From Giardia intestinalis (lineage: Eukaryota), in NCBI GenBank assembly GCA_000002435.2, contig CM018791.1: a stretch of 64,000 bases of DNA. One strand, written 5' to 3'. The notes beneath the pieces are model-generated. The model made no database searches. It saw only the letters and a program-made list of their open reading frames with translations, and had not been told where the DNA came from. The translations under genes were made by a program, and so were the position numbers. Positions 1 through 64,000 of this stretch are shown one piece after another; within the stretch, counting starts at the first letter, position 1; each line of letters opens with the position of its first letter.

Positions 1-2334
1 GACATACCCAGGATCACAGACACACTTGAACTCGTTCTGAATCTTGGAGCAAGTACCGTGACCTCCACAAATGGCCGGGGAAGGGAGGCTCGAGATGCAG
101 GCGTTAGGAACACAGGCGCCAGCCACAAAAGTCTCACCAGGCAAGCACACTATAGAGATTGTTTCGCAGTACTCTCCCTTGACATTTGGGTCACACACAC
201 ATATGCCTTTAGAGTTGCAGTACCCAGCATTAGAGCAAATCTTGGTAGGATCCACCGGGTTTACGCAGCTCTGCATTGTGCACGTGTTACCGACAACTAT
301 CGAGGCGGGATTACAAAGGCAGACATACTCATAATTGTCTGCACCCTCCTCGACAAGGTGATAAGAGCATTGTCCATGTCCACCACAGACAAGAAGGCTA
401 GGATTGTGGGAGGACGCAGGCATAAGGCACTCAGGTGGATAACAACGATCATCAATTAACATAGCCTGCGATGAACAATGCTCACAGTGAGTTCCTGTAT
501 AAGCAGGCTCACAAGCGCAGCCATAGACCATGGTATTCCCAGAGATGCCCTTCTTAATACATTTTCCTGCATTCCTGTTGCAAATGGAATTCCCAAAAGT
601 TACACAAGAAGCGCTAACACAAATTATACCTTCGTGCTCTTCCACCTGAAGGCCAATGAACCCAGGGTCGCATTGACAAAAGGGCTTGGCACCTGCAGTA
701 ATACATTTTCCGTTTTCACAAACAGCATTAGTGATAGGATCAATACATGCTGGATGGACACACCCATGTCCGAGCACGAACTGAAAGTCACCTCGGCAGA
801 GACATTTATAGACAGGAAGGCCAGATGTTTCATTGTAAACCAATGTGTCTACACAGTCCCCCAACCCGTTGCAGATACTACCATCGGTGACACAAGCTTC
901 GGGTATACAGCTTCCTTGGACATCAAGAGTCCCAAAAGGGCATGATATTAGATTGAGCTCGCACGAAAAACCTCCATACCCAACATCGCAAACACATGTA
1001 CCTCCCTTGCAGTATCCATGGTTGTTACAGATTACATTTGGAGTTGAAGCGTTGAAGCAAAAGGTAGAATAGCAACGATTTTTGTAAGGAATGGCTCCTG
1101 GACTGCAGTGACACTTGTAATCTAGATAGCTGTTGCTCTTTAGGCTGGATGAGGCTTCACACACTCCAAACCCATCACAGACTAAAAGAGAGGAATTGTA
1201 ATTATCCGGTATCTCTCGAAAGCGAACAATTTGTTGCGCTACATTACTCACAGCATATGACAAACAGTTCACGGAAATGCACCTCCCTTGGCTGTCCTCT
1301 TCTGCCTGCACAAATACAAATCCTGAGTTACAGCTACTGCATTTTATACCACCAAAATTATTGTTACATAGACAGGTATCATTTATGCACAGTCCTCTAT
1401 TGTGGCAAATGACCAGTCCTTCGTCTGAAATGGAGCTAACACACGATTGGCTTATGCACGTGCCATCAGAAGCTTGTACATATCCAGGGGAACATACACA
1501 CTCATAATTCTTGGCTGCCTCTAAGAGAACACAGTTTCCATGTGGGCAAACAGCTCCGTCCTTAATGCATTCCATTGGGACACAAAGGTCTGAGCCAACG
1601 GTCTCAAAGCCCTTGTTGCATAGACACTTTGGCTTCTTTCCGTCAACGCAGCGCCCATTTGACCCACACACAAGCCCGCGGGACAGGCACTCATCTGGAA
1701 AGCAGTCAGATCCTATACGAGTATAACCTTCATCACAGAAAACTAGTGGCTTTTCTAAAGTGCACAATGCGCCATTATGGCCTTTGTAACAAACACACTT
1801 CATGTTTAAACAGACGCCATTGCCACCACAGATTTCACCGGTTTGTGAAATGCAGGATTGATGGATGCAGACACTGCCCATGTGTAGGTATCCTGGCTTG
1901 GTGCAATTACAACTGTAATGCCCGTTGTCCAGAAGAATTGGGTGGCCTCCTCCGCCACAAACTTGAGAAAGGCTAATGTCTGTCGGATGCTTTATAGTAC
2001 ATAAGATAGGAACACACACATTATCAAGTAACATAGCTGTTTTAGGGTTGCAGGATTCACAATGCTCGCCAAGATGGAGCAAGTCACAGACACAACCCAT
2101 CCTGCCATTATCTTTATTGACGCAAGCACCACCGTTATTACAAATGCCTACCTCTGTTTTACAAGCTAGATCGTAGCAGAGACCCGGGCCAGGGCTATAG
2201 AAACCATCGTAACAGGTACAACCCAGCCTGATGCCATCCTGCTCTTCACAAACGCCATGGTTGCTACATACAACTCCATCGCTAGTGCATGGATCATTTG
2301 AGAGGAATGCAGATAATAAAGTCAACGCCAGCAT
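1..2334 (-). CDS. High-cysteine membrane protein (EGF-like/tenascin-like repeats), N-terminal part; C-terminus lies beyond window start
   Basis: Manual minus-strand translation from ATG (2334..2332, stop codon immediately upstream in frame) gives a signal-peptide-like MLALTLLSAFLSNDP followed by repeated CxC/GxCxC EGF-like modules (GCTCYDGFY, CNNGGACV, GCVCD). No in-frame stop down to position 1, so it is absent from the ORF track. All + strand ORFs over this stretch are short and frame-hopping, consistent with antisense of a long CDS. Confidence 0.6.
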   Translation of the reverse strand, partial: MLALTLLSAFLSNDPCTSDGVVCSNHGVCEEQDGIRLGCTCYDGFYSPGPGLCYDLACKTEVGICNNGGACVNKDNGRMGCVCDLLHLGEHCESCNPKTAMLLDNVCVPILCTIKHPTDISLSQVCGGGGHPILLDNGHYSCNCTKPGYLHMGSVCIHQSCISQTGEICGGNGVCLNMKCVCYKGHNGALCTLEKPLVFCDEGYTRIGSDCFPDECLSRGLVCGSNGRCVDGKKPKCLCNKGFETVGSDLCVPMECIKDGAVCPHGNCVLLEAAKNYECVCSPGYVQASDGTCISQSCVSSISDEGLVICHNRGLCINDTCLCNNNFGGIKCSSCNSGFVFVQAEEDSQGRCISVNCLSYAVSNVAQQIVRFREIPDNYNSSLLVCDGFGVCEASSSLKSNSYLDYKCHCSPGAIPYKNRCYSTFCFNASTPNVICNNHGYCKGGTCVCDVGYGGFSCELNLISCPFGTLDVQGSCIPEACVTDGSICNGLGDCVDTLVYNETSGLPVYKCLCRGDFQFVLGHGCVHPACIDPITNAVCENGKCITAGAKPFCQCDPGFIGLQVEEHEGIICVSASCVTFGNSICNRNAGKCIKKGISGNTMVYGCACEPAYTGTHCEHCSSQAMLIDDRCYPPECLMPASSHNPSLLVCGGHGQCSYHLVEEGADNYEYVCLCNPASIVVGNTCTMQSCVNPVDPTKICSNAGYCNSKGICVCDPNVKGEYCETISIVCLPGETFVAGACVPNACISSLPSPAICGGHGTCSKIQNEFKCVCDPGYV

Positions 2335-2492
2335 GAGTGCTAATACTGATTTGCCAAGTTATCTCGTATTTTATTTTTAAGCAGTGTGGGGTATAGCTAG
2401 ATCGGTATCTTGGCAGAAGCCTTGTTCCATTTACTTGATTGACCTACACGAAGAAGTGGTCAACGCTTAGTCATTGTAAAACGAAAAATAAA

Positions 2493-4139
2493 ATGGCAGA
2501 CACTAAGAAAGCTCGTCAAGAGGACGACTGCATGGACGAGGATGTCAGCCATCCATACTACGCCGCATACAAGAACGAAATACAGGCTGAGCTCGATGAG
2601 ATAGCAACTATGCGGCAGGAGGATGGGAGTGAGTTGCCAAATAAGCGTGTGAAGAAGCTCATCAAGACCATACATGCGAAATACAAGAAGCTCTACACAG
2701 CCACAAAGCAAGAAGAAAGGTCTGCCGATCAGCAGCGTCAGACAGAAGCACACCTTGCTGAGCTTCCCGAGCGCATGGAGCCGTACACGGGTCTGGCAAA
2801 GCGTTTAAGAGTTAGGGACTTTCCTTATTACAAGGCAGTTGACAAGCCTGTTGTTGTGTGTGGTTGGTGCCACCGTGTGCGCGTCTCTTCTCCCAAACTT
2901 GCTTTCGTGGTACTTAGAGACGGGACCGGATACTGTCAACTGGTTCTTAACGAGGCCTGCATGGGTACTCGTAGGACTCAGACACTTCTGCGCACAGAGG
3001 CCGCTGTCAAAGCTGTAGGAATTCTTGTCGCTGATACGCGCGCACAAGGCGGCTACGAAATTCAGTGTCTCTACTTTGACATTATTGGTCCGTCATCTGG
3101 AGAGTTTGAAACGCGGATCACCCCAGAGTCTGGTCCCGATGCTCGTGCCAGAGAGCGCCATCTCATTCACCGAGGCGAACATGGGTCTGCAATTTTGAAA
3201 GCAAGGGGCCGGATTCTAAGGGCCTTCCGCAACCACTTCTACTTCAAAGGCTGGACAGAGGTTACTCCACCAACAATAGTCAACACCGAATGCGAAGGAG
3301 GCTCTAGTCTGTTCAAAGTGGACTTTTATGGAGAAGACGCATACCTTACCCAGTCCTCACAGCTTTATCTGGAGAGCGTCATTTCTGCCCTTGGGGATGT
3401 CTATTGCATCTTGCCTTCATTCAGAGCAGAGAAATCGAACACAAGGAGACACCTTTCCGAATTTACACATCTTGAAACAGAGCACCCGTTCATTACGTTT
3501 TCGGAGCTCTTGGGGATAATTGAGGATTTCGTGATCTCTGTTGTCACTGAGCTGAAAAATGACAAGCAATTCTATCCCCTTGTCCAGTTCCTTAATGGTG
3601 ACAACTTTGACAAGATTGCCTCAAGCTTGAAGAAACCCTTTAAACGTATGAGGCACAGTGAAGGAATAGACTGGCTGAATGATCACGGAATTACCAAGGA
3701 GGACGGTACAGCATTCACTTATGATGACGACATTCCAGAAGCCCAGGAGAGGAAAATGATCGATGCCATAGGAGAACCGGTTTTCCTTACACACTTTCCA
3801 GCACATCTGAAGTCCTTTTACATGGCACGCTGCAGTGATGATCCCTCTTCCCCAGACTACCTTCTCACGGAAAGTGTCGACTTACTCGTTCCCACTGTTG
3901 GCGAAATTGTCGGGGGGAGTATGCGTAAGTGGACGTACGAAGACACATACAAGGCCTGTGTTGATGCAGGGCTCCCCATTAAGCGCTACTACTGGTATCT
4001 TGATTCACGCAAATTCGGTGGCTGTCCTCACGGCGGAATGGGCCTGGGTCTGGAAAGGTTCATTTGCTGGTTACTAGGAATCTATACTGTTAGGGACACA
4101 GTTCTTTACCCTCGTGCGCCGGGTCTCATTGAGCCGTGA
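2493..4139 (+). CDS. Asparaginyl-tRNA synthetase (class IIb aaRS)
   Basis: Track ORF 2439..4139 starts on TTG; first in-frame ATG is 2493 in an aaaaataaaATGg context. N-terminal OB-fold anticodon domain (VVVCGWCHRVR...LRDGTGYCQLVL). Motif 2 FRAEKSNTRRHLSEFTHLE is typical of AsnRS. Motif 3 GGCPHGGMGLGLERF... plus a TGTAAAC polyA-like signal just after the stop. Confidence 0.85.
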   Translation: MADTKKARQEDDCMDEDVSHPYYAAYKNEIQAELDEIATMRQEDGSELPNKRVKKLIKTIHAKYKKLYTATKQEERSADQQRQTEAHLAELPERMEPYTGLAKRLRVRDFPYYKAVDKPVVVCGWCHRVRVSSPKLAFVVLRDGTGYCQLVLNEACMGTRRTQTLLRTEAAVKAVGILVADTRAQGGYEIQCLYFDIIGPSSGEFETRITPESGPDARARERHLIHRGEHGSAILKARGRILRAFRNHFYFKGWTEVTPPTIVNTECEGGSSLFKVDFYGEDAYLTQSSQLYLESVISALGDVYCILPSFRAEKSNTRRHLSEFTHLETEHPFITFSELLGIIEDFVISVVTELKNDKQFYPLVQFLNGDNFDKIASSLKKPFKRMRHSEGIDWLNDHGITKEDGTAFTYDDDIPEAQERKMIDAIGEPVFLTHFPAHLKSFYMARCSDDPSSPDYLLTESVDLLVPTVGEIVGGSMRKWTYEDTYKACVDAGLPIKRYYWYLDSRKFGGCPHGGMGLGLERFICWLLGIYTVRDTVLYPRAPGLIEP

Positions 4140-4209
4140 AGCTTGTGTAAACCAGATTGTTTCTACAGCTGTTAGCTGTTGATTCGCAGCCGTGAATGCC
4201 TGTATTAAA

Positions 4210-5850
4210 ATGCTGTCGCTGTATGCTAAGTTCCTTAATACGACGGAGTACATTCCCCCTTTGTCACAGTTTGCTGCAATCTTTGTATTTGGGAGCCTTA
4301 TTCTCATGGAGGCCTTAAACTTGGTGAAGCTCCGCTTGGTGTCTAGGTCTTCACGTGCGCAGGTTGTGCATAAAGCTGCCAACTTGATAAAAGCAAGTTC
4401 TCACGTGGTGTATGACAACTATCCAGAGATTGAGCTAAGTGCAGCGAAGTTAACAGGCCTTCACCCAGTGCCGTACAAAGCTACTGCAAAAGATGGTGAC
4501 CTGGCAGGCGTAATTCATGACAGCAGTGGCAAGTTCGGGATCACCATGAAAGACTTCCAAGCACTGTACTTTATCTCCTCCTACAGTCGCATTCGGGGAT
4601 GCTTTCACAGAGAGTGTGTGGGCCTTCCTGGGGCCGCCGTTAGTTTGAGGGAAGACGATGGAAGCGTATCTGAGTGCATCAATCTGGGAAGCTACAATTA
4701 TCTCAACTTCAGCCAAACAACCTATAAGATTGAAAGCATCAGAGAAACAATGCAAACATATGGCATCAGCTGGTGTTACAAAGGGGCCCTAGCGACTTCT
4801 GCGCTACAAGTGTGCCTAGAACAACATCTGAGTGAGTTCTTGGGTACGGACGCGTGCATTGTCCATTCAATGGGGTTCGACACCAATGCAATGGCGATCC
4901 CGTGTATCTGTCGAAGCACAAATGAAGGCGGGACAGTACTGATTTGTGACTCATTAAACCACGCTTCACTTGTTTCTGGCGCTAATCTGGCCAAGCGAAC
5001 TGTCGGTGCTACAGTAGAAGTGTTCACACACAATGATTTTGAAGAGCTGCGTGTGCTCTTAGATAAGTACCAGGGGCGGGACGTGGTGGTTATTGTAGAG
5101 GGCCTCTATTCCATGGATGGAGATATCCTCGAACTTCCACGGTTCTTAGAGTTACGAAAATGTTATGCATTTCGACTCTTTGTTGACGAAGCTCATTCAA
5201 TTGGCTGTCTTGGGCCCACCGGAAGAGGGGTCAGTGATTACTATAACATGCACGGCAGTATAGACATCCAAATGGGAACGTTTACTAAGTCGTTTGCAGC
5301 CGTGGGAGGATATATAGCGGGTCCAGTAGGGCTGATAGATAAAATTCGTCGCGAGGTTATACACTACAATGCCTGTGCACTGATTCCACCGTATTGCGCA
5401 ATCCAAATCCAGAATGCCCTAGCTGAGCTATTACAGGATAGAGCGCGACTTCTTCAGTTGAGGAAGAATAGCATTATGTTTCGAAGTGGGTTGAAGGAGA
5501 TTGGATACATTGTTTACGGCACATATGACTCCCCCGTTATCCCCGTTCTACTATACAACCCTGTAAAGTTAAAGCCTGTGGCCGATGAGCTTCGTCGTCG
5601 TGGAATAGCAATTGTAGTTGTGGGATATCCAGCCGTGCCTCTTGTATCGAGTCGCATACGCTTCTGCATTTCATCAGGACACACGGAGGAGCAGCTAAGG
5701 CAGGTCTTATGCCACATGAAGCAGATTGCTCACCTGTACTGCTTAAGACATGGTCATCAGAAAGGGAAAAACCAACTGATAGAGATGTGCAAGGGAATCT
5801 TGAGCCCACCAATACATCCTCTAGCCGAGACTGAAAGGGAGAAGACGTAG
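4210..5850 (+). CDS. Serine palmitoyltransferase-like (class II PLP aminotransferase, LCB2-type)
   Basis: Track ORF starts on GTG at 4192; first ATG is 4210. The PLP-lysine motif GTFTKSFAAVGGYIAG is characteristic of SPT/AONS-family enzymes. Hydrophobic N-terminus. The gene follows AsnRS by only 70 bp. Confidence 0.75.
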   Translation: MLSLYAKFLNTTEYIPPLSQFAAIFVFGSLILMEALNLVKLRLVSRSSRAQVVHKAANLIKASSHVVYDNYPEIELSAAKLTGLHPVPYKATAKDGDLAGVIHDSSGKFGITMKDFQALYFISSYSRIRGCFHRECVGLPGAAVSLREDDGSVSECINLGSYNYLNFSQTTYKIESIRETMQTYGISWCYKGALATSALQVCLEQHLSEFLGTDACIVHSMGFDTNAMAIPCICRSTNEGGTVLICDSLNHASLVSGANLAKRTVGATVEVFTHNDFEELRVLLDKYQGRDVVVIVEGLYSMDGDILELPRFLELRKCYAFRLFVDEAHSIGCLGPTGRGVSDYYNMHGSIDIQMGTFTKSFAAVGGYIAGPVGLIDKIRREVIHYNACALIPPYCAIQIQNALAELLQDRARLLQLRKNSIMFRSGLKEIGYIVYGTYDSPVIPVLLYNPVKLKPVADELRRRGIAIVVVGYPAVPLVSSRIRFCISSGHTEEQLRQVLCHMKQIAHLYCLRHGHQKGKNQLIEMCKGILSPPIHPLAETEREKT

Positions 5851-5887
5851 CTCAAGACACTTCTTTTGCAGCTTAAAATGAAATTAG

Positions 5888-6676
5888 ATGAGCTACACTG
5901 TCCACATTGTTCAAGAATTCAATCCAGAGACGCTTCCCGATCTTCCACACATTGGCAAATCTGCAGTAGTTTGCTTAGGAGGTTCTTTTGACAGGATTCA
6001 TAGAGGCCACCTGCTACTCTTGGCTGTCGCTGTAGCTTGTGTAGAGAAGGGCGGAACAATTCTGGTCGGAATCGTAGACGGCCCTCTACTGACTCGGAAG
6101 CTCTATGGCAACATGGTTAGGGATTACGAGCATAGACGACGGGACGTCCACCAAATTCTTAATGGTTTTATTTCTTTACGCGAGGATCTCTTAGATAAAG
6201 TAGATGACGAAATAGACAAAAGTGACGCGAATATAGAGTGTCCAGAGTACGAGAGTGAGTCTAGCAGGGGTGGTAGCATAACTGCCAGAACTCCTCGGGC
6301 CATGTACACCGCTGGATCTAATACTCCGATAAGGCCTGGAAGCAGCTATCTACCATATGCAACAACATATTGCAGCACAATGAGCCGAACTATCCCTAAG
6401 GGGTTTCAATCCAACGTTAACTTGAAGCTCTTGCGGATCACCGACCCTTATGGGCCATCCATAACGAGTGCACTGGATAACGGAATCCTTGTCGTTTCAA
6501 CAGAAACTATTTTGGGTGGCCACATGGTTAACGTAGAACGTTTACAACGAGGCTTTAAGCCTGTGGCGCTTGCTGTCGTACCTTTGCTCCGAGATAGAGA
6601 TGGAGAGAAGGTTAGTTCCACAAAAATCCGAGAAGAGGAAAGCATGTCTGATTCATTTGCTGACCGCGCAAGCTGA
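5888..6676 (+). CDS. HxGH-motif nucleotidyltransferase (cytidylyltransferase fold), phosphopantetheine adenylyltransferase-like
   Basis: Real ATG start. N-terminal VVCLGGSFDRIHRGHLLLL matches the (T/H)xGH signature of the PPAT/cytidylyltransferase superfamily. 262 aa. Confidence 0.5.
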   Translation: MSYTVHIVQEFNPETLPDLPHIGKSAVVCLGGSFDRIHRGHLLLLAVAVACVEKGGTILVGIVDGPLLTRKLYGNMVRDYEHRRRDVHQILNGFISLREDLLDKVDDEIDKSDANIECPEYESESSRGGSITARTPRAMYTAGSNTPIRPGSSYLPYATTYCSTMSRTIPKGFQSNVNLKLLRITDPYGPSITSALDNGILVVSTETILGGHMVNVERLQRGFKPVALAVVPLLRDRDGEKVSSTKIREEESMSDSFADRAS

Positions 6677-6793
6677 AGCGGCTCGAACAAGTCAATAAAG
6701 TTCATATTACGTCACGTGGCCTAGCTCAGTACCTGTAAACACAAATGAATTTGAAATGAATTCAGCTTACTCACATTATCGCAAAAAAAGGTG

Positions 6794-8992
6794 ATGTCTC
6801 AGATAGACAAGCTCATTCCGATTGTCAACTCCTTGCAGGATGTCTTCAGTGCCATAGGGCAGGACAAGACGAATATCGACCTGCCGCAGATCACCGTCGT
6901 CGGCTCCCAATCTGCGGGAAAGTCATCGGTTTTGGAGGCTGTCTGTGGGCGCGACGTTCTCCCCAGGTCTGCCGGCATTTGCACGCGGCGCCCCCTGATC
7001 CTCCAGCTGATTCCGACAAAGCCCGGTCAATTTGTCAAGGACGAGAAGGGCAAGACATACGAGGAGTGGGGCGAGTTTTTACACACAAAGGACAAAAAGT
7101 TTGTCCACTACCAAGAGATTTGCAAGGAGATCGTCGCAGAGACCGATAGGGTCACGGGCGGGACACTCAACGTCTCCCCCCTCCCGATCCGCTTGAAGCT
7201 TTTCTCCCCTACCGTCGTTCCCCTCACGCTCGTCGATCTCCCCGGTCTCGTTAAGAACGCTTTGCCGGGCCAGCCAGCGGACATCGACGTTCAGATCAAG
7301 AAGTGCGTTTACGAGTATATCCAGAAGCCGAACGCCGTCATTCTTGCTGTCTCTGCTGCAAACGCCGATCTCGCAACTTCTGACGCACTGCAGGCTGCGA
7401 TTAACTGCGATCCCAAGGGTGACCGCTCCGTCGGCGTTCTCACAAAGATCGACATCGTCGACAAGGGAACAGAGGCAACGGTGGTGTCGATTCTCCGGAA
7501 CGAGGTGCACTACTTCAAGTTGGGCTGGATCGCTGTCATGAACAGGTCCCAGAAGGACATCGACGCTCAGAAGACGATTGCGAAGCACCTGCACGACGAG
7601 GAGGAGTTCTTCCGCACTCACGATTACTATAAGCCTCTGGCTGCACAGAGCGGAGCCAAGTACCTGGCGAGACGGCTCAACCAGGTCCTCATCAACCACA
7701 TTCAGATTGTCCTGCCAGACCTTAAAATGAAGGTCCACCTCCAGCTTGACAAGTATTCCAGGGAGCTGGCATCCTATGGACAGCACCTTGAGGGTCGCGC
7801 AGAGATGGAGCGTGCTCTCCTTGGGCTCATATCCTCCTACGAGAAGGAGTACAAGGCCATCCTCGATGGTTCATCTGCCGGTGCGTCTAAGAACGAGCTA
7901 TATGGTGGTGCCCGTATCTCCTACATATTCCAAAGCGTCCTCCCCAAGATGTTTGACACAATCAGTATCCAGGAGATCCTCAACGGCGAGGATGTCCGCA
8001 CACTCATCAGAAACTCCTCTGGTACCAGGTCGAGCCTCTTCCTTTCTGAGAGCGCCTTTGAATTGCTTGTGCAGAAAGTTGTTCGCAGGCTCGAGGGCCC
8101 GTGTAAGCACTGTCTCCAGCTGGTCAAGGCTGAGCTCATATCCATTGCCAAGTCCATCCCAACACCGGAGATGAAGAAGTATCGCAGGCTCTGCAACGAG
8201 TTGGTCAACACGTGCATCAAGCTTATTAACGATCTTACAATGCCGACTGGGAAGTTCCTCCAGGACCTCATCCACTCCGAGCTGTGCTACATTAACACCC
8301 TGCACCCCGATTTTGTCGCTTCCCAGGAGTTTAAGGGACACATTGACGGCCAGAGGAATATGGCAAATCTAGACGTCTCGAATCAGGGCTTTGGCGAGAG
8401 TAACTTCGGTGGTCCGGGCGGCCCCGGCATGGGCGGCTTTCCCCCTGGTGGACCTGGCGGTCCAGGTGGTCCCGGGGGACCTGGGGGGCCTCCGGGTGGT
8501 CCTGGAATGAACCGCGGCCCTGGAGGACCTCCAGGCGCACCAGGAGGCCCCGGTGGGCCCATGAATCGTGGCCCCGGCGGTCCTGGGGGACCAGGTGGCC
8601 CAGGAGGACCCGGCCCTCAACAGTTCAACGAGTCTGTGCCGGAGAAGATCAAAGCTCAGGGTCCCCTGTCGGAGGCTGAGAAGCTTGGTGTTGACCTCAT
8701 CCCGCGTCTGATGAGCGCATACTATCGAGTTATTCGCAAAAAGATAGAGGATTCTGTTCCGAAGGCGTGCATTGCCTTTCTTGTTAAGGCCTCGATGAAC
8801 CAGCTTCAGGAGGTTTTGGTCAGAAACCTTTACTCCGGAGATAAGATCGAGGACCTTTTGTGCGAAGATCCCTCCATTAAGGAGAAGCGTGTCGCATGCA
8901 GAGAGCTCGTCGATGTTATGCAACGCGCAAGCAATATTCTCGATAAGATAGGTAACATCCGCAACGTCGAGGACCTTGCCAAGAAGGACTAA
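6794..8992 (+). CDS. Dynamin-related protein (large GTPase) with Gly/Pro-rich low-complexity insert
   Basis: Track start 6791 is GTG; ATG is at 6794 after an A-run. GTPase motifs GSQSAGKSSVLE (G1), DLPG (G3), TKID (G4). Dynamin middle and GED-like C-terminus present. The PGGPGGPGG repeat block (nt ~8400-8620) sits where a PH/PRD would be. High GC3 codon bias suggests high expression. Confidence 0.9.
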   Translation: MSQIDKLIPIVNSLQDVFSAIGQDKTNIDLPQITVVGSQSAGKSSVLEAVCGRDVLPRSAGICTRRPLILQLIPTKPGQFVKDEKGKTYEEWGEFLHTKDKKFVHYQEICKEIVAETDRVTGGTLNVSPLPIRLKLFSPTVVPLTLVDLPGLVKNALPGQPADIDVQIKKCVYEYIQKPNAVILAVSAANADLATSDALQAAINCDPKGDRSVGVLTKIDIVDKGTEATVVSILRNEVHYFKLGWIAVMNRSQKDIDAQKTIAKHLHDEEEFFRTHDYYKPLAAQSGAKYLARRLNQVLINHIQIVLPDLKMKVHLQLDKYSRELASYGQHLEGRAEMERALLGLISSYEKEYKAILDGSSAGASKNELYGGARISYIFQSVLPKMFDTISIQEILNGEDVRTLIRNSSGTRSSLFLSESAFELLVQKVVRRLEGPCKHCLQLVKAELISIAKSIPTPEMKKYRRLCNELVNTCIKLINDLTMPTGKFLQDLIHSELCYINTLHPDFVASQEFKGHIDGQRNMANLDVSNQGFGESNFGGPGGPGMGGFPPGGPGGPGGPGGPGGPPGGPGMNRGPGGPPGAPGGPGGPMNRGPGGPGGPGGPGGPGPQQFNESVPEKIKAQGPLSEAEKLGVDLIPRLMSAYYRVIRKKIEDSVPKACIAFLVKASMNQLQEVLVRNLYSGDKIEDLLCEDPSIKEKRVACRELVDVMQRASNILDKIGNIRNVEDLAKKD

Positions 8993-9032
8993 TTCGTCGT
9001 TTGTTGTGGAGTCTGTCAGGGACCGTCTCTGA

Positions 9033-9266
9033 CTAGATAAGTGAACCACTGGCTGCCTTCTTCTCCCGCTCTAGTGCTGCAGCAATGCGAGCTGTCATGC
9101 GCTGTTGCCAGAGGTCGAGGTCCGAGTGTCGAGGCTGAGGGGGTGGAGGTGGGGGCAGGAGACCTGGAGGTGATTGCTGTTCAGAGTGAGGGGTAACAGT
9201 GCTCTCGGGTGTACCCACCTCGGCATAAGAGAGGCGCTTGAATCTCAACTTGGGCCGCGGCTCCAT
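9033..9266 (-). CDS. Small proline-rich hypothetical protein (77 aa)
   Basis: ATG start in an AT-rich context (ttaaaATGgag on minus strand). Not recognisably homologous to anything; could be spurious. Confidence 0.2.
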   Translation of the reverse strand: MEPRPKLRFKRLSYAEVGTPESTVTPHSEQQSPPGLLPPPPPPQPRHSDLDLWQQRMTARIAAALEREKKAASGSLI

Positions 9267-9442
9267 TTTAAAATGAATACTGAAGCAATAGAAAGGCCAG
9301 GCAGCTCAGAGGTAACCATGGGGTGTCTTCTAGAGCTTCAGTACCATACCAGCATGTATGTGAAGGACCGAGGTTGTCATTATACTCCCTCAAAAAATGC
9401 CAAAATAGAAGCCAAAATAGAAATCAACTAAAACTGGATTAC

Positions 9443-9841
9443 ATGAATAGCCTGCAACAAGGGGCATCACCTAAAACGCCGTACACGAATATGTTTGCAC
9501 GAAGCTTCCTGGCACACATGCGCCAGGAAAGCCACATTTCAGAGCATCATCTACCTGGCTCTATGACACAGATGATTTACAGCAGCGAGTTTTCAGCAAG
9601 CACAAATCTTCATACAATACCATTGGAGACCAATCCCGATCAGGGTTATCCGAGAGATGTGAACTTCACTACTGATGAGTCGACGGACCAAGTGGCGTTC
9701 GCACGAATGAAAGAATTGCAGATTCTAGAAAGCATATATCTCTGTGGAAGCTCAGAGAGCAAACGCAAAAGCAAGTCGAAGGATAGGAAGAGTGGGACGA
9801 TGGTTGAAATAATCTTTGCATCTCCAACCTCTGGTGTTTAA
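9443..9841 (+). CDS. Hypothetical protein (132 aa from first ATG)
   Basis: Track ORF 9323..9841 begins on a non-ATG codon; first ATG (M41) lies in the A-rich context aaaactggattacATGaat. No recognisable domains. Confidence 0.25.
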   Translation: MNSLQQGASPKTPYTNMFARSFLAHMRQESHISEHHLPGSMTQMIYSSEFSASTNLHTIPLETNPDQGYPRDVNFTTDESTDQVAFARMKELQILESIYLCGSSESKRKSKSKDRKSGTMVEIIFASPTSGV

Positions 9842-9952
9842 TGTTTGTACTATCCTTGTTCACTCAATCTGATGAACAATCAGCTATATTTTTAAGTAAT
9901 TCTAAGACTACAGCTTCGAAAGCTTCGTAAGTTCGCTGGAACAAAAAAGATA

Positions 9953-11629
9953 ATGGTTGAACTCTTTCCCATACTAAACTTGGGTGTATACTATGTCATC
10001 ATTTGTCTATTCGTAGGTCACACTATCTATTACCCACTGCACGGGCCGCACGGGGGTCCTGATAGTCTTATGGATTCCTTCGCCACCCCTCAGAGAGTGT
10101 TGTCGCACTTTCTGCGTGCCTTCTGGATACCACCCCACTACCATTATGTAGTCTACTCTGTGCTTAACTTTGGCCTTCTGATGGCGATACATAAGTATAC
10201 AGTTGGTCTGACCACAGCCAAGAGGAACATTTTTTTATTAACTTTGATAGCCAATCCATTCAACGTGATTGCTAGTACAGACACGGACCTATCTGCCATA
10301 AGTGCCAATCTTTTGGTTCTTAGTATTCTCCAAGTGGTGGGGCCCTTTGTCGTTTACAACCAGGAGAGTCTTCCGTCTCATGAAGTTGCAGTACTCCAGC
10401 GGGTGACTGGCTATCAAGTTTATCTCCTTGCAGCGATTTTACAACCGGGGCTACTCTATCTCGCTCCTTTCTATTTGCTTGTCTCTAGGACTCAGCAACT
10501 GCGCTATCGATCATTGTCTACAGACGAAAACACCGATGCCAAACCAAAAGCTTCTCAGCGTCCTTTCGGATATCTTGCAGCGCTGGGCACTGTGCTGTCC
10601 TTCTTAGTGTATGGCTTTGCGTACTATCGCAAGAAAACAGGCCAACTCAGACCGCTATGCAATTCCTTATGGGAAAGCAACGCTATCAAGGCGGAATACT
10701 CCACTTGGTACAGCTACTTCAGCAAGCTACGGGATCTGGTCTTGACATACACTAATGGCAGCCTGAATTTGGACTGGCTTCTTATTGCACTTGTTGCATC
10801 CCTGGCTTGCTATTACTCTTCCATTCGACTCTACACAAAATCAGTTGGCATGACTGGGAAGCCGTCGGCTCAGAACACTTATTATCTCAGCGTGGCTCTG
10901 CAGACGCTGCTTCTCGCCCATGCTCTTTCTAATCTGAAGGTATCTGTAGCTGCTGTCTACTCTGTGCTAGCATTATTCTGTGTGTCTATTAACGACTTTT
11001 TCCTCCTAATCATGTCTACCTTGGGGTTTCTCGGGGACGCCTTCTTCTTTTCTTCGACGCGATTGCTTAAGCAGTATGCACATGTCACACACTTCGACTC
11101 TCTGTTGCAGGAATACTCTACTATAAGTCGGGCTCTGTCAAATAGTGCTAGGACCGATATCACTGATATGTCGTCCAGTGTTCCGCAGAATATTTCTGAT
11201 CAGTGGGCATATGACGGCCAAACTTCTGCAGATGACATCTCCCGCATGTCAGTCATCTCACTGCAGCTTAAGGGCATCCGTGGGGAGGTTTCAATGTATC
11301 ACGTAATGATCCTCGCTGTTATTTTCGCAGTGTTTATCACAGATATCTCTGGGGTGCGTCTCCTTTCGAAGAGGAAGCACGGGGTCGTGTCCAAGAAGTC
11401 GTCTGTTAGTGTTATTCTATTTGGTTCCCTCTATTTGGCCCTTGCCATTGCAGGAACTGTTCTCATTCACCTCAATGTCCTATTTGACATTAGGGGTCTC
11501 AAAATTGCTCTATTTGTCATGCAGCTTGTTGCCGAGCCGTTTCGAATAGGCTTTCTTCTCGTCCTAGCACTGGGGAGTCTCATGAAGTGCACGAAGTATC
11601 TTCTTGTCCAGACCGCAGATGCGCAATAG
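9953..11629 (+). CDS. Hypothetical multi-pass membrane protein (558 aa)
   Basis: ATG with aaaaaagataATG leader. Many hydrophobic segments throughout. No recognisable catalytic motifs. Confidence 0.6.
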   Translation: MVELFPILNLGVYYVIICLFVGHTIYYPLHGPHGGPDSLMDSFATPQRVLSHFLRAFWIPPHYHYVVYSVLNFGLLMAIHKYTVGLTTAKRNIFLLTLIANPFNVIASTDTDLSAISANLLVLSILQVVGPFVVYNQESLPSHEVAVLQRVTGYQVYLLAAILQPGLLYLAPFYLLVSRTQQLRYRSLSTDENTDAKPKASQRPFGYLAALGTVLSFLVYGFAYYRKKTGQLRPLCNSLWESNAIKAEYSTWYSYFSKLRDLVLTYTNGSLNLDWLLIALVASLACYYSSIRLYTKSVGMTGKPSAQNTYYLSVALQTLLLAHALSNLKVSVAAVYSVLALFCVSINDFFLLIMSTLGFLGDAFFFSSTRLLKQYAHVTHFDSLLQEYSTISRALSNSARTDITDMSSSVPQNISDQWAYDGQTSADDISRMSVISLQLKGIRGEVSMYHVMILAVIFAVFITDISGVRLLSKRKHGVVSKKSSVSVILFGSLYLALAIAGTVLIHLNVLFDIRGLKIALFVMQLVAEPFRIGFLLVLALGSLMKCTKYLLVQTADAQ

Positions 11630-11768
11630 GTTTACGGTATAACAAAATAAATTACCATCTGCGTTTTTCTTATCCCTCTGCTTGTTTCTATTGAGTTCTG
11701 TTGAACCTTTTGTCATGAAGCTTGTTGGTTGTAATTTCAAAATAGTTTATTAAAGACGGCTTAAGCTG

Positions 11769-14700
11769 ATGGGCTGTTGCTGTTGTCGTCCCATCGAGGG
11801 CGAAGAGGAGGACATCACCCTTCGCTTCCGCGGCCTGGCCGTTAATTATGGGGGCAGAAAATTCTTGCCAAATGTCATTAAAACGCGCACATATAATTGG
11901 ATTAGCTTTCCGTTTATAGTTCTTCTCCTTCAGTTTAAACCGTTTTTTAGTCAGTTCTTCACTGCTGTAGCCCTGCTGCAGATATTCCGGGCCCTGAAAG
12001 TGGGCCTGGCCTTCACATACTACCTTCCACTCATATTTATTTTCCTCGTTAGCATCGGGAGGGAATTATACACCGAGCTGGGTTGCTACAAGAGAGATAA
12101 GATAGCTAACTCCATGCTCTATCAGATTCTTTCTGACAGCGGAATTAGAACTGTCCGCTCAGACGAGTTACAAGTTGGAGACATTATCTACTTGGCACCA
12201 GGGCAGAATATTCCCGCAGATATTTTGATACTGCACGGCACTGAGCCTCTGTACTTGAAAACAACCAACTTGGACGGAGAGACGGACTATAAGTCTCGTA
12301 CTGCGTGCTTTGATACTACAGACATCTATAGTACCGACTACAAGGACATACTTCGGAAGAAGTTGGACTCGCACATATTGCAGTATGAACCGCCAAGCTC
12401 CCAACTCTACAAGTTCAACGGGAAGTTTGTTCTGTTATCGGCACCTCAAGATGTCTCTATGTCACCCGTCATGCCCATTTCACTAGCAAATACTGCGTGG
12501 ATGAATTGTACTCTTGCGAAGGGGTCAGTGACGGGGCTTGTCATCTACACCGGAAAGCAAGTCCGGATTATGCTGGGCCGAAAGAAACCCAAGAGCAAGA
12601 GTGGGAAGTTAGATGTGGATATCAACTTGTATGTCAAGGGCCTCTTCGTGCTTTGCATCTTCTTGGCCTTTGTGTTGACTATGGCAGGGTCTGTTTATTC
12701 TCTAGTAACGTTCATACGGTGGATAATCATTCTTAACGCTATCATTCCTCTCGCTATGAAGGTGTCTCTCGAGTACGGCAAGTTTACTATGGCGGGGACT
12801 ATCAGCTACGACCCCGAAATACCAGGTGTCAGGGTACAAAACAGTAATCTAGTAGAAGAGCTGGGGCTTATTAACCATATATTTAGTGACAAAACAGGCA
12901 CGTTGACAAAGAACGATATGTGGCTTCACGAGGTCGTTGGGAGTAATAAGAACGTAACGGATGGATGTGAAACTATGCTTCACGCTCTTATGACATGCCA
13001 CAATGTTGAGCTGGTCACTGAGAGATGTCGGAGCATTAAAGTAACAGCAAAGAATGGCATCGTACAGCATAGCGATCAGGACTCTGAGGAAGATCAAGCA
13101 AAGCAGCTTGTGCCTCAAAAGACGAACACTCGCATAGTGCTAGAAGAGGAAAAAGTGATCGAGGGATTTGGTGAAGCTGTTTCGCTGTGCTTCACTAAGC
13201 ACACCACTAATGAATACCTGCTTCTTAACAATTATATAGGAGCATCCCCTGATGAAGTGGCTATCATCAGAGGAATGCATGCTAGAGGACACATTTTAAA
13301 AGAAAAAATGCACAATCGCATCCAGTATAGTTCTGGCACTGAGGACTATGAGTTTGAGCTTATTCATGTGTTTCCATTTACCTCGGAAACAAGGCGCATG
13401 TCGGTCATTGTTAGGGATAGAGAAACTCAAGTTGTCTACCTCTTTGTCAAAGGCGCTGATACTGCCATAGAGGTTATTTCTAAACCGTGCGATTGGATGC
13501 GCAACGTTGTTGATCAGCTTGCGACCACCGGGCGACGTACTCTAGTGTATGCATATAGGATTCTTTCTGCGGATGACTTAGATGCCTTTCAGCGTGCATG
13601 GATGAGTGCCGCGGAGGACATCAATTCGAGACAGGATAAGCTAGATCAAGCAGAGGAGGACCTTTTAGTTAATTTAGACGTTTTGTGTGTAACGGGGATA
13701 GAAGATCAACTCCAAGACAACGTGAAGGACACTATTCAGTCTCTGAAGAGGGCAGGAATTAAGTTCTGGATGTTAACGGGTGATAAGATCATAACGTCCC
13801 TGAGCATTGCTCAAGCATGCAGTATTCTTCCTAATGATGTGATCAGCAAGCATACAGACTTTTGCAGTCGTGTATCTGAGATAGGAAATAGTACTTCCCG
13901 GTGCGTAGAGCTTGACGCGCAAACTGGGGATGTACAGCACAGCCTTCATATTGTGGGCGAAAATACATCTAGTTCAGCTATGCAGTTGGCAAGCGTGGCC
14001 TCAAACCCGATCACTATGTCTCCCCTAGACCCTGTACTCATCACCACAACATGCGCGCAAGAACGGAGCCACAGCTGTTCGTCCCCTAAAAGTGGTCTGC
14101 GGTCTCCACTGCACCATAGGACTAATAGGGCATTATTAAGACATCCACTTAAGAAAAGTGGATTACGGAATAAGAAGCTTGCAAATATCAAAGAGTCAGC
14201 ATATGTGCGTAAGTCCCAGGGAGTGTTTTTCCTCACAGAAGAGCTTTCGTTGGATCGCTTGCTTCAAACACTTCACGATGTGCTGGCAGTCGTGGAGACT
14301 CAGAAGAACATAGCAATCATCATTGACGGGGGTGCTATAGATGCTCTTTTAGGCACCTATCCAACTAACTACTTCTACCGCTACCGGATACACCCTATTA
14401 CTGGATCCCTCCTGCCGCTGCCACTCATACTAAAGGCCTGGCGATACTTTGTGCGCTTCCTCTATGTCTACTTCACTGGAAAAGCGAAGTCTGGAAAGGG
14501 GAGTTTGGGGCCAGATGCCAAGATACGGGAGCTCTTCGCCGAAGTTACTTGCCGTGCCGAAACGGTGATCTGCTGCCGCTGCACCCCGGGACAGAAAGCC
14601 TTGGTGTCAGAAATAATAACGACTTATAGTGGGAAGCAGTCGCTAGGCATTGGGGATGGTGCCAATGATGTTCCCCTAATCCAGCTCTGCGCTGTAGGAG

Positions 14701-15623
14701 TCGGTATAGCAGGAAAGGAGGGGACACAAGCAGCAAACTCGGCAGACTTCGTCATCAATGAGTTTCAAGGACTGAAAAAGCTTCTCCTGTGGCACGGGAG
14801 AAATAGTTACATAGGGAGTGCACAAATGTGTCAGTTCATCATGCAGCGAGGCATAACGCAAACGCTCCTTCAAATATGGTTCAGTATGCTTTATTATTTC
14901 GTAACTCTAGTAATATACACAGGCGTCTTATTGCTGGGATTTGCCACATTCTTTACAATGCTTCCTCCGTTCAACTATTATATTAACGAGGACATAGATT
15001 ATAAGCTCGTTATGCAGTATCCAGAGGTCTATAGATATACGTCGTCTGGAAGACTGATTTCCTTCAAGACCTTCTGCCTCTGGCTCCTTGCGTCCATCGT
15101 GATTTCGTTTATGATCTTTGTATCTTTGGTCTGTGTTCTTCCGTGGGATGTGATATATACCGAGTTTGTTCTGGTGTCCTTCGCCGCTCTTCTCATTAAC
15201 CAGCTCCTTCTAATCTCCTTCACGTCTCATCGGTGGTCTGTCCTTCTCGTAATTACACTGGTGGGTAGTTACGCCTCATTCTACATCGTGCAAACAATAT
15301 ATCCTGACATATTTCCCCTTTCCTTTCTCTACTCCTTTTCTTTTACTTGGAGTTCGCTGTATATCGCCTTCAGTGCAGCTCTACCAATCTACATTGGCTC
15401 TCTTCTGGTAAAACACTTAAGTGTACCTCCTGTGATCAAAAAGCTTAGGAAGTTAAGAGCTCCCGCTGACTGTGCGTGTTGTGCTAAAAAGAGCAATTGT
15501 GCATGCACCAAGTCCCCAATCCACTACTACAGTTCCACGGGCACATACTACTTTAATTTGACAGATAAGGCTGCGAACGTACTCACATGTCGATACTGCT
15601 CTACGTGCCCTCGTAAGTGCTAG
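11769..15623 (+). CDS. P4-type ATPase (phospholipid-translocating flippase)
   Basis: P-type ATPase signatures DKTGTLT (phosphorylation site), MLTGDK, GDGANDV. The overall architecture (TM pairs, large cytoplasmic loop) and the TGDK context fit the P4 subfamily. Unusual N-terminus MGCCCCRP and a Cys-rich C-terminal tail. Confidence 0.9.
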   Translation: MGCCCCRPIEGEEEDITLRFRGLAVNYGGRKFLPNVIKTRTYNWISFPFIVLLLQFKPFFSQFFTAVALLQIFRALKVGLAFTYYLPLIFIFLVSIGRELYTELGCYKRDKIANSMLYQILSDSGIRTVRSDELQVGDIIYLAPGQNIPADILILHGTEPLYLKTTNLDGETDYKSRTACFDTTDIYSTDYKDILRKKLDSHILQYEPPSSQLYKFNGKFVLLSAPQDVSMSPVMPISLANTAWMNCTLAKGSVTGLVIYTGKQVRIMLGRKKPKSKSGKLDVDINLYVKGLFVLCIFLAFVLTMAGSVYSLVTFIRWIIILNAIIPLAMKVSLEYGKFTMAGTISYDPEIPGVRVQNSNLVEELGLINHIFSDKTGTLTKNDMWLHEVVGSNKNVTDGCETMLHALMTCHNVELVTERCRSIKVTAKNGIVQHSDQDSEEDQAKQLVPQKTNTRIVLEEEKVIEGFGEAVSLCFTKHTTNEYLLLNNYIGASPDEVAIIRGMHARGHILKEKMHNRIQYSSGTEDYEFELIHVFPFTSETRRMSVIVRDRETQVVYLFVKGADTAIEVISKPCDWMRNVVDQLATTGRRTLVYAYRILSADDLDAFQRAWMSAAEDINSRQDKLDQAEEDLLVNLDVLCVTGIEDQLQDNVKDTIQSLKRAGIKFWMLTGDKIITSLSIAQACSILPNDVISKHTDFCSRVSEIGNSTSRCVELDAQTGDVQHSLHIVGENTSSSAMQLASVASNPITMSPLDPVLITTTCAQERSHSCSSPKSGLRSPLHHRTNRALLRHPLKKSGLRNKKLANIKESAYVRKSQGVFFLTEELSLDRLLQTLHDVLAVVETQKNIAIIIDGGAIDALLGTYPTNYFYRYRIHPITGSLLPLPLILKAWRYFVRFLYVYFTGKAKSGKGSLGPDAKIRELFAEVTCRAETVICCRCTPGQKALVSEIITTYSGKQSLGIGDGANDVPLIQLCAVGVGIAGKEGTQAANSADFVINEFQGLKKLLLWHGRNSYIGSAQMCQFIMQRGITQTLLQIWFSMLYYFVTLVIYTGVLLLGFATFFTMLPPFNYYINEDIDYKLVMQYPEVYRYTSSGRLISFKTFCLWLLASIVISFMIFVSLVCVLPWDVIYTEFVLVSFAALLINQLLLISFTSHRWSVLLVITLVGSYASFYIVQTIYPDIFPLSFLYSFSFTWSSLYIAFSAALPIYIGSLLVKHLSVPPVIKKLRKLRAPADCACCAKKSNCACTKSPIHYYSSTGTYYFNLTDKAANVLTCRYCSTCPRKC

Positions 15624-16202
15624 TCGTTAGCTGTTTCAAAGCTGCACGCTCACTCGTTAGCCCATCGGTTGCAGTATCAAATATTTTATTTATGCCTTGC
15701 AATCATGTGCCGTTTTTTCGCACTTTTATTTGTATTAAGATATCTCTTCTTATGCTAATTAGTTAGTTAGTTTTACAGACGATTTGTTCTACATCCTTAT
15801 GACGTCTTCAAGCATATACCAGCGCTCTTATGCTCTTGTCCTTTCATCGTGAAGTAGAGCGCTGCTAGTTCATCCAATAGTTTCTCTTTGGTGTGCTATT
15901 TGGCGAAAAACAGGGCACCGCTTGTGTTGTGTTTTTGCATGAGACTTTATCTTAGTGATACCATCGGAATTGCGTCTAAAACACGAGGTGACCCTTGCGT
16001 AGTCCTTTACAGTTCGGACTTTGTGTTAAATGATCTTCTGCACTTCGTCCTCAGAGGTCTGGACAGCTTTTCACAAAAGAACCATTGGCTCGTTAGCGAG
16101 TTTATTATTGTAAACTTACTCGTGTTTTACTAGGCTTTGAACTCTATCATCGTAGATTGGTAGATTTGTATGAGTTCATAGAAAAATTAGAAAAACAAAA
16201 TT

Positions 16203-16787
16203 ATGGCTAACAAGTCCGAAGAAGCGGAGCTCAGTTACACCGAGATTGCCTCTCGCATAGGAAAACTGTTCAAAGAGGAGAACAAGCCTATCACAATTGA
16301 CGCAATGTATGAGCAGCTGGGGGCTCCACTTAACATTCTCTCATATGTGTTGGAGCGGTTAAAAAGAGCAAAGCTCGTCGCTGAAGAGGTAGTCAACAAC
16401 GTGTGTTTCGTTTATCCTCTAGCACCACTCTTCGGTAGCAGATCATTCCACAGCAAGGCCAAGCTAGTTGACCTACAGCTTAGAGTAGCCCAACAACGTC
16501 GGAAGAGCGCTACTGCGGAGCAGCTGAATCACTTGGAGCAGCTGCGCCGAACATCTCTAAATAAGGGAAAGGCAGAATCGAGCTCCCGCGAAGAACTAGA
16601 TAGGGAAGCAGAGACTCTCTTAGAAAATATCTCAGATATTGCGAAGACAATATCAGCGGAGGTGGGCACAACGACAGACAATGTACTGAAGGGCTTAGGA
16701 ATTCATGAGCTAAACCTTTACGAACTAGGGGTGCTGAAGATGCCTGCAGAAACAACTGAAAAGGAGTGTTCTCCAAATACAATGTGA
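16203..16787 (+). CDS. Hypothetical winged-helix + coiled-coil protein (possibly Hop2/Mnd1-like)
   Basis: ATG in an aaaacaaaattATGgct context. N-terminal ~70 aa has the pattern L..L.RAKLVAEEVVNNVCFVYPL, reminiscent of the Hop2/Mnd1 winged helix (LVDDG.V..EKIGTSNY.WAFP). The rest is charged coiled coil. Family assignment is tentative. Confidence 0.5.
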   Translation: MANKSEEAELSYTEIASRIGKLFKEENKPITIDAMYEQLGAPLNILSYVLERLKRAKLVAEEVVNNVCFVYPLAPLFGSRSFHSKAKLVDLQLRVAQQRRKSATAEQLNHLEQLRRTSLNKGKAESSSREELDREAETLLENISDIAKTISAEVGTTTDNVLKGLGIHELNLYELGVLKMPAETTEKECSPNTM

Positions 16788-16834
16788 TCTTAAGCAAGAC
16801 TTGGCCTTAGACATCTCAATCGCATGAAAATCTA

Positions 16835-19800
16835 TTACAAGTACTTCTTTTTAGAGTCAGCAAATGCAGAAAGCTTGATAGACGGTTTCAGAGCTTGAAG
16901 TTTTGCAAAAAGGGTCAACACATTGTCGCAAAGCATCCTTATGGACACTTTGCATTCTTTAACGTCATTAATGGTATACACTGGATTGTAGACGTTGGCA
17001 GAACGCTTTCCATGACACTTTCCGATCTCTGAATCTATTCGCTCGCATGTCTGGTGAAGAAATTCAAGTGTATCAGAGAGCCAAGTCTTTGTGATGCCGT
17101 CTACATCCGAAATGATGAACTTATAATGCTCAGAGATGATGATTGGCATAGAAATGAAGAAGTCCGTCGTATTCAGAACAAACCCGAAACACTCAGAAGT
17201 AGGAGATCCGTCTACGACAACGTTGTTGATATAGTATTGGATGATAGGCACATACCATGGATGGACATTCCTAAACGCCTCGTGCGTAGCAGACTTGTTG
17301 TACACATTGTAGGTGTCCTCATCTATATCATATTCCACTTTAACTTTCAACTTAAGATTGACAAACTTGGGCTCTGCTGATAGCTTTGATAGTGATTGAT
17401 ATAGTATGGAATTAACTGGGTCCCTTGACATAGTAGGGCACGTGCGGGCTTTGAACTGCTCCTTGAAAGTCTTGCTGTCTACTTGTATCTTACCATAGAA
17501 GAAACTGACGGTAGGAGGGGGAAGAGCTAGAAGAGCGATGACAAAATCGGTAGCAACATACTCCCTTCGCTGGGGTGTCATAGTGTTGTCTCGGTGCTGT
17601 AAAAGGTAGGCTCGTGCTCTTTCATCTTCCTCACGCTGAGACATTGGGGTGGGAGTGATGCCTCTGGTAGGAGAGGTAGCTGGGTGCAAGTTTGACGCAG
17701 CAAGCTCACCACCCCGTATGTTGCATGACCCTGTGCTACTTCGAGGCTCCACGTTTGATCGAGCACGACGGCGTGCACTTCTTGCAGGGGATCCATTACG
17801 GCCTGTGGCGTTGAGTCTGCTGAAATTGAAACACGGACTAGCAATCTTAGTGGGGCTTCTTCCGTTGCGGCTAAGTGATTTGTAACGTGATCCTAATAGA
17901 CCTAGGTTATCAAAGCTATTTATATGTCTCGATGTTCCCACTATCGGTGTAGAAGGCGGCGAAGGAGATCTGGCTCGTGGCATGTTTTTATGAGTATCCG
18001 AGGTATTAACCCGTAAAAGCCCCATACGTGCTCGCGTCCCTTCTGCGCTAATATCGTAGAGAGGAGTTGTTCCCAAAACAGTTGTCATCTTAAGTGCTCT
18101 GTTAGGGGTACTTTCAAGCTTTCCTGAGTTGGCAATGATTGCCTGCTTAGACATGCTGGCATTGACAAGAAGGTCTGCGGATGGTACCACACTATGATTA
18201 CAAGTCTGAGAGGATGCCAATCCACCGACAGGGTCAACAAGAGATTGATAGAGAATTGATGATCCTGTCACTGGCTGTGATTGTGACTGCGAATGGGAGA
18301 CTGTATTCCGCTTTATAGTTTGCTCCACCTTTGCTTTATTCTCAGCCCTCTGGTAACTATAATAGGAGGTTTCCAATAGCTTTGATGACTCTGTTATCTT
18401 GTACTTATCTTCTATTCTTTGAGTAGGTCGTTCGGGATAACACGCAATAGAACTATTATGAGCGTCATTGTTTGAAAATGATTGTGTCGATGATGGCCTT
18501 TCTGCATCCCTACCAGGTTGCTTTGACCTCTTTGAACTAACACCTGTATTGCTGAGAAGTAGTCCTACATAAGAGACAGTAGATACACAGTGAGCAGAAG
18601 CTCCATTTTTAAGCTTGTTATACTCCTTGAACAGTGTTACGGTTGAGATGTTCTTAGCCTTCAGTAGCAAGTAGAGATTGCGTCTGTCAACAAGCGTTTC
18701 TCGTGGTCTAGGGAGAGGAAGCCCAATAGCCCCAGACTCTGTCCTGGCCTCCACTTCTCGAACAGAATTAAACATGATCTCATCTGTCAATACATTATCA
18801 ATGATCCCGGCTCTGGCAGCGTTCGGAGTTAAGAGCATGGGATTAGAAGGTGAGAGAAGACCTGCACTGAGGTCAACACGCCTGTGCCGGTTACTGTGGT
18901 GAAGAGTGTTTGTTAGTGAGTCGCCATCGGAACAAGCACTCAATGCTAGAGATTTGTTGAACCTCAAGGCAGCTATAGAGTTGGCATCTGCCGTCTGCAA
19001 AGCTCGTAATATATCTCGATTGTCTGGTATCATGCTTTCTACGGGTAGCTGGTGGGAAAGAGAATCAATATAATGCACTTTACTCCCACCAGTCAGTGCC
19101 TGTGTTGTATAGACCTCTGCCCCAAAGACTGCGCTGGAGGCGTTCATAATCGCCCCTTTTATCCAGTCGGGCTGATCCTCGGCGAACTGGCTGGGGGGCG
19201 TGATGCGTTTGATAGTCGTCACAACGGTTTCATCCAGAATGCAGGCTCGGCACTGTTTGAAGCTGTAAGAAAGTATCTTCCCTTCTGGAATCTTCGCGCT
19301 CTCCTGAGCAGAGAGCTTTGGGAAAATCCACTCTCCTGTCTGCTCTGGGAAATTGGGAGCCTCGCGAACCCACGTGTAGAAGAGCAGGTCGCAGGGATGA
19401 GAGGTCGACTCTTCCTTGGTTTCTATGTTAAGATACGTATAATCATCTCGCTGTTGCCATGTTGGGGGAAGGGGAGTGCAAAGGGCCACAAGAGCAATCC
19501 AAACATAAGAAGACGCTGGATCTAAATCTAAAAAGGCGCACATATTGAGGACATCTATGCATACATTTGGGGGCCTTTGCGTGAAGTAGAATGTAGGGTC
19601 TGTTGAATTAATTCCGGAAAGCTGGTCACGGAGCCTTCGTGTAAAGGCCAAATAAAACGCATCTACTGGGTGCACCCACGTGCTCTTAGTCGACGGGGGC
19701 TTCCAATAATATGGTCTGTTATTCTTCTTCAATGAAACCCCCTCCTCCCAGGCAAGAGGGAGAGGAGCAGCAATAGCCTCGTCCACTATCCACAACAGGC

Positions 19801-19900
19801 CTGCATCAGATGTGGAGAATCCAAAAAACTTGGTGTACTGGCTTATAATTGGATCTGTGAAGTACTTGGAGAGACGTGGGTCAAAGGAGTCCGGCGGCAT
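16835..19900 (-). CDS. Hypothetical 1021-aa protein with N-terminal WW-like domain
   Basis: ATG start. A WW-like module LPLAWEEGVSLKKNNRPYYWKPPSTKSTWVHP sits near the N-terminus. The rest is Ser/Thr-rich with no recognised catalytic motifs. Convergent with the upstream + gene (48-bp gap). Confidence 0.7.
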   Translation of the reverse strand: MPPDSFDPRLSKYFTDPIISQYTKFFGFSTSDAGLLWIVDEAIAAPLPLAWEEGVSLKKNNRPYYWKPPSTKSTWVHPVDAFYLAFTRRLRDQLSGINSTDPTFYFTQRPPNVCIDVLNMCAFLDLDPASSYVWIALVALCTPLPPTWQQRDDYTYLNIETKEESTSHPCDLLFYTWVREAPNFPEQTGEWIFPKLSAQESAKIPEGKILSYSFKQCRACILDETVVTTIKRITPPSQFAEDQPDWIKGAIMNASSAVFGAEVYTTQALTGGSKVHYIDSLSHQLPVESMIPDNRDILRALQTADANSIAALRFNKSLALSACSDGDSLTNTLHHSNRHRRVDLSAGLLSPSNPMLLTPNAARAGIIDNVLTDEIMFNSVREVEARTESGAIGLPLPRPRETLVDRRNLYLLLKAKNISTVTLFKEYNKLKNGASAHCVSTVSYVGLLLSNTGVSSKRSKQPGRDAERPSSTQSFSNNDAHNSSIACYPERPTQRIEDKYKITESSKLLETSYYSYQRAENKAKVEQTIKRNTVSHSQSQSQPVTGSSILYQSLVDPVGGLASSQTCNHSVVPSADLLVNASMSKQAIIANSGKLESTPNRALKMTTVLGTTPLYDISAEGTRARMGLLRVNTSDTHKNMPRARSPSPPSTPIVGTSRHINSFDNLGLLGSRYKSLSRNGRSPTKIASPCFNFSRLNATGRNGSPARSARRRARSNVEPRSSTGSCNIRGGELAASNLHPATSPTRGITPTPMSQREEDERARAYLLQHRDNTMTPQRREYVATDFVIALLALPPPTVSFFYGKIQVDSKTFKEQFKARTCPTMSRDPVNSILYQSLSKLSAEPKFVNLKLKVKVEYDIDEDTYNVYNKSATHEAFRNVHPWYVPIIQYYINNVVVDGSPTSECFGFVLNTTDFFISMPIIISEHYKFIISDVDGITKTWLSDTLEFLHQTCERIDSEIGKCHGKRSANVYNPVYTINDVKECKVSIRMLCDNVLTLFAKLQALKPSIKLSAFADSKKKYL

Positions 19901-20005
19901 CAGATCAGGAGACCGTCAAATTTAGAGGTTCTTCATTTGACATACAAATTGTAATGGCATTTATGCATGCACATTATGTAATCTAAAGCGGAACTTTGGC
20001 TTTGG

Positions 20006-20281
20006 ATGATAGACGCGGCTGCATGGCTTGGGATGGAGCTCTGCGTTCATACAAAAAAGGGGGATGTGCTGACTGGAACCCTCTTGGCGATGGAGCAAAA
20101 TGGATCGATGATCCTTTTTCATGTCAGTCAGCAGGTCAACACACATGGAAATGCAGACTTGGAGGAAATACTCCCAATAAAGCGCCCATCTATTTATATC
20201 AACAGATCAGATATCGAGCGAATCCTTGCGCCAGCTCTTCCCGGAGAGGTGTCCCGTTCAAATGAAAATGTTATAATGTAA
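20006..20281 (+). CDS. LSm/Sm-like small protein (tentative)
   Basis: ATG start. The Sm1-like segment ELCVHTKKGDVLTGTLLAMEQNGSMILFHV and the Sm2-like PSIYINRSDIERI (I-R-G-x-x-I pattern) together suggest an Sm fold. 91 aa. Divergent from the large minus-strand gene across a ~105-bp gap. Confidence 0.45.
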   Translation: MIDAAAWLGMELCVHTKKGDVLTGTLLAMEQNGSMILFHVSQQVNTHGNADLEEILPIKRPSIYINRSDIERILAPALPGEVSRSNENVIM

Positions 20282-20355
20282 CCCTGCATTTATATTATAC
20301 CCGAACCTTTAAGACCACCAAAATTAAAGCTGTCTTCGGAGCACGCAACTGGCTG

Positions 20356-21444
20356 ATGCTCAACATAGGCGGTGTTTTCACATGCTTGTCGGCGGATGCA
20401 GGCAATGAGTTTCTCGCTGCGGGTAGATCAAATGGATACAGTGTGTTTTCTCTCAATCCTCTTCAGGAGATTTGTCGTAGGACGTTGCCAAGTGAAAATG
20501 GTGTACGTCTCTTAGCTATTGCACCCAGCCTTCCGATAATCGCTATGGTAGGAGGGAGCTCAAAGGTATTAAGTGCACAGCTGAAGTCTGCTTGTAACTC
20601 TGCGGAATCCGTTAAGATCCGTGGCATGGAGCACGCAGACACTCCAGAGCTTATGGCCCCTAACGAGGTCTTCATCCTTAACGATTCGTCTGGTGAGATG
20701 TTAAACCGACTCAAATACGGTTCTTGTGTGTCGAATATATCCATTCATAAGAGTTTTCTTTTTGTGCAAGCTGGAACAAAGCTTTTTATCCATCGACTAT
20801 CATCTCTGGAGTTGATCCATACACTGACACTTGCATGCACCAGGCTCGAATCCAGTGGAGCCTCTGCTGTGAGTGTGGCAGTTCCTTCAGACGACTGCAT
20901 TATTATTGCCACCCCCAGCTCTGTCGTTGGATCGGTGGACATTTATAGGTTGACACAAGAAGAAAATGCATCGGAGTTTAAGCGTAAGACGGTGACCATT
21001 AGTGCGCATAAGACGGAAGTGGCCTGCTTCGCCCTGTCTCCAGATGGGATCTATTTGGCGTCTGTTTCTAGTCACGGAACAAAGATACGCCTCTACCGGA
21101 CGATAAACGGAGCTGAAGCAGGGTCTTTGCGACGCGGCATTAGCTCTGCGGTGGTGGTCTCCTTGGCCTTTGACGCCAGCTCGACGCGCTTGGCGTCATC
21201 TTCCTGCAATGGGACTGTTCACGTGTTTGATGTTGTAGCGTGCAGGGGTCCATCAGATGACAAGCACAAGGAGGTCCGTTCGTTTAATACATACAGATTT
21301 GCTGAGAAAGCCTTAAAAGAGAGGGCAGGACTTATCATGACATCGTCTTCCTTCTGGGTTTTGTTAGAAAGCGGGGAGATTCATAATGTAGGCTTTTCCT
21401 CTACTGCTAACTGTATACTGCAAAGCGTTTGGAGTCTTAAGTGA
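20356..21444 (+). CDS. WD40 PROPPIN-family protein (Atg18/WIPI-like)
   Basis: ATG start. GSLRRGISSAVVVSLAFDASSTRLASSSCNGTVHVFDV matches the PROPPIN (F/L)RRG phosphoinositide-binding motif followed by the conserved S..GT(V/I)H(V/I)F blade. 362 aa. Confidence 0.75.
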   Translation: MLNIGGVFTCLSADAGNEFLAAGRSNGYSVFSLNPLQEICRRTLPSENGVRLLAIAPSLPIIAMVGGSSKVLSAQLKSACNSAESVKIRGMEHADTPELMAPNEVFILNDSSGEMLNRLKYGSCVSNISIHKSFLFVQAGTKLFIHRLSSLELIHTLTLACTRLESSGASAVSVAVPSDDCIIIATPSSVVGSVDIYRLTQEENASEFKRKTVTISAHKTEVACFALSPDGIYLASVSSHGTKIRLYRTINGAEAGSLRRGISSAVVVSLAFDASSTRLASSSCNGTVHVFDVVACRGPSDDKHKEVRSFNTYRFAEKALKERAGLIMTSSSFWVLLESGEIHNVGFSSTANCILQSVWSLK

Positions 21445-21472
21445 ATCTTTATAGGGTCATCTTCTGCTCCTT

Positions 21473-23740
21473 ATGGAGCTGCTTTTGTTTCTATCAATGC
21501 CACCGTGGGTGCTGTTTCTATACACAATTGCCATATACGTGTACACAGGAGCCTTTTATCCGTTGTCAGTAAGGCTTCTAATGCTATTACTATCACAGTT
21601 GCTGGGGCTTCACCTCGAAACTATGCGTCCACTGGCACCTACGCTCAACGACAGTGTACTCTCCTTTTACAGCGGATTTTTATATGTCTGTGCATACGCT
21701 TCTTTGTGGACATGTCTTTATGATCAAGCCTCAACCTACTTTTACTACAACGCCATTATAAGCTATTTTCTTCTAGGCCCAGATAGATTTATTAACCAAG
21801 TAGCCCGGGGTGTTATCTATCCAGATCTCTCTACAGAGGAGTCGTCAAAAGAATTGAATGCAATCCCTAACACTAACAGATTGCAACAGAAGTATACCAT
21901 TTTGCACTTTGTAGAGTTTTTTCTATCTTGGCTGATACTTTATCTCTTTGGCCACGAGGCCAAATTTTTTATCTTCACTGCATACTGCCTATTGGTTAGC
22001 GCCTCAATGCTCGTGTTTGATGGCTTAGAGACCGAAAGGTCTGTCTGTGCAATCTCGCTTCCTGTTACGCTTGTGCAGGCGAAAGAGCTACCGATGTATA
22101 CCTTCTTTCCATGTGCATTAGTGCTTCTTTATGGCATCGTCAGACAATATTCAGCTTCTGAGGATCCTACTACTCATTCTGCATACCTATTCGATGACGC
22201 TCTTGGGCGTGTTCCTGATCTCTGTAAGGAAATGCTTTCGTTGACAAAGAAGCAAGAAAAAAATGATGTTGTGTTAAAGCTGATGAACGTTTGTGCAGCC
22301 CTTCTGTATAGTACCAGTACAGAGCAGCTTATGGCTTGGGCAGCAAATATACTATCCATCGAATTAAACTGCCCCCTAATGCTGATTAACGATAATGCAG
22401 TCCATGTGGGTAGACTCACTATTAAGCAAGCCGATGTAGACGCCATATGCAGACACATACGCAATGACAGTCGCGCAACGAAGCCCTATAAGATGGTTGC
22501 TCAGTCATCAGTGGACCATACGTGCCGTATGTACAATCATTTGCGGTTGGGGAAGTTTTATGCATACATTGGAGGCCGCTCTACAATAGTAGCCTTCATT
22601 CAGCCTGAAAGACTCCATGATTTTATGGAGATAGCATCTCGTGTTGAATCCTATCTTCAGCACTGTCGAACCTTCTTCGCAGATTGCAGTAAGGCAGCCA
22701 ACACTATCCTGAATGGGTATTTACAACTGGCGGAAATGGAGGCTTCGTGGCGGAGTCTGCTTGATACATCAAGGCGGCCCTTCTATACGTTTTGGACCAT
22801 GTACCGCGACAGAATACTATCTTTACGTGGAGACTCAACTAATAAAAAGTCTTTGACCCGTGAACTGTTGCTTTGGTCAACGTACTTGTGCATCGTTTCC
22901 GACATGTTTCGTCTAGAGCCAGTGGGTGGAACACATTACGAGTTCCAACGAAAAAGAGAGGCTCCTCTTGCCCTCTACCTATTGGAAATATATGGTAGCC
23001 GCATATTAAATGCAGACTGTCAAATTGTGGCCAGCAAGAGGGTGCAGCAAAGATTTGGCCTTTTCCAGTTCTTCACAAGTAACGGCATAAATGATCAGGC
23101 TGTGCTAGCCGATATGCTGCGGATGGACATGGCCATCTATCATGCTATTATGGCATATATCTCAAGCTCCTTTGTACTTCAACCTTTTCACGATTCCTTT
23201 AGGTGTAAGATTGCCCGTGGATCACTCTTCCGGAAGCTTGAGCTCTCCGATCTTCTTGCGTACTATCGGAACAATAACTTCACTAATGGAAAAACGCGCA
23301 AGGTGGAGAGCTGTTCGGAACTCGTAAGTTACATCGATGAGCTAACAAATGAAATAATCCTAATCAGCAGCCAGTGCATCCTTAACTTTTGTGCGTGGTT
23401 CAGTGTAACAATTGATCTTCCCATCAGTAAGCTACACGTGCTGGACATCGTCGACGGTACAACGAAGGCAGAATCCTCTCAACAGAGACGGAGTATTATG
23501 CATAGCTTACAATATCGCAGTAAAGAGCAAACAGGAGCAGCCTCTTCACATTCTTTATTCACGGATACGTGCAGTAGTCCGGGAACCTATGGAATGGTCC
23601 TTCTAGACAATAAAAACATCTCTGCCCGTGCATTCCTCAGTGCAATCCACATATTGAATCTTATAGTTTGCTTTCACGATGTCTCTGAGTGCTGCATCTA
23701 TATACCTGACTATGCTGCTGGACAAACCAGCATCCTCTGA
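21473..23740 (+). CDS. Hypothetical membrane protein (755 aa)
   Basis: ATG start 29 bp after the previous stop. Multiple N-terminal hydrophobic helices. No recognised domains. Confidence 0.6.
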   Translation: MELLLFLSMPPWVLFLYTIAIYVYTGAFYPLSVRLLMLLLSQLLGLHLETMRPLAPTLNDSVLSFYSGFLYVCAYASLWTCLYDQASTYFYYNAIISYFLLGPDRFINQVARGVIYPDLSTEESSKELNAIPNTNRLQQKYTILHFVEFFLSWLILYLFGHEAKFFIFTAYCLLVSASMLVFDGLETERSVCAISLPVTLVQAKELPMYTFFPCALVLLYGIVRQYSASEDPTTHSAYLFDDALGRVPDLCKEMLSLTKKQEKNDVVLKLMNVCAALLYSTSTEQLMAWAANILSIELNCPLMLINDNAVHVGRLTIKQADVDAICRHIRNDSRATKPYKMVAQSSVDHTCRMYNHLRLGKFYAYIGGRSTIVAFIQPERLHDFMEIASRVESYLQHCRTFFADCSKAANTILNGYLQLAEMEASWRSLLDTSRRPFYTFWTMYRDRILSLRGDSTNKKSLTRELLLWSTYLCIVSDMFRLEPVGGTHYEFQRKREAPLALYLLEIYGSRILNADCQIVASKRVQQRFGLFQFFTSNGINDQAVLADMLRMDMAIYHAIMAYISSSFVLQPFHDSFRCKIARGSLFRKLELSDLLAYYRNNNFTNGKTRKVESCSELVSYIDELTNEIILISSQCILNFCAWFSVTIDLPISKLHVLDIVDGTTKAESSQQRRSIMHSLQYRSKEQTGAASSHSLFTDTCSSPGTYGMVLLDNKNISARAFLSAIHILNLIVCFHDVSECCIYIPDYAAGQTSIL

Positions 23741-26700
23741 TGAAGAGTGTGGACACGCGAGAAGTTGATTTAGTAGGGTTTGCTTAAGCAAGTAAAGTAG
23801 ATTATCTTAGCAACGTTTAAGTTTACTCTGTTTCATCAAGGTTGGTTTGCCAACTGCTGTCCAAGCAAGTCCCACACGGGCCGCTCCGCTCTGGGCAAAG
23901 CCCGGAATCAGACTCTGAAAGCTGGATTCCATCCATCTCCGGCGGGAGAAGAAGATGTTGTGTTCCTTCCCCCGGTGGCCATCGCTTGCTTCCACGGTGC
24001 CTTCCAGGACGTCCCATCCTCTGGCCCGTCGGGGTCAACTACCGTCTGGCACTAGTGGGCACCTACTATCTCAGGACCTTGCATTAGTTGCGGTGACCTG
24101 ACCTTGGGAGTAGTCTAGCCTCCACAGAATCCAGGGTTCTGGTACTCCATGACAAAGATGGGATACGCTATGACTTCGGGTGTCTACCTCGTTCCTTGGG
24201 GTGCCTCTTCGTCTCCTCGTGGATTATACCATCAGTCTCGAGTATGATTGGAGGGTCTGCTCCCCGTGCGCCTCTATCTTGGAGTTGTGGTACGCGTTTG
24301 TGGATGCCACGGACAGCTCCCATGTGTTGTGTCGGGGGAGAAGTATGGCCCTCTGCTCATGGATCACAGTGCACTCTTGCAGGTGCTCCGTCACCCAGCA
24401 CGAGACCGTGTCGGCGCATCATTCTATGCAGTGCGTCTGGCTCGGCTGACGTGTGGGCTGGTCCATCTGCACAGCACACTTGGGGTGATGCTTCGGTCTG
24501 TCGAGGCGTCAGTCCAGGGCCACCTCTCCGAGGGGCGTCATCCGAAGCACCAAGAGCGATCAGGACCGGTTCACCGTCAGGTCGTCTCGCTTAGTGTCCG
24601 CCTACTCGAGGGTGTCAGGCACTGCCAGCTGTTGTAGCAGACGCCCGGCAGGTGGCCCAGGCCGCCACCGCTCTTCGGTGCGGTCATGTGTTCAATTTGC
24701 CTCCGTCAGCCAAGCACCCCAAGGGCCTCATCTCTTGTCAAGGGATTCATATGAATCACGTGTGGGTCCATCTCGACAAGCGTGGCGAGTGATCGGCGCC
24801 ATTGCCAGCTTCAAACGCTCATCTGCACTCGCTATCGCCTTGAGGGAAGAAGCATTCTCCTTTGTCACCAAAATGGGACAACATCTGAACCTCGATTCCC
24901 TGACTTCAGATGATGAACAAGCAGGGAAGTTCTTTGCATGGCACTTGCATGAGGGATTTGCTCGGACAGCAGTTACAGCGTCTGGCTGCATGTTTCTCTT
25001 ACAAGCCTGGTAATTGACTAGGCTTGCTTTACAGTCGCGGAGACACTGCTGCGTCTCTCTGAGTCTTTTAGAGAGACGATCCAGTTTAGTGTAGAAGAGC
25101 GAACGCGACCCAGTCCCGTTCCTACCTGCTGCTCTACGGTCTGCTGCCGCTACTTGTTGTTCTCATTTCCCCTGCTATTGATAGTCGCAATACTCTATGA
25201 AGCAATCGCTTACATCCATCCGCAACCCTAGGCGTTACGGCTTGGAAGGCCATGTCACCGTATAAGCTCTATGGAGGGCATTTACTAGCCATGGCAGATG
25301 GAGGTCGCTGCTTCTGGAGGCCCTGGTGCATGTCGGGTCAGAAGACGCTGACTCCACTGGCTGCAGGAGCCCCCACTTACTGTGACAGCTTGAACTAGCA
25401 CCACTTCGAGGACAGAGGATATCTACAGCCCGAGAGGACACTCCTGCAGAGAACAGATTCAGGCATAGTCGCCAACAGATCCTTGATCCGGATAGATGAG
25501 AGCAGATACCCAATTAGTAAGGCTTTGACTAAGCTACGCAGAATCGCATCCTTCAACACCAGACTCTGACACACGAAGTCTAAGGCAGACCATAGGTACA
25601 TAGCAGACGGGTAGAAACCTGCTTCGTAGTGTGTGGAGGCTTTGATGAGGCAATCGCGGGCTTAATGAAGGCCGGGACCGGTAGCTCTAACAGACAGTTC
25701 CCCAGCTTTGGAATACTTGCGATCACCATAGAGTCAATACAGTGAGTTATCTGCAGTAACAAACTTGTGGGGATAAGAGCAGAGTTCCACCAAACTAGTT
25801 AGACACTAATGGATCCTAGCGCGAACTCGCAGTATAGGGACTTGCAGAAGGCACCGCGTTCTACTCATCTGAGTAAGACGGCCAAATGAGTGGACCCATA
25901 GTGCAAAGACCACGAGGCCAAGGGCTCCTCCATAGCCTCAGAAGCTAACATCACAAGAGTCACACTGGCTGCGGAGTGCTTTCTGATCCACTGAGGCTTA
26001 GCGGCATGGCTTCAGTTCCTAGTACGGCCAGACAGGCTTGAGACACGAGATACTCTGTCTGCTGCAAAGCACACCTTCTGGCAGCGACTCTGGTCTATCG
26101 AGTAACTCTCGCATAGAGGAGGCAGATGGCTCTGAAGCGTCACTGCTCGCCTGATAGCTCTGAGTCATGGCAGAGGAAGCTGTTTATGAGAATGCACCCC
26201 TAGTGTGTAGATCCACATTTTCGTGCGACGTGAGAAGACGCTCCTGGATTGATCTGTCATGCCTCTGTCTGCTCTAGCAAAAAGTAACCCAGCGTATGCA
26301 CTAGTGATCTATGTCGCCATGGCATCTGTAGCTAACTAGCCAACGAGACAATCACTAGAGGAACCCTCGCACACTTATGAGCGGAGGTGCAGCCTGAGAG
26401 CAATCCTCTGGCCGCTAAGTGATGGAAGAGCAGACATAGCGTTGCTCCGTACAATCACACTCTCTCACCTTAGTAGCTATGTGGGCAGCCCCGGTCTCGT
26501 GAAGTCTGTGGATAAGCTGCTTCACCCCATAAAGCATCCAGAATTACTACAGGTGACACCTGCAAAATCTTACTGCGGGAGGCCATGCTCCGCTAGAGAC
26601 GTGGCTCTGGAAACACATTAGCTGATGGGAGCTCCCCTCTGGCGTTCTTAGCGGCGGTGTCTGTCTACAATAGCTCTTACACCCACTGCCTGTATATGGC

Positions 26701-29700
26701 CCAACTGTGCCGTATTAGACCCCTGTCTCCACTGAACGGCTGATTCAAGGGCGATTGCCGTTACCAAGATGATACCTTACATTGACTTCTAAGAGCTGTC
26801 TTTGCATATATTACGCTGCTTAGTACTGCGCTCAAACGAAGCTTGCTATTGCTCCGCATCTATTGTGGATTGGAAGAGCAGTTAGCACTCTCAGTGGTCC
26901 ATGTGGTAATCGGAAGCCAGGGAAGTCTAAGTTGAGTGAGAAGCTTGAGAAGCGAGTAGCAGCCCTTATACTCCTCTGCCGGGTGATACAGAGAACTGGC
27001 TCGTTCCTTAGCGTCGATAGTTCTTCAGAATGCACGTTTCTTTGTTTGAGACCTGCATGCTTCGGATTGTCCTCTGTTGCCAGCAGAGCAGCCACCGCCC
27101 TGTGTGTCTCCTTCAGGCACATGCCCATCTATGACGGCGCCTCCTGCCTCTTCTCTGGAGAGGCATAACCGTCCCAATCCAGACACCTTGCTCTCAGCAC
27201 GCATCTCGTATCCAGCAGAAGCCAGGGGCTCATCAACCATATTCCATGAGCATCAGCGCTGTGCCGCTATGTTACTTCCTGTTCTTCTTGAGGGGAGTGC
27301 TCTGACCATCCCAGTGTCTCTATGATAGAAGAGCTGTGGATCCAGAGATGATTGTTGCTTTCTGGCCCTCTCTTCTGTTCAGTAGACTGCGAGAGCGCCC
27401 TTCAGGAGTCGGTCCCCCAACCTTCTGTTCTCTCGGGGAAGTGGTCCTTGGATAGTGCCACTTGGATGATTCTCGAAGCCTCACTGCACGGGTGCTGCTT
27501 TACAAACACTCCTGGCTGAAGCTGGACCCGAATCCTCCTAGAGTTACCTGCTGGCCCAGTCCTTGATTGCTATCAGCAGAGGTCTCAACCTTCCAAGGAC
27601 ATCTCGGGGACAATACGTTTGGCCCACGTCAGCGCCACTTCCTGGCAGGGGCATGCAGAAGATCTGCTCCCTCTTGTAGATCCATCATTGGTATCGAGAG
27701 CACTGCGCCTGCTATCCTCGCTGGAAGTGTCGGTAGACTGTGCCCCGTATCTATCCCATTGAAGAGTTGGAGGTCCGCCAGGGACAGCGAAGAGGATTTC
27801 ATCAAAACTCTGATAGTAGATTTGCCATCATGGCAGCCATAACGTAAATAAGGCCACCAGCTGTCTGATCCCTGCAACTTCCGGGGTGAGACGCCAGGAG
27901 GCGTGGCTGGTTCAGACTAGTGAGGGCTACTCTTGTCATAGCAGGCTCAGAAAGTAGGGAGCAGATGACGTACCTGATGTCCCTCAACGTACGCATGCAG
28001 CCTGGAAACCGTGCTCAAAGCACCGAGGCCTGCAGGGGAGTGGCATCCGAACAGGCCCGACAGTTATGACTGCTTCTGAGGACAAGTCAGCGTGACTAAA
28101 CGAGAACATGAGAACTCACAGAGACCCTCACAGTTTTGATGTCTGGGAGAACGCGGGGGCTGACCACTCCAAGGTTGTCCATCTCATGAGCTGGTTTCCG
28201 ATAGCAGGCATAACAAGGAAGTGTCCTCCAGTCATACACAATTTCATGCCAGCTCATCTCAGGGTAAAGCATCCTTGTCTGGCTTGCCAGTCCATCCATG
28301 ACGGCAGCAGATGTGTCAGCATTCCATATCATCGGCCACTTTGCTGCTGCACAGTCAGAGTACTGCTCGTGGCATTGCTTGCTGATGCTCTGCATAAGGC
28401 CATGTTCCCGTGGCAGTGACAGGTGAGTCTCTTCGTATCTGTAGTTCATCACAGGTACGGCTTCTCTTGGGTCTTCCACTTCTACGTCTGTCTGGTATCT
28501 CACCTCAATGCGAGTGGCCAGCTGCTGTTATTAGATCTTGCAGTATAACTATTACGCATGTGTGTGTCCATCAAGACTACCATATGAGGCTATACACATC
28601 TGGAGTTCTGTTTAGCAGTTATCAGACTCGATATCAAGATGGCACGGGGACAACACTCCCATTGGTCGCCGGGGACATGAATCATCATACAAGCCGCATA
28701 GTGCACCAGAGGCAGCACGACGGTGGAGGGCATGCCTGGAGGTAGATGGCGCCTACAGCAAGTGGCATGCTGTCGTTGTCAGTACAACGGGCATAGTGGC
28801 TACTGGACCCACACTTTAGCAACCTCAGTCGAAGCAGCTGCACATTGAAGGAACAAGTTATAAGTCTCGCCCGCACTGTTGGGTGGTGCTCTGCCTTGAT
28901 GCTAACTCAGCGGACCAGCCCTCACATCGGTGACGGGGAGCAGGACACCGCGCTGGTCACGTGATAAGATGCCTTCACACAATATTCTAACTATTCTAAG
29001 TCACGTTGGAAAGTGGCTAGCCCTTTTGTACTCCTCCTCTCTGAACGGGACTGGAGACACTTAAGGCCCCTTTTAAAGTCTCAGTATCATGGAACCACTG
29101 CCAGGCAACAAACCTTGTACTGTATAGCATGAGAGTCTTTAGGACATATAAAAAGCTGTGCGACCATAGCAACACGTCTTCGTTCACAGGTGCTAGCGGA
29201 ATCGATGGGCACTAGTGAAGCATATTAGCGGGTAGACGACATACTGATTCAGGCACTCTGCGTGCGGTCATGCCCCACAGCTCTCGTAATGGGCCACGGG
29301 CGGCTTGAGGACCGGTGCTCTATGACGGCGCGAGTGTGGAGTGGTGTGCCCAGAGCATCGCCGGACCGATAGCTTCAGCGCGGCATCCAACACGGTACAG
29401 CAGGGAGTTCAAGCCAGCTGAGCATTGGACCAGGCCCTGGATGGGAATTGAGGGTTCCTGTGCACGACTGGGCTACTCTCTAGATGGGACAGGGTGCACA
29501 GTGAGCTGGGTGGGTGCGATGCTGTAAGGTATCCATAGTCGTGTCGATGCATCTGGTAAGTCCACACTGCCGGACAAGCCAAGAAGACCTGAGGGGTAAT
29601 GGTGCCGTCTTGTTATCGCTATGCAGTACTTTAGGGCACGTAGCTAAAGATGTATCCCCTGATGGCTGGGAAAAGGGCAGAGCTAAATGAATAGTGACTA

Positions 29701-32700
29701 TGCCCATCATGAGCAGCTCCAGATGCTACCCAATCACTCCCTGGAAGCGCATATATCTCAGATAGGTGACACTACATTCAGAGTAGAAGAGGAAGTTGTG
29801 CACTGTCTGACCTGCCATTCAGGACCATGTGCGGATAAAAGGTAGCCCAGCGACTGACGCTCTGCATCACCTCCTCGTCCGCGACTTAAGCAACCAGAAG
29901 TCAGCCTCGATATGCAGGACAGGGGCTGCGAGGAGTAAACTCACCACGGGCCCGATTGTCTGACACCAAAAAATCCGGGACGACGACGGCAGCCGCTGTC
30001 TCCCTAGGAGGATGTATTATGCACGGTATCGACCTTGGTCCCCTAGACGGATTGTTTGGGGCACTCTGCACTAGCCCTGACTTCTGAGGCATTACAGCCT
30101 GTGAATAGCACAAAGTGAGGCAAAAAGATATATAGATGGTGTGTCGCTTTTATGGAGAGGTACTCCAACTTTTAGATGCGCACAGCTGCACCGGGATAGG
30201 CAGTTCACCTGGCTTACATTGGTGGCCTGCCCGCCGCCACATTTGTTGCGACAAGAAGCTGCACTTGTCCAATAGATTGAACAAGCATTACAGCGGCTTC
30301 TCTGATGATCCATGCATAGCCATGTGCCGTCCTAGTAGGTAGCATAGATACCATAATATCTAACCCATCTGTTGCTAGCAAGGAATAGCAGTTAATCGCA
30401 CTAGATACCCTTTTAGGCAGGCATACAGTTTCTGTACTTGCACTTCCACCAGTTGTAATGACAAATGTACATTCAGAAAGGTGTTATGGAACGCTCTGCT
30501 GCCTTTCAAGGTGAGACCTAGACCTACATATAAAGCTAAAGGCAGAACTCTACACATCAATTGTTATGATATTAGTGTGGTGACCGGTTTGGACTAAGGC
30601 ACGCTCCTCACCTATCTATGTGCTTGTTTGCATGCTCGCTGCTAGCGTTGGACAGGACTGCGAGAGGGTCTGCCTCGGGCTGCACCCTCTTTATAACACT
30701 TACCCCTTGATGACACACCTTAACAAAGGAGGATGTCGGCTAAGTGCGTAGAAGGCTGCCCGTGCATGGCGATTCCTGGAGAACCGGTTCATACAGAGAA
30801 GGTAGGGGTGACCAGCGGACCAGTTGGGCAAGGCTGGTGCTAGAGAGGCCAGCTACCGGTCTGGATTGCAATAGGGACACCTGTAGTATCTTTCTGCCCT
30901 TCGAGTGTGGAAAGATCGTGAGGCCCGCTGACAAGCTGGACGCTGCTTTTTGATTTTATGCATTTGTAGCAGCATAATATCTATTGGGGTCCACTTCGCT
31001 TGAAACCGAGGAAGCTTAAGTTCTCTCCGTATACAGGCAAGGATCATTTGTAGAGGTATACTGCGCAGGCTGGTATCAGTCGGCGTGGTTGCTGTCCGCA
31101 GATGTCTCACCTACGTCTTCTCATGGCAGATGATCATCAACAACACTTTTCGGCCACGTGGTGTTCTACAGTGTACCTTCACCTTCGACCAAAGGTTGGC
31201 ACACGCATTATGTAGTTTAGATTGCTCATCACCCAGGGTGGTATAGTCAGCTCCTGTCCCTTGCTTGTCCATCTCGTGCAACCATTTATTGATGGCCTTT
31301 CTAGATCAACAGGTGCCTCCATCGGTCCCACAAAGGAATGTGTCATGCAGGCGGCCACTACAGGTTAGGGTCTTCCTACCAAGGAAAAGGGTCAATCGGT
31401 TTACTGCGTGGGGATCCTCTGTGCGTCTCATATAGGCCTGACAGCCCTTGTGCCCCAGTATCTCCTCGCAAGCCGCTGTTTGGAGTCCACATGCATATGA
31501 TTAGCACCACGCATTTGGTTTCAACAAACTATTTAGGGCGTTAGACCCTTTGCACTGCACACTGAGTATGCTCAGCGTGGGAGGTACACAATCAGCATTG
31601 GTCTTCTCGGCTTATTGTATGTATAATATTACTGTTGCTTCGTATTCAACTAGTGGTCCAGCTCATGACCTTGAGCGCAGATGATGGCCCGTCAACGGGT
31701 ATTAGCGGCGATCGTGGCACGTACTTCCACTAGGGCACGGCCTCCTGGGTAGGGGCATAAGTGGACTTCTGTTATTCTGCGGGTTTGCTGCTCCCTCGGA
31801 TAGCAAAGATTGGAGTAGCCCAGACTAGCATTGATCATCTCCGAGTCTCCATCTGTCCTCGTTGTCTGAGGTAGGCTTGATTTCATAAACTGGAAGGCAC
31901 TGCACTGTACTCTGGATCTGCGAAATTCAATTAGGCAGGGCTGCTATCTCGGTGACTGCACTGATGTAGCCTCACACCCCGTAGGACCTACAGGGAGCAT
32001 CACAACCCAATGGAACCCTTTATTTATCTAATGCAAGTTGTAGCTGTGACCTCATAAGCGCAGGACGTTCTAGAATAACCGGTCAACTACAGAGTTCGTC
32101 CATTCATGTAGAGCCAGCAGATAGAGAGTGATATCAGTCTCGTCGATCGTCTAAAACGCACACCAGTCAAGTCTCACAGGCGAGCAAGCCCCACCTACCC
32201 CGTAGCAATAAGCATCGGTGGGTGTCCCTCATAACGATAAGTAGACAGGCTTTCAACGGTCACGGCACTCGCTTTCCTGTTGAAGGCCTTCCAGTCACTG
32301 ACCTAGGTCAGCCTCCTACAAGATCCGTGGCGGAATTGTATCAGAAATGCATGTTTATGGGACTCCCAGCTCAAGGTGTATGCTGCCGGATCCCACTTTC
32401 CATACCAGTCTGTATACAGCGGTGTTCTGGCCTCTAATGAAACTACACTGGAGATCACATAAAATATAATGCCCCAGTCGGGTATTATCAGACTCCTATA
32501 GCTATGCAATGAGGTCTGCTTTTCGCATTACGCATCAGAGAAGTATGTTGGGCTGTAGTGGTGCAATACCTCGTATGATATGGTTCGTGAGCCCAGAGAT
32601 AAGATGCTTGTATCAGTCGATCTGTTTACCTAGGGCCAACCATAAGTTAGACTAACGGTGACAATCAGACTCTGCTCGACTCCCTAACAGCAGATAGAGA

Positions 32701-33699
32701 TCCGACTACCCTAGTACCTTACCTGAGACCACAGGGACGCTGATTACGGGTCTGATTAATAGCTGGCGGAGCGACACGACAGGCCTAAGTTTTTTCTGCC
32801 GAAGTAGCCCACCACAAGAAACTCTTTGTCGTTCATACCAACAAATTCAGGTGCTGCGAGCAATCATGGTTCTACTACTGCTACAATGGACAGCACCAGG
32901 ATGATCCAAAAGGGGTAATGAAAGTCCTGGTTTCTTAGCTTAGGAGACAGCGCGGTTTGGGCAGTGCTTCTTGTCCAAATGTAGAAGTGTTGGCCTGCGT
33001 TTCCTGAACTCTAATTGAGTCCTTGTCATGCGGTAAGGTATCCTAAAATATCCACTACAAAAAGCGAAAAATAGCGCCGTCCACGCCCAACAAACCAAGA
33101 CGTCTCACGGGCTAATCTACGCTGGTTCATATCTTCCATGGACCCTAGCGACCACACCGATCTTCTCCTAGAATCTCACAGGAGCTCGTCTTTGAGTGCA
33201 GCTCTCCTACGACAGTCAGTGGTCGTGGACATTATATGGTGGAGGAGAATGCTACAGGGGCTGAGAAGAGAGTGCTGGCAAACGGGGGTCCGCAGGGATC
33301 CGACCCGCGCAAAGAAGGCGCAGGGGGCTGGCTCCTCAAGGATGCAGAGGCGCCAGGAAGGGAGCCGGTAGCGAACATGGTGCACAGCGGGAACACCCGG
33401 ACCATCCTCAGATTAATGGCAGGACAGAGGAGCTGCAGGCGCATGGGGCAGCATCACCGCTTGTTTTTGGATTTTCTGTTTCCCTGTGTGTTGCGTAAGG
33501 GGTTTCAGAGAAGGCGGGGAGTGTTGGGCTGTGTACAGCGGACGTACTTGGCACTCAATGAATTCCTATTTATTAAACAAAGTATCGTAGGGGACAGATC
33601 TTTTTGGATTGTCTGGCATAACATATAATCAGGTAGGGCGTTTTAGCTTTGGATATATTTACTAGTAGATTCTTACTTCTAATAAACTAATGAGCCTCA

Positions 33700-35601
33700 A
33701 TGTTGTTAATAGTATTCTATCTTGTGCTGAGTGCTCTTGCGGCAAATTGTGAAACAGAAGGCAATAAAAGCAATTGTGACAGCGGTCGCTGTGAAATGGT
33801 TGGCATTGTTGAAGTCTGTACTCAGTGCAAGACAAATGGACACGTCCCTATTGACGGAGTATGTACGCCAAAGAACGAAGCAGATGCTAATTGTAAGAAG
33901 GATGGAGGGAGTCCATTAGATCAAGACGCTAAGATCTGCGGGCAGTGTGCTCAAGGATACTTCCTTCATAAAGGTGGATGCTATGCAATTGGTGGAAACG
34001 TTGGACGCATCATCTGTAATGATCCTACTCCTACACTCAAAGGGCGCAATTCTGTTGAGGGTGTTTGCTCAGCGTGCAATTCTACCAGTGGATTCTTTAA
34101 GAATCCTGCCAATGTAGCTAATAAGGATTCGTGCATAGCATGTGATGATACAACTGGTGATAGTGGCAATGTAGGTTTGGAAGGATGCGCCACTTGCCAA
34201 CATTCTGGTTCGGGAGCAGCCACATGCTTAACATGTAAAGATGGATACTATGATAATAATCCAAGTCAGGATACTGTTACATGTGCATCATGTACGGATG
34301 ACTGTAAGACTTGCATAGATACTGGAAATGCTAAATGCACATCTTGTCAGACAAAATATTTAAAAATTACGGACCCTAATGGTGTGTTTGGGGAATGCGT
34401 TGATGAAAACACATGCAAACAGCCAGGAACCCACTTTCCGATAACAACTACAGATAACATAAAGGTATGTGCTCTTTGTAGCGATGCGGAGAATAAGGGC
34501 GTAGTTGGCTGTGCTAAATGTACCTCGACCCCAGCAAGTGATTCCGGCAATGCAATCATTGTTAAATGCATAGAATGCACAACGCCAGATACCACCAAAC
34601 CCAACTTTGCCGGGACAGGGTGCTTTGCTTGTTCTGCAACAGATTGCTCTAATTGCAGTGCAGATAATGTTTGCGAAAAATGTGGGAAAGGAAAGAAGCT
34701 GAGCCCTTTAAAGGATAGTTGTTTAGATAGTTGCCCTGCTGGCACGCACAACAAGGATAACGTTTGTGTCCCTTGCCACACATCTTGTGCAGAATGTGCA
34801 AGTGATTCTGTGGGAGAAAGCTCATGTACAGCTTGCTATCCTGGATTTGCATTGCGCAAAGGCGAGGACGAGGCTACCGGGGCATGTATTCCAGAATGCA
34901 CGGGAAAGTACGCAGAAAACTGTGAAGCTGGCCAGTGCACAGCCATCGTTGGAGGCTCCAAGTACTGCAGCAAGTGCAAGGCTGGATACGTTCCAGTGGA
35001 CGGCGTCTGTGTGTCGACAACAGCAAGGACGCCGACTGGATGCACGCCAAATGATAACAATGATGGAACATGTAAGGAATGCACAACCACATACTTCCTG
35101 CAGTCTGGCGGGTGTTACAATGCACAGACATTTCCGGGCAAATTGCTATGCACAGCGGCCACTGGCAACGGGCAGTGTCAGACATGTGCAGCCAGTGGAC
35201 AAAGCCCAGCTGGAGGAAAATGTCCGGAATGTTCTGAGGGCTGTGCAAAGTGTACTGACTCTAACACTTGTAACGAATGCTTTTCAGGATATTACAAAGG
35301 TGCTGGTAATAAATGCTTTAAATGTACCGATGGTGACAAGGCTAACTCTGATGCAATAACTGGTGTAGAGAACTGCGTAAGCTGCGCGCCTCCAATTAGT
35401 GGCAATGGTGGCTCTGTCATCTGCTACGTCAAGACGGATGGCACTGGCGGTGGTGATAATGATAACAACACCGGCGGAAGCACGAACAAGAGCGGCCTTT
35501 CCACGGGCGCCATCGCAGGCATCGCTGTGGCTGCTGTCATCGTTGTAGGAGGCCTTGTGGGCTTCCTCTGCTGGTGGTTCATCTGCAGAGGAAAGGCGTA
35601 G
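33700..35601 (+). CDS. Variant-specific surface protein (VSP), copy 1
   Basis: 633 aa. Signal peptide MLLIVFYLVLSALAA, ~12% Cys with dozens of CXXC and GGCY motifs. Single C-terminal TM helix (AIAGIAVAAVIVVGGLVGFLCWWFI) followed by the invariant CRGKA tail. Start sits in a PyAATGTT initiator context (tcaATGTTg). AGTAAAC polyA signal 13 nt after the stop. Confidence 0.95.
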   Translation: MLLIVFYLVLSALAANCETEGNKSNCDSGRCEMVGIVEVCTQCKTNGHVPIDGVCTPKNEADANCKKDGGSPLDQDAKICGQCAQGYFLHKGGCYAIGGNVGRIICNDPTPTLKGRNSVEGVCSACNSTSGFFKNPANVANKDSCIACDDTTGDSGNVGLEGCATCQHSGSGAATCLTCKDGYYDNNPSQDTVTCASCTDDCKTCIDTGNAKCTSCQTKYLKITDPNGVFGECVDENTCKQPGTHFPITTTDNIKVCALCSDAENKGVVGCAKCTSTPASDSGNAIIVKCIECTTPDTTKPNFAGTGCFACSATDCSNCSADNVCEKCGKGKKLSPLKDSCLDSCPAGTHNKDNVCVPCHTSCAECASDSVGESSCTACYPGFALRKGEDEATGACIPECTGKYAENCEAGQCTAIVGGSKYCSKCKAGYVPVDGVCVSTTARTPTGCTPNDNNDGTCKECTTTYFLQSGGCYNAQTFPGKLLCTAATGNGQCQTCAASGQSPAGGKCPECSEGCAKCTDSNTCNECFSGYYKGAGNKCFKCTDGDKANSDAITGVENCVSCAPPISGNGGSVICYVKTDGTGGGDNDNNTGGSTNKSGLSTGAIAGIAVAAVIVVGGLVGFLCWWFICRGKA

Positions 35602-35613
35602 ATGTACTTAGGT

Positions 35614-35620
35614 AGTAAAC
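35614..35620 (+). promoter_or_regulatory. Giardia polyadenylation signal AGTAAAC downstream of VSP copy 1
   Basis: Matches the AGTRAAY consensus and lies 13 nt after the TAG stop. The mirrored copy gtttact sits at 38396..38402 for VSP copy 2. Confidence 0.5.
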
Positions 35621-36160
35621 ACGTTACTTTATGTAGCTTATGTAGATGTGCTGCTGGAGCTATCTGAGCACGGCCCAGGGATCATGTGGGTGGGCCCGTT
35701 CCTTCCTGTCCAGTCCTGAGACGACTGTCGGTCATGGATAACATGACGGAGAGTCCTCTCCAGTGATATATTCAGAGTCTGGGCATTCCTCGGCCACTTC
35801 GCAGGGGTATGCTCTGTCTGGATATCCATACCGATCTGCCTTGGATTCGGGCCTTTTTGTAGACTCTCTGCTCTACCAATGGCGCCTCTCCTTAGTCTCT
35901 CTTCACGGTGGGTGAGGCCCGGGTCGCTGTCTTTTTTAGATGCCCCGTCTGTCAGGGGCTGCCACCGGGCTCTCCGCTGGCTGGGCCCCTCGGTGTCCGG
36001 GCAGCTGTGGTTCTGGGTCAGCGCTCCCACGGTCACGGTCACGTAGGTTCCATAGCGGGCCGGCTGGTGGGGAGGCCGGGGTTGCTGGGGCGGTGAGGGC
36101 TGCTGGGACCGGGTGGGGTGGTGAGGTGGGGGGTGTCTGTATGTGCCCCTGGGTCCGGTG

Positions 36161-37855
36161 AACTGGGGTGATCGCAGCTGTGGTGACTGGGGGCTGTCCA
36201 TCTGTGACTCACCCCTCTGTGGACTCGTGGTCTGTGAGTGCCTCCACCCAGACAGCACCCCAGGAGCCGGAGAGTGGTGCCAGCCTAGCTGCCCTCCCTC
36301 CTCGGTGCCTCCCAGTGCAGACTCACCGGAGGCCACTACCCTGTCAGCCACCCAAAGGAGCCGTGCACACCGGGACAGAGAGGATGACCAAGGGGGTCAA
36401 GCAGCCCTGCCACGAGGGTGCACAGCAACCAGCATGAGATGTAGGGTCTGCTCGAGCGATGTAGTGGCAGACGACTCCCTCTGACAGCGACCCTGGTGAC
36501 TGCACTGGTCTGCTCTCGAGGCTGAGTGACAGTGTGCACAGATGGACATGAGTGCAGGAGGACCGTCCACACACGGACAGACTGTGTGGACCCAGAGAGG
36601 ACTGGAGTCTGCTCGGGACACGCTGACTGTGTGCCCATACGAGAGTGCCAGGCAACTACTCAAGCACCGAGAGGCAGGTACAGACACGGGCACTAGAGAT
36701 CCCCAGCCAGACACATTGCTATGCTCATCCACAGGGGCATCAGAGGGCCAGGTGGAGTCACCCTCACAGTTAGGGCCTGATAGGAAGCCAGAGGACTCAA
36801 ACACTACAGCAGAGCAGGCCCAGAGGAGGCACACTCCAGGCAGGTGAGCAGTGGCAGAGCCTTGATAGCTGCCATCCACCCCCATGACACCCAGGCAGGC
36901 ACCAGACTCCGAAGACTCGCTGGCCTCGACTGATGACCCGAGGGGGCAGCAGCCAGAGGAGCGAGGAGGCCTTCGGACGCCACAAGAGGCCGGCTGTCCA
37001 GCAGGCGATGAGGCAGACAGGTGACCTCTGAGCACCACACAGGCACAGAGCCGACCATCATGAGTGATGCCCGATCACAGAGATGACCACGAGCGCCCTC
37101 CACCGCACTCTGGGGGGCTGTCGATCATCCCACTGCCTCTCATAGCAGACCTCCTTGGGGGCAGTGCAGTGGGTCCCAGCTCATACAGGAGGGTGTGTGC
37201 CCCCCTCAGTATAGGATGCCCCGACTCTTCCCGAGGGGTCATCAGAGCCACGAGGAGGGGTCAAGGTCCTGGTGGATCATATCGGGAACTCCCGAGGGCA
37301 CAGCAGGTGAGGTGTGGGTGACCCTCAGCGTGCTCCTCTCTGCATGGTAGAGCATCCTGAGACCAAGGAAGCTCACCCCTGCCTACGGATGATACACAGC
37401 GCTCCACAACAAGGACCCACAAGGAGCAGCACAGCTGACCACGGGGGCAGTGCAGCCACCCGGTACCCCACCATGCCAGTCTTCTGGGCCATCACACTAG
37501 AGGCCTGAGAGAACCCCATCCCATCCACAGGGTCATCCACACCCCTGCTGGCCCGAGGTGAACTGCACCCATCGAGGCACTGGACAGGGCATGCTGGGGG
37601 CCCAGCAGATCCACACAGAGCATCAGCACAGAGCATCAGCGAGTAGCAGGAGAGGCTGCGATGGCCTGCCTCAGCCCTCACGCACCAGCCAGACAGAGCA
37701 GTACTGCCTGAGGCATGCAGGGGCCAAGGGAGGCGCTCAGTCAGGGGACACGACACGATCGTCGGTGCCTCTGTCTCAGGAGTACAACGAAGGCTGAAGA
37801 GCAGACACAGTCACCTTGGCAAACAGAACGGGGATCACCCACCACCCCAATGGCC
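36161..37855. other. Unique GC-rich central spacer of the palindrome (~1.7 kb, apparently non-coding)
   Basis: The arm mirror relation breaks here (left: ...cctgggtccggtgAACTGGGG; right rc: ...cctgggtccggtgGGCCATTGG). GC visibly >60%. Overlapping ORFs in several frames on both strands are typical of non-coding GC-rich DNA. Confidence 0.7.
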
Positions 37856-40800
37856 CACCGGACCCAGGGGCACATACAGACACCCCCCACCTCACCACCC
37901 CACCCGGTCCCAGCAGCCCTCACCGCCCCAGCAACCCCGGCCTCCCCACCAGCCGGCCCGCTATGGAACCTACGTGACCGTGACCGTGGGAGCGCTGACC
38001 CAGAACCACAGCTGCCCGGACACCGAGGGGCCCAGCCAGCGGAGAGCCCGGTGGCAGCCCCTGACAGACGGGGCATCTAAAAAAGACAGCGACCCGGGCC
38101 TCACCCACCGTGAAGAGAGACTAAGGAGAGGCGCCATTGGTAGAGCAGAGAGTCTACAAAAAGGCCCGAATCCAAGGCAGATCGGTATGGATATCCAGAC
38201 AGAGCATACCCCTGCGAAGTGGCCGAGGAATGCCCAGACTCTGAATATATCACTGGAGAGGACTCTCCGTCATGTTATCCATGACCGACAGTCGTCTCAG
38301 GACTGGACAGGAAGGAACGGGCCCACCCACATGATCCCTGGGCCGTGCTCAGATAGCTCCAGCAGCACATCTACATAAGCTACATAAAGTAACGTGTTTA
38401 CTACCTAAGTACATCTACGCCTTTCCTCTGCAGATGAACCACCAGCAGAGGAAGCCCACAAGGCCTCCTACAACGATGACAGCAGCCACAGCGATGCCTG
38501 CGATGGCGCCCGTGGAAAGGCCGCTCTTGTTCGTGCTTCCGCCGGTGTTGTTATCATTATCACCACCGCCAGTGCCATCCGTCTTGACGTAGCAGATGAC
38601 AGAGCCACCATTGCCACTAATTGGAGGCGCGCAGCTTACGCAGTTCTCTACACCAGTTATTGCATCAGAGTTAGCCTTGTCACCATCGGTACATTTAAAG
38701 CATTTATTACCAGCACCTTTGTAATATCCTGAAAAGCATTCGTTACAAGTGTTAGAGTCAGTACACTTTGCACAGCCCTCAGAACATTCCGGACATTTTC
38801 CTCCAGCTGGGCTTTGTCCACTGGCTGCACATGTCTGACACTGCCCGTTGCCAGTGGCCGCTGTGCATAGCAATTTGCCCGGAAATGTCTGTGCATTGTA
38901 ACACCCGCCAGACTGCAGGAAGTATGTGGTTGTGCATTCCTTACATGTTCCATCATTGTTATCATTTGGCGTGCATCCAGTCGGCGTCCTTGCTGTTGTC
39001 GACACACAGACGCCGTCCACTGGAACGTATCCAGCCTTGCACTTGCTGCAGTACTTGGAGCCTCCAACGATGGCTGTGCACTGGCCAGCTTCACAGTTTT
39101 CTGCGTACTTTCCCGTGCATTCTGGAATACATGCCCCGGTAGCCTCGTCCTCGCCTTTGCGCAATGCAAATCCAGGATAGCAAGCTGTACATGAGCTTTC
39201 TCCCACAGAATCACTTGCACATTCTGCACAAGATGTGTGGCAAGGGACACAAACGTTATCCTTGTTGTGCGTGCCAGCAGGGCAACTATCTAAACAACTA
39301 TCCTTTAAAGGGCTCAGCTTCTTTCCTTTCCCACATTTTTCGCAAACATTATCTGCACTGCAATTAGAGCAATCTGTTGCAGAACAAGCAAAGCACCCTG
39401 TCCCGGCAAAGTTGGGTTTGGTGGTATCTGGCGTTGTGCATTCTATGCATTTAACAATGATTGCATTGCCGGAATCACTTGCTGGGGTCGAGGTACATTT
39501 AGCACAGCCAACTACGCCCTTATTCTCCGCATCGCTACAAAGAGCACATACCTTTATGTTATCTGTAGTTGTTATCGGAAAGTGGGTTCCTGGCTGTTTG
39601 CATGTGTTTTCATCAACGCATTCCCCAAACACACCATTAGGGTCCGTAATTTTTAAATATTTTGTCTGACAAGATGTGCATTTAGCATTTCCAGTATCTA
39701 TGCAAGTCTTACAGTCATCCGTACATGATGCACATGTAACAGTATCCTGACTTGGATTATTATCATAGTATCCATCTTTACATGTTAAGCATGTGGCTGC
39801 TCCCGAACCAGAATGTTGGCAAGTGGCGCATCCTTCCAAACCTACATTGCCACTATCACCAGTTGTATCATCACATGCTATGCACGAATCCTTATTAGCT
39901 ACATTGGCAGGATTCTTAAAGAATCCACTGGTAGAATTGCACGCTGAGCAAACACCCTCAACAGAATTGCGCCCTTTGAGTGTAGGAGTAGGATCATTAC
40001 AGATGATGCGTCCAACGTTTCCACCAATTGCATAGCATCCACCTTTATGAAGGAAGTATCCTTGAGCACACTGCCCGCAGATCTTAGCGTCTTGATCTAA
40101 TGGACTCCCTCCATCCTTCTTACAATTAGCATCTGCTTCGTTCTTTGGCGTACATACTCCGTCAATAGGGACGTGTCCATTTGTCTTGCACTGAGTACAG
40201 ACTTCAACAATGCCAACCATTTCACAGCGACCGCTGTCACAATTGCTTTTATTGCCTTCTGTTTCACAATTTGCCGCAAGAGCACTCAGCACAAGATAGA
40301 ATACTATTAACAACATTGAGGCTCATTAGTTTATTAGAAGTAAGAATCTACTAGTAAATATATCCAAAGCTAAAACGCCCTACCTGATTATATGTTATGC
40401 CAGACAATCCAAAAAGATCTGTCCCCTACGATACTTTGTTTAATAAATAGGAATTCATTGAGTGCCAAGTACGTCCGCTGTACACAGCCCAACACTCCCC
40501 GCCTTCTCTGAAACCCCTTACGCAACACACAGGGAAACAGAAAATCCAAAAACAAGCGGTGATGCTGCCCCATGCGCCTGCAGCTCCTCTGTCCTGCCAT
40601 TAATCTGAGGATGGTCCGGGTGTTCCCGCTGTGCACCATGTTCGCTACCGGCTCCCTTCCTGGCGCCTCTGCATCCTTGAGGAGCCAGCCCCCTGCGCCT
40701 TCTTTGCGCGGGTCGGATCCCTGCGGACCCCCGTTTGCCAGCACTCTCTTCTCAGCCCCTGTAGCATTCTCCTCCACCATATAATGTCCACGACCACTGA

Positions 40801-43800
40801 CTGTCGTAGGAGAGCTGCACTCAAAGACGAGCTCCTGTGAGATTCTAGGAGAAGATCGGTGTGGTCGCTAGGGTCCATGGAAGATATGAACCAGCGTAGA
40901 TTAGCCCGTGAGACGTCTTGGTTTGTTGGGCGTGGACGGCGCTATTTTTCGCTTTTTGTAGTGGATATTTTAGGATACCTTACCGCATGACAAGGACTCA
41001 ATTAGAGTTCAGGAAACGCAGGCCAACACTTCTACATTTGGACAAGAAGCACTGCCCAAACCGCGCTGTCTCCTAAGCTAAGAAACCAGGACTTTCATTA
41101 CCCCTTTTGGATCATCCTGGTGCTGTCCATTGTAGCAGTAGTAGAACCATGATTGCTCGCAGCACCTGAATTTGTTGGTATGAACGACAAAGAGTTTCTT
41201 GTGGTGGGCTACTTCGGCAGAAAAAACTTAGGCCTGTCGTGTCGCTCCGCCAGCTATTAATCAGACCCGTAATCAGCGTCCCTGTGGTCTCAGGTAAGGT
41301 ACTAGGGTAGTCGGATCTCTATCTGCTGTTAGGGAGTCGAGCAGAGTCTGATTGTCACCGTTAGTCTAACTTATGGTTGGCCCTAGGTAAACAGATCGAC
41401 TGATACAAGCATCTTATCTCTGGGCTCACGAACCATATCATACGAGGTATTGCACCACTACAGCCCAACATACTTCTCTGATGCGTAATGCGAAAAGCAG
41501 ACCTCATTGCATAGCTATAGGAGTCTGATAATACCCGACTGGGGCATTATATTTTATGTGATCTCCAGTGTAGTTTCATTAGAGGCCAGAACACCGCTGT
41601 ATACAGACTGGTATGGAAAGTGGGATCCGGCAGCATACACCTTGAGCTGGGAGTCCCATAAACATGCATTTCTGATACAATTCCGCCACGGATCTTGTAG
41701 GAGGCTGACCTAGGTCAGTGACTGGAAGGCCTTCAACAGGAAAGCGAGTGCCGTGACCGTTGAAAGCCTGTCTACTTATCGTTATGAGGGACACCCACCG
41801 ATGCTTATTGCTACGGGGTAGGTGGGGCTTGCTCGCCTGTGAGACTTGACTGGTGTGCGTTTTAGACGATCGACGAGACTGATATCACTCTCTATCTGCT
41901 GGCTCTACATGAATGGACGAACTCTGTAGTTGACCGGTTATTCTAGAACGTCCTGCGCTTATGAGGTCACAGCTACAACTTGCATTAGATAAATAAAGGG
42001 TTCCATTGGGTTGTGATGCTCCCTGTAGGTCCTACGGGGTGTGAGGCTACATCAGTGCAGTCACCGAGATAGCAGCCCTGCCTAATTGAATTTCGCAGAT
42101 CCAGAGTACAGTGCAGTGCCTTCCAGTTTATGAAATCAAGCCTACCTCAGACAACGAGGACAGATGGAGACTCGGAGATGATCAATGCTAGTCTGGGCTA
42201 CTCCAATCTTTGCTATCCGAGGGAGCAGCAAACCCGCAGAATAACAGAAGTCCACTTATGCCCCTACCCAGGAGGCCGTGCCCTAGTGGAAGTACGTGCC
42301 ACGATCGCCGCTAATACCCGTTGACGGGCCATCATCTGCGCTCAAGGTCATGAGCTGGACCACTAGTTGAATACGAAGCAACAGTAATATTATACATACA
42401 ATAAGCCGAGAAGACCAATGCTGATTGTGTACCTCCCACGCTGAGCATACTCAGTGTGCAGTGCAAAGGGTCTAACGCCCTAAATAGTTTGTTGAAACCA
42501 AATGCGTGGTGCTAATCATATGCATGTGGACTCCAAACAGCGGCTTGCGAGGAGATACTGGGGCACAAGGGCTGTCAGGCCTATATGAGACGCACAGAGG
42601 ATCCCCACGCAGTAAACCGATTGACCCTTTTCCTTGGTAGGAAGACCCTAACCTGTAGTGGCCGCCTGCATGACACATTCCTTTGTGGGACCGATGGAGG
42701 CACCTGTTGATCTAGAAAGGCCATCAATAAATGGTTGCACGAGATGGACAAGCAAGGGACAGGAGCTGACTATACCACCCTGGGTGATGAGCAATCTAAA
42801 CTACATAATGCGTGTGCCAACCTTTGGTCGAAGGTGAAGGTACACTGTAGAACACCACGTGGCCGAAAAGTGTTGTTGATGATCATCTGCCATGAGAAGA
42901 CGTAGGTGAGACATCTGCGGACAGCAACCACGCCGACTGATACCAGCCTGCGCAGTATACCTCTACAAATGATCCTTGCCTGTATACGGAGAGAACTTAA
43001 GCTTCCTCGGTTTCAAGCGAAGTGGACCCCAATAGATATTATGCTGCTACAAATGCATAAAATCAAAAAGCAGCGTCCAGCTTGTCAGCGGGCCTCACGA
43101 TCTTTCCACACTCGAAGGGCAGAAAGATACTACAGGTGTCCCTATTGCAATCCAGACCGGTAGCTGGCCTCTCTAGCACCAGCCTTGCCCAACTGGTCCG
43201 CTGGTCACCCCTACCTTCTCTGTATGAACCGGTTCTCCAGGAATCGCCATGCACGGGCAGCCTTCTACGCACTTAGCCGACATCCTCCTTTGTTAAGGTG
43301 TGTCATCAAGGGGTAAGTGTTATAAAGAGGGTGCAGCCCGAGGCAGACCCTCTCGCAGTCCTGTCCAACGCTAGCAGCGAGCATGCAAACAAGCACATAG
43401 ATAGGTGAGGAGCGTGCCTTAGTCCAAACCGGTCACCACACTAATATCATAACAATTGATGTGTAGAGTTCTGCCTTTAGCTTTATATGTAGGTCTAGGT
43501 CTCACCTTGAAAGGCAGCAGAGCGTTCCATAACACCTTTCTGAATGTACATTTGTCATTACAACTGGTGGAAGTGCAAGTACAGAAACTGTATGCCTGCC
43601 TAAAAGGGTATCTAGTGCGATTAACTGCTATTCCTTGCTAGCAACAGATGGGTTAGATATTATGGTATCTATGCTACCTACTAGGACGGCACATGGCTAT
43701 GCATGGATCATCAGAGAAGCCGCTGTAATGCTTGTTCAATCTATTGGACAAGTGCAGCTTCTTGTCGCAACAAATGTGGCGGCGGGCAGGCCACCAATGT

Positions 43801-46800
43801 AAGCCAGGTGAACTGCCTATCCCGGTGCAGCTGTGCGCATCTAAAAGTTGGAGTACCTCTCCATAAAAGCGACACACCATCTATATATCTTTTTGCCTCA
43901 CTTTGTGCTATTCACAGGCTGTAATGCCTCAGAAGTCAGGGCTAGTGCAGAGTGCCCCAAACAATCCGTCTAGGGGACCAAGGTCGATACCGTGCATAAT
44001 ACATCCTCCTAGGGAGACAGCGGCTGCCGTCGTCGTCCCGGATTTTTTGGTGTCAGACAATCGGGCCCGTGGTGAGTTTACTCCTCGCAGCCCCTGTCCT
44101 GCATATCGAGGCTGACTTCTGGTTGCTTAAGTCGCGGACGAGGAGGTGATGCAGAGCGTCAGTCGCTGGGCTACCTTTTATCCGCACATGGTCCTGAATG
44201 GCAGGTCAGACAGTGCACAACTTCCTCTTCTACTCTGAATGTAGTGTCACCTATCTGAGATATATGCGCTTCCAGGGAGTGATTGGGTAGCATCTGGAGC
44301 TGCTCATGATGGGCATAGTCACTATTCATTTAGCTCTGCCCTTTTCCCAGCCATCAGGGGATACATCTTTAGCTACGTGCCCTAAAGTACTGCATAGCGA
44401 TAACAAGACGGCACCATTACCCCTCAGGTCTTCTTGGCTTGTCCGGCAGTGTGGACTTACCAGATGCATCGACACGACTATGGATACCTTACAGCATCGC
44501 ACCCACCCAGCTCACTGTGCACCCTGTCCCATCTAGAGAGTAGCCCAGTCGTGCACAGGAACCCTCAATTCCCATCCAGGGCCTGGTCCAATGCTCAGCT
44601 GGCTTGAACTCCCTGCTGTACCGTGTTGGATGCCGCGCTGAAGCTATCGGTCCGGCGATGCTCTGGGCACACCACTCCACACTCGCGCCGTCATAGAGCA
44701 CCGGTCCTCAAGCCGCCCGTGGCCCATTACGAGAGCTGTGGGGCATGACCGCACGCAGAGTGCCTGAATCAGTATGTCGTCTACCCGCTAATATGCTTCA
44801 CTAGTGCCCATCGATTCCGCTAGCACCTGTGAACGAAGACGTGTTGCTATGGTCGCACAGCTTTTTATATGTCCTAAAGACTCTCATGCTATACAGTACA
44901 AGGTTTGTTGCCTGGCAGTGGTTCCATGATACTGAGACTTTAAAAGGGGCCTTAAGTGTCTCCAGTCCCGTTCAGAGAGGAGGAGTACAAAAGGGCTAGC
45001 CACTTTCCAACGTGACTTAGAATAGTTAGAATATTGTGTGAAGGCATCTTATCACGTGACCAGCGCGGTGTCCTGCTCCCCGTCACCGATGTGAGGGCTG
45101 GTCCGCTGAGTTAGCATCAAGGCAGAGCACCACCCAACAGTGCGGGCGAGACTTATAACTTGTTCCTTCAATGTGCAGCTGCTTCGACTGAGGTTGCTAA
45201 AGTGTGGGTCCAGTAGCCACTATGCCCGTTGTACTGACAACGACAGCATGCCACTTGCTGTAGGCGCCATCTACCTCCAGGCATGCCCTCCACCGTCGTG
45301 CTGCCTCTGGTGCACTATGCGGCTTGTATGATGATTCATGTCCCCGGCGACCAATGGGAGTGTTGTCCCCGTGCCATCTTGATATCGAGTCTGATAACTG
45401 CTAAACAGAACTCCAGATGTGTATAGCCTCATATGGTAGTCTTGATGGACACACACATGCGTAATAGTTATACTGCAAGATCTAATAACAGCAGCTGGCC
45501 ACTCGCATTGAGGTGAGATACCAGACAGACGTAGAAGTGGAAGACCCAAGAGAAGCCGTACCTGTGATGAACTACAGATACGAAGAGACTCACCTGTCAC
45601 TGCCACGGGAACATGGCCTTATGCAGAGCATCAGCAAGCAATGCCACGAGCAGTACTCTGACTGTGCAGCAGCAAAGTGGCCGATGATATGGAATGCTGA
45701 CACATCTGCTGCCGTCATGGATGGACTGGCAAGCCAGACAAGGATGCTTTACCCTGAGATGAGCTGGCATGAAATTGTGTATGACTGGAGGACACTTCCT
45801 TGTTATGCCTGCTATCGGAAACCAGCTCATGAGATGGACAACCTTGGAGTGGTCAGCCCCCGCGTTCTCCCAGACATCAAAACTGTGAGGGTCTCTGTGA
45901 GTTCTCATGTTCTCGTTTAGTCACGCTGACTTGTCCTCAGAAGCAGTCATAACTGTCGGGCCTGTTCGGATGCCACTCCCCTGCAGGCCTCGGTGCTTTG
46001 AGCACGGTTTCCAGGCTGCATGCGTACGTTGAGGGACATCAGGTACGTCATCTGCTCCCTACTTTCTGAGCCTGCTATGACAAGAGTAGCCCTCACTAGT
46101 CTGAACCAGCCACGCCTCCTGGCGTCTCACCCCGGAAGTTGCAGGGATCAGACAGCTGGTGGCCTTATTTACGTTATGGCTGCCATGATGGCAAATCTAC
46201 TATCAGAGTTTTGATGAAATCCTCTTCGCTGTCCCTGGCGGACCTCCAACTCTTCAATGGGATAGATACGGGGCACAGTCTACCGACACTTCCAGCGAGG
46301 ATAGCAGGCGCAGTGCTCTCGATACCAATGATGGATCTACAAGAGGGAGCAGATCTTCTGCATGCCCCTGCCAGGAAGTGGCGCTGACGTGGGCCAAACG
46401 TATTGTCCCCGAGATGTCCTTGGAAGGTTGAGACCTCTGCTGATAGCAATCAAGGACTGGGCCAGCAGGTAACTCTAGGAGGATTCGGGTCCAGCTTCAG
46501 CCAGGAGTGTTTGTAAAGCAGCACCCGTGCAGTGAGGCTTCGAGAATCATCCAAGTGGCACTATCCAAGGACCACTTCCCCGAGAGAACAGAAGGTTGGG
46601 GGACCGACTCCTGAAGGGCGCTCTCGCAGTCTACTGAACAGAAGAGAGGGCCAGAAAGCAACAATCATCTCTGGATCCACAGCTCTTCTATCATAGAGAC
46701 ACTGGGATGGTCAGAGCACTCCCCTCAAGAAGAACAGGAAGTAACATAGCGGCACAGCGCTGATGCTCATGGAATATGGTTGATGAGCCCCTGGCTTCTG

Positions 46801-49800
46801 CTGGATACGAGATGCGTGCTGAGAGCAAGGTGTCTGGATTGGGACGGTTATGCCTCTCCAGAGAAGAGGCAGGAGGCGCCGTCATAGATGGGCATGTGCC
46901 TGAAGGAGACACACAGGGCGGTGGCTGCTCTGCTGGCAACAGAGGACAATCCGAAGCATGCAGGTCTCAAACAAAGAAACGTGCATTCTGAAGAACTATC
47001 GACGCTAAGGAACGAGCCAGTTCTCTGTATCACCCGGCAGAGGAGTATAAGGGCTGCTACTCGCTTCTCAAGCTTCTCACTCAACTTAGACTTCCCTGGC
47101 TTCCGATTACCACATGGACCACTGAGAGTGCTAACTGCTCTTCCAATCCACAATAGATGCGGAGCAATAGCAAGCTTCGTTTGAGCGCAGTACTAAGCAG
47201 CGTAATATATGCAAAGACAGCTCTTAGAAGTCAATGTAAGGTATCATCTTGGTAACGGCAATCGCCCTTGAATCAGCCGTTCAGTGGAGACAGGGGTCTA
47301 ATACGGCACAGTTGGGCCATATACAGGCAGTGGGTGTAAGAGCTATTGTAGACAGACACCGCCGCTAAGAACGCCAGAGGGGAGCTCCCATCAGCTAATG
47401 TGTTTCCAGAGCCACGTCTCTAGCGGAGCATGGCCTCCCGCAGTAAGATTTTGCAGGTGTCACCTGTAGTAATTCTGGATGCTTTATGGGGTGAAGCAGC
47501 TTATCCACAGACTTCACGAGACCGGGGCTGCCCACATAGCTACTAAGGTGAGAGAGTGTGATTGTACGGAGCAACGCTATGTCTGCTCTTCCATCACTTA
47601 GCGGCCAGAGGATTGCTCTCAGGCTGCACCTCCGCTCATAAGTGTGCGAGGGTTCCTCTAGTGATTGTCTCGTTGGCTAGTTAGCTACAGATGCCATGGC
47701 GACATAGATCACTAGTGCATACGCTGGGTTACTTTTTGCTAGAGCAGACAGAGGCATGACAGATCAATCCAGGAGCGTCTTCTCACGTCGCACGAAAATG
47801 TGGATCTACACACTAGGGGTGCATTCTCATAAACAGCTTCCTCTGCCATGACTCAGAGCTATCAGGCGAGCAGTGACGCTTCAGAGCCATCTGCCTCCTC
47901 TATGCGAGAGTTACTCGATAGACCAGAGTCGCTGCCAGAAGGTGTGCTTTGCAGCAGACAGAGTATCTCGTGTCTCAAGCCTGTCTGGCCGTACTAGGAA
48001 CTGAAGCCATGCCGCTAAGCCTCAGTGGATCAGAAAGCACTCCGCAGCCAGTGTGACTCTTGTGATGTTAGCTTCTGAGGCTATGGAGGAGCCCTTGGCC
48101 TCGTGGTCTTTGCACTATGGGTCCACTCATTTGGCCGTCTTACTCAGATGAGTAGAACGCGGTGCCTTCTGCAAGTCCCTATACTGCGAGTTCGCGCTAG
48201 GATCCATTAGTGTCTAACTAGTTTGGTGGAACTCTGCTCTTATCCCCACAAGTTTGTTACTGCAGATAACTCACTGTATTGACTCTATGGTGATCGCAAG
48301 TATTCCAAAGCTGGGGAACTGTCTGTTAGAGCTACCGGTCCCGGCCTTCATTAAGCCCGCGATTGCCTCATCAAAGCCTCCACACACTACGAAGCAGGTT
48401 TCTACCCGTCTGCTATGTACCTATGGTCTGCCTTAGACTTCGTGTGTCAGAGTCTGGTGTTGAAGGATGCGATTCTGCGTAGCTTAGTCAAAGCCTTACT
48501 AATTGGGTATCTGCTCTCATCTATCCGGATCAAGGATCTGTTGGCGACTATGCCTGAATCTGTTCTCTGCAGGAGTGTCCTCTCGGGCTGTAGATATCCT
48601 CTGTCCTCGAAGTGGTGCTAGTTCAAGCTGTCACAGTAAGTGGGGGCTCCTGCAGCCAGTGGAGTCAGCGTCTTCTGACCCGACATGCACCAGGGCCTCC
48701 AGAAGCAGCGACCTCCATCTGCCATGGCTAGTAAATGCCCTCCATAGAGCTTATACGGTGACATGGCCTTCCAAGCCGTAACGCCTAGGGTTGCGGATGG
48801 ATGTAAGCGATTGCTTCATAGAGTATTGCGACTATCAATAGCAGGGGAAATGAGAACAACAAGTAGCGGCAGCAGACCGTAGAGCAGCAGGTAGGAACGG
48901 GACTGGGTCGCGTTCGCTCTTCTACACTAAACTGGATCGTCTCTCTAAAAGACTCAGAGAGACGCAGCAGTGTCTCCGCGACTGTAAAGCAAGCCTAGTC
49001 AATTACCAGGCTTGTAAGAGAAACATGCAGCCAGACGCTGTAACTGCTGTCCGAGCAAATCCCTCATGCAAGTGCCATGCAAAGAACTTCCCTGCTTGTT
49101 CATCATCTGAAGTCAGGGAATCGAGGTTCAGATGTTGTCCCATTTTGGTGACAAAGGAGAATGCTTCTTCCCTCAAGGCGATAGCGAGTGCAGATGAGCG
49201 TTTGAAGCTGGCAATGGCGCCGATCACTCGCCACGCTTGTCGAGATGGACCCACACGTGATTCATATGAATCCCTTGACAAGAGATGAGGCCCTTGGGGT
49301 GCTTGGCTGACGGAGGCAAATTGAACACATGACCGCACCGAAGAGCGGTGGCGGCCTGGGCCACCTGCCGGGCGTCTGCTACAACAGCTGGCAGTGCCTG
49401 ACACCCTCGAGTAGGCGGACACTAAGCGAGACGACCTGACGGTGAACCGGTCCTGATCGCTCTTGGTGCTTCGGATGACGCCCCTCGGAGAGGTGGCCCT
49501 GGACTGACGCCTCGACAGACCGAAGCATCACCCCAAGTGTGCTGTGCAGATGGACCAGCCCACACGTCAGCCGAGCCAGACGCACTGCATAGAATGATGC
49601 GCCGACACGGTCTCGTGCTGGGTGACGGAGCACCTGCAAGAGTGCACTGTGATCCATGAGCAGAGGGCCATACTTCTCCCCCGACACAACACATGGGAGC
49701 TGTCCGTGGCATCCACAAACGCGTACCACAACTCCAAGATAGAGGCGCACGGGGAGCAGACCCTCCAATCATACTCGAGACTGATGGTATAATCCACGAG

Positions 49801-50151
49801 GAGACGAAGAGGCACCCCAAGGAACGAGGTAGACACCCGAAGTCATAGCGTATCCCATCTTTGTCATGGAGTACCAGAACCCTGGATTCTGTGGAGGCTA
49901 GACTACTCCCAAGGTCAGGTCACCGCAACTAATGCAAGGTCCTGAGATAGTAGGTGCCCACTAGTGCCAGACGGTAGTTGACCCCGACGGGCCAGAGGAT
50001 GGGACGTCCTGGAAGGCACCGTGGAAGCAAGCGATGGCCACCGGGGGAAGGAACACAACATCTTCTTCTCCCGCCGGAGATGGATGGAATCCAGCTTTCA
50101 GAGTCTGATTCCGGGCTTTGCCCAGAGCGGAGCGGCCCGTGTGGGACTTGC
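37856..50151. repeat. Right arm of large inverted repeat (palindrome), ~12.3 kb
   Basis: Reverse-complement twin of 23865..36160, with identical six-frame peptides on the opposite strand. Outer boundary is only ~31 bp upstream of the ATG at 50182. Confidence 0.9.
38415..40316 (-). CDS. Variant-specific surface protein (VSP), copy 2 (identical, tail-to-tail with copy 1)
   Basis: Identical 633-aa translation on the minus strand. The two stops are 2813 bp apart (35601 vs 38415), giving a convergent arrangement. Confidence 0.95.
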   Translation of the reverse strand: MLLIVFYLVLSALAANCETEGNKSNCDSGRCEMVGIVEVCTQCKTNGHVPIDGVCTPKNEADANCKKDGGSPLDQDAKICGQCAQGYFLHKGGCYAIGGNVGRIICNDPTPTLKGRNSVEGVCSACNSTSGFFKNPANVANKDSCIACDDTTGDSGNVGLEGCATCQHSGSGAATCLTCKDGYYDNNPSQDTVTCASCTDDCKTCIDTGNAKCTSCQTKYLKITDPNGVFGECVDENTCKQPGTHFPITTTDNIKVCALCSDAENKGVVGCAKCTSTPASDSGNAIIVKCIECTTPDTTKPNFAGTGCFACSATDCSNCSADNVCEKCGKGKKLSPLKDSCLDSCPAGTHNKDNVCVPCHTSCAECASDSVGESSCTACYPGFALRKGEDEATGACIPECTGKYAENCEAGQCTAIVGGSKYCSKCKAGYVPVDGVCVSTTARTPTGCTPNDNNDGTCKECTTTYFLQSGGCYNAQTFPGKLLCTAATGNGQCQTCAASGQSPAGGKCPECSEGCAKCTDSNTCNECFSGYYKGAGNKCFKCTDGDKANSDAITGVENCVSCAPPISGNGGSVICYVKTDGTGGGDNDNNTGGSTNKSGLSTGAIAGIAVAAVIVVGGLVGFLCWWFICRGKA

Positions 50152-50181
50152 TCGGATATATCTCTTCAATAAAATCTATAT

Positions 50182-50808
50182 ATGAGACAGGGGCGTGGCC
50201 AAATTACATATACAGCGCCTCCATTGCAGCAGCCGGCCATTCAAACTCAACAGAATATAGTGTCCATACAGCCTATTGGTCATTCTGGTGCGCCAAGACT
50301 AGACTTTTCTGGACAGCTTTTGCAGACTCTTCAACAAGAGAAGCACATATTCAGCGACGAAGAGCTTGCATTGCCGTCTCTTCATTCAGCTCTGCCATGT
50401 ATTTCAGCAAAAGTTAGTACTACTGCCCGATGGCCTCCAGTACGGCCTAGCTTAGGAAATGTGTGGAATACGGCGTCTACAAAACATATTTCAACGATCC
50501 CAACCACAACTGACTTCCCAAAACCGTGCTCTTCATGGCTAGAGTCACTCAATACGATCTATCTGCAAGACGAGGACACGCTTTTTCTTATATGGATCGT
50601 TATGCCGGGAACACAGGCCCAGGAGCTGGCTGGCGCCGCCCTTGAGAAGCTTGGATGGCGCTACGATATCGACTCATCGGTTTGGTATCTCTGTGACACA
50701 CAAAATAAGGTGCTTTACTACGATACAGTAACCATGAGCCGGAAGGACTCCCTCAGTGCGCCATCTAACCTCTCAAAATGCTCGTTCTACATAGATGGGC
50801 ATATCTAA
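50182..50808 (+). CDS. CCR4-NOT complex NOT2/NOT3/NOT5-family protein (NOT-box)
   Basis: ATG in an aaaatctatatATG context. The C-terminal EDTLFLIWIVMPGTQAQELAGAALEKLGWRYDIDSSVWYL matches the NOT-box pattern (LF.IFY..P.D..Q..AA.EL..RGWR.HK....W). 208 aa. Starts ~31 bp outside the palindrome boundary. Confidence 0.55.
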   Translation: MRQGRGQITYTAPPLQQPAIQTQQNIVSIQPIGHSGAPRLDFSGQLLQTLQQEKHIFSDEELALPSLHSALPCISAKVSTTARWPPVRPSLGNVWNTASTKHISTIPTTTDFPKPCSSWLESLNTIYLQDEDTLFLIWIVMPGTQAQELAGAALEKLGWRYDIDSSVWYLCDTQNKVLYYDTVTMSRKDSLSAPSNLSKCSFYIDGHI

Positions 50809-50826
50809 TCTAATGTCTCTTTATTA

Positions 50827-52176
50827 TCACTCGTTGCTTCCGAAGATTGTCATCGATTGGTCGCCGCGGCACCCTATACCAGAATGCTCGTAGTCCTGCA
50901 TGTGAGTTTCACTTATATATTGCAGCCTGCACCCAGTACCACAAAGACATCTTTTTCTAGGCTTAATATTGCGATTTGTTAACCCAATGGTTGCTGTGCT
51001 TCTATAGAATGTACACATTGCCTCTACAATAATCTTCAAACAGCGATAACAGCAAAGCATTCCCTCACTGACGAACGAGTCTGCTCCGACGTACGGATAA
51101 AACGAGGCCGAATATTGGGCTTGAAGTGTACCGAGCAGTTCTTCCCACCCGTCCTCAATATATGTCTCTCCCTTTATCTGCTTATATATCTCGCATTCCA
51201 CTTGATTTCCGTACAAGGCTGTTAGGTCGCCAACAATAGTTTTTACCTCTTTTGGACTCCATTCTGGTAAGTATCTTATTAGTCTTACATCGGCACTATT
51301 ATTTGGAAAAGTGAATTCTTCTTTATGACGCTTACAAACAACGCAGATATAGGCTTCGTCTTTTTGATGGATTGCATTATCGAGGAAGGTTAGCAAATCT
51401 GGAAACGTGATCACCCCAGGGTCTATCTTTATACCGTTCTTTTGTAGCCCTGTAGTGATATGGGAGTATATATCAAGCGAGTAAGACAGGGTACTCTCAG
51501 ACTTTGTACATGTAAGCTCGGACGTTTGCTGACTCTGAGACTCCTCCGGATCAGCCCCTTGAACATCTGAAGGATTATTTGCTAGGAAAACCATTATGGA
51601 CGATTCCAGAGCTAAGTTCGGAAATATGGACTGTGGACCGAAGTGGCTGCACTTATCATGAATGCATATGCTCTCCAGCACGGGCGATGTGTGGGAGAAT
51701 ACATCAAATGAAAGGCTCAATCGCCCACTGCGGACCTCGTGGAGCTTAAGACACGGAAGGCAAAGGCTATGGCCACACCTGGTAAAGGTGTATGGATGCA
51801 GCAAAATAGTCTTGCAAAGGGGGCAAAGAAATGAACGGCGCATCGATAATTGGAAGGAGTCAACAAATCCATAGGGTATGGATTCAGCTGCCAGCATGTT
51901 GGAGAGCATAAGGATACGCTTGCGAGCAGGCTCAGCGCTTTGGGTAATGTGATCAAAGATTTTCTGCTCATCTACATTCTTGGGAGACGGCGGCTCTTCC
52001 ATGAGCTCGGCGTTTGTAGCATCCTTTAGGACGTAGTTTCTATAGCGTAAATTAAGGAGCTTAGTCTTTCCTAGATCGATCCGCTGAGGCGTTTCCGAAG
52101 ATTCAGAGTCGCTGGAGCTATGTGACTCGTCACCCAACGAGGACCTAGACGAGCTTTCCGACGAAAAGGATGACAT
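50827..52176 (-). CDS. RING-finger (C3HC4-like) protein
   Basis: ATG start. CPLCKTILLHPYTFTRCGHSLCLPC supplies the C1-C2...C3-H4-C5-C6 spacing of a RING. Acidic/Ser-rich N-terminus. 449 aa. Confidence 0.65.
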   Translation of the reverse strand: MSSFSSESSSRSSLGDESHSSSDSESSETPQRIDLGKTKLLNLRYRNYVLKDATNAELMEEPPSPKNVDEQKIFDHITQSAEPARKRILMLSNMLAAESIPYGFVDSFQLSMRRSFLCPLCKTILLHPYTFTRCGHSLCLPCLKLHEVRSGRLSLSFDVFSHTSPVLESICIHDKCSHFGPQSIFPNLALESSIMVFLANNPSDVQGADPEESQSQQTSELTCTKSESTLSYSLDIYSHITTGLQKNGIKIDPGVITFPDLLTFLDNAIHQKDEAYICVVCKRHKEEFTFPNNSADVRLIRYLPEWSPKEVKTIVGDLTALYGNQVECEIYKQIKGETYIEDGWEELLGTLQAQYSASFYPYVGADSFVSEGMLCCYRCLKIIVEAMCTFYRSTATIGLTNRNIKPRKRCLCGTGCRLQYISETHMQDYEHSGIGCRGDQSMTIFGSNE

Positions 52177-52302
52177 TTGAATTTTCTGATGGCCCTGAGA
52201 ACTGGTCCTTCATTTTTCCTGGGCAGACATATTACGAGCCATCTTATTGTAGATTTATACTGTGGGGTCTAGGTTCGCAAAGTTGGTAGACGAGGAAATA
52301 AA

Positions 52303-53139
52303 ATGTTCCTCTCTCGTTGTCCGTCTGTGTTTTTCAATCAAAAACGGATCTGTCGCTATTTGGGGTTCAGCGACGACTCCTTTGCCGTAGCCGTTCCCAT
52401 TGACGAGCAGCCTGAGCCAATCTATCAACTTTCACCTGCCATCAACATAGATAGTACATCAATCCGATTCGCGCCACCTAACGGCCTTACCTTCCAGTTT
52501 ACTACCTTGAGCCAGGTAATAATATCAGTGCTATTTGGGGTAACGCGGCTCGATACCGGGATGCCCTTAGACTACTCGCTCATTGCACCCGGTCAAGTAT
52601 TCAGCTCAAACAGCGGTCAACCCCAGACCTTTGTTTCGCTATCAACCCAGGGGATTCTTAGATCCAACATTGGCTTGATTGTAGTCAATGTAGTTGGCCA
52701 GACAAGCGAAGCGCAGGTTAATGGCCACTTCTTCCTTCTCAATCTTACTCGGAAAGCCCCCGACAATGACCAGATAGACATTATTGGCTCACGGGTCCGT
52801 ATAGGAGACACATTTTTCGACCTTAAGCACATTTACAGAACCTCTGAAACCCCTGGCGATGCTACATCGACGACAGCCGCATCCAATATCAACGCGCCTT
52901 GCGTCATCTGTATGGGGAAACGGTGCAGCTCTATTCTGCTTCCGTGCCGCCATATGTGCCTTTGTCGTTCCTGTGCTCTTGAATTTCGCCGTAAAGCAAC
53001 GCAATGCCCTCTTTGCCGAGCAGAAGTCTCGTCGCTCATTGATATAAGTGACATATCTAGCGAACTGCCGTTGAGCACGGCCGCTACCGGCGGTAGCACA
53101 GCTCAAGTCGGAGCCGTCTCAAACCAGGCAGTGCTCTAG
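52303..53139 (+). CDS. C-terminal RING-HC E3 ubiquitin ligase-like protein
   Basis: ATG in an aaataaaATG context. C-terminal CVICMGKRCSSILLPCRHMCLCRSCALEFRRKATQCPLCRAEV is a canonical C3HC4 RING at the extreme C-terminus (MGRN1/BOI/XIAP-like layout). Divergent from the preceding RING gene across 126 bp. Confidence 0.7.
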   Translation: MFLSRCPSVFFNQKRICRYLGFSDDSFAVAVPIDEQPEPIYQLSPAINIDSTSIRFAPPNGLTFQFTTLSQVIISVLFGVTRLDTGMPLDYSLIAPGQVFSSNSGQPQTFVSLSTQGILRSNIGLIVVNVVGQTSEAQVNGHFFLLNLTRKAPDNDQIDIIGSRVRIGDTFFDLKHIYRTSETPGDATSTTAASNINAPCVICMGKRCSSILLPCRHMCLCRSCALEFRRKATQCPLCRAEVSSLIDISDISSELPLSTAATGGSTAQVGAVSNQAVL

Positions 53140-56100
53140 TTGGCGCATTCTACGTGAAAGCATTGGAGACCCCCATCAACATATTTGATGGCCAATTTCG
53201 TTGCGTTTCCAGGGTCAATCAGGCCCTTGCATTTATGACACTTGGTAAAGCTGGAAATATCTACACGGGCCTGTCTATATTTGTCTAGCTCACTCTCTTT
53301 TTGTGATAATTTCATACGAACACTCATAGATCCCATCCCAACCTCTGTCTGCTCAACTACGCGGTGTCCTATAGAATTCGTGATGAAGGGCAGTATAAAG
53401 CTGAGCGGATAATCATGGGGTATCATATTAAGAATATCCCTGTACAAATATTTGGCTATATATGGACGAGACCCGCAGCCTCCCGTTCTATTGTCATTGA
53501 GGAGTGCCATGAGGCAATAGCTAAAGTCAGCCTTACTGATAAGGTTATTGGAGTGGCAGATATCTAACCTCCGTAGGACCTCATACAGCAATGCGGCGGG
53601 GGAGCGAGATGGGTCCCCTGGGAGACTACCCTTTTCTTTGGTTATCTCAGATCGGCTCATCAAGAATGCTATGCAATCCTCTCTTGTCACCATCTCTAGA
53701 TTTGTTTGTACCTTGTCGCTATTCCAGAGCTCGTCGAACTTAGTCGTGCCATTTATATATGCTGGATCCTGCATGATTCCAGTAGCCATACAGGGTGCAC
53801 GTGACGCGGTAATGCACCAAAGAATAAGGTTGTTAAATGCCGATCGATTAAGAACGGGATAACTGGATGTTGGGGCTCCAGACTGCTTAGCTAAAGTAGA
53901 AGAGTCTTGCGCTGTCTTGCGGCTGCCTTCTGCCACATCGGCCTCCAGAAAAGGATAAAGGGCGGCACTGACGCCTGGAAATGCTTTTTCATAGAGTGTA
54001 TTGATGGCAGACGCGGTTTCCTGCAACTTAATACAAGCCAGCAGGTAGGAACCATCAAACGCTGGATTTAGACCACTCAACTGCTTGAGCTTTTTTGTGA
54101 TGATCTGCATTACCTCTACATCGTTAGACTCAGACGATGAGCGCAACTGAAACATTCCAACATGTTGTAACAAAAATGTTATAGCGTCAGATGATAGATA
54201 CGTTTCAATGGTGGCTGACGTTGTTGAAGGAACACTGTTCTTCGTTAGCATAGCATATTGCGCTCCGCAGACAACTATTTGCAGAAGAACATTAACATAG
54301 GGTGCTGTCCTTTTGGTCTCCGTCTTAGACAGATACTTTTGGAGAGTGGCCACAGAAACAGTGGACACAAACCTCTCGATGACCTCTTTTTCTGGCTGCC
54401 TAAAAGATAATGCAGATTTTGCACTGTTTATTTGGAGATTTAACAGCGCATTAAAGAGGTCATCCCCAGAGGTCTTCTCAGCAAGCTTAAGTATACGCGA
54501 GCAATAATCCGGGTGGCCAACTGATAGGTTCGCAAGAATTCCACATAAAAAGCTGGTGACAGACGTATTCTTAAGAGCCAAGACGAAAAACAGAATCGTT
54601 TTGTATAACAGAGACATGGAGTGTCTGCTCACGTGCATGTAGGAGATGGCAAGTACAGCAAGCAGTGTTTTTGTATACTCATTGATAATGGAGAAGTCCG
54701 ATGCCTCAAATAGTGTGGATTTGTATGTGTCGACAAGAAGCTCAATTGATGCGTCTGTGGCAAGGCCCGGATATATCTGATCAAGCGCGACAGAACTGAC
54801 GGCCTTAAATGATCCAGGTGCAGTTTTCTTGTTCTCTCCCGTCCCCACATTCGTCCAGGCAGACCAGTCACGACCAAGAATAGTTTTATTCCCACTAGTC
54901 TTGAAGCTCATCCACCCAATGTATGTCTCTAACGATACATATGCCAAGTCGTAAAAGCGACCCAGCACCAGAAGTCCTATTGTAGACAAGAATATATTGC
55001 TATATTGCGCTGAAGAAAGAAAACAGGCTTGGTTTCCGGTGGAGTTCGTTGGCTGCGTGAGTAGGAAGAGCCTCTGTTGGGGGCGCGATATATGATAGGT
55101 CTCACGAGATAGCAGCATTATGAATAGTGCTCGTAAGGGGAAAATGTTGTGATGATCTATTGCTGTTGGCTTGGAGATACGATACGTCTCAACTATGGTT
55201 TTCGACGCATCTGGCACCTGCCTTTTAGTTTCGTCAATAGATTGTTCCTTTAAATGAGGACGGAACATGCTAACTTTCCCAACAAGTGCGTCCTTGGTTG
55301 TCTCGTGTTGCGCCTCCACTTTGCTGAGTACCCCGTGCAATATAAGATTCCAGGAATCATGCGGATCCAAAATAAGCTTTAGATAAAGAAGGCATGCATC
55401 TAGGCGGCTTACAGTATCTTCATCATTGGCAGGACTGCACGGCAAGTTGAAGCGCTCACTAAGATTCGTTATCTCCAGTTCTGGCGGTAGATCTATATAG
55501 TCTTGCTCACTGGAAACTCCCAGGGCATTCATCACCTTGCACATATCGTCCATGAGGTTATTTATATAAAACAAACTCTGGTCTCTGCCATACCGCACTC
55601 TCCCATCTCCATCAGCGGTTTGTGTATACTGCTCATTAGATAGAACCTGCCTTACGCGCTGAGAATAGCAGCCAAAATTGACACCGTCCATGCACGATTG
55701 GCTTGGCTGGTGCCTTCTTGCTGGTGTGTTCTTCAGCAGTGATATACATTCTAAAGAGATACCATGCAAGAGAATCCCAACTATTTGAAGTGGGTTCACC
55801 ATCCTTGCGTTCATGAATGCTAAAGTAGCGCCCCAGAAGTTCTTCTGGAGCAGCCGTAGAGACCCTGTCAGGATCCAGCAAAGACACCAGTCCCGAGATG
55901 ACATGTCAAACCTGTCTACCAGTGTTTTCTCCAGTTTCCCCTCCACGTACTTCAGTAGCTTAGGAAGGCTATCTTTTGCGTGTGTGTTCTTGTCCACATC
56001 TAGAAGGCTAGCACGAATCTGGCGATATAAAGAGGTGCGCTTTATTGCAATTAGTGACATGTTTGTGTGGACGTAAAAGATATTTGTGTCACATGGAAGG

Positions 56101-58379
56101 CAGTTGGGCTTGCCCATGAACATGTTTGTAAGACCGAATATGTGGGAGTTCCCGGTGATAAACGCTGGCACTATCCCTTTGACCATATATTTGCGATCCG
56201 GAACAGGTGGCTGCTTTAATTGCAGCACAGAAACAGACTCAGTTGTCTCCTCGACATAGTTCTTCAACGGTTCCTCCGACGATATTATCTGTTGTAGCAC
56301 AAGGCTCTTCGTAGATTCAGGAAGAAGGTCATGCAGCCCTATAGCAAGTCTGTAGAGCTTGTCTGTAGCAATAATAGATGTGCTGGGGTCCTTGCCATAC
56401 AGCATATTATAGTAATTCCAGATGGATGGATTAGGCTCCTCCGCACACTTATCTGTATCGATGTACGTGTATGGCCTGTTCTTCTCTCCTAATCTTACTC
56501 TCAAAATATAAGGTAGTGGGATGTACGCTCCGCAATTTTTGGTTTTTTGTACATGGATTGAGAGCTCATGATCCAGTTCATCCACTGCTTCTGGCTGCGA
56601 TTCGTGCTCATGGTTATTTGCTTCTTTCCCAGAAAATTGAAGAGCCTTTCTGACGGCCTCAGCCATGGAAGTAGACAAATACCTGAGATCAGACTCCAGC
56701 AGACGTGCAGGGCATCGTAGCAATCCATACTTTGCAGCTTTAGAGAGGGCCTGCACACAGACAAATAGCTCGGGACCCTTTGAAGTGATGACATTACTAT
56801 TCTCAGGGGGCTTTCCCTTCCACTCCAAGTCAACAATATTGCCTGTGAAGACGGAGCTATCCTTCTTGAGATTATTGGCGTCTCGAAGTAGATTGAAACA
56901 CAGTCTGGGGTACTGAGATATGGCCTTAATGGTGGTGCTACCGCCGTAGCTATCCTTGCCATTAGCCATGCGTAGAGATCCCCCGACAGCATCAACAGAA
57001 GAATCCTTTAACGAGCGCTCGGAAGGAATCCCCTTTAGTATTCTATTGTGTGTGTCGCGGTCATCAAGAAAAGATAGATTCATCCGTCTGACTATTTTCT
57101 CAATTGGGGTTCCTTTCTCAGTTGCGTCTGCACGCAGCGCCTCATGAGAAGCGTGGCCGTTGTCTGCCCACCCATAGCTATACATGACTGTCCCAGCGTC
57201 GTATCGGTTACAGAAATTCCGGTCCATCTTCTCTCCGGCACACAACCTCAAATAGATTTCGTGGAGAAGCTGGTTCTTGAGCGCAGAGTCAACGTACGTG
57301 GGTTTCTCAAGAGCAAACAGAGCATAGTCAGAAGTCATCACATCCGTGAGAGGGGTTTCCGCAACGACATTCAGTACTAGTTCACCAAGGTACTTCAAAT
57401 TTTGGTCTTTGAGAACCCCAATCCTGTCTAAGGAGGTGGGGGTTGAAAGGGACGCATCATGTAGCATACTAGTAAAAGTCGTGAGGTATATTAGTTTTCT
57501 GATGTCCATGCTCATAACCTGAAGTTTGTTAGCAAGCATGTTTCGCTGGGCAAAGAAGAGATATTCTCCAACCCAGGCATACGAATTGAGGGTCTGCCCT
57601 ATGTCCAGCAACATTATGTTGAACCGAGATAGATTCTCTGTAGCTGGCTCGTAAGAGAACTCAAGAGGGTTGATATTCTTTCTGGCAGAAGCTACCTTGT
57701 TATCTATGAAGGAGACGGTACTGGTTTGGTACTGAAGAGATGACACAGGTAGGGGGAAGGCAGCAACAGGCTCTTTACTTGTACAGAGCACCACAGACAT
57801 GCTTGTGCCAGAGCCCAGGCCTCCCCCTTCCTGAATCACAATGAAATCAAAAAGCCCATGGCGTAATGTGTTGAGGCATGGTCGCTTAGATGCTGATAGT
57901 GCGCGCTGCATGAGAGCTGGATTGGTTGAAATGGGGGCATAATAGATAGACCTCTGGGATAGATCTATGATCTCCGTGTGAGTCACATCGGGAAAGCGAA
58001 TATAGACCGGCTCATATCCACAGCAGTGAGGTACCAGAGCAATAACATTCGGAAGAGACGTAAGCTCATGGGATGCCATTGTCTCGGTATTGACGGCATG
58101 GACGGCTCGGTCCACATGTGCCAGTATGAGATTGACCTCAGGATAGACCACAAAACTGTGTATTTGTGTCTTGAAAGAGAGTGAACCTACACTCGTTACC
58201 TTGCGGGTGCTCGAAAAGGTGTACCGCTTTAGAACGCTTCCAGACTCTACTGTATAAATGTCCCCAGGAGAAGTGACAACGCATGCGTTGAGCATGCTGC
58301 TACTGATAAGAGTCTCCAACTGAAAAGGGCTTGCTTCTGCCTTCATATTTATTTTAATTTTCCACAACTGTATTTCCAT
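53136..58379 (-). CDS. Large hypothetical protein (1747 aa) with C-terminal Cys/His zinc-finger-like tail
   Basis: ATG start (MEIQLWKIK). Long uninterrupted ORF with moderate codon bias. Extreme C-terminus CHKCKGLIDPGNATKLAIKYVDGGLQCFHVEC resembles the C-terminal zinc-binding tails of large trafficking/tethering proteins. Its stop overlaps the stop of the convergent RING gene (53136-53139). Confidence 0.75.
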   Translation of the reverse strand: MEIQLWKIKINMKAEASPFQLETLISSSMLNACVVTSPGDIYTVESGSVLKRYTFSSTRKVTSVGSLSFKTQIHSFVVYPEVNLILAHVDRAVHAVNTETMASHELTSLPNVIALVPHCCGYEPVYIRFPDVTHTEIIDLSQRSIYYAPISTNPALMQRALSASKRPCLNTLRHGLFDFIVIQEGGGLGSGTSMSVVLCTSKEPVAAFPLPVSSLQYQTSTVSFIDNKVASARKNINPLEFSYEPATENLSRFNIMLLDIGQTLNSYAWVGEYLFFAQRNMLANKLQVMSMDIRKLIYLTTFTSMLHDASLSTPTSLDRIGVLKDQNLKYLGELVLNVVAETPLTDVMTSDYALFALEKPTYVDSALKNQLLHEIYLRLCAGEKMDRNFCNRYDAGTVMYSYGWADNGHASHEALRADATEKGTPIEKIVRRMNLSFLDDRDTHNRILKGIPSERSLKDSSVDAVGGSLRMANGKDSYGGSTTIKAISQYPRLCFNLLRDANNLKKDSSVFTGNIVDLEWKGKPPENSNVITSKGPELFVCVQALSKAAKYGLLRCPARLLESDLRYLSTSMAEAVRKALQFSGKEANNHEHESQPEAVDELDHELSIHVQKTKNCGAYIPLPYILRVRLGEKNRPYTYIDTDKCAEEPNPSIWNYYNMLYGKDPSTSIIATDKLYRLAIGLHDLLPESTKSLVLQQIISSEEPLKNYVEETTESVSVLQLKQPPVPDRKYMVKGIVPAFITGNSHIFGLTNMFMGKPNCLPCDTNIFYVHTNMSLIAIKRTSLYRQIRASLLDVDKNTHAKDSLPKLLKYVEGKLEKTLVDRFDMSSRDWCLCWILTGSLRLLQKNFWGATLAFMNARMVNPLQIVGILLHGISLECISLLKNTPARRHQPSQSCMDGVNFGCYSQRVRQVLSNEQYTQTADGDGRVRYGRDQSLFYINNLMDDMCKVMNALGVSSEQDYIDLPPELEITNLSERFNLPCSPANDEDTVSRLDACLLYLKLILDPHDSWNLILHGVLSKVEAQHETTKDALVGKVSMFRPHLKEQSIDETKRQVPDASKTIVETYRISKPTAIDHHNIFPLRALFIMLLSRETYHISRPQQRLFLLTQPTNSTGNQACFLSSAQYSNIFLSTIGLLVLGRFYDLAYVSLETYIGWMSFKTSGNKTILGRDWSAWTNVGTGENKKTAPGSFKAVSSVALDQIYPGLATDASIELLVDTYKSTLFEASDFSIINEYTKTLLAVLAISYMHVSRHSMSLLYKTILFFVLALKNTSVTSFLCGILANLSVGHPDYCSRILKLAEKTSGDDLFNALLNLQINSAKSALSFRQPEKEVIERFVSTVSVATLQKYLSKTETKRTAPYVNVLLQIVVCGAQYAMLTKNSVPSTTSATIETYLSSDAITFLLQHVGMFQLRSSSESNDVEVMQIITKKLKQLSGLNPAFDGSYLLACIKLQETASAINTLYEKAFPGVSAALYPFLEADVAEGSRKTAQDSSTLAKQSGAPTSSYPVLNRSAFNNLILWCITASRAPCMATGIMQDPAYINGTTKFDELWNSDKVQTNLEMVTREDCIAFLMSRSEITKEKGSLPGDPSRSPAALLYEVLRRLDICHSNNLISKADFSYCLMALLNDNRTGGCGSRPYIAKYLYRDILNMIPHDYPLSFILPFITNSIGHRVVEQTEVGMGSMSVRMKLSQKESELDKYRQARVDISSFTKCHKCKGLIDPGNATKLAIKYVDGGLQCFHVECAN

Positions 58380-58381
58380 AA

Positions 58382-58750
58382 CTAATAAGTCTTCATGTAT
58401 TGCTTGAAGGCAGAAAGAAGCAAGGGCATGAAAAGCAGGACAGGATAGATGTATGCTGTGATAAGCTCATCATCTATTTTCATCCTTACCTCAGGAACGA
58501 GTCCTTTGGAAGCATAGATCAAGATACTGTTGAGAGGCCAGTATCCAAGTCTGTTCGTGACTATGAACTTATCTGCTGGCGAAGCTTTAGAGAGGAGAAT
58601 GTGAGATGTCGCTGTCTGGAGTATCCAGGTCACAGCCCAAACGGAACAGTATATTGTCAGAGCAAAAAAGGGTATTCTTGCTGCCATTACGGACATACGC
58701 CGTCTCTGCTTAGAAGCAGCTGTAAGCTCAGTACACCTCTTGCCTGCCAT
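58382..58750 (-). CDS. Small hypothetical membrane protein (122 aa)
   Basis: ATG start. Two or three hydrophobic helices. Its stop lies 2 nt from the ATG of the downstream 1747-aa gene on the same strand. Confidence 0.45.
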   Translation of the reverse strand: MAGKRCTELTAASKQRRRMSVMAARIPFFALTIYCSVWAVTWILQTATSHILLSKASPADKFIVTNRLGYWPLNSILIYASKGLVPEVRMKIDDELITAYIYPVLLFMPLLLSAFKQYMKTY

Positions 58751-58831
58751 GCACCCTTTTAATATTTAAAATCTCTGCAGCTTCCTGGTTCCCTGGCTGT
58801 GTGCGAGGGTTGTTAAGCTAGTACGAACCAT

Positions 58832-61800
58832 ATGTCGATTCAAGGGTCCTATAAGCCGCGTAAGCCGAAGCTCGGTCTGATATGCATGGACAAAAAGGCG
58901 AAGTCCGAGCCGATGAAAGCCTTGCTCTCAAAGCTCAATCATGACGATTACCTCGATATAGTTGAGTTTCCTGAATGTATGCTATTGAATGAAGATATAG
59001 ACAAGTGGCCCGCGGTGGATGTCATCATTGGGTTCCATTCAAAGGGTTTTCCTCTAAGAAAGGCTATAGCATATGAAAGACTACACCGCCGCGCCCTTAC
59101 CATCAATTCCTTGAGTGACCAGAGGGTCCTGCTGAGCAGATTTGACGTTTATAGACGCATGGATCAGCACTCAATTCCCACATGTATGCACATACTTTTA
59201 GAGCGGGAGCCGCCAGCACCAGAGCGCATATGCGATGCATGCAAAGCCATCATGCTCAAGACAGGGAATTCGGAAACACGAGCTGATTCCATTTGTTGCA
59301 CTTGCAAATATAAGGACCCTCCCGGGTTCATAGACGAAGGTGAGTACATAGAATATGAGGGCACACGAATCTACCGACCATTCTTAGAAAAACCTCAGGA
59401 CAGCGAAGACCATAATATCTGGATTTATTACCCTTCGGTCAAGGGTCCACTTACAGAGGCAGGCGAAAAGCCCAGGTCTGCTCGACAGGAAGGAGTTACA
59501 AAGCTCTTCAGGAAGGTTGATAATAGATCTTCTGTTTTTGTGGAAGGCTACTTCCCCATTCGTCGAAATGGCTCCTATGTCTACGAGGCATTTCTGCAGC
59601 CGGAGGGTAATACAGATGTCAAAATCTATGCTATCTTTCCAAACTACATCCTTGCAGAAAAGCGAAAAGCCCCACACATTGACGGTGTTGTCCTGCGAGA
59701 CCCTGAGACTCGCAAGGAGGTGCGTGAGCCTACTGAGCTGACCAGTAAGGAGCGCGATATCTCAAACCTCATCTGGCGCGCGTTCAAGCAACGCGTCTGT
59801 GGTTATGACTTTATCCGCTCTGGCAACAAGTCCTACGTCTGTGATGTCAATGGCTGGTCCTTTGTGAAAACTAACTCCCACTATTATGACAACTGTGCAC
59901 GAATCCTTCGAGAGCTTATCCACCAAGCACTAAACATTGATCAAAGGGCTCTCACAGTGACGTATGGCCTTCAGCTGGAAGAGTATTGCTTTCGTAAATA
60001 TGAGCACGATACTACGACGACAAATGTCGGCGAGTACACATACAAAAGCTCCAACAAGTACTTCATTGACCATGGCTATCTGAAGGTTCTAGCCAACAAG
60101 AAGAGCTCTCTATCTCAAAAGATCTCTACGTTTTTAATGAGCAAGGACGTCTTTTCATCGTCAAGCTCGTCAGGACCGTCCAGTACAGACAGCTGTGCTC
60201 CAAAGTCTTCTGAGCTACCTGCTTCCGAAAGCAAGGCCCATGTCTCTTTTGGGGACTACGTAGGATGCACAATGAAACCGCGAGGCCTTGTTTCAATCCT
60301 ACGACACGGAGATCGCATCCCTAAGTTTAAGCTCAAAATAACATCATCTAATAACAGCCTTTTCAAGATATTTGCCGGTATTCTTGATCGCGATGTTGAG
60401 CTAAAGGAGTATAACAGACGAGAGGAGGAACTGCGCGACTTTGTGCTGAGACCAGAGTACTCTGTTGGCCGTGCAGAGGAAATAGCGACCACAATAAGCT
60501 CTATCTTAACGGAAATAGGCTATGACCTGATGGAGTTGGAGACAGCTCCACTCCTTACTGAATCTATCGACACTTCCTATGACAGCCCATCGTCCTCCTC
60601 TGCTGAGTGCGACGGGGGCCCTGAAAAGGGTGACTGTTGCTCTGTACGAGAGAAAGTTCGCAAGCATCTTACCATGGTTCGTGATGGGATTTCCATCAAA
60701 CTGTCATCCCTGAAGATATTAAAGTCCTTACCTCAACATAGACAGTCCGAGCCTTCACTTATATCAGAGACTAACACAGAGGCTAGCAGTGCAACTCAGT
60801 TTACAGATGCAATTTTCTTTTCAACACAAGAGATTGAGGCTCTAAAATTGGCTTATGCATTGCTCCGCAATGAGATTGCAGGCACAAAGATTCAGCTTAG
60901 GGTGGTCAAGAAAGCGCCTCTCATGTTTCAGATGATAATCAAGTGGGGTGGGTATCTATCCATCGCAGGACTTCGCCAGTCGTTTCTGATGGGCAAACAG
61001 ATCAGGCGAATGTTCCTGACATACTTTGATGATCCTGCAACGTACTTTAGAGACAAGGATGCGCTAACTGCCTCCTTGCGCCGAGAAGGTACTGCTCCGT
61101 CTCAGCCTCCAACCAATGTGAGCTCTCCACTCATAGCCCCCAGAGCCACTCCCCTTCAAGATGAGGACATTGGCAGCGAGGCACAGGCGGCCATTCGTGA
61201 AAAGCGGTGCCGTCTGTTTAGTCAGATACTCCACGTGTTCTATGGAAATGAGCGACGGGTGAGGAAGACGGCCATAGGTGTGCTGCTTGGAATCTGCGCT
61301 GACATAGATGCAGAGATAGACGACATCTTTCCGTGCCTATCTAACTATGACAGCTATGAATTAGCACCCAATGCATTGAAGCTACTCAACAAGCTATATG
61401 GGAATGATCAGCCGCTACCGTACATTCACCTCTATCCCTCGCAACTGTCACAGATCCTTGTGGAGGGAGGAGACATTCTAGCATCAAAGTCCAGGTTAGT
61501 TACAGCTGCGATGCGAGCAGAGCAGCACAAGATCAACGAAATCCTTAACAGAACGGTCAGCAGTGTTGACAAGTTCTTCTCAAAGACTCCTGGGTCTGCC
61601 ATACAATCAACTAAAATTTCAAATGATTGTGCACATTCTGCAATTCTTTCGTTAGATAAGTTAGCTAACAAGCATGCTTTCAATGTTGATCACAATACAG
61701 AGACAGAGTTATGCCCTGTTCCCGATTTCACGACTTCCAATTTAAACGGAACCCTCGCCTGCGAGTCTACTCCAAATATCCCAGCCTTTCAGAATGATAC

Positions 61801-64000
61801 GCACTTACCTCACCAAGCAAGAAGGCTATTAATGAACGTCGTGGATAGCAGCCGTACCTTGGACTATAGCGATTTCTTGTGTGCACGCACTGGTCGAGAA
61901 GCATCAGGCAGGTCTGTTAAAAAGTCAATCATGAACATGTTTTCTTCGGCCTTCTCTACTACCCCTACGGGTACTACTGCAGCCGAGTCATCAAGCCTCA
62001 CTTCCCACTTCAAGAGGCCTTCCAGCAAATTACCAACGGTTTGTTCCCAGCCAGGCTTGGAGCTATTATGTCCAGACCAGAAAGAACTTACTGCTTGTAC
62101 AGAGCTTGAAGTAAGCACCAGCTCTGATCTTCTATCTGCACGTACAGACCTTTCTACCATGTATAGTCACAGAAGCATATCACCAAGCAGTAAGCACGAG
62201 CTTGTTCCCCAATACGCCTTAGCTGAACCGGCAGCTGAGATGACTGACTCAAGTGTCACGAATCATGCAGCGCTTAGGTCGCAACCAAATCATGGTCTAT
62301 GTCCCAGGGATGTAGCAGCAGACTACGCTTATACTAGACCGCAAGGAGCGCTTATTAGCTTAAGCAGAGAGTGTTCTGAGCCGGACAGCATAAGAATTCT
62401 TGAGGCGCCCCTGCCCGTAGATTCTCGGAGGCATGTTCCGGACAAGTATGTCTCCACAGTAATGCAAGCCTTTCGAGGCTGTCTCCGACCGACGACATTC
62501 GCACTACATAGGGATGCCGCGTATAGTATCTACACCAGCATGAAAACCTTTATCAAAGAAGCCCAGAGGTTTTTAGCTACAGATGGAGCCACGAGTAACA
62601 CCTCATTTAATTTGAGCAAGATCTACCGCGATTTCGGGGACGAAATTTACCTTAAATCATCCAGACCCCTAGACTGTGAGAAGCTATGTACCAATACTTC
62701 AGCACCTGACAATTCAGTTGTGGCTACTCAAGGCTTCGTAGAAAATCAAGATCAGCTGGACCCCAAGCATACTCAGATTTGCCCTTCTAAATTGCCCATA
62801 AGAATTCAGTCATCAAAGATTCCAATCTTATCTCAACTTAAGTTTGTTCTTAAAAGCATGAGGAAAGACGGATACTATGACTTTTCAAAGCTTGTGGACA
62901 TTTATCAATGCCTTAGATTTGTAAGCATACACTACGATAAGCTGGCATATATGGATAGCTTTAATAAGTTATATAAACACGTAGAACTTTACGCACAAAA
63001 CTTAGCATACTACAACTATGGAGTGCAGGAGCTGGACCGTGGCCGCATTGCTTATAGCATAGGTGGCATGCTTTTGGATGCCGTGCTTGGAGACCTCGTT
63101 CAGTACACATTGCGATTGACAAAGAAACAGAGTGCACAGCACAGGCGCATGCTTTTAACAGAATCTAGCACTGGCGGTATTGCTGAGTCCAGCCTTGATT
63201 GCAAGGCTCAACATGCTGTAACGTCGATAAGCTCTACTGCACAGATGTGTGCCTCTGCGGGCGACCAGCATGGCACACCGAAGGACGAAGAGGGTCTTTC
63301 AGAACAAAGCATGCTTGCAGAGATTTATGTCGGCGGTGAGGCTTATCTCCATGCAACAATCAATTTGCTGCTCTCTCAGGACCATTTGCTGCCATTTTTA
63401 GCCAAAGAACGGTGTATAACCCGCAATATCTCGTATCTTGCCAATGTACACTTTGTTCTTTGGGAGCTGTCTAAGCCGGGGCTTGACCCAACTTACCTGA
63501 TGGAGACCTTCTTCTCTCCTGGAACAACGAGTGATATCTTTCAGCCTAACACGCATAATACCCAACCAATTGACCAACCAGAAACCCTCATACACCCCAT
63601 CCCACTCCAGTTTCTCAACGGACTCGTGAGCAAGTCCATACGGCAGGCACAGCAAAAGAAGACGTCTGAGCGACTTCTCTCAACGGTCTGCGTGTTGAGG
63701 CATGCCGATCGAACACCGAAGCAGAGGCTTAAATTCAGAGTCCAAGATGAACACCTAGTTGTTAGCATAATGGCAGAGCTCTCGTCAAGTCCAATTGCAC
63801 CGGCCGACGTTACTTTGTGGAGCGCTAATCACACGGATAAAAAGCTAATAGACGCCATATCTAAAATCATAGATGGACATATTGCTAGATTGGCCAGCTT
63901 ATGCTACGAAAGCGGCACTGGACCTGCAAGTTCGTCAAAGAGCGACCAGAACCTTCTAGCTAATCTGAATGATCTCTTGACAATTATAAGGAATAATCCA
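58832..64000 (+). CDS. Diphosphoinositol-pentakisphosphate kinase (PPIP5K/Vip1 family), N-terminal ~1720 aa; runs off window end
   Basis: Manually translated from ATG 58832; open through 64000, so not in the ORF track. The ATP-grasp kinase domain aligns with PPIP5K (LGLICMDKKAKSEPM...WPAVDVIIGFHSKGFPLRKAIAY...; VKIYAIFPNYILAEKRKAPHIDGVVLRDPETRKEVREP...SYVCDVNGWSFVKTNSHYYDNCARIL). A histidine-acid-phosphatase-like domain follows (RHGDRIPKFK...IKWGG...ETFFSPG). Confidence 0.85.
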   Translation, partial: MSIQGSYKPRKPKLGLICMDKKAKSEPMKALLSKLNHDDYLDIVEFPECMLLNEDIDKWPAVDVIIGFHSKGFPLRKAIAYERLHRRALTINSLSDQRVLLSRFDVYRRMDQHSIPTCMHILLEREPPAPERICDACKAIMLKTGNSETRADSICCTCKYKDPPGFIDEGEYIEYEGTRIYRPFLEKPQDSEDHNIWIYYPSVKGPLTEAGEKPRSARQEGVTKLFRKVDNRSSVFVEGYFPIRRNGSYVYEAFLQPEGNTDVKIYAIFPNYILAEKRKAPHIDGVVLRDPETRKEVREPTELTSKERDISNLIWRAFKQRVCGYDFIRSGNKSYVCDVNGWSFVKTNSHYYDNCARILRELIHQALNIDQRALTVTYGLQLEEYCFRKYEHDTTTTNVGEYTYKSSNKYFIDHGYLKVLANKKSSLSQKISTFLMSKDVFSSSSSSGPSSTDSCAPKSSELPASESKAHVSFGDYVGCTMKPRGLVSILRHGDRIPKFKLKITSSNNSLFKIFAGILDRDVELKEYNRREEELRDFVLRPEYSVGRAEEIATTISSILTEIGYDLMELETAPLLTESIDTSYDSPSSSSAECDGGPEKGDCCSVREKVRKHLTMVRDGISIKLSSLKILKSLPQHRQSEPSLISETNTEASSATQFTDAIFFSTQEIEALKLAYALLRNEIAGTKIQLRVVKKAPLMFQMIIKWGGYLSIAGLRQSFLMGKQIRRMFLTYFDDPATYFRDKDALTASLRREGTAPSQPPTNVSSPLIAPRATPLQDEDIGSEAQAAIREKRCRLFSQILHVFYGNERRVRKTAIGVLLGICADIDAEIDDIFPCLSNYDSYELAPNALKLLNKLYGNDQPLPYIHLYPSQLSQILVEGGDILASKSRLVTAAMRAEQHKINEILNRTVSSVDKFFSKTPGSAIQSTKISNDCAHSAILSLDKLANKHAFNVDHNTETELCPVPDFTTSNLNGTLACESTPNIPAFQNDTHLPHQARRLLMNVVDSSRTLDYSDFLCARTGREASGRSVKKSIMNMFSSAFSTTPTGTTAAESSSLTSHFKRPSSKLPTVCSQPGLELLCPDQKELTACTELEVSTSSDLLSARTDLSTMYSHRSISPSSKHELVPQYALAEPAAEMTDSSVTNHAALRSQPNHGLCPRDVAADYAYTRPQGALISLSRECSEPDSIRILEAPLPVDSRRHVPDKYVSTVMQAFRGCLRPTTFALHRDAAYSIYTSMKTFIKEAQRFLATDGATSNTSFNLSKIYRDFGDEIYLKSSRPLDCEKLCTNTSAPDNSVVATQGFVENQDQLDPKHTQICPSKLPIRIQSSKIPILSQLKFVLKSMRKDGYYDFSKLVDIYQCLRFVSIHYDKLAYMDSFNKLYKHVELYAQNLAYYNYGVQELDRGRIAYSIGGMLLDAVLGDLVQYTLRLTKKQSAQHRRMLLTESSTGGIAESSLDCKAQHAVTSISSTAQMCASAGDQHGTPKDEEGLSEQSMLAEIYVGGEAYLHATINLLLSQDHLLPFLAKERCITRNISYLANVHFVLWELSKPGLDPTYLMETFFSPGTTSDIFQPNTHNTQPIDQPETLIHPIPLQFLNGLVSKSIRQAQQKKTSERLLSTVCVLRHADRTPKQRLKFRVQDEHLVVSIMAELSSSPIAPADVTLWSANHTDKKLIDAISKIIDGHIARLASLCYESGTGPASSSKSDQNLLANLNDLLTIIRNNP

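What the first reader, a model, noticed from the sequence alone, without database searches (positions are those of the whole stretch)
23865..33690. ~9.8 kb ORF-poor sequence in each palindrome arm, anomalous for Giardia gene density
Outside the palindrome, genes sit 2-600 bp apart and coding fraction exceeds 85%. Inside each arm upstream of the VSP there is ~9.8 kb (mirrored at 40326..50151) whose longest ORF is 139 aa, with overlapping frame-hopping ORFs on both strands and ~50% GC. This looks like decayed sequence, for example a dead retroelement array, old VSP pseudogenes or other pseudogenised genes, or a large non-coding transcription unit. I could not recognise RT, endonuclease or VSP motifs by eye. 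A weak CxxC...H stretch in the ORF at 28096..28503 (-) is the only hint.
Basis: seen in the sequence. Interest (0 to 1): 0.6.

Follow-up and report, generated by a model that had tools for sequence, protein, structure and literature searches.

The report
Non-coding DNA beside duplicated Giardia VSP genes
The 10 kb gene-free stretch in each arm of this Giardia palindrome is real; it is neutrally drifting non-coding DNA with a dead retrotransposon fragment at its outer end, an extreme case of the gene-poor surroundings already described for Giardia surface-antigen (VSP) genes.

Summary
Window 23741-33699, mirrored at 40317-50181, has no ORF longer than shuffled sequence gives. It has no host-like codon usage, no Pfam domain in six frames, no Rfam or tRNA hit and no internal repeats. 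The reference WB C6 annotation places no gene there.

It is not an artefact. Independent Illumina contigs cover parts of it, and assemblage E (P15) has a syntenic, equally ORF-poor 10 kb.

WB and P15 differ there at the synonymous rate (K2P 0.45 against 0.40 at 4-fold sites). Mismatches show no 3-base periodicity and 88% of indels are not multiples of three. So it has evolved without coding constraint since assemblages A and E split.

The outer ~1.2 kb (23809-24994, minus strand; mirror 49022-50156) is a frameshifted, 5'-truncated relic of a Giardia non-LTR retrotransposon. It keeps the post-RT and endonuclease region (E 2e-13) but no RT domain. The other ~8.7 kb is anonymous, and no VSP relic was found.

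The palindrome is the tail-to-tail identical VSP pair of Adam et al. 2010. Assemblage A2 shares its outer boundaries. Arms match within a genome but differ ~18% between A1 and A2, which indicates concerted evolution.

Gene-poor, GC-elevated, TE-relic-bearing VSP flanks are already published, so interest is low to moderate.

The parts
23741..33699 (.). Left ORF-poor span, from the stop of GL50803_0016956 (755 aa) to the VSP start codon
   Evidence: ORF lengths equal those of shuffles. Codon score is negative throughout. No Pfam hit in six frames, and no Rfam, tRNA or tandem-repeat hit. No annotated gene. Syntenic with P15 L007 12269-22256 at 68.5% identity.
40317..50181 (.). Mirror copy of the ORF-poor span in the right arm, ending 25 nt before NOT2 (50182)
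   Evidence: The arms are identical except for one base. Logan contig L002 reads from NOT2 187 nt into this arm.
23860..36160 (+). Left palindrome arm (12,301 nt)
37856..50156 (-). Right palindrome arm (12,301 nt)
23809..24994 (-). Dead, 5'-truncated non-LTR retrotransposon fragment. It covers the end of the RT domain, the post-RT region, an endonuclease-like C-terminus and a short 3' tail. It starts about 50 nt outside the palindrome boundary.
   Evidence: tblastn of P15 RT/endonuclease proteins: P0051 residues 131-465 map to 24931..24136 across three frames with in-frame stops, E 2e-13. P0052 gives 5e-8, and P0049 residues 261-406 map to 24994..24640. nhmmer places P15 element L022 5219-6583 on 23809-24869, E 1.5e-94.
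49022..50156 (+). Mirror copy of the retrotransposon fragment, cut off at the arm boundary next to NOT2
   Evidence: The same tblastn hits occur at mirrored coordinates.
24995..33699 (.). Anonymous non-coding DNA (~8.7 kb; mirror 40317-49021) of unknown origin, evolving neutrally
   Evidence: No similarity to retroelement RT, N-terminus or flank, to window proteins, or to itself. WB-P15 identity is 0.57-0.78 in every 200-nt window. Mismatches are not 3-periodic and 88% of indels are not multiples of three.
30945..30973 (.). Best-conserved patch between WB and P15 (29-nt exact match; 38 of 40 identical at 30949-30988; mirror 43043-43071)
   Evidence: Corrected P is about 0.003 for the 40-nt window. 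The overlapping 85-aa ORF is broken in P15.
33700..35601 (+). VSP with INR (633 aa, CRGKA tail), copy 1
38415..40316 (-). VSP with INR, identical copy 2
36161..37855 (.). Unique spacer of the palindrome. It is 62% GC with CpG o/e about 0.44 (measured on 35602-38414), has no domain and no internal palindrome.

Best explanation
The span is non-coding intergenic DNA belonging to the gene-poor, GC-elevated domain that surrounds Giardia VSP genes. It has two parts. The first is a dead, 5'-truncated fragment of a Giardia non-LTR (RT/endonuclease) retrotransposon at the outer end. The second is about 8.7 kb of anonymous sequence whose origin can no longer be recognised.

Shown: the tract was already present downstream of GL50803_0016956 in the common ancestor of assemblages A and E. 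Since then it has drifted at the neutral rate without coding or detectable sequence-level constraint.

Shown: in the A lineage the tract, the VSP and 559 nt of the VSP's 3' flank exist as a 12.3 kb inverted duplication. Its outer edge lies inside the retroelement's 3' tail.

Inferred: the two arms are kept identical within a genome by arm-to-arm gene conversion (concerted evolution), while they diverge between strains.

Inferred: the tract itself has no sequence-specified function. It persists because Giardia indels are small and nothing selects against it. At most it acts as a passive spacer or chromatin buffer for the silenced VSP.
For: Absence of coding signal:
- ORF lengths are indistinguishable from shuffles.
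- The codon score is negative along the whole span.
- No Pfam family is found in six frames at E <= 1. The same approach recovers the VSP at 1e-74.
- No Rfam, tRNA or tandem-repeat hit.
- No gene is annotated between KAE8302856 and KAE8302857, or between KAE8302858 and KAE8302859.

Neutral evolution against P15:
- P15 contig ACVC01000133 (L007) is collinear for about 9.4 kb.
- K2P is 0.449 in the span against 0.399 at 1,477 four-fold sites of the five flanking genes.
- Mismatch phase is uniform in all 15 longest gap-free blocks, and 197 indels are mostly 1-2 nt, with only 12% multiples of three.
- P15's copy is also ORF-poor.

Retroelement relic.

Concerted evolution:
- In DHA2 (A2) the two flanks run into the same inverted sequence at the same boundaries, 99.8% identical to each other.
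- That sequence is 82% identical to WB, while the flanking genes are 98.0-98.4% identical.

Literature:
- Adam et al. 2010 Table 5 list a tail-to-tail pair with 559 nt of 3' identity and 2,814 nt between ORFs, which is this pair's geometry.
- 'Regions around VSPs tend to be gene-poor' with higher allelic variation.
- VSP intergenic regions have a mean length of 2.1 kb, 53.9% GC upstream, and TE relics near tail-to-tail pairs.
Against: - About 88% of the span has no identified origin.
- No Giardia whole-genome search was possible, so I cannot say whether the anonymous part is single-copy or shared with other VSP flanks or subtelomeres.
- Neutral sequence evolution does not exclude a sequence-independent role such as a spacer, a chromatin domain or a transcribed lncRNA.
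- One patch (30945-30988) is more conserved than expected.
- The A1/A2 comparison covers only the outer 460-780 nt, which is retroelement-derived. Its 18% divergence could reflect conversion from paralogous element copies rather than fast evolution of the arms. The WB arm is closer to the P15 NOT2-side element (0.69) than to the positional P15 copy (0.59).
- At 10 kb the tract is about five times the published mean VSP intergenic length.
Confidence: 0.75

Rival explanations
1. The tract is functional in a sequence-independent way. Together with the palindrome it forms a chromatin or RNA-based control region for the VSP pair. It could act as a heterochromatin buffer insulating neighbouring housekeeping genes. 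Alternatively it could be a template for long read-through, hairpin or antisense transcripts that feed the RNAi-like or epigenetic silencing of VSPs.
For: Tract length is retained in A and E (9.4 against 10.0 kb). Extended non-coding upstream regions are described as typical of expressible VSP genes. Upstream GC is elevated as in other VSPs. A perfect palindrome would give dsRNA if transcribed through the centre (inference). Short Logan contigs from runs SRR445166-172 include arm sequence; these runs may be the RNA-seq of GSE36490, but that is unverified.
Against: No constraint of any kind is detectable over 200-nt windows. Length retention is what 197 mostly 1-2-nt indels would give by drift. 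In assemblage B, VSP sequences start only 2.4 kb after the orthologous gene. No expression or chromatin data could be examined.
Confidence: 0.15
2. The whole 9.8 kb is a decayed array of retrotransposons or of pseudogenised genes (VSP, HCMP, NEK, ankyrin proteins), too old to recognise except at its outer end.
For: The outer 1.2 kb is demonstrably retroelement-derived. Retroelement copies with RVT_1 sit at the same synteny break in DHA2 and P15. A preprint reports TE relics around tail-to-tail VSP pairs using CENSOR.
Against: RT is the best-conserved part of such elements, yet it is undetectable while the less conserved C-terminus scores E 2e-13. This argues for 5' truncation rather than uniform decay. 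nhmmer finds no degenerate internal periodicity or self-similarity. No Pfam hit for VSP, Ank or Pkinase. No similarity to the P15 or DHA2 element bodies or their flanks.
Confidence: 0.08
3. The tract, or the second arm, is an assembly artefact of the long-read assembly.
For: A perfect 12.3 kb palindrome is a pattern that long-read chimeras can produce.
Against: The identical VSP pair with the same 559 nt and 2,814 nt geometry was described from the Sanger assembly. Both flanks read into arm sequence in independent Illumina assemblies of A1 and A2 isolates. Interior segments were recovered from other runs. P15 has the syntenic tract.
Confidence: 0.02

Closest known systems
Gene-poor, GC-elevated regions flanking Giardia VSP genes (Xu et al. 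2020, PMC7000408; Rodriguez-Walker et al. 2022, bioRxiv 10.1101/2022.03.07.483299)
   Same: The tract lies directly upstream of a 'VSP with INR'. It has no genes, higher GC than the neighbouring genes (51.8% against 47%), higher between-strain variation, and a TE relic nearby.
   Different: The length is about 10 kb, against a published median of 1.3 kb and mean of 2.1 kb. Here its neutral evolution against assemblage E and its ancestral presence are shown directly.
Identical inverted (tail-to-tail) VSP pairs (Adam et al. 2010, PMC2996952, Table 5, gene #1)
   Same: Two identical VSP ORFs lie tail to tail. Identity extends 559 nt past the stop, the ORFs are 2,813-2,814 nt apart, and the centre is non-coding.
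   Different: The 2010 table gives no 5' divergence point for tail-to-tail pairs. Here identity runs 9.84 kb upstream of the start codon, to a boundary inside a retroelement relic.
Giardia non-LTR retrotransposons (GilM, GilT, GilD; Arkhipova & Morrison 2001, cited from PMC7000408 and PMC5537684)
   Same: The outer 1.2 kb is homologous to the post-RT and endonuclease-like C-terminus of Giardia 'reverse transcriptase/endonuclease' proteins. It is 5'-truncated and riddled with frameshifts, like a dead copy.
   Different: There is no RT domain, no head-to-tail array and no telomeric position. The subfamily could not be assigned because no Gil reference sequences were available.
Large palindromes maintained by arm-to-arm gene conversion (e.g. 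primate Y-chromosome ampliconic palindromes; from general knowledge)
   Same: The arms are near-identical within a genome, diverge between lineages and surround a unique spacer.
   Different: The scale is smaller (12 kb). The content is mostly non-coding. Between-strain divergence is seen only in the outer 0.8 kb and may involve paralogous retroelement copies.

Membership tests
Protein-coding gene(s), including frameshifted or spliced ones | ORFs longer than chance allows, and host-like codon usage | tested here: not met
   The longest frame is 174 codons against 156 +/- 25 in shuffles. The codon score never exceeds 6.2, whereas flanking genes reach 22-27.
Protein-coding gene(s), including frameshifted or spliced ones | Purifying selection: substitution rate below the synonymous rate, 3-periodic mismatches, and indels in multiples of three | tested here: not met
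   K2P is 0.449 against 0.399 at 4-fold sites. Mismatch phase is uniform and only 12% of indels are multiples of three.
Giardia non-LTR retrotransposon (Gil-type) copy | Reverse-transcriptase domain (Pfam RVT_1) | tested here: not met
   No RVT_1 in six frames. P0048 and the RT parts of P0049-P0053 give no hit in the span.
Giardia non-LTR retrotransposon (Gil-type) copy | Homology to the post-RT and C-terminal endonuclease-like region of Giardia RT/endonuclease ORFs | tested here: met
   P0051 residues 131-465 map to 24931..24136, E 2e-13, across three frames with stops. nhmmer gives E 1.5e-94 against the P15 element.
Giardia non-LTR retrotransposon (Gil-type) copy | Head-to-tail tandem array | tested here: not met
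   No direct repeats and no nhmmer self-hits in the span.
Giardia non-LTR retrotransposon (Gil-type) copy | Assignment to GilM, GilT or GilD by nucleotide identity to reference elements | not testable with these tools
   No Gil reference sequences or Giardia genome database were available. PMC64710 is not held.
VSP pseudogene | Similarity to VSP (Pfam PF03302, CXXC-rich region, conserved C-terminus ending CRGKA) | tested here: not met
   tblastn with the adjacent VSP gives a best E of 0.71. PF03302 is absent while the positive control scores 1.3e-74.
Identical inverted VSP pair (Adam et al. 2010) | Two identical VSP ORFs in inverted orientation, 2-4 kb of non-coding DNA between them, and abrupt loss of identity a few hundred nt from the ORFs | tested here: met
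   Both ORFs encode the same 633-aa protein. They are 2,813 nt apart and identity ends 559 nt after the stop. These numbers match Table 5, gene #1.
Known structured RNA family | Match to an Rfam covariance model or a tRNA | tested here: not met
   No Rfam match at E <= 1 in 23000-38500. No tRNA in the window.
Regional centromere | CenH3 occupancy, with one such locus per chromosome | not testable with these tools
   No ChIP data were available, and no paper mapping Giardia centromere sequences was found. Twenty duplicated VSP pairs on five chromosomes argue against a one-per-chromosome element.

The most novel reading that the evidence does not exclude
The palindrome arms, including the non-coding tract, form a fast-evolving, self-homogenising unit. 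Arm-to-arm gene conversion keeps them identical within a genome, while they diverge about ten times faster than the flanking genes between sub-assemblages A1 and A2. The long non-coding arms may also serve a sequence-independent function, for example as a hairpin or antisense RNA source or as a silent-chromatin domain that controls which VSP is expressed.
Probability: 0.12. Interest if true: 0.6.

Novelty: new member of a known kind. Interest (0 to 1): 0.25.

Why it matters
The result explains an apparent anomaly in a very compact genome. The 26 kb between GL50803_0016956 and NOT2 holds only two identical VSP genes. The rest is neutral DNA, partly a retrotransposon relic, that has sat at a synteny break since before assemblages A and E split.

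It supports the published view that VSP loci are gene-poor, TE-scarred and recombination-prone. It adds a concrete case of concerted evolution of a VSP palindrome, with boundaries shared between A1 and A2, arms identical within each genome and 18% divergence between them.

It also warns annotators. The longest ORFs in the tract, and an annotated 253-aa P15 'hypothetical protein', lie antisense to a dead retroelement. It does not reveal a new gene, RNA or mechanism.

Tried and rejected
1. Hidden protein domains. Pfam on all six X-masked frames of 23741-33699 and of the centre 35602-38414 gave nothing real. The one hit, 'Basic' at E 0.026 and below its cutoff, is spurious.

2. VSP or other window-gene relics. 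tblastn of 15 window proteins gave E > 0.26.

3. Structured RNAs, tRNAs and tandem repeats: none.

4. Homologues of the 11 longest ORFs, concatenated. The search returned no hit. The result carries no weight.

6. An exact 34-mer from 28510-28543 in JGI metagenomes gave no match.

7. An RT-containing remainder of the element. phmmer --max of seven Giardia RT proteins against all six-frame pieces of WB and P15 gave nothing beyond 25162.

8. nhmmer with the P15 and DHA2 element bodies and flanks, and 1-kb self-chunks, gave nothing in 25163-33699.

9. A RIP-like one-directional mutation bias. WB-derived changes are mostly C>T and G>A (24 of 35), but DHA2-derived changes run both ways, so this is not supported.

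10. Assemblage B as a third lineage. No nucleotide similarity remains, as expected at 77% coding identity.

11. Centromere literature. No sequence-level mapping in Giardia was found.

12. The identity of runs SRR445166-172 (RNA or DNA) could not be established.

13. Pfam on the six frames of P15's tract was prepared but not run.
Full report
**What the window is.** The VSP at 33700-35601 ends in CRGKA. Exact look-ups identify the flanking proteins as Giardia intestinalis WB C6 GL50803_0016956 (KAE8302856, 755 aa) and a NOT2/3/5 protein (KAE8302859). The two VSP copies are 'VSP with INR', KAE8302857 and KAE8302858, on a 1,973,847-bp record. The four accessions are consecutive. The current reference annotation therefore places no gene in 23741-33699, in the centre, or in 40317-50181.

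**Checking the observation.**
- One inverted repeat is found. Its arms are 23860-36160 and 37856-50156 (12,301 nt) and its spacer is 1,695 nt. A base-by-base check finds one mismatch, at 23863.
- No ORF of 150 aa or more lies between 23740 and 33700, or in the mirror. The longest start-to-stop ORF is 139 aa.
- The longest stop-to-stop frame is 174 codons. Dinucleotide-type shuffles of the span give 156 +/- 25, and 21% reach the observed value.
- GC is 51.8% against about 47% in the flanks.
- A codon log-odds score trained on the window's genes is negative over the whole span. It is positive over every flanking gene and over the VSP.

**Is it real DNA?**
- Short-read (Logan) contigs from other sequencing runs match 31928-35048 at 99.5-100%. 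One covers 28099-28503.
- Contigs from both flanks run into arm sequence in A1-type runs (L002 reaches 187 nt in). They do the same in A2-type assemblies.
- Adam et al. 2010, working from the Sanger assembly, list a tail-to-tail identical VSP pair. Identity extends 559 nt beyond the stop and the ORFs are 2,814 nt apart. Here the arm ends 559 nt after the stop (35601 to 36160) and the ORFs are 2,813 nt apart.
- An assembly artefact is excluded.

**What is in the span: negative results.**
- Rfam at E <= 1, tRNA search and tandem-repeat search find nothing.
- The span has no similarity to any other part of the window except its mirror.
- tblastn with 15 window proteins, including the adjacent VSP, finds nothing (best E 0.26; VSP 0.71).
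- All six frames, with stops masked as X, were scanned against Pfam at E <= 1 and gave no family.
- The same procedure on a frame that contains the VSP recovers PF03302 at 1.3e-74, so the method works.
- The centre 35602-38414 is equally empty. Its 213-aa and 237-aa ORFs are R/P/S/G-rich, as expected in 62% GC sequence.

**Comparative evidence.**
- The orthologue of the 755-aa gene in assemblage E (P15, contig ACVC01000133; L007) is followed by 10 kb carrying a single called gene.
- That 10 kb is collinear with the WB span: L007 13267-22256 aligns with window 24803-33167 at 65-70% identity by BLASTN. The flanking genes are 85-87% identical.
- A global alignment gives 68.5% identity over 9,206 aligned sites. 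Every 200-nt window lies between 0.57 and 0.78.
- Four-fold degenerate sites of the five flanking gene pairs are 71.4% identical (n = 1,477).
- K2P distances are 0.449 for the span and 0.399 for four-fold sites. Both are transition-biased, with ts/tv of 3.6 and 5.3.
- In the 15 longest gap-free blocks the mismatches fall evenly on the three phases. Of 197 indels, 105 are 1 nt and 32 are 2 nt, and only 12% are multiples of three.
- P15's tract is itself ORF-poor.
- The tract therefore predates the A/E split, and since then it has evolved as unconstrained DNA in both lineages. This rules out hidden conserved genes, spliced or not.
- One patch is better conserved than expected: 30945-30973 is a 29-nt exact match, and 38 of 40 positions agree at 30949-30988 (corrected P about 0.003). 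The ORF over it is broken in P15.
- In assemblage B (GS_B; L008), VSP fragments begin 2.4 kb after the orthologous gene. No nucleotide similarity to the tract remains, as expected at that distance.

**A dead retroelement at the outer end.**
- The NOT2 side was fetched in other strains. Genes with RVT_1 lie upstream of NOT2 in both DHA2 (A2) and P15.
- A 257-aa P15 ORF from that element hits the WB span at 24249-24792 on the minus strand.
- A homology search with the P15 element returned seven Giardia RT-related proteins.
- Of these, P0051 residues 131-465 align to window 24931..24136 in five HSPs across three frames, with in-frame stops (E 2e-13). P0052 gives 5e-8. P0049 residues 261-406 align to 24994..24640.
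- In P0051 the RT domain is residues 8-149. The relic therefore starts at the very end of RT and runs through the post-RT region. It also covers a C-terminus I read as a CCHC plus restriction-enzyme-like endonuclease. That reading of the motifs comes from my own knowledge of R2- and Gil-type elements, not from a test.
- At the nucleotide level, the P15 element (L022 5219-6583) matches window 23809-24869 (E 1.5e-94). The homology thus starts about 50 nt outside the palindrome on the left.
- No RT or N-terminal zinc-finger part is detectable anywhere in the span, by Pfam, tblastn or phmmer --max. No element body, flank or self-similarity is found in 25163-33699 by nhmmer.
- RT is the most conserved part of such elements. 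The simplest reading is a 5'-truncated 1.2-kb fragment, not an array.
- The three longest ORFs of the span (24196-25013, plus strand) lie antisense to this relic. So does P15's annotated 253-aa 'hypothetical protein' (L007 12560-13321).

**The palindrome in other strains.**
- In DHA2 the sequence after the 755-aa gene (L003 12390-12848) is the reverse complement of the sequence before NOT2 (L016 9515-9973) at 99.8%. Both begin at the positions that correspond to WB 23860 and 50156. The inverted duplication with these outer boundaries therefore predates the A1/A2 split.
- WB and DHA2 are nevertheless only 82% identical over the outer 780 nt. The adjacent genes are 98.0-98.4% identical. Arms identical within a genome but divergent between genomes indicate concerted evolution by arm-to-arm conversion.
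- The size of this divergence has two possible causes that I could not separate. One is genuinely fast change. The other is conversion from paralogous retroelement copies. The WB arm is closer to the P15 NOT2-side element (0.69) than to the positional P15 copy (0.59).
- Homology of DHA2's right side to WB stops about 780 nt into the arm. It is followed by an RT relic in the opposite orientation and by different genes (EamA, flavodoxin-like, ABC transporter).
- In P15, NOT2 is preceded by a nearly intact element and by yet other genes.
- WB-P15 homology on the right resumes only 4 nt from the arm boundary. The locus is a synteny break that has been rearranged in each lineage.

**Comparison with what is known.**
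- Xu et al. 2020 state that regions around VSPs tend to be gene-poor and show more allelic variation.
- Rodriguez-Walker et al. 2022 report VSP intergenic distances with a median of 1,280 nt and a mean of 2,131 nt. They also report 53.9% GC in the 2 kb upstream, 20 duplicated VSP pairs of which 13 are tail to tail, and TE relics in their flanks.
- Adam et al. 2010 call an extended non-coding upstream region typical of expressible VSP genes.
- This tract is therefore an unusually long instance (about 10 kb) of a documented kind of region, inside a documented VSP pair.
- What is added here is fourfold:
  - its ancestral presence in A and E;
  - its neutral evolution;
  - the identification of its outer 12% as a retroelement fragment that also carries the palindrome boundary;
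  - the A1/A2 evidence for concerted evolution.

**Mechanism and verdict.**
- Most likely (0.75), the tract is non-functional at the sequence level. It is old intergenic or TE-derived DNA that drifts neutrally. It was copied together with the VSP into an inverted duplication and is kept homogeneous by gene conversion.
- A sequence-independent role cannot be excluded without expression and chromatin data (0.15). Candidates are a spacer, a silent-chromatin domain, or a template for read-through, hairpin or antisense RNA.
- A fully decayed element or pseudogene array (0.08) and an artefact (0.02) are unlikely.
- A centromere reading is untestable here. Twenty such pairs on five chromosomes make it implausible.
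- Interest is low to moderate. The anomaly is real but largely explained and already described in general terms.

Noticed in passing
window 23860-24640 / 49376-50156; L003 12390-12848; L016 9197-9975: The arm sequences are identical within WB and 99.8% identical within DHA2 (A2), but only about 82% identical between the two strains. The adjacent genes are 98.0-98.4% identical. This indicates concerted evolution of the palindrome with about 10-fold excess divergence, or conversion from paralogous retroelement copies.
   Followed up: partly
L016 1-9196 (DHA2) and L022 1-9980 (P15), compared with window 37856-50156: The neighbourhood upstream of NOT2 differs in all three strains. WB has the 12.3-kb arm. 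DHA2 has about 0.8 kb of arm, then an RT relic in the opposite orientation, then EamA, flavodoxin-like and ABC-transporter genes. P15 has a near-intact RT element, then DM10 and LMBR1 genes. This is a retroelement-marked synteny break. A DHA2 misassembly cannot be excluded.
   Followed up: partly
L007 12560-13321 (P15 contig ACVC01000133): The only gene called in P15's syntenic tract is a 253-aa R/P/S-rich 'hypothetical protein'. It lies antisense to the retroelement relic (minus-strand hits at 12650-13375) and is not conserved in WB, so it is probably a spurious annotation.
   Followed up: partly
window 30945-30988 (mirror 43028-43071): A 29-nt exact match, GCTTTTTGATTTTATGCATTTGTAGCAGC, is shared by WB and P15 in otherwise 69%-identical DNA, and 38 of 40 positions are identical. 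It could be a small regulatory or promoter-like element, or chance.
   Followed up: partly
window 35602-38414 (centre); L016 6080-6448: The centre is 62% GC with strong CpG depletion (o/e 0.44) and an A-over-T skew. It contains no domain. The first ~380 nt after the VSP stop (35631-35985) has a homologue at another DHA2 position (E 3e-18). The nine tail-to-tail pairs in Adam et al. Table 5 have similar 3' identity lengths (318-559 nt, mostly ~490-560) and ORF spacings (2.4-3.2 kb). This hints that tail-to-tail VSP pairs share a common 3' module.
   Followed up: no
L008 13048-13416 (GS_B, assemblage B): Assemblage B also has a retroelement C-terminal relic just downstream of the orthologous gene (E 1.7e-10), but in the opposite orientation to A and E. 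VSP fragments follow within 2.4 kb.
   Followed up: no
window 50157-50181: The right arm ends only 25 nt before the NOT2 start codon. WB-P15 homology begins 4 nt from that boundary, so NOT2's promoter region in WB is largely arm (retroelement-tail) sequence.
   Followed up: no
one search compared: A 1,261-aa concatenated query returned no protein hit, although two of its component ORFs are on record as exact gene calls.
   Followed up: yes
L020, L021, L023, L024, L026 (runs SRR445166-172): Short (2-2.7 kb) contigs from a consecutive run series carry A1-, A2- and P15-type alleles and include arm sequence (32326-33699, and 245 nt of the outer arm). The series may be the four-isolate RNA-seq of GSE36490. 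If so, parts of the tract would be transcribed. The run identities could not be verified.
   Followed up: partly

Follow-up and report, generated by a model that had tools for sequence, protein, structure and literature searches.

In a 64,000-nt stretch of Giardia intestinalis DNA (contig CM018791.1; hereafter, the window), the centre of a long palindrome is a conserved "hinge" of the kind that lies between the known back-to-back pairs of identical VSP genes, not the one-off scar of a local duplication. At the centre's edges, G-rich tracts take up the innermost ~90 nt of an inverted block of ~290 nt that is itself conserved (35870–36160 and its mirror); together with a 1.7-kb asymmetric core, this block makes up a ~2.3-kb hinge module. 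Our preferred reading, to which we give about an even chance, is that the module is an old inverted-repeat hinge around which the long perfect arms stay identical.

The palindrome arms span positions 23860–36160 (left, + strand) and 37856–50156 (right, the mirror of the left on the − strand). They are 12,301 nt each, differ by one mismatch (23863) in the arm-to-arm comparison, and lie 1,695 nt apart. The left arm, delimited by its complementarity to the right arm, comprises ~9.8 kb of gene-free DNA, followed by a VSP gene with 559 nt of 3′ flank; no ORF of at least 150 aa is present in 23860–33700, and the ORFs found there have no Pfam match. The two VSP ORFs (copy 1, 33700–35601, +; copy 2, 38415–40316, −) are identical, convergent, and located inside the perfect arms, and each encodes a 633-aa protein that ends in CRGKA. 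They are 2,813 bp apart, and the symmetry of the arms is lost 559 nt beyond the stop codon.

This locus has been published as GL50803_00115830/115831, a tail-to-tail VSP pair of Giardia intestinalis WB chromosome 3; Giardia, the organism originally guessed, is correct. The window VSP protein matches the published GL50803_00115830 sequence on NC_051858.1; Table 2 of Xu 2020 (Sci Data) lists the pair 115830/115831 on chromosome 3 as convergent (-> <-), 633 aa, and 2,813 bp apart; and the vsp1 row of Table 5 of Adam 2010 (BMC Genomics) gives a divergence at 559 nt and a spacing of 2,814 bp. The agreement in protein sequence, protein length, spacing, and point of divergence establishes the identity of the locus. 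Like the vsp1267 pair, it is one of the identical inverted vsp pairs of WB, and it has the characteristics of tail-to-tail pairs, with ~2.2–3.8 kb of gene-free DNA and an abrupt divergence 318–559 nt past the stop codon. Inverted VSP pairs and the similar spacers of tail-to-tail pairs are already known, while the 12.3-kb length of the arms is seen only in the long-read assembly. In Adam 2010, Xu 2020 and the preprint 10.1101/2022.03.07.483299, we found no mention of the G-tracts, the inner boundary or the strand-asymmetric, CpG-poor composition, and no coding or RNA-structure tests of the spacer.

The core belongs to a family that has multiple copies and is linked to the 3′ ends of VSP genes; it is not unique intergenic DNA. 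Six further copies (L003–L008) were found in four ENA metagenome samples, three distinct copies coming from one sample; all six are metagenome contigs, taken to be of Giardia origin and possibly chimeric. The copies adjoin different VSP 3′ ends, and the core copies are 88–91% identical to one another in pairwise BLAST including gaps, and 92–96% identical over aligned columns. The core had originally been described as unique, which is correct inside the window, where it is single-copy, but not beyond it. In WB, all 12 tail-to-tail pairs in Table 2 of Xu 2020 have gene-free spacers of 2,526–2,813 bp, and the S4 table of the preprint 10.1101/2022.03.07.483299 clusters the tail-to-tail spacers as "very similar", with this locus in cluster *3. 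Tail-to-tail VSP pairs appear to share one conserved non-coding hinge.

The age of the junction can be judged from L004, the only other copy with both junctions, which is about 10% diverged from the window. L004 has one VSP gene and no second, with short arms that are 77–100% identical, and counts as a decayed example. In an alignment of both junctions of each locus, the boundary between symmetric and asymmetric sequence, at the end of ...TGTATGTGCCCCTGG(G)TCCGGTG, is identical in the window and L004, and the conserved end of symmetry falls at the ...CCCCTGGGTCCGGTG site. Because the same boundary occurs in the window and in the distant L004, the junction looks ancestral. Moreover, the window arms are near-identical over 12.3 kb, whereas the hinges, which are paralogous and not orthologous loci and have the same inner boundary, differ by 8–12%, suggesting an old short inverted repeat with its G-tract, overlaid by long arms that are younger or undergo continuous homogenisation. 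The shared boundary and the divergence of the copies speak against the junction being a local by-product of the event that made the 12.3-kb arms.

Identity among the copies climbs toward the centre. The conserved VSP 3′ motif TACTTAGGTAGTAAACACGT (35605–35624, +; mirror 38392–38411, −), which includes the AGTAAA poly(A) signal, is kept in a five-way alignment and is given for this VSP gene in the motif table of the preprint 10.1101/2022.03.07.483299. It is followed by the VSP-proximal 3′ flank (35625–35869, +; mirror 38147–38391), the outer part of the short repeat, which is poorly conserved, with just 56–76% identity over 35650–35860. Identity rises to 84–100% in the inner-arm block (35870–36055, +; mirror 37961–38146, −) and is 92–96% in the core. 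The inner-arm block contains a T6 element, TCTTTTTTAGAT (35930–35941), and then a small hairpin, CCCC-N8-GGGG; the T6 element region is the sole A/T-rich spot of the conserved 35870–38146 module and is invariant in all aligned copies covering it. The last 18 nt of symmetry (36143–36160, +; mirror 37856–37873) are a TATGTGCCCCTGGGTCCGGTG-type sequence in the alignment of the window and L004 junctions. Between L005 and L006, identity is 100% across the inner block but falls to 70% across the flank, a contrast that indicates mosaic exchange.

Between the inner-arm block and these last 18 nt lie the G-rich, G4-capable tracts, located by G4 scoring at 36056–36142 (+) and, as the predicted mirror image, at 37874–37960 (−); on each side, the VSP gene of that arm has the G-rich strand as its sense strand. 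The arm coordinates (36160/37856) bear out the proposal that the tracts sit exactly at the arm/spacer junctions, and on the right the G-runs extend into the core, down to 37838. The left arm's final 111 nt (36050–36160, +) are 55% G and 19% C and contain 10 runs of G3 or longer, where at least six runs of GGG/GGGG had been claimed for the last ~110 nt. The G3+N1–7 pattern matches at 36069–36118 (+), 37898–37947 (−) and 37838–37865 (−), the last match running into the core. Over 25 nt, the G4Hunter score of the tract peaks at 2.36, the maximum of the 64 kb; as a single value this is not exceptional, since in dinucleotide shuffles of the window the maxima average 1.87 and go up to 2.56. The 80-nt score of the tract is 1.70, while the next-best site in the window reaches 1.18 and 1,000 shuffles of the GC-rich module go no higher than 1.76. 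The three pattern matches compare with 0.49 expected in the window, but two of them are mirror images and count as one independent event. The window tracts thus carry a canonical G4 motif (at least four G3+ runs, loops of 1–7 nt, G4Hunter above about 1.5), and the term "G4-capable" is justified for them as a prediction from sequence.

In a G4-aware single-strand fold (ViennaRNA), the window tract pairs with an upstream C-rich stretch (roughly 36021–36045) as a hairpin, and the minimum-energy fold places no G4 in it. The strict G4 motif is retained in two of the six distinct arm tracts (the window arms and the left arm of L004); the tracts of L003, L005, L006 and the right arm of L004 lack it, yet are 42–50% G, with G4Hunter scores of 1.8–2.2. 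Tract length is variable, with a 41-nt deletion within the tract in L003 and in the right arm of L004, while G-richness is common to all copies (42–53% G). Among the aligned tracts, it is G-richness that is conserved, and not the canonical G4 motif. The preference for the hairpin over a G4 and the retention of the strict motif in two of six tracts are observations that count against a homogenising hinge.

The core (36161–37855, +; 1,695 nt) is non-coding. It has a GC content of 61.9%, compared with 49.0% for the whole window and 46.8% outside the palindrome, in line with the >60% against ~49% first reported for it. Its bases (A 23.7%, C 31.5%, G 30.4%, T 14.4%) make it T-poor, it is poor in CpG and in A/T-A/T dinucleotides, and the strand-asymmetric composition (T 14%) is common to all core copies. 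A 94-nt segment between 8-nt direct repeats, AGGAGCCG (36262–36355, +), is present in the window copy only and missing from all six others. A 13-nt tandem duplication, two copies of CACAGAGCATCAG (37614–37640, +), shows in the alignment as a 14-nt gap at 37627; CACAGAGCATCAG is single in L004, the sole aligned copy that spans 37614–37640. CpG, non-CpG and A/T sites deviate at equal rates, and the GC content predicted at equilibrium is about 51%; by its substitutions the core behaves as an inherited spacer under neutral drift, not as a gene.

Other identities for the core were considered and rejected. A protein-coding gene or VSP pseudogene is ruled out by 20 indels, almost all of 1–2 nt, by mismatches that are distributed over the codon positions without periodicity (44/28/40), and by protein-level matches of the core ORFs that are only 42–93% identical despite about 90% DNA identity. 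No Pfam domain was detected in any core ORF, and tblastn of five VSPs against the module returned only matches with E>0.01. A known or structured non-coding RNA fails on the lack of an Rfam match, at the gathering score in the whole window and at E≤1 in 35500–38500, and on the lack of a conserved fold, the alifold z being about 0 across ungapped core windows.

According to the reading that we prefer, the existing inverted repeat would let both arms pair across the hinge, and recombinational repair, by arm-to-arm gene conversion or by fold-back or break-induced copying after a break, would keep the arms identical. The same repair could also lengthen the arms, with symmetry stopping where the asymmetric core starts. 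The G-tract, positioned at the edge of symmetry on the strand leading into the core from each arm, would be the site of stalling or breakage that triggers repair; replication stalling or foldback at the tract, as originally suggested, is plausible from its sequence. Adam 2010 found identical vsp genes solely as inverted pairs, and this rule, together with the identity of the arms against the ~10% divergence of the hinge, favours homogenisation. Homogenisation by gene conversion is what we infer from this, and G4 structures may potentially have a role in it. The perfect arms could also reflect a very recent duplication, and selection on some core function could be an alternative source of the centre-ward conservation. 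In G. muris, identical head-to-head and tail-to-tail VSP pairs have other intervening sequences, with NEK or ankyrin remnants, so this hinge is not required for a VSP palindrome. We would put little weight on the bolder idea that the hinge is a dedicated VSP cis-element, G-tract-bounded, promoter-free and compositionally foreign, that would both nucleate the repair by which the two VSP copies stay identical and gate read-through between the convergent genes, so determining whether a sense-spacer-antisense hairpin RNA forms and linking the pairs to small-RNA silencing of VSPs.

Two other readings concern transcription. In other eukaryotes, RNA polymerase II pauses at G-rich elements located downstream of poly(A) sites, and the G-rich tract here lies on the sense strand about 450–540 nt past each VSP poly(A) signal. 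It is possible, although in our view doubtful, that the G-tract and core form a zone of pausing or termination and insulation, which would prevent antisense read-through into the identical partner and, with it, long hairpin dsRNA. A gene-free spacer of 2.8 kb is unusual for the compact Giardia genome, in which 81% of tail-to-tail gene pairs have overlapping transcripts, and the core lacks the A/T-rich stretches that serve Giardia as promoters, A/T-rich octamers numbering 0 in it versus 33 per kb in the window. However, the dinucleotide content of the core fully explains the absence of octamers, and the sense-strand orientation, found in both arms and also for the single VSPs of L003, L005 and L006, is automatic for anything within a palindrome arm; a variable tract that has lost 41 nt in some copies likewise argues against a barrier. 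Giardia promoters are short A/T-rich elements, and the invariant T6/A6 element (35930–35941 and 38075–38086), the only A/T-rich element of the module, is a possible start for transcription of the hinge, or of arm-hinge-arm; the product, a long non-coding or hairpin RNA, would feed the proposed VSP-silencing small-RNA pathway. The conservation of the module, stronger toward its centre, and the strand asymmetry of all copies would be consistent with such an RNA. We nevertheless consider it improbable, given the lack of an Rfam match and of conserved secondary structure, a substitution pattern that looks neutral, and the fact that 69 published Giardia miRNAs, tested from among the 105 of Table S1, gave no match in the window even when up to 4 mismatches were allowed. 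The expression tables of the preprint 10.1101/2022.03.07.483299, in which this VSP pair is low, speak neither for nor against it.

The remaining readings concern the origin of the module. A discrete conserved unit with inverted ends, in the window and L004, that occurs in several genomic contexts beside unrelated VSP genes, in copies roughly equidistant as after a burst of spread, could be a mobile or formerly mobile element, namely a non-autonomous foldback-like unit with ~290–560-nt terminal inverted repeats inserted downstream of VSP genes. This is unlikely in our estimation: the core ORFs have no transposase or other domain in Pfam, no target-site duplication and no sharp outer end are seen, conservation fading gradually around 35855–35875, and every retrieved context is a VSP 3′ end, which co-duplication with VSP genes fits equally well. 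The spacer annotation published in the preprint 10.1101/2022.03.07.483299 is "VSP like region", not transposon relic. Finally, composition and G-runs may be functionless, inherited from the founder of the first palindrome, with the perfect arms a very recent duplication. The equal deviation rates accord with an inert relic, as does the equilibrium GC of about 51%, which implies that the 62% GC of the core is decaying and not maintained; so do the lack of a coding or RNA-structure signal and the non-conservation of the strict G4 motif. However, such a relic would leave unexplained the restriction of identical VSP genes to inverted pairs, the increase in conservation toward the centre, and the persistence of G-richness in all copies and of the boundary in the window and L004, and we give it only a slim chance.

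The combination of an old hinge and identical arms points to concerted evolution, as in the palindromes of the human Y and X chromosomes, which likewise have near-identical arms holding gene copies around a non-duplicated spacer. The human spacers differ between palindromes, whereas one homologous spacer appears to be common to different Giardia palindromes; the Giardia palindrome is also about 10–100 times smaller, and gene conversion is here deduced indirectly. The Tetrahymena rDNA palindrome and the palindromic amplification seeded by short inverted repeats in yeast and mammalian cells likewise have, at the axis of a much longer palindrome, a short inverted repeat whose centre is not palindromic, although the loop is 1.7 kb at the Giardia hinge and tens of bases in those systems. 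Unique DNA flanks the interstitial Giardia palindrome on either side, so that a second template switch or conversion would be needed. As with the pilE G4 of Neisseria and the G4 enrichment near var genes of Plasmodium, the Giardia locus has a G4-capable tract next to a gene for a variant surface antigen, at a putative recombination site; in contrast to these, the Giardia motif is not strictly conserved, and its G4 capability is a computed one. Giardia is regarded as switching its VSPs by epigenetic or post-transcriptional means, and not by recombination.

About 20 Giardia VSP genes occur as perfectly identical inverted pairs, for which the word of the cataloguing authors was "cryptic". The palindrome centre is now a defined element, a hinge apparently common to tail-to-tail pairs, with an ancestral boundary and G-tracts exactly there. 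An inert hinge would make this a neat account of a structure already on record; one that drives homogenisation or governs antisense VSP RNA would matter for the upkeep and silencing of the antigen repertoire.

The window carries a near-perfect inverted repeat whose two 12,301-nt arms, the left at 23860-36160 (+) and its mirror at 37856-50156 (-), are separated by 1,695 nt. The sole mismatch between the arms lies at 23863, 4 nt from the outer edge; there is none elsewhere across 12.3 kb. Two variant surface-antigen (VSP) ORFs, at 33700-35601 (+) and 38415-40316 (-), are convergent with 2,813 bp between them, and the symmetry ends 559 nt past the VSP stop codon. The corresponding values for the vsp1 pair are 559 nt and 2,814 bp (Adam et al. 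2010), and the chromosome 3 pair GL50803_00115830/115831 is listed as convergent genes of 633 aa, 2,813 bp apart (Xu et al. 2020). The window VSP ORF matches the published protein sequence of that pair. The 559 nt, the 2,813 bp and the protein sequence thus agree in identifying the locus as the GL50803_00115830/115831 tail-to-tail VSP pair. In addition, the genes flanking the palindrome are 99.99% identical to short-read assemblies from WB-like isolates. Because the locus is published and its flanks match these assemblies, the palindrome is a known, independently assembled feature and no artefact of the present assembly.

Short-read contigs of WB-like isolates stop close to the outer arm edges. 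Specifically, the Logan contig L001 ends at 23778, 82 nt outside the left arm edge, and L002 starts at 49970, 187 nt inside the right arm edge. These asymmetric contig ends are consistent with a repeat and uninformative on its form; in these assemblies, the ~190 nt at the outer arm end may behave unlike the remainder. At the outer arm ends (23857-23866 and 50150-50159), the sequence is ...tgtc/CAAGCAAGTCCC for the left arm and ...tatc/CGAGCAAGTCCC, given as reverse complement, for the right arm, with microhomology of a few bases at most. A NOT2/3/5-domain gene begins at 50182, just 26 nt beyond the right arm edge. The ~9.8 kb of each arm upstream of the VSP (23860-33700, mirror 40317-50156) contains no ORF of at least 150 aa, and Pfam searches of 10 arm ORFs gave nothing above noise; VSP surroundings are described as gene-poor (Xu 2020). 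This region has 51–57% GC and a CpG o/e of 0.52–0.71, and the rest of the window is gene-dense. Positions 30873-33493 match 3804-6454 of the metagenome contig L003 at ~71%, so the VSP-upstream arm DNA is also a repeated family.

The original prediction placed G-rich runs at the end of the left arm, mirrored on the - strand of the right arm, and both are present. On the + strand, G makes up 55% and C 19% of the final 111 nt of the left arm, where ten runs of at least 3 G occur, and the inverted repeat puts the identical G-rich strand on the - strand of the mirror arm. Matches to a G-quadruplex (G4) pattern (G3+ with loops of 1–7 nt) fall at both junctions, at 36069-36118 (+), 37898-37947 (-) and 37838-37865 (-), the last of which carries the right tract into the core. 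G4Hunter with a 25-nt window peaks at 2.36 at the G-tract (36056-36142), the top value of the whole window yet one that dinucleotide shuffles can exceed (their maxima have a mean of 1.87 and go up to 2.56). Over 80 nt, the G-tract scores 1.70 versus 1.18 at the best site elsewhere in the window, and the maximum among 1,000 shuffles of the GC-rich module is 1.76. The observation is correct and beyond chance, and what distinguishes the G-tract is its length rather than its peak score. In a single-strand fold that allows G4s, the tract forms no G4 and is base-paired instead to C-rich sequence immediately upstream; the window tracts are therefore G4-capable, and our claim stops there. G-richness is kept in every related copy (42–53% G). 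The length of the tract is variable, a deletion of 41 nt shortening it in L003 and one arm of the contig L004, and the strict G4 motif is retained in only 2 of 6 distinct arm tracts.

The core between the arms (36161-37855) had been taken to be unique, and it is single-copy inside the window; related cores exist elsewhere. Its longest spurious ORF, used as a protein query, returned seven ORFs in ENA metagenome assemblies, and six of the encoding contigs (L003-L008, from four samples) bear homologous cores, adjoined by a VSP 3′ end or the characteristic 3′ flank wherever the contig extends far enough. These contigs, among which chimeras are possible, are inferred to be of Giardia origin by the VSP genes they carry and the homology they show to the window. 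L003, L004 and L007 are three distinct copies from one sample, so the core family is multi-copy within a genome. The copies are 88–91% identical by BLAST, 92–96% over aligned core columns, and roughly equidistant from each other. Searching for other copies, as had been suggested, was thus productive, and part of the answer is already in the literature: all 12 WB tail-to-tail pairs have gene-free spacers of 2,526–2,813 bp (Xu et al. 2020), and a 2022 preprint (S4 table) groups tail-to-tail spacers into clusters called "very similar", with the window locus and three other pairs forming cluster *3. Exact look-ups of the window VSP and the two longest hinge ORFs returned no recorded match, the ORF spanning arm and junction has only one relative, and conserved 31- and 40-mers of the module had no match in JGI metagenome contigs, GTDB genomes and viral contigs. 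A protein search intended as a lineage calibration for sample ERZ27317378 returned another VSP instead, P0010 (VSP S8, 633 aa), only 45% identical to the window VSP. In the same sample, L004 1-6072 is a hinge copy with one VSP on one side. Its other side has a short imperfect arm, 77–100% identical, beyond which lie an unrelated 198-aa ORF, encoded on the opposite strand, and next a further VSP; the unrelated gene occupies the position expected for the second VSP, and L004 represents a state that either precedes duplication or follows decay of a palindrome. In L003, the core is truncated and joined to another 3′ flank of VSP type, which lies in direct orientation.

A five-way alignment with segment-wise identity matrices reveals a gradient of conservation across the module. 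Identity between copies is 56–76% in the VSP-proximal 3′ flank (35650-35860), 84–100% in the inner arm block (35870-36055) and 92–96% in the portion of the core that all copies cover (36356-36930). Identity between L005 and L006 is 100% for the inner block and 70% for the flank; the segments therefore differ in history, which indicates mosaic exchange. Symmetry, whose inner boundary reads ...CCCCTGGGTCCGGTG, ends at an identical point in the window and L004 (...TGTATGTGCCCCTGG(G)TCCGGTG). Past this point, each side has one distinct core end, with weak residual symmetry for ~30 nt more. Indels between core copies number about twenty, nearly all of 1–2 nt. A 94-nt segment at 36262-36355, delimited by an 8-nt direct repeat (AGGAGCCG), is particular to the window copy; the six others lack it and carry AGGAGCCG once, which reflects either a microhomology-type deletion in the lineage of those six or an insertion specific to the window subfamily. 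At 37614-37640 in the core, a 13-nt tandem duplication gives two copies of CACAGAGCATCAG; L004, the sole aligned copy spanning this site, has one.

The original prediction of a GC-rich core in a ~49% GC setting is borne out: GC is 61.9% in the core, 49.0% across the window and 46.8% in the sequence beyond the palindrome. T makes up only 14% of the core, an odd composition common to all copies; CpG o/e is 0.30–0.41 in the window core and L003-L008 versus 0.5–0.8 elsewhere in the window, TG and CA are at ~1.6x expected, and AA, TT and TA are strongly depleted. A/T-rich octamers number zero in the core because of its dinucleotide content, and their depletion is not significant with that content preserved. 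CpG hypermutability was discarded as well: a first count, in which CpG columns were 2.4x more variable, was biased by column selection, and deviation from the majority consensus shows no CpG excess (5.1% versus 4.2%, p = 0.35). Since deviation from the family consensus is ~4–5% in all site classes and the predicted equilibrium GC is near 51%, the GC-rich, CpG-poor composition is ancestral and drifting toward the genome average, not maintained.

The core is neither a gene nor a recognisable RNA. Its mismatches are spread evenly over the three codon positions, and no Pfam match to 10 core ORFs rose above noise. At the protein level, the name "VSP like region" given to the spacer in print is unsupported, as tblastn of five VSPs against the module found no significant similarity. 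Internal repeats of the core are short chance-level matches only. Rival explanations see the module as a former mobile element with long inverted ends or as an inert relic. It is also possibly a source of regulatory or hairpin RNA, with transcription perhaps starting at the T6/A6 element TCTTTTTTAGAT (35930-35941, mirror 38075-38086). This element is followed by a small hairpin, CCCC-GTCTGTCA-GGGG, the two spanning 35930-35958 (mirror 38058-38086) and making up the sole A/T-rich spot in the conserved module (35870-38146). The T6 run is invariant across the five aligned copies, and in L003 the hairpin stem has a single-base difference. Short A/T-rich elements serve as promoters in Giardia, which makes the T6/A6 element a candidate initiation site for transcription running either inward to the core or outward, antisense to the VSP. 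Rfam gave no hit at gathering score in the whole window and none at E<=1 in the module, and, of 69 published Giardia miRNAs tested, none maps to the window; Girep RNAs, being tandem repeats, are unrelated. A sliding RNAalifold scan of both strands found no conserved fold, with z about 0 wherever the alignment is ungapped; strongly negative z at 35968-36457 was disregarded, as it coincides with gapped columns.

In a further rival reading, the module would act as a transcription barrier separating convergent identical genes. Suggestive of this, the 2.8-kb spacer lacks promoter-like sequence and is bounded by G-tracts, whereas transcripts overlap at 81% of Giardia tail-to-tail gene pairs. The identity of the arms is best explained by pairing across the hinge and recombinational repair. 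The short inverted repeat, G-tract and boundary are old, because copies sharing them differ by ~10%; despite this divergence among hinge copies, the window arms have no mismatch over 12.3 kb, bar the one near the outer edge. Recent duplication by itself should also have produced identical copies in tandem or at dispersed sites; Adam et al. (2010) report identity between vsp genes in inverted pairs alone. The arms would pair across the hinge, a standing inverted repeat, and recombinational repair, either arm-to-arm gene conversion or fold-back and break-induced copying, would keep the arms identical and could lengthen them, with symmetry stopping where the asymmetric core starts. Lying at this edge, on the strand that runs into the core from both arms, the G-tract could reasonably be a stalling or breakage site at which repair starts; imperfect motif conservation weakens the case. 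Identical VSP pairs are present in G. muris too, with other intervening sequences, so a hinge of the window type is not essential for a VSP palindrome. 'Inverted duplications' called from Nanopore data have a mean length of 2,257 bp in WB (AWB) and, in GS (BGS), an isolate of assemblage B, of 2,680 bp (Pollo et al. 2020, PMC7048089, Table 3); they are near hinge or spacer size and might be VSP hinges or flipped cores.

The G-tract, the conserved boundary, the composition, the non-coding and unstructured core, and the conservation gradient were not found described in the literature searched. The original prediction, which read the locus as G4-capable tracts flanking a unique core at a possible stalling or foldback site, stands as to the G4-capable tracts at the palindrome centre; the centre itself is a conserved, multi-copy, ancestral hinge of a described class of VSP pair. 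The new details thus extend an already known structure.
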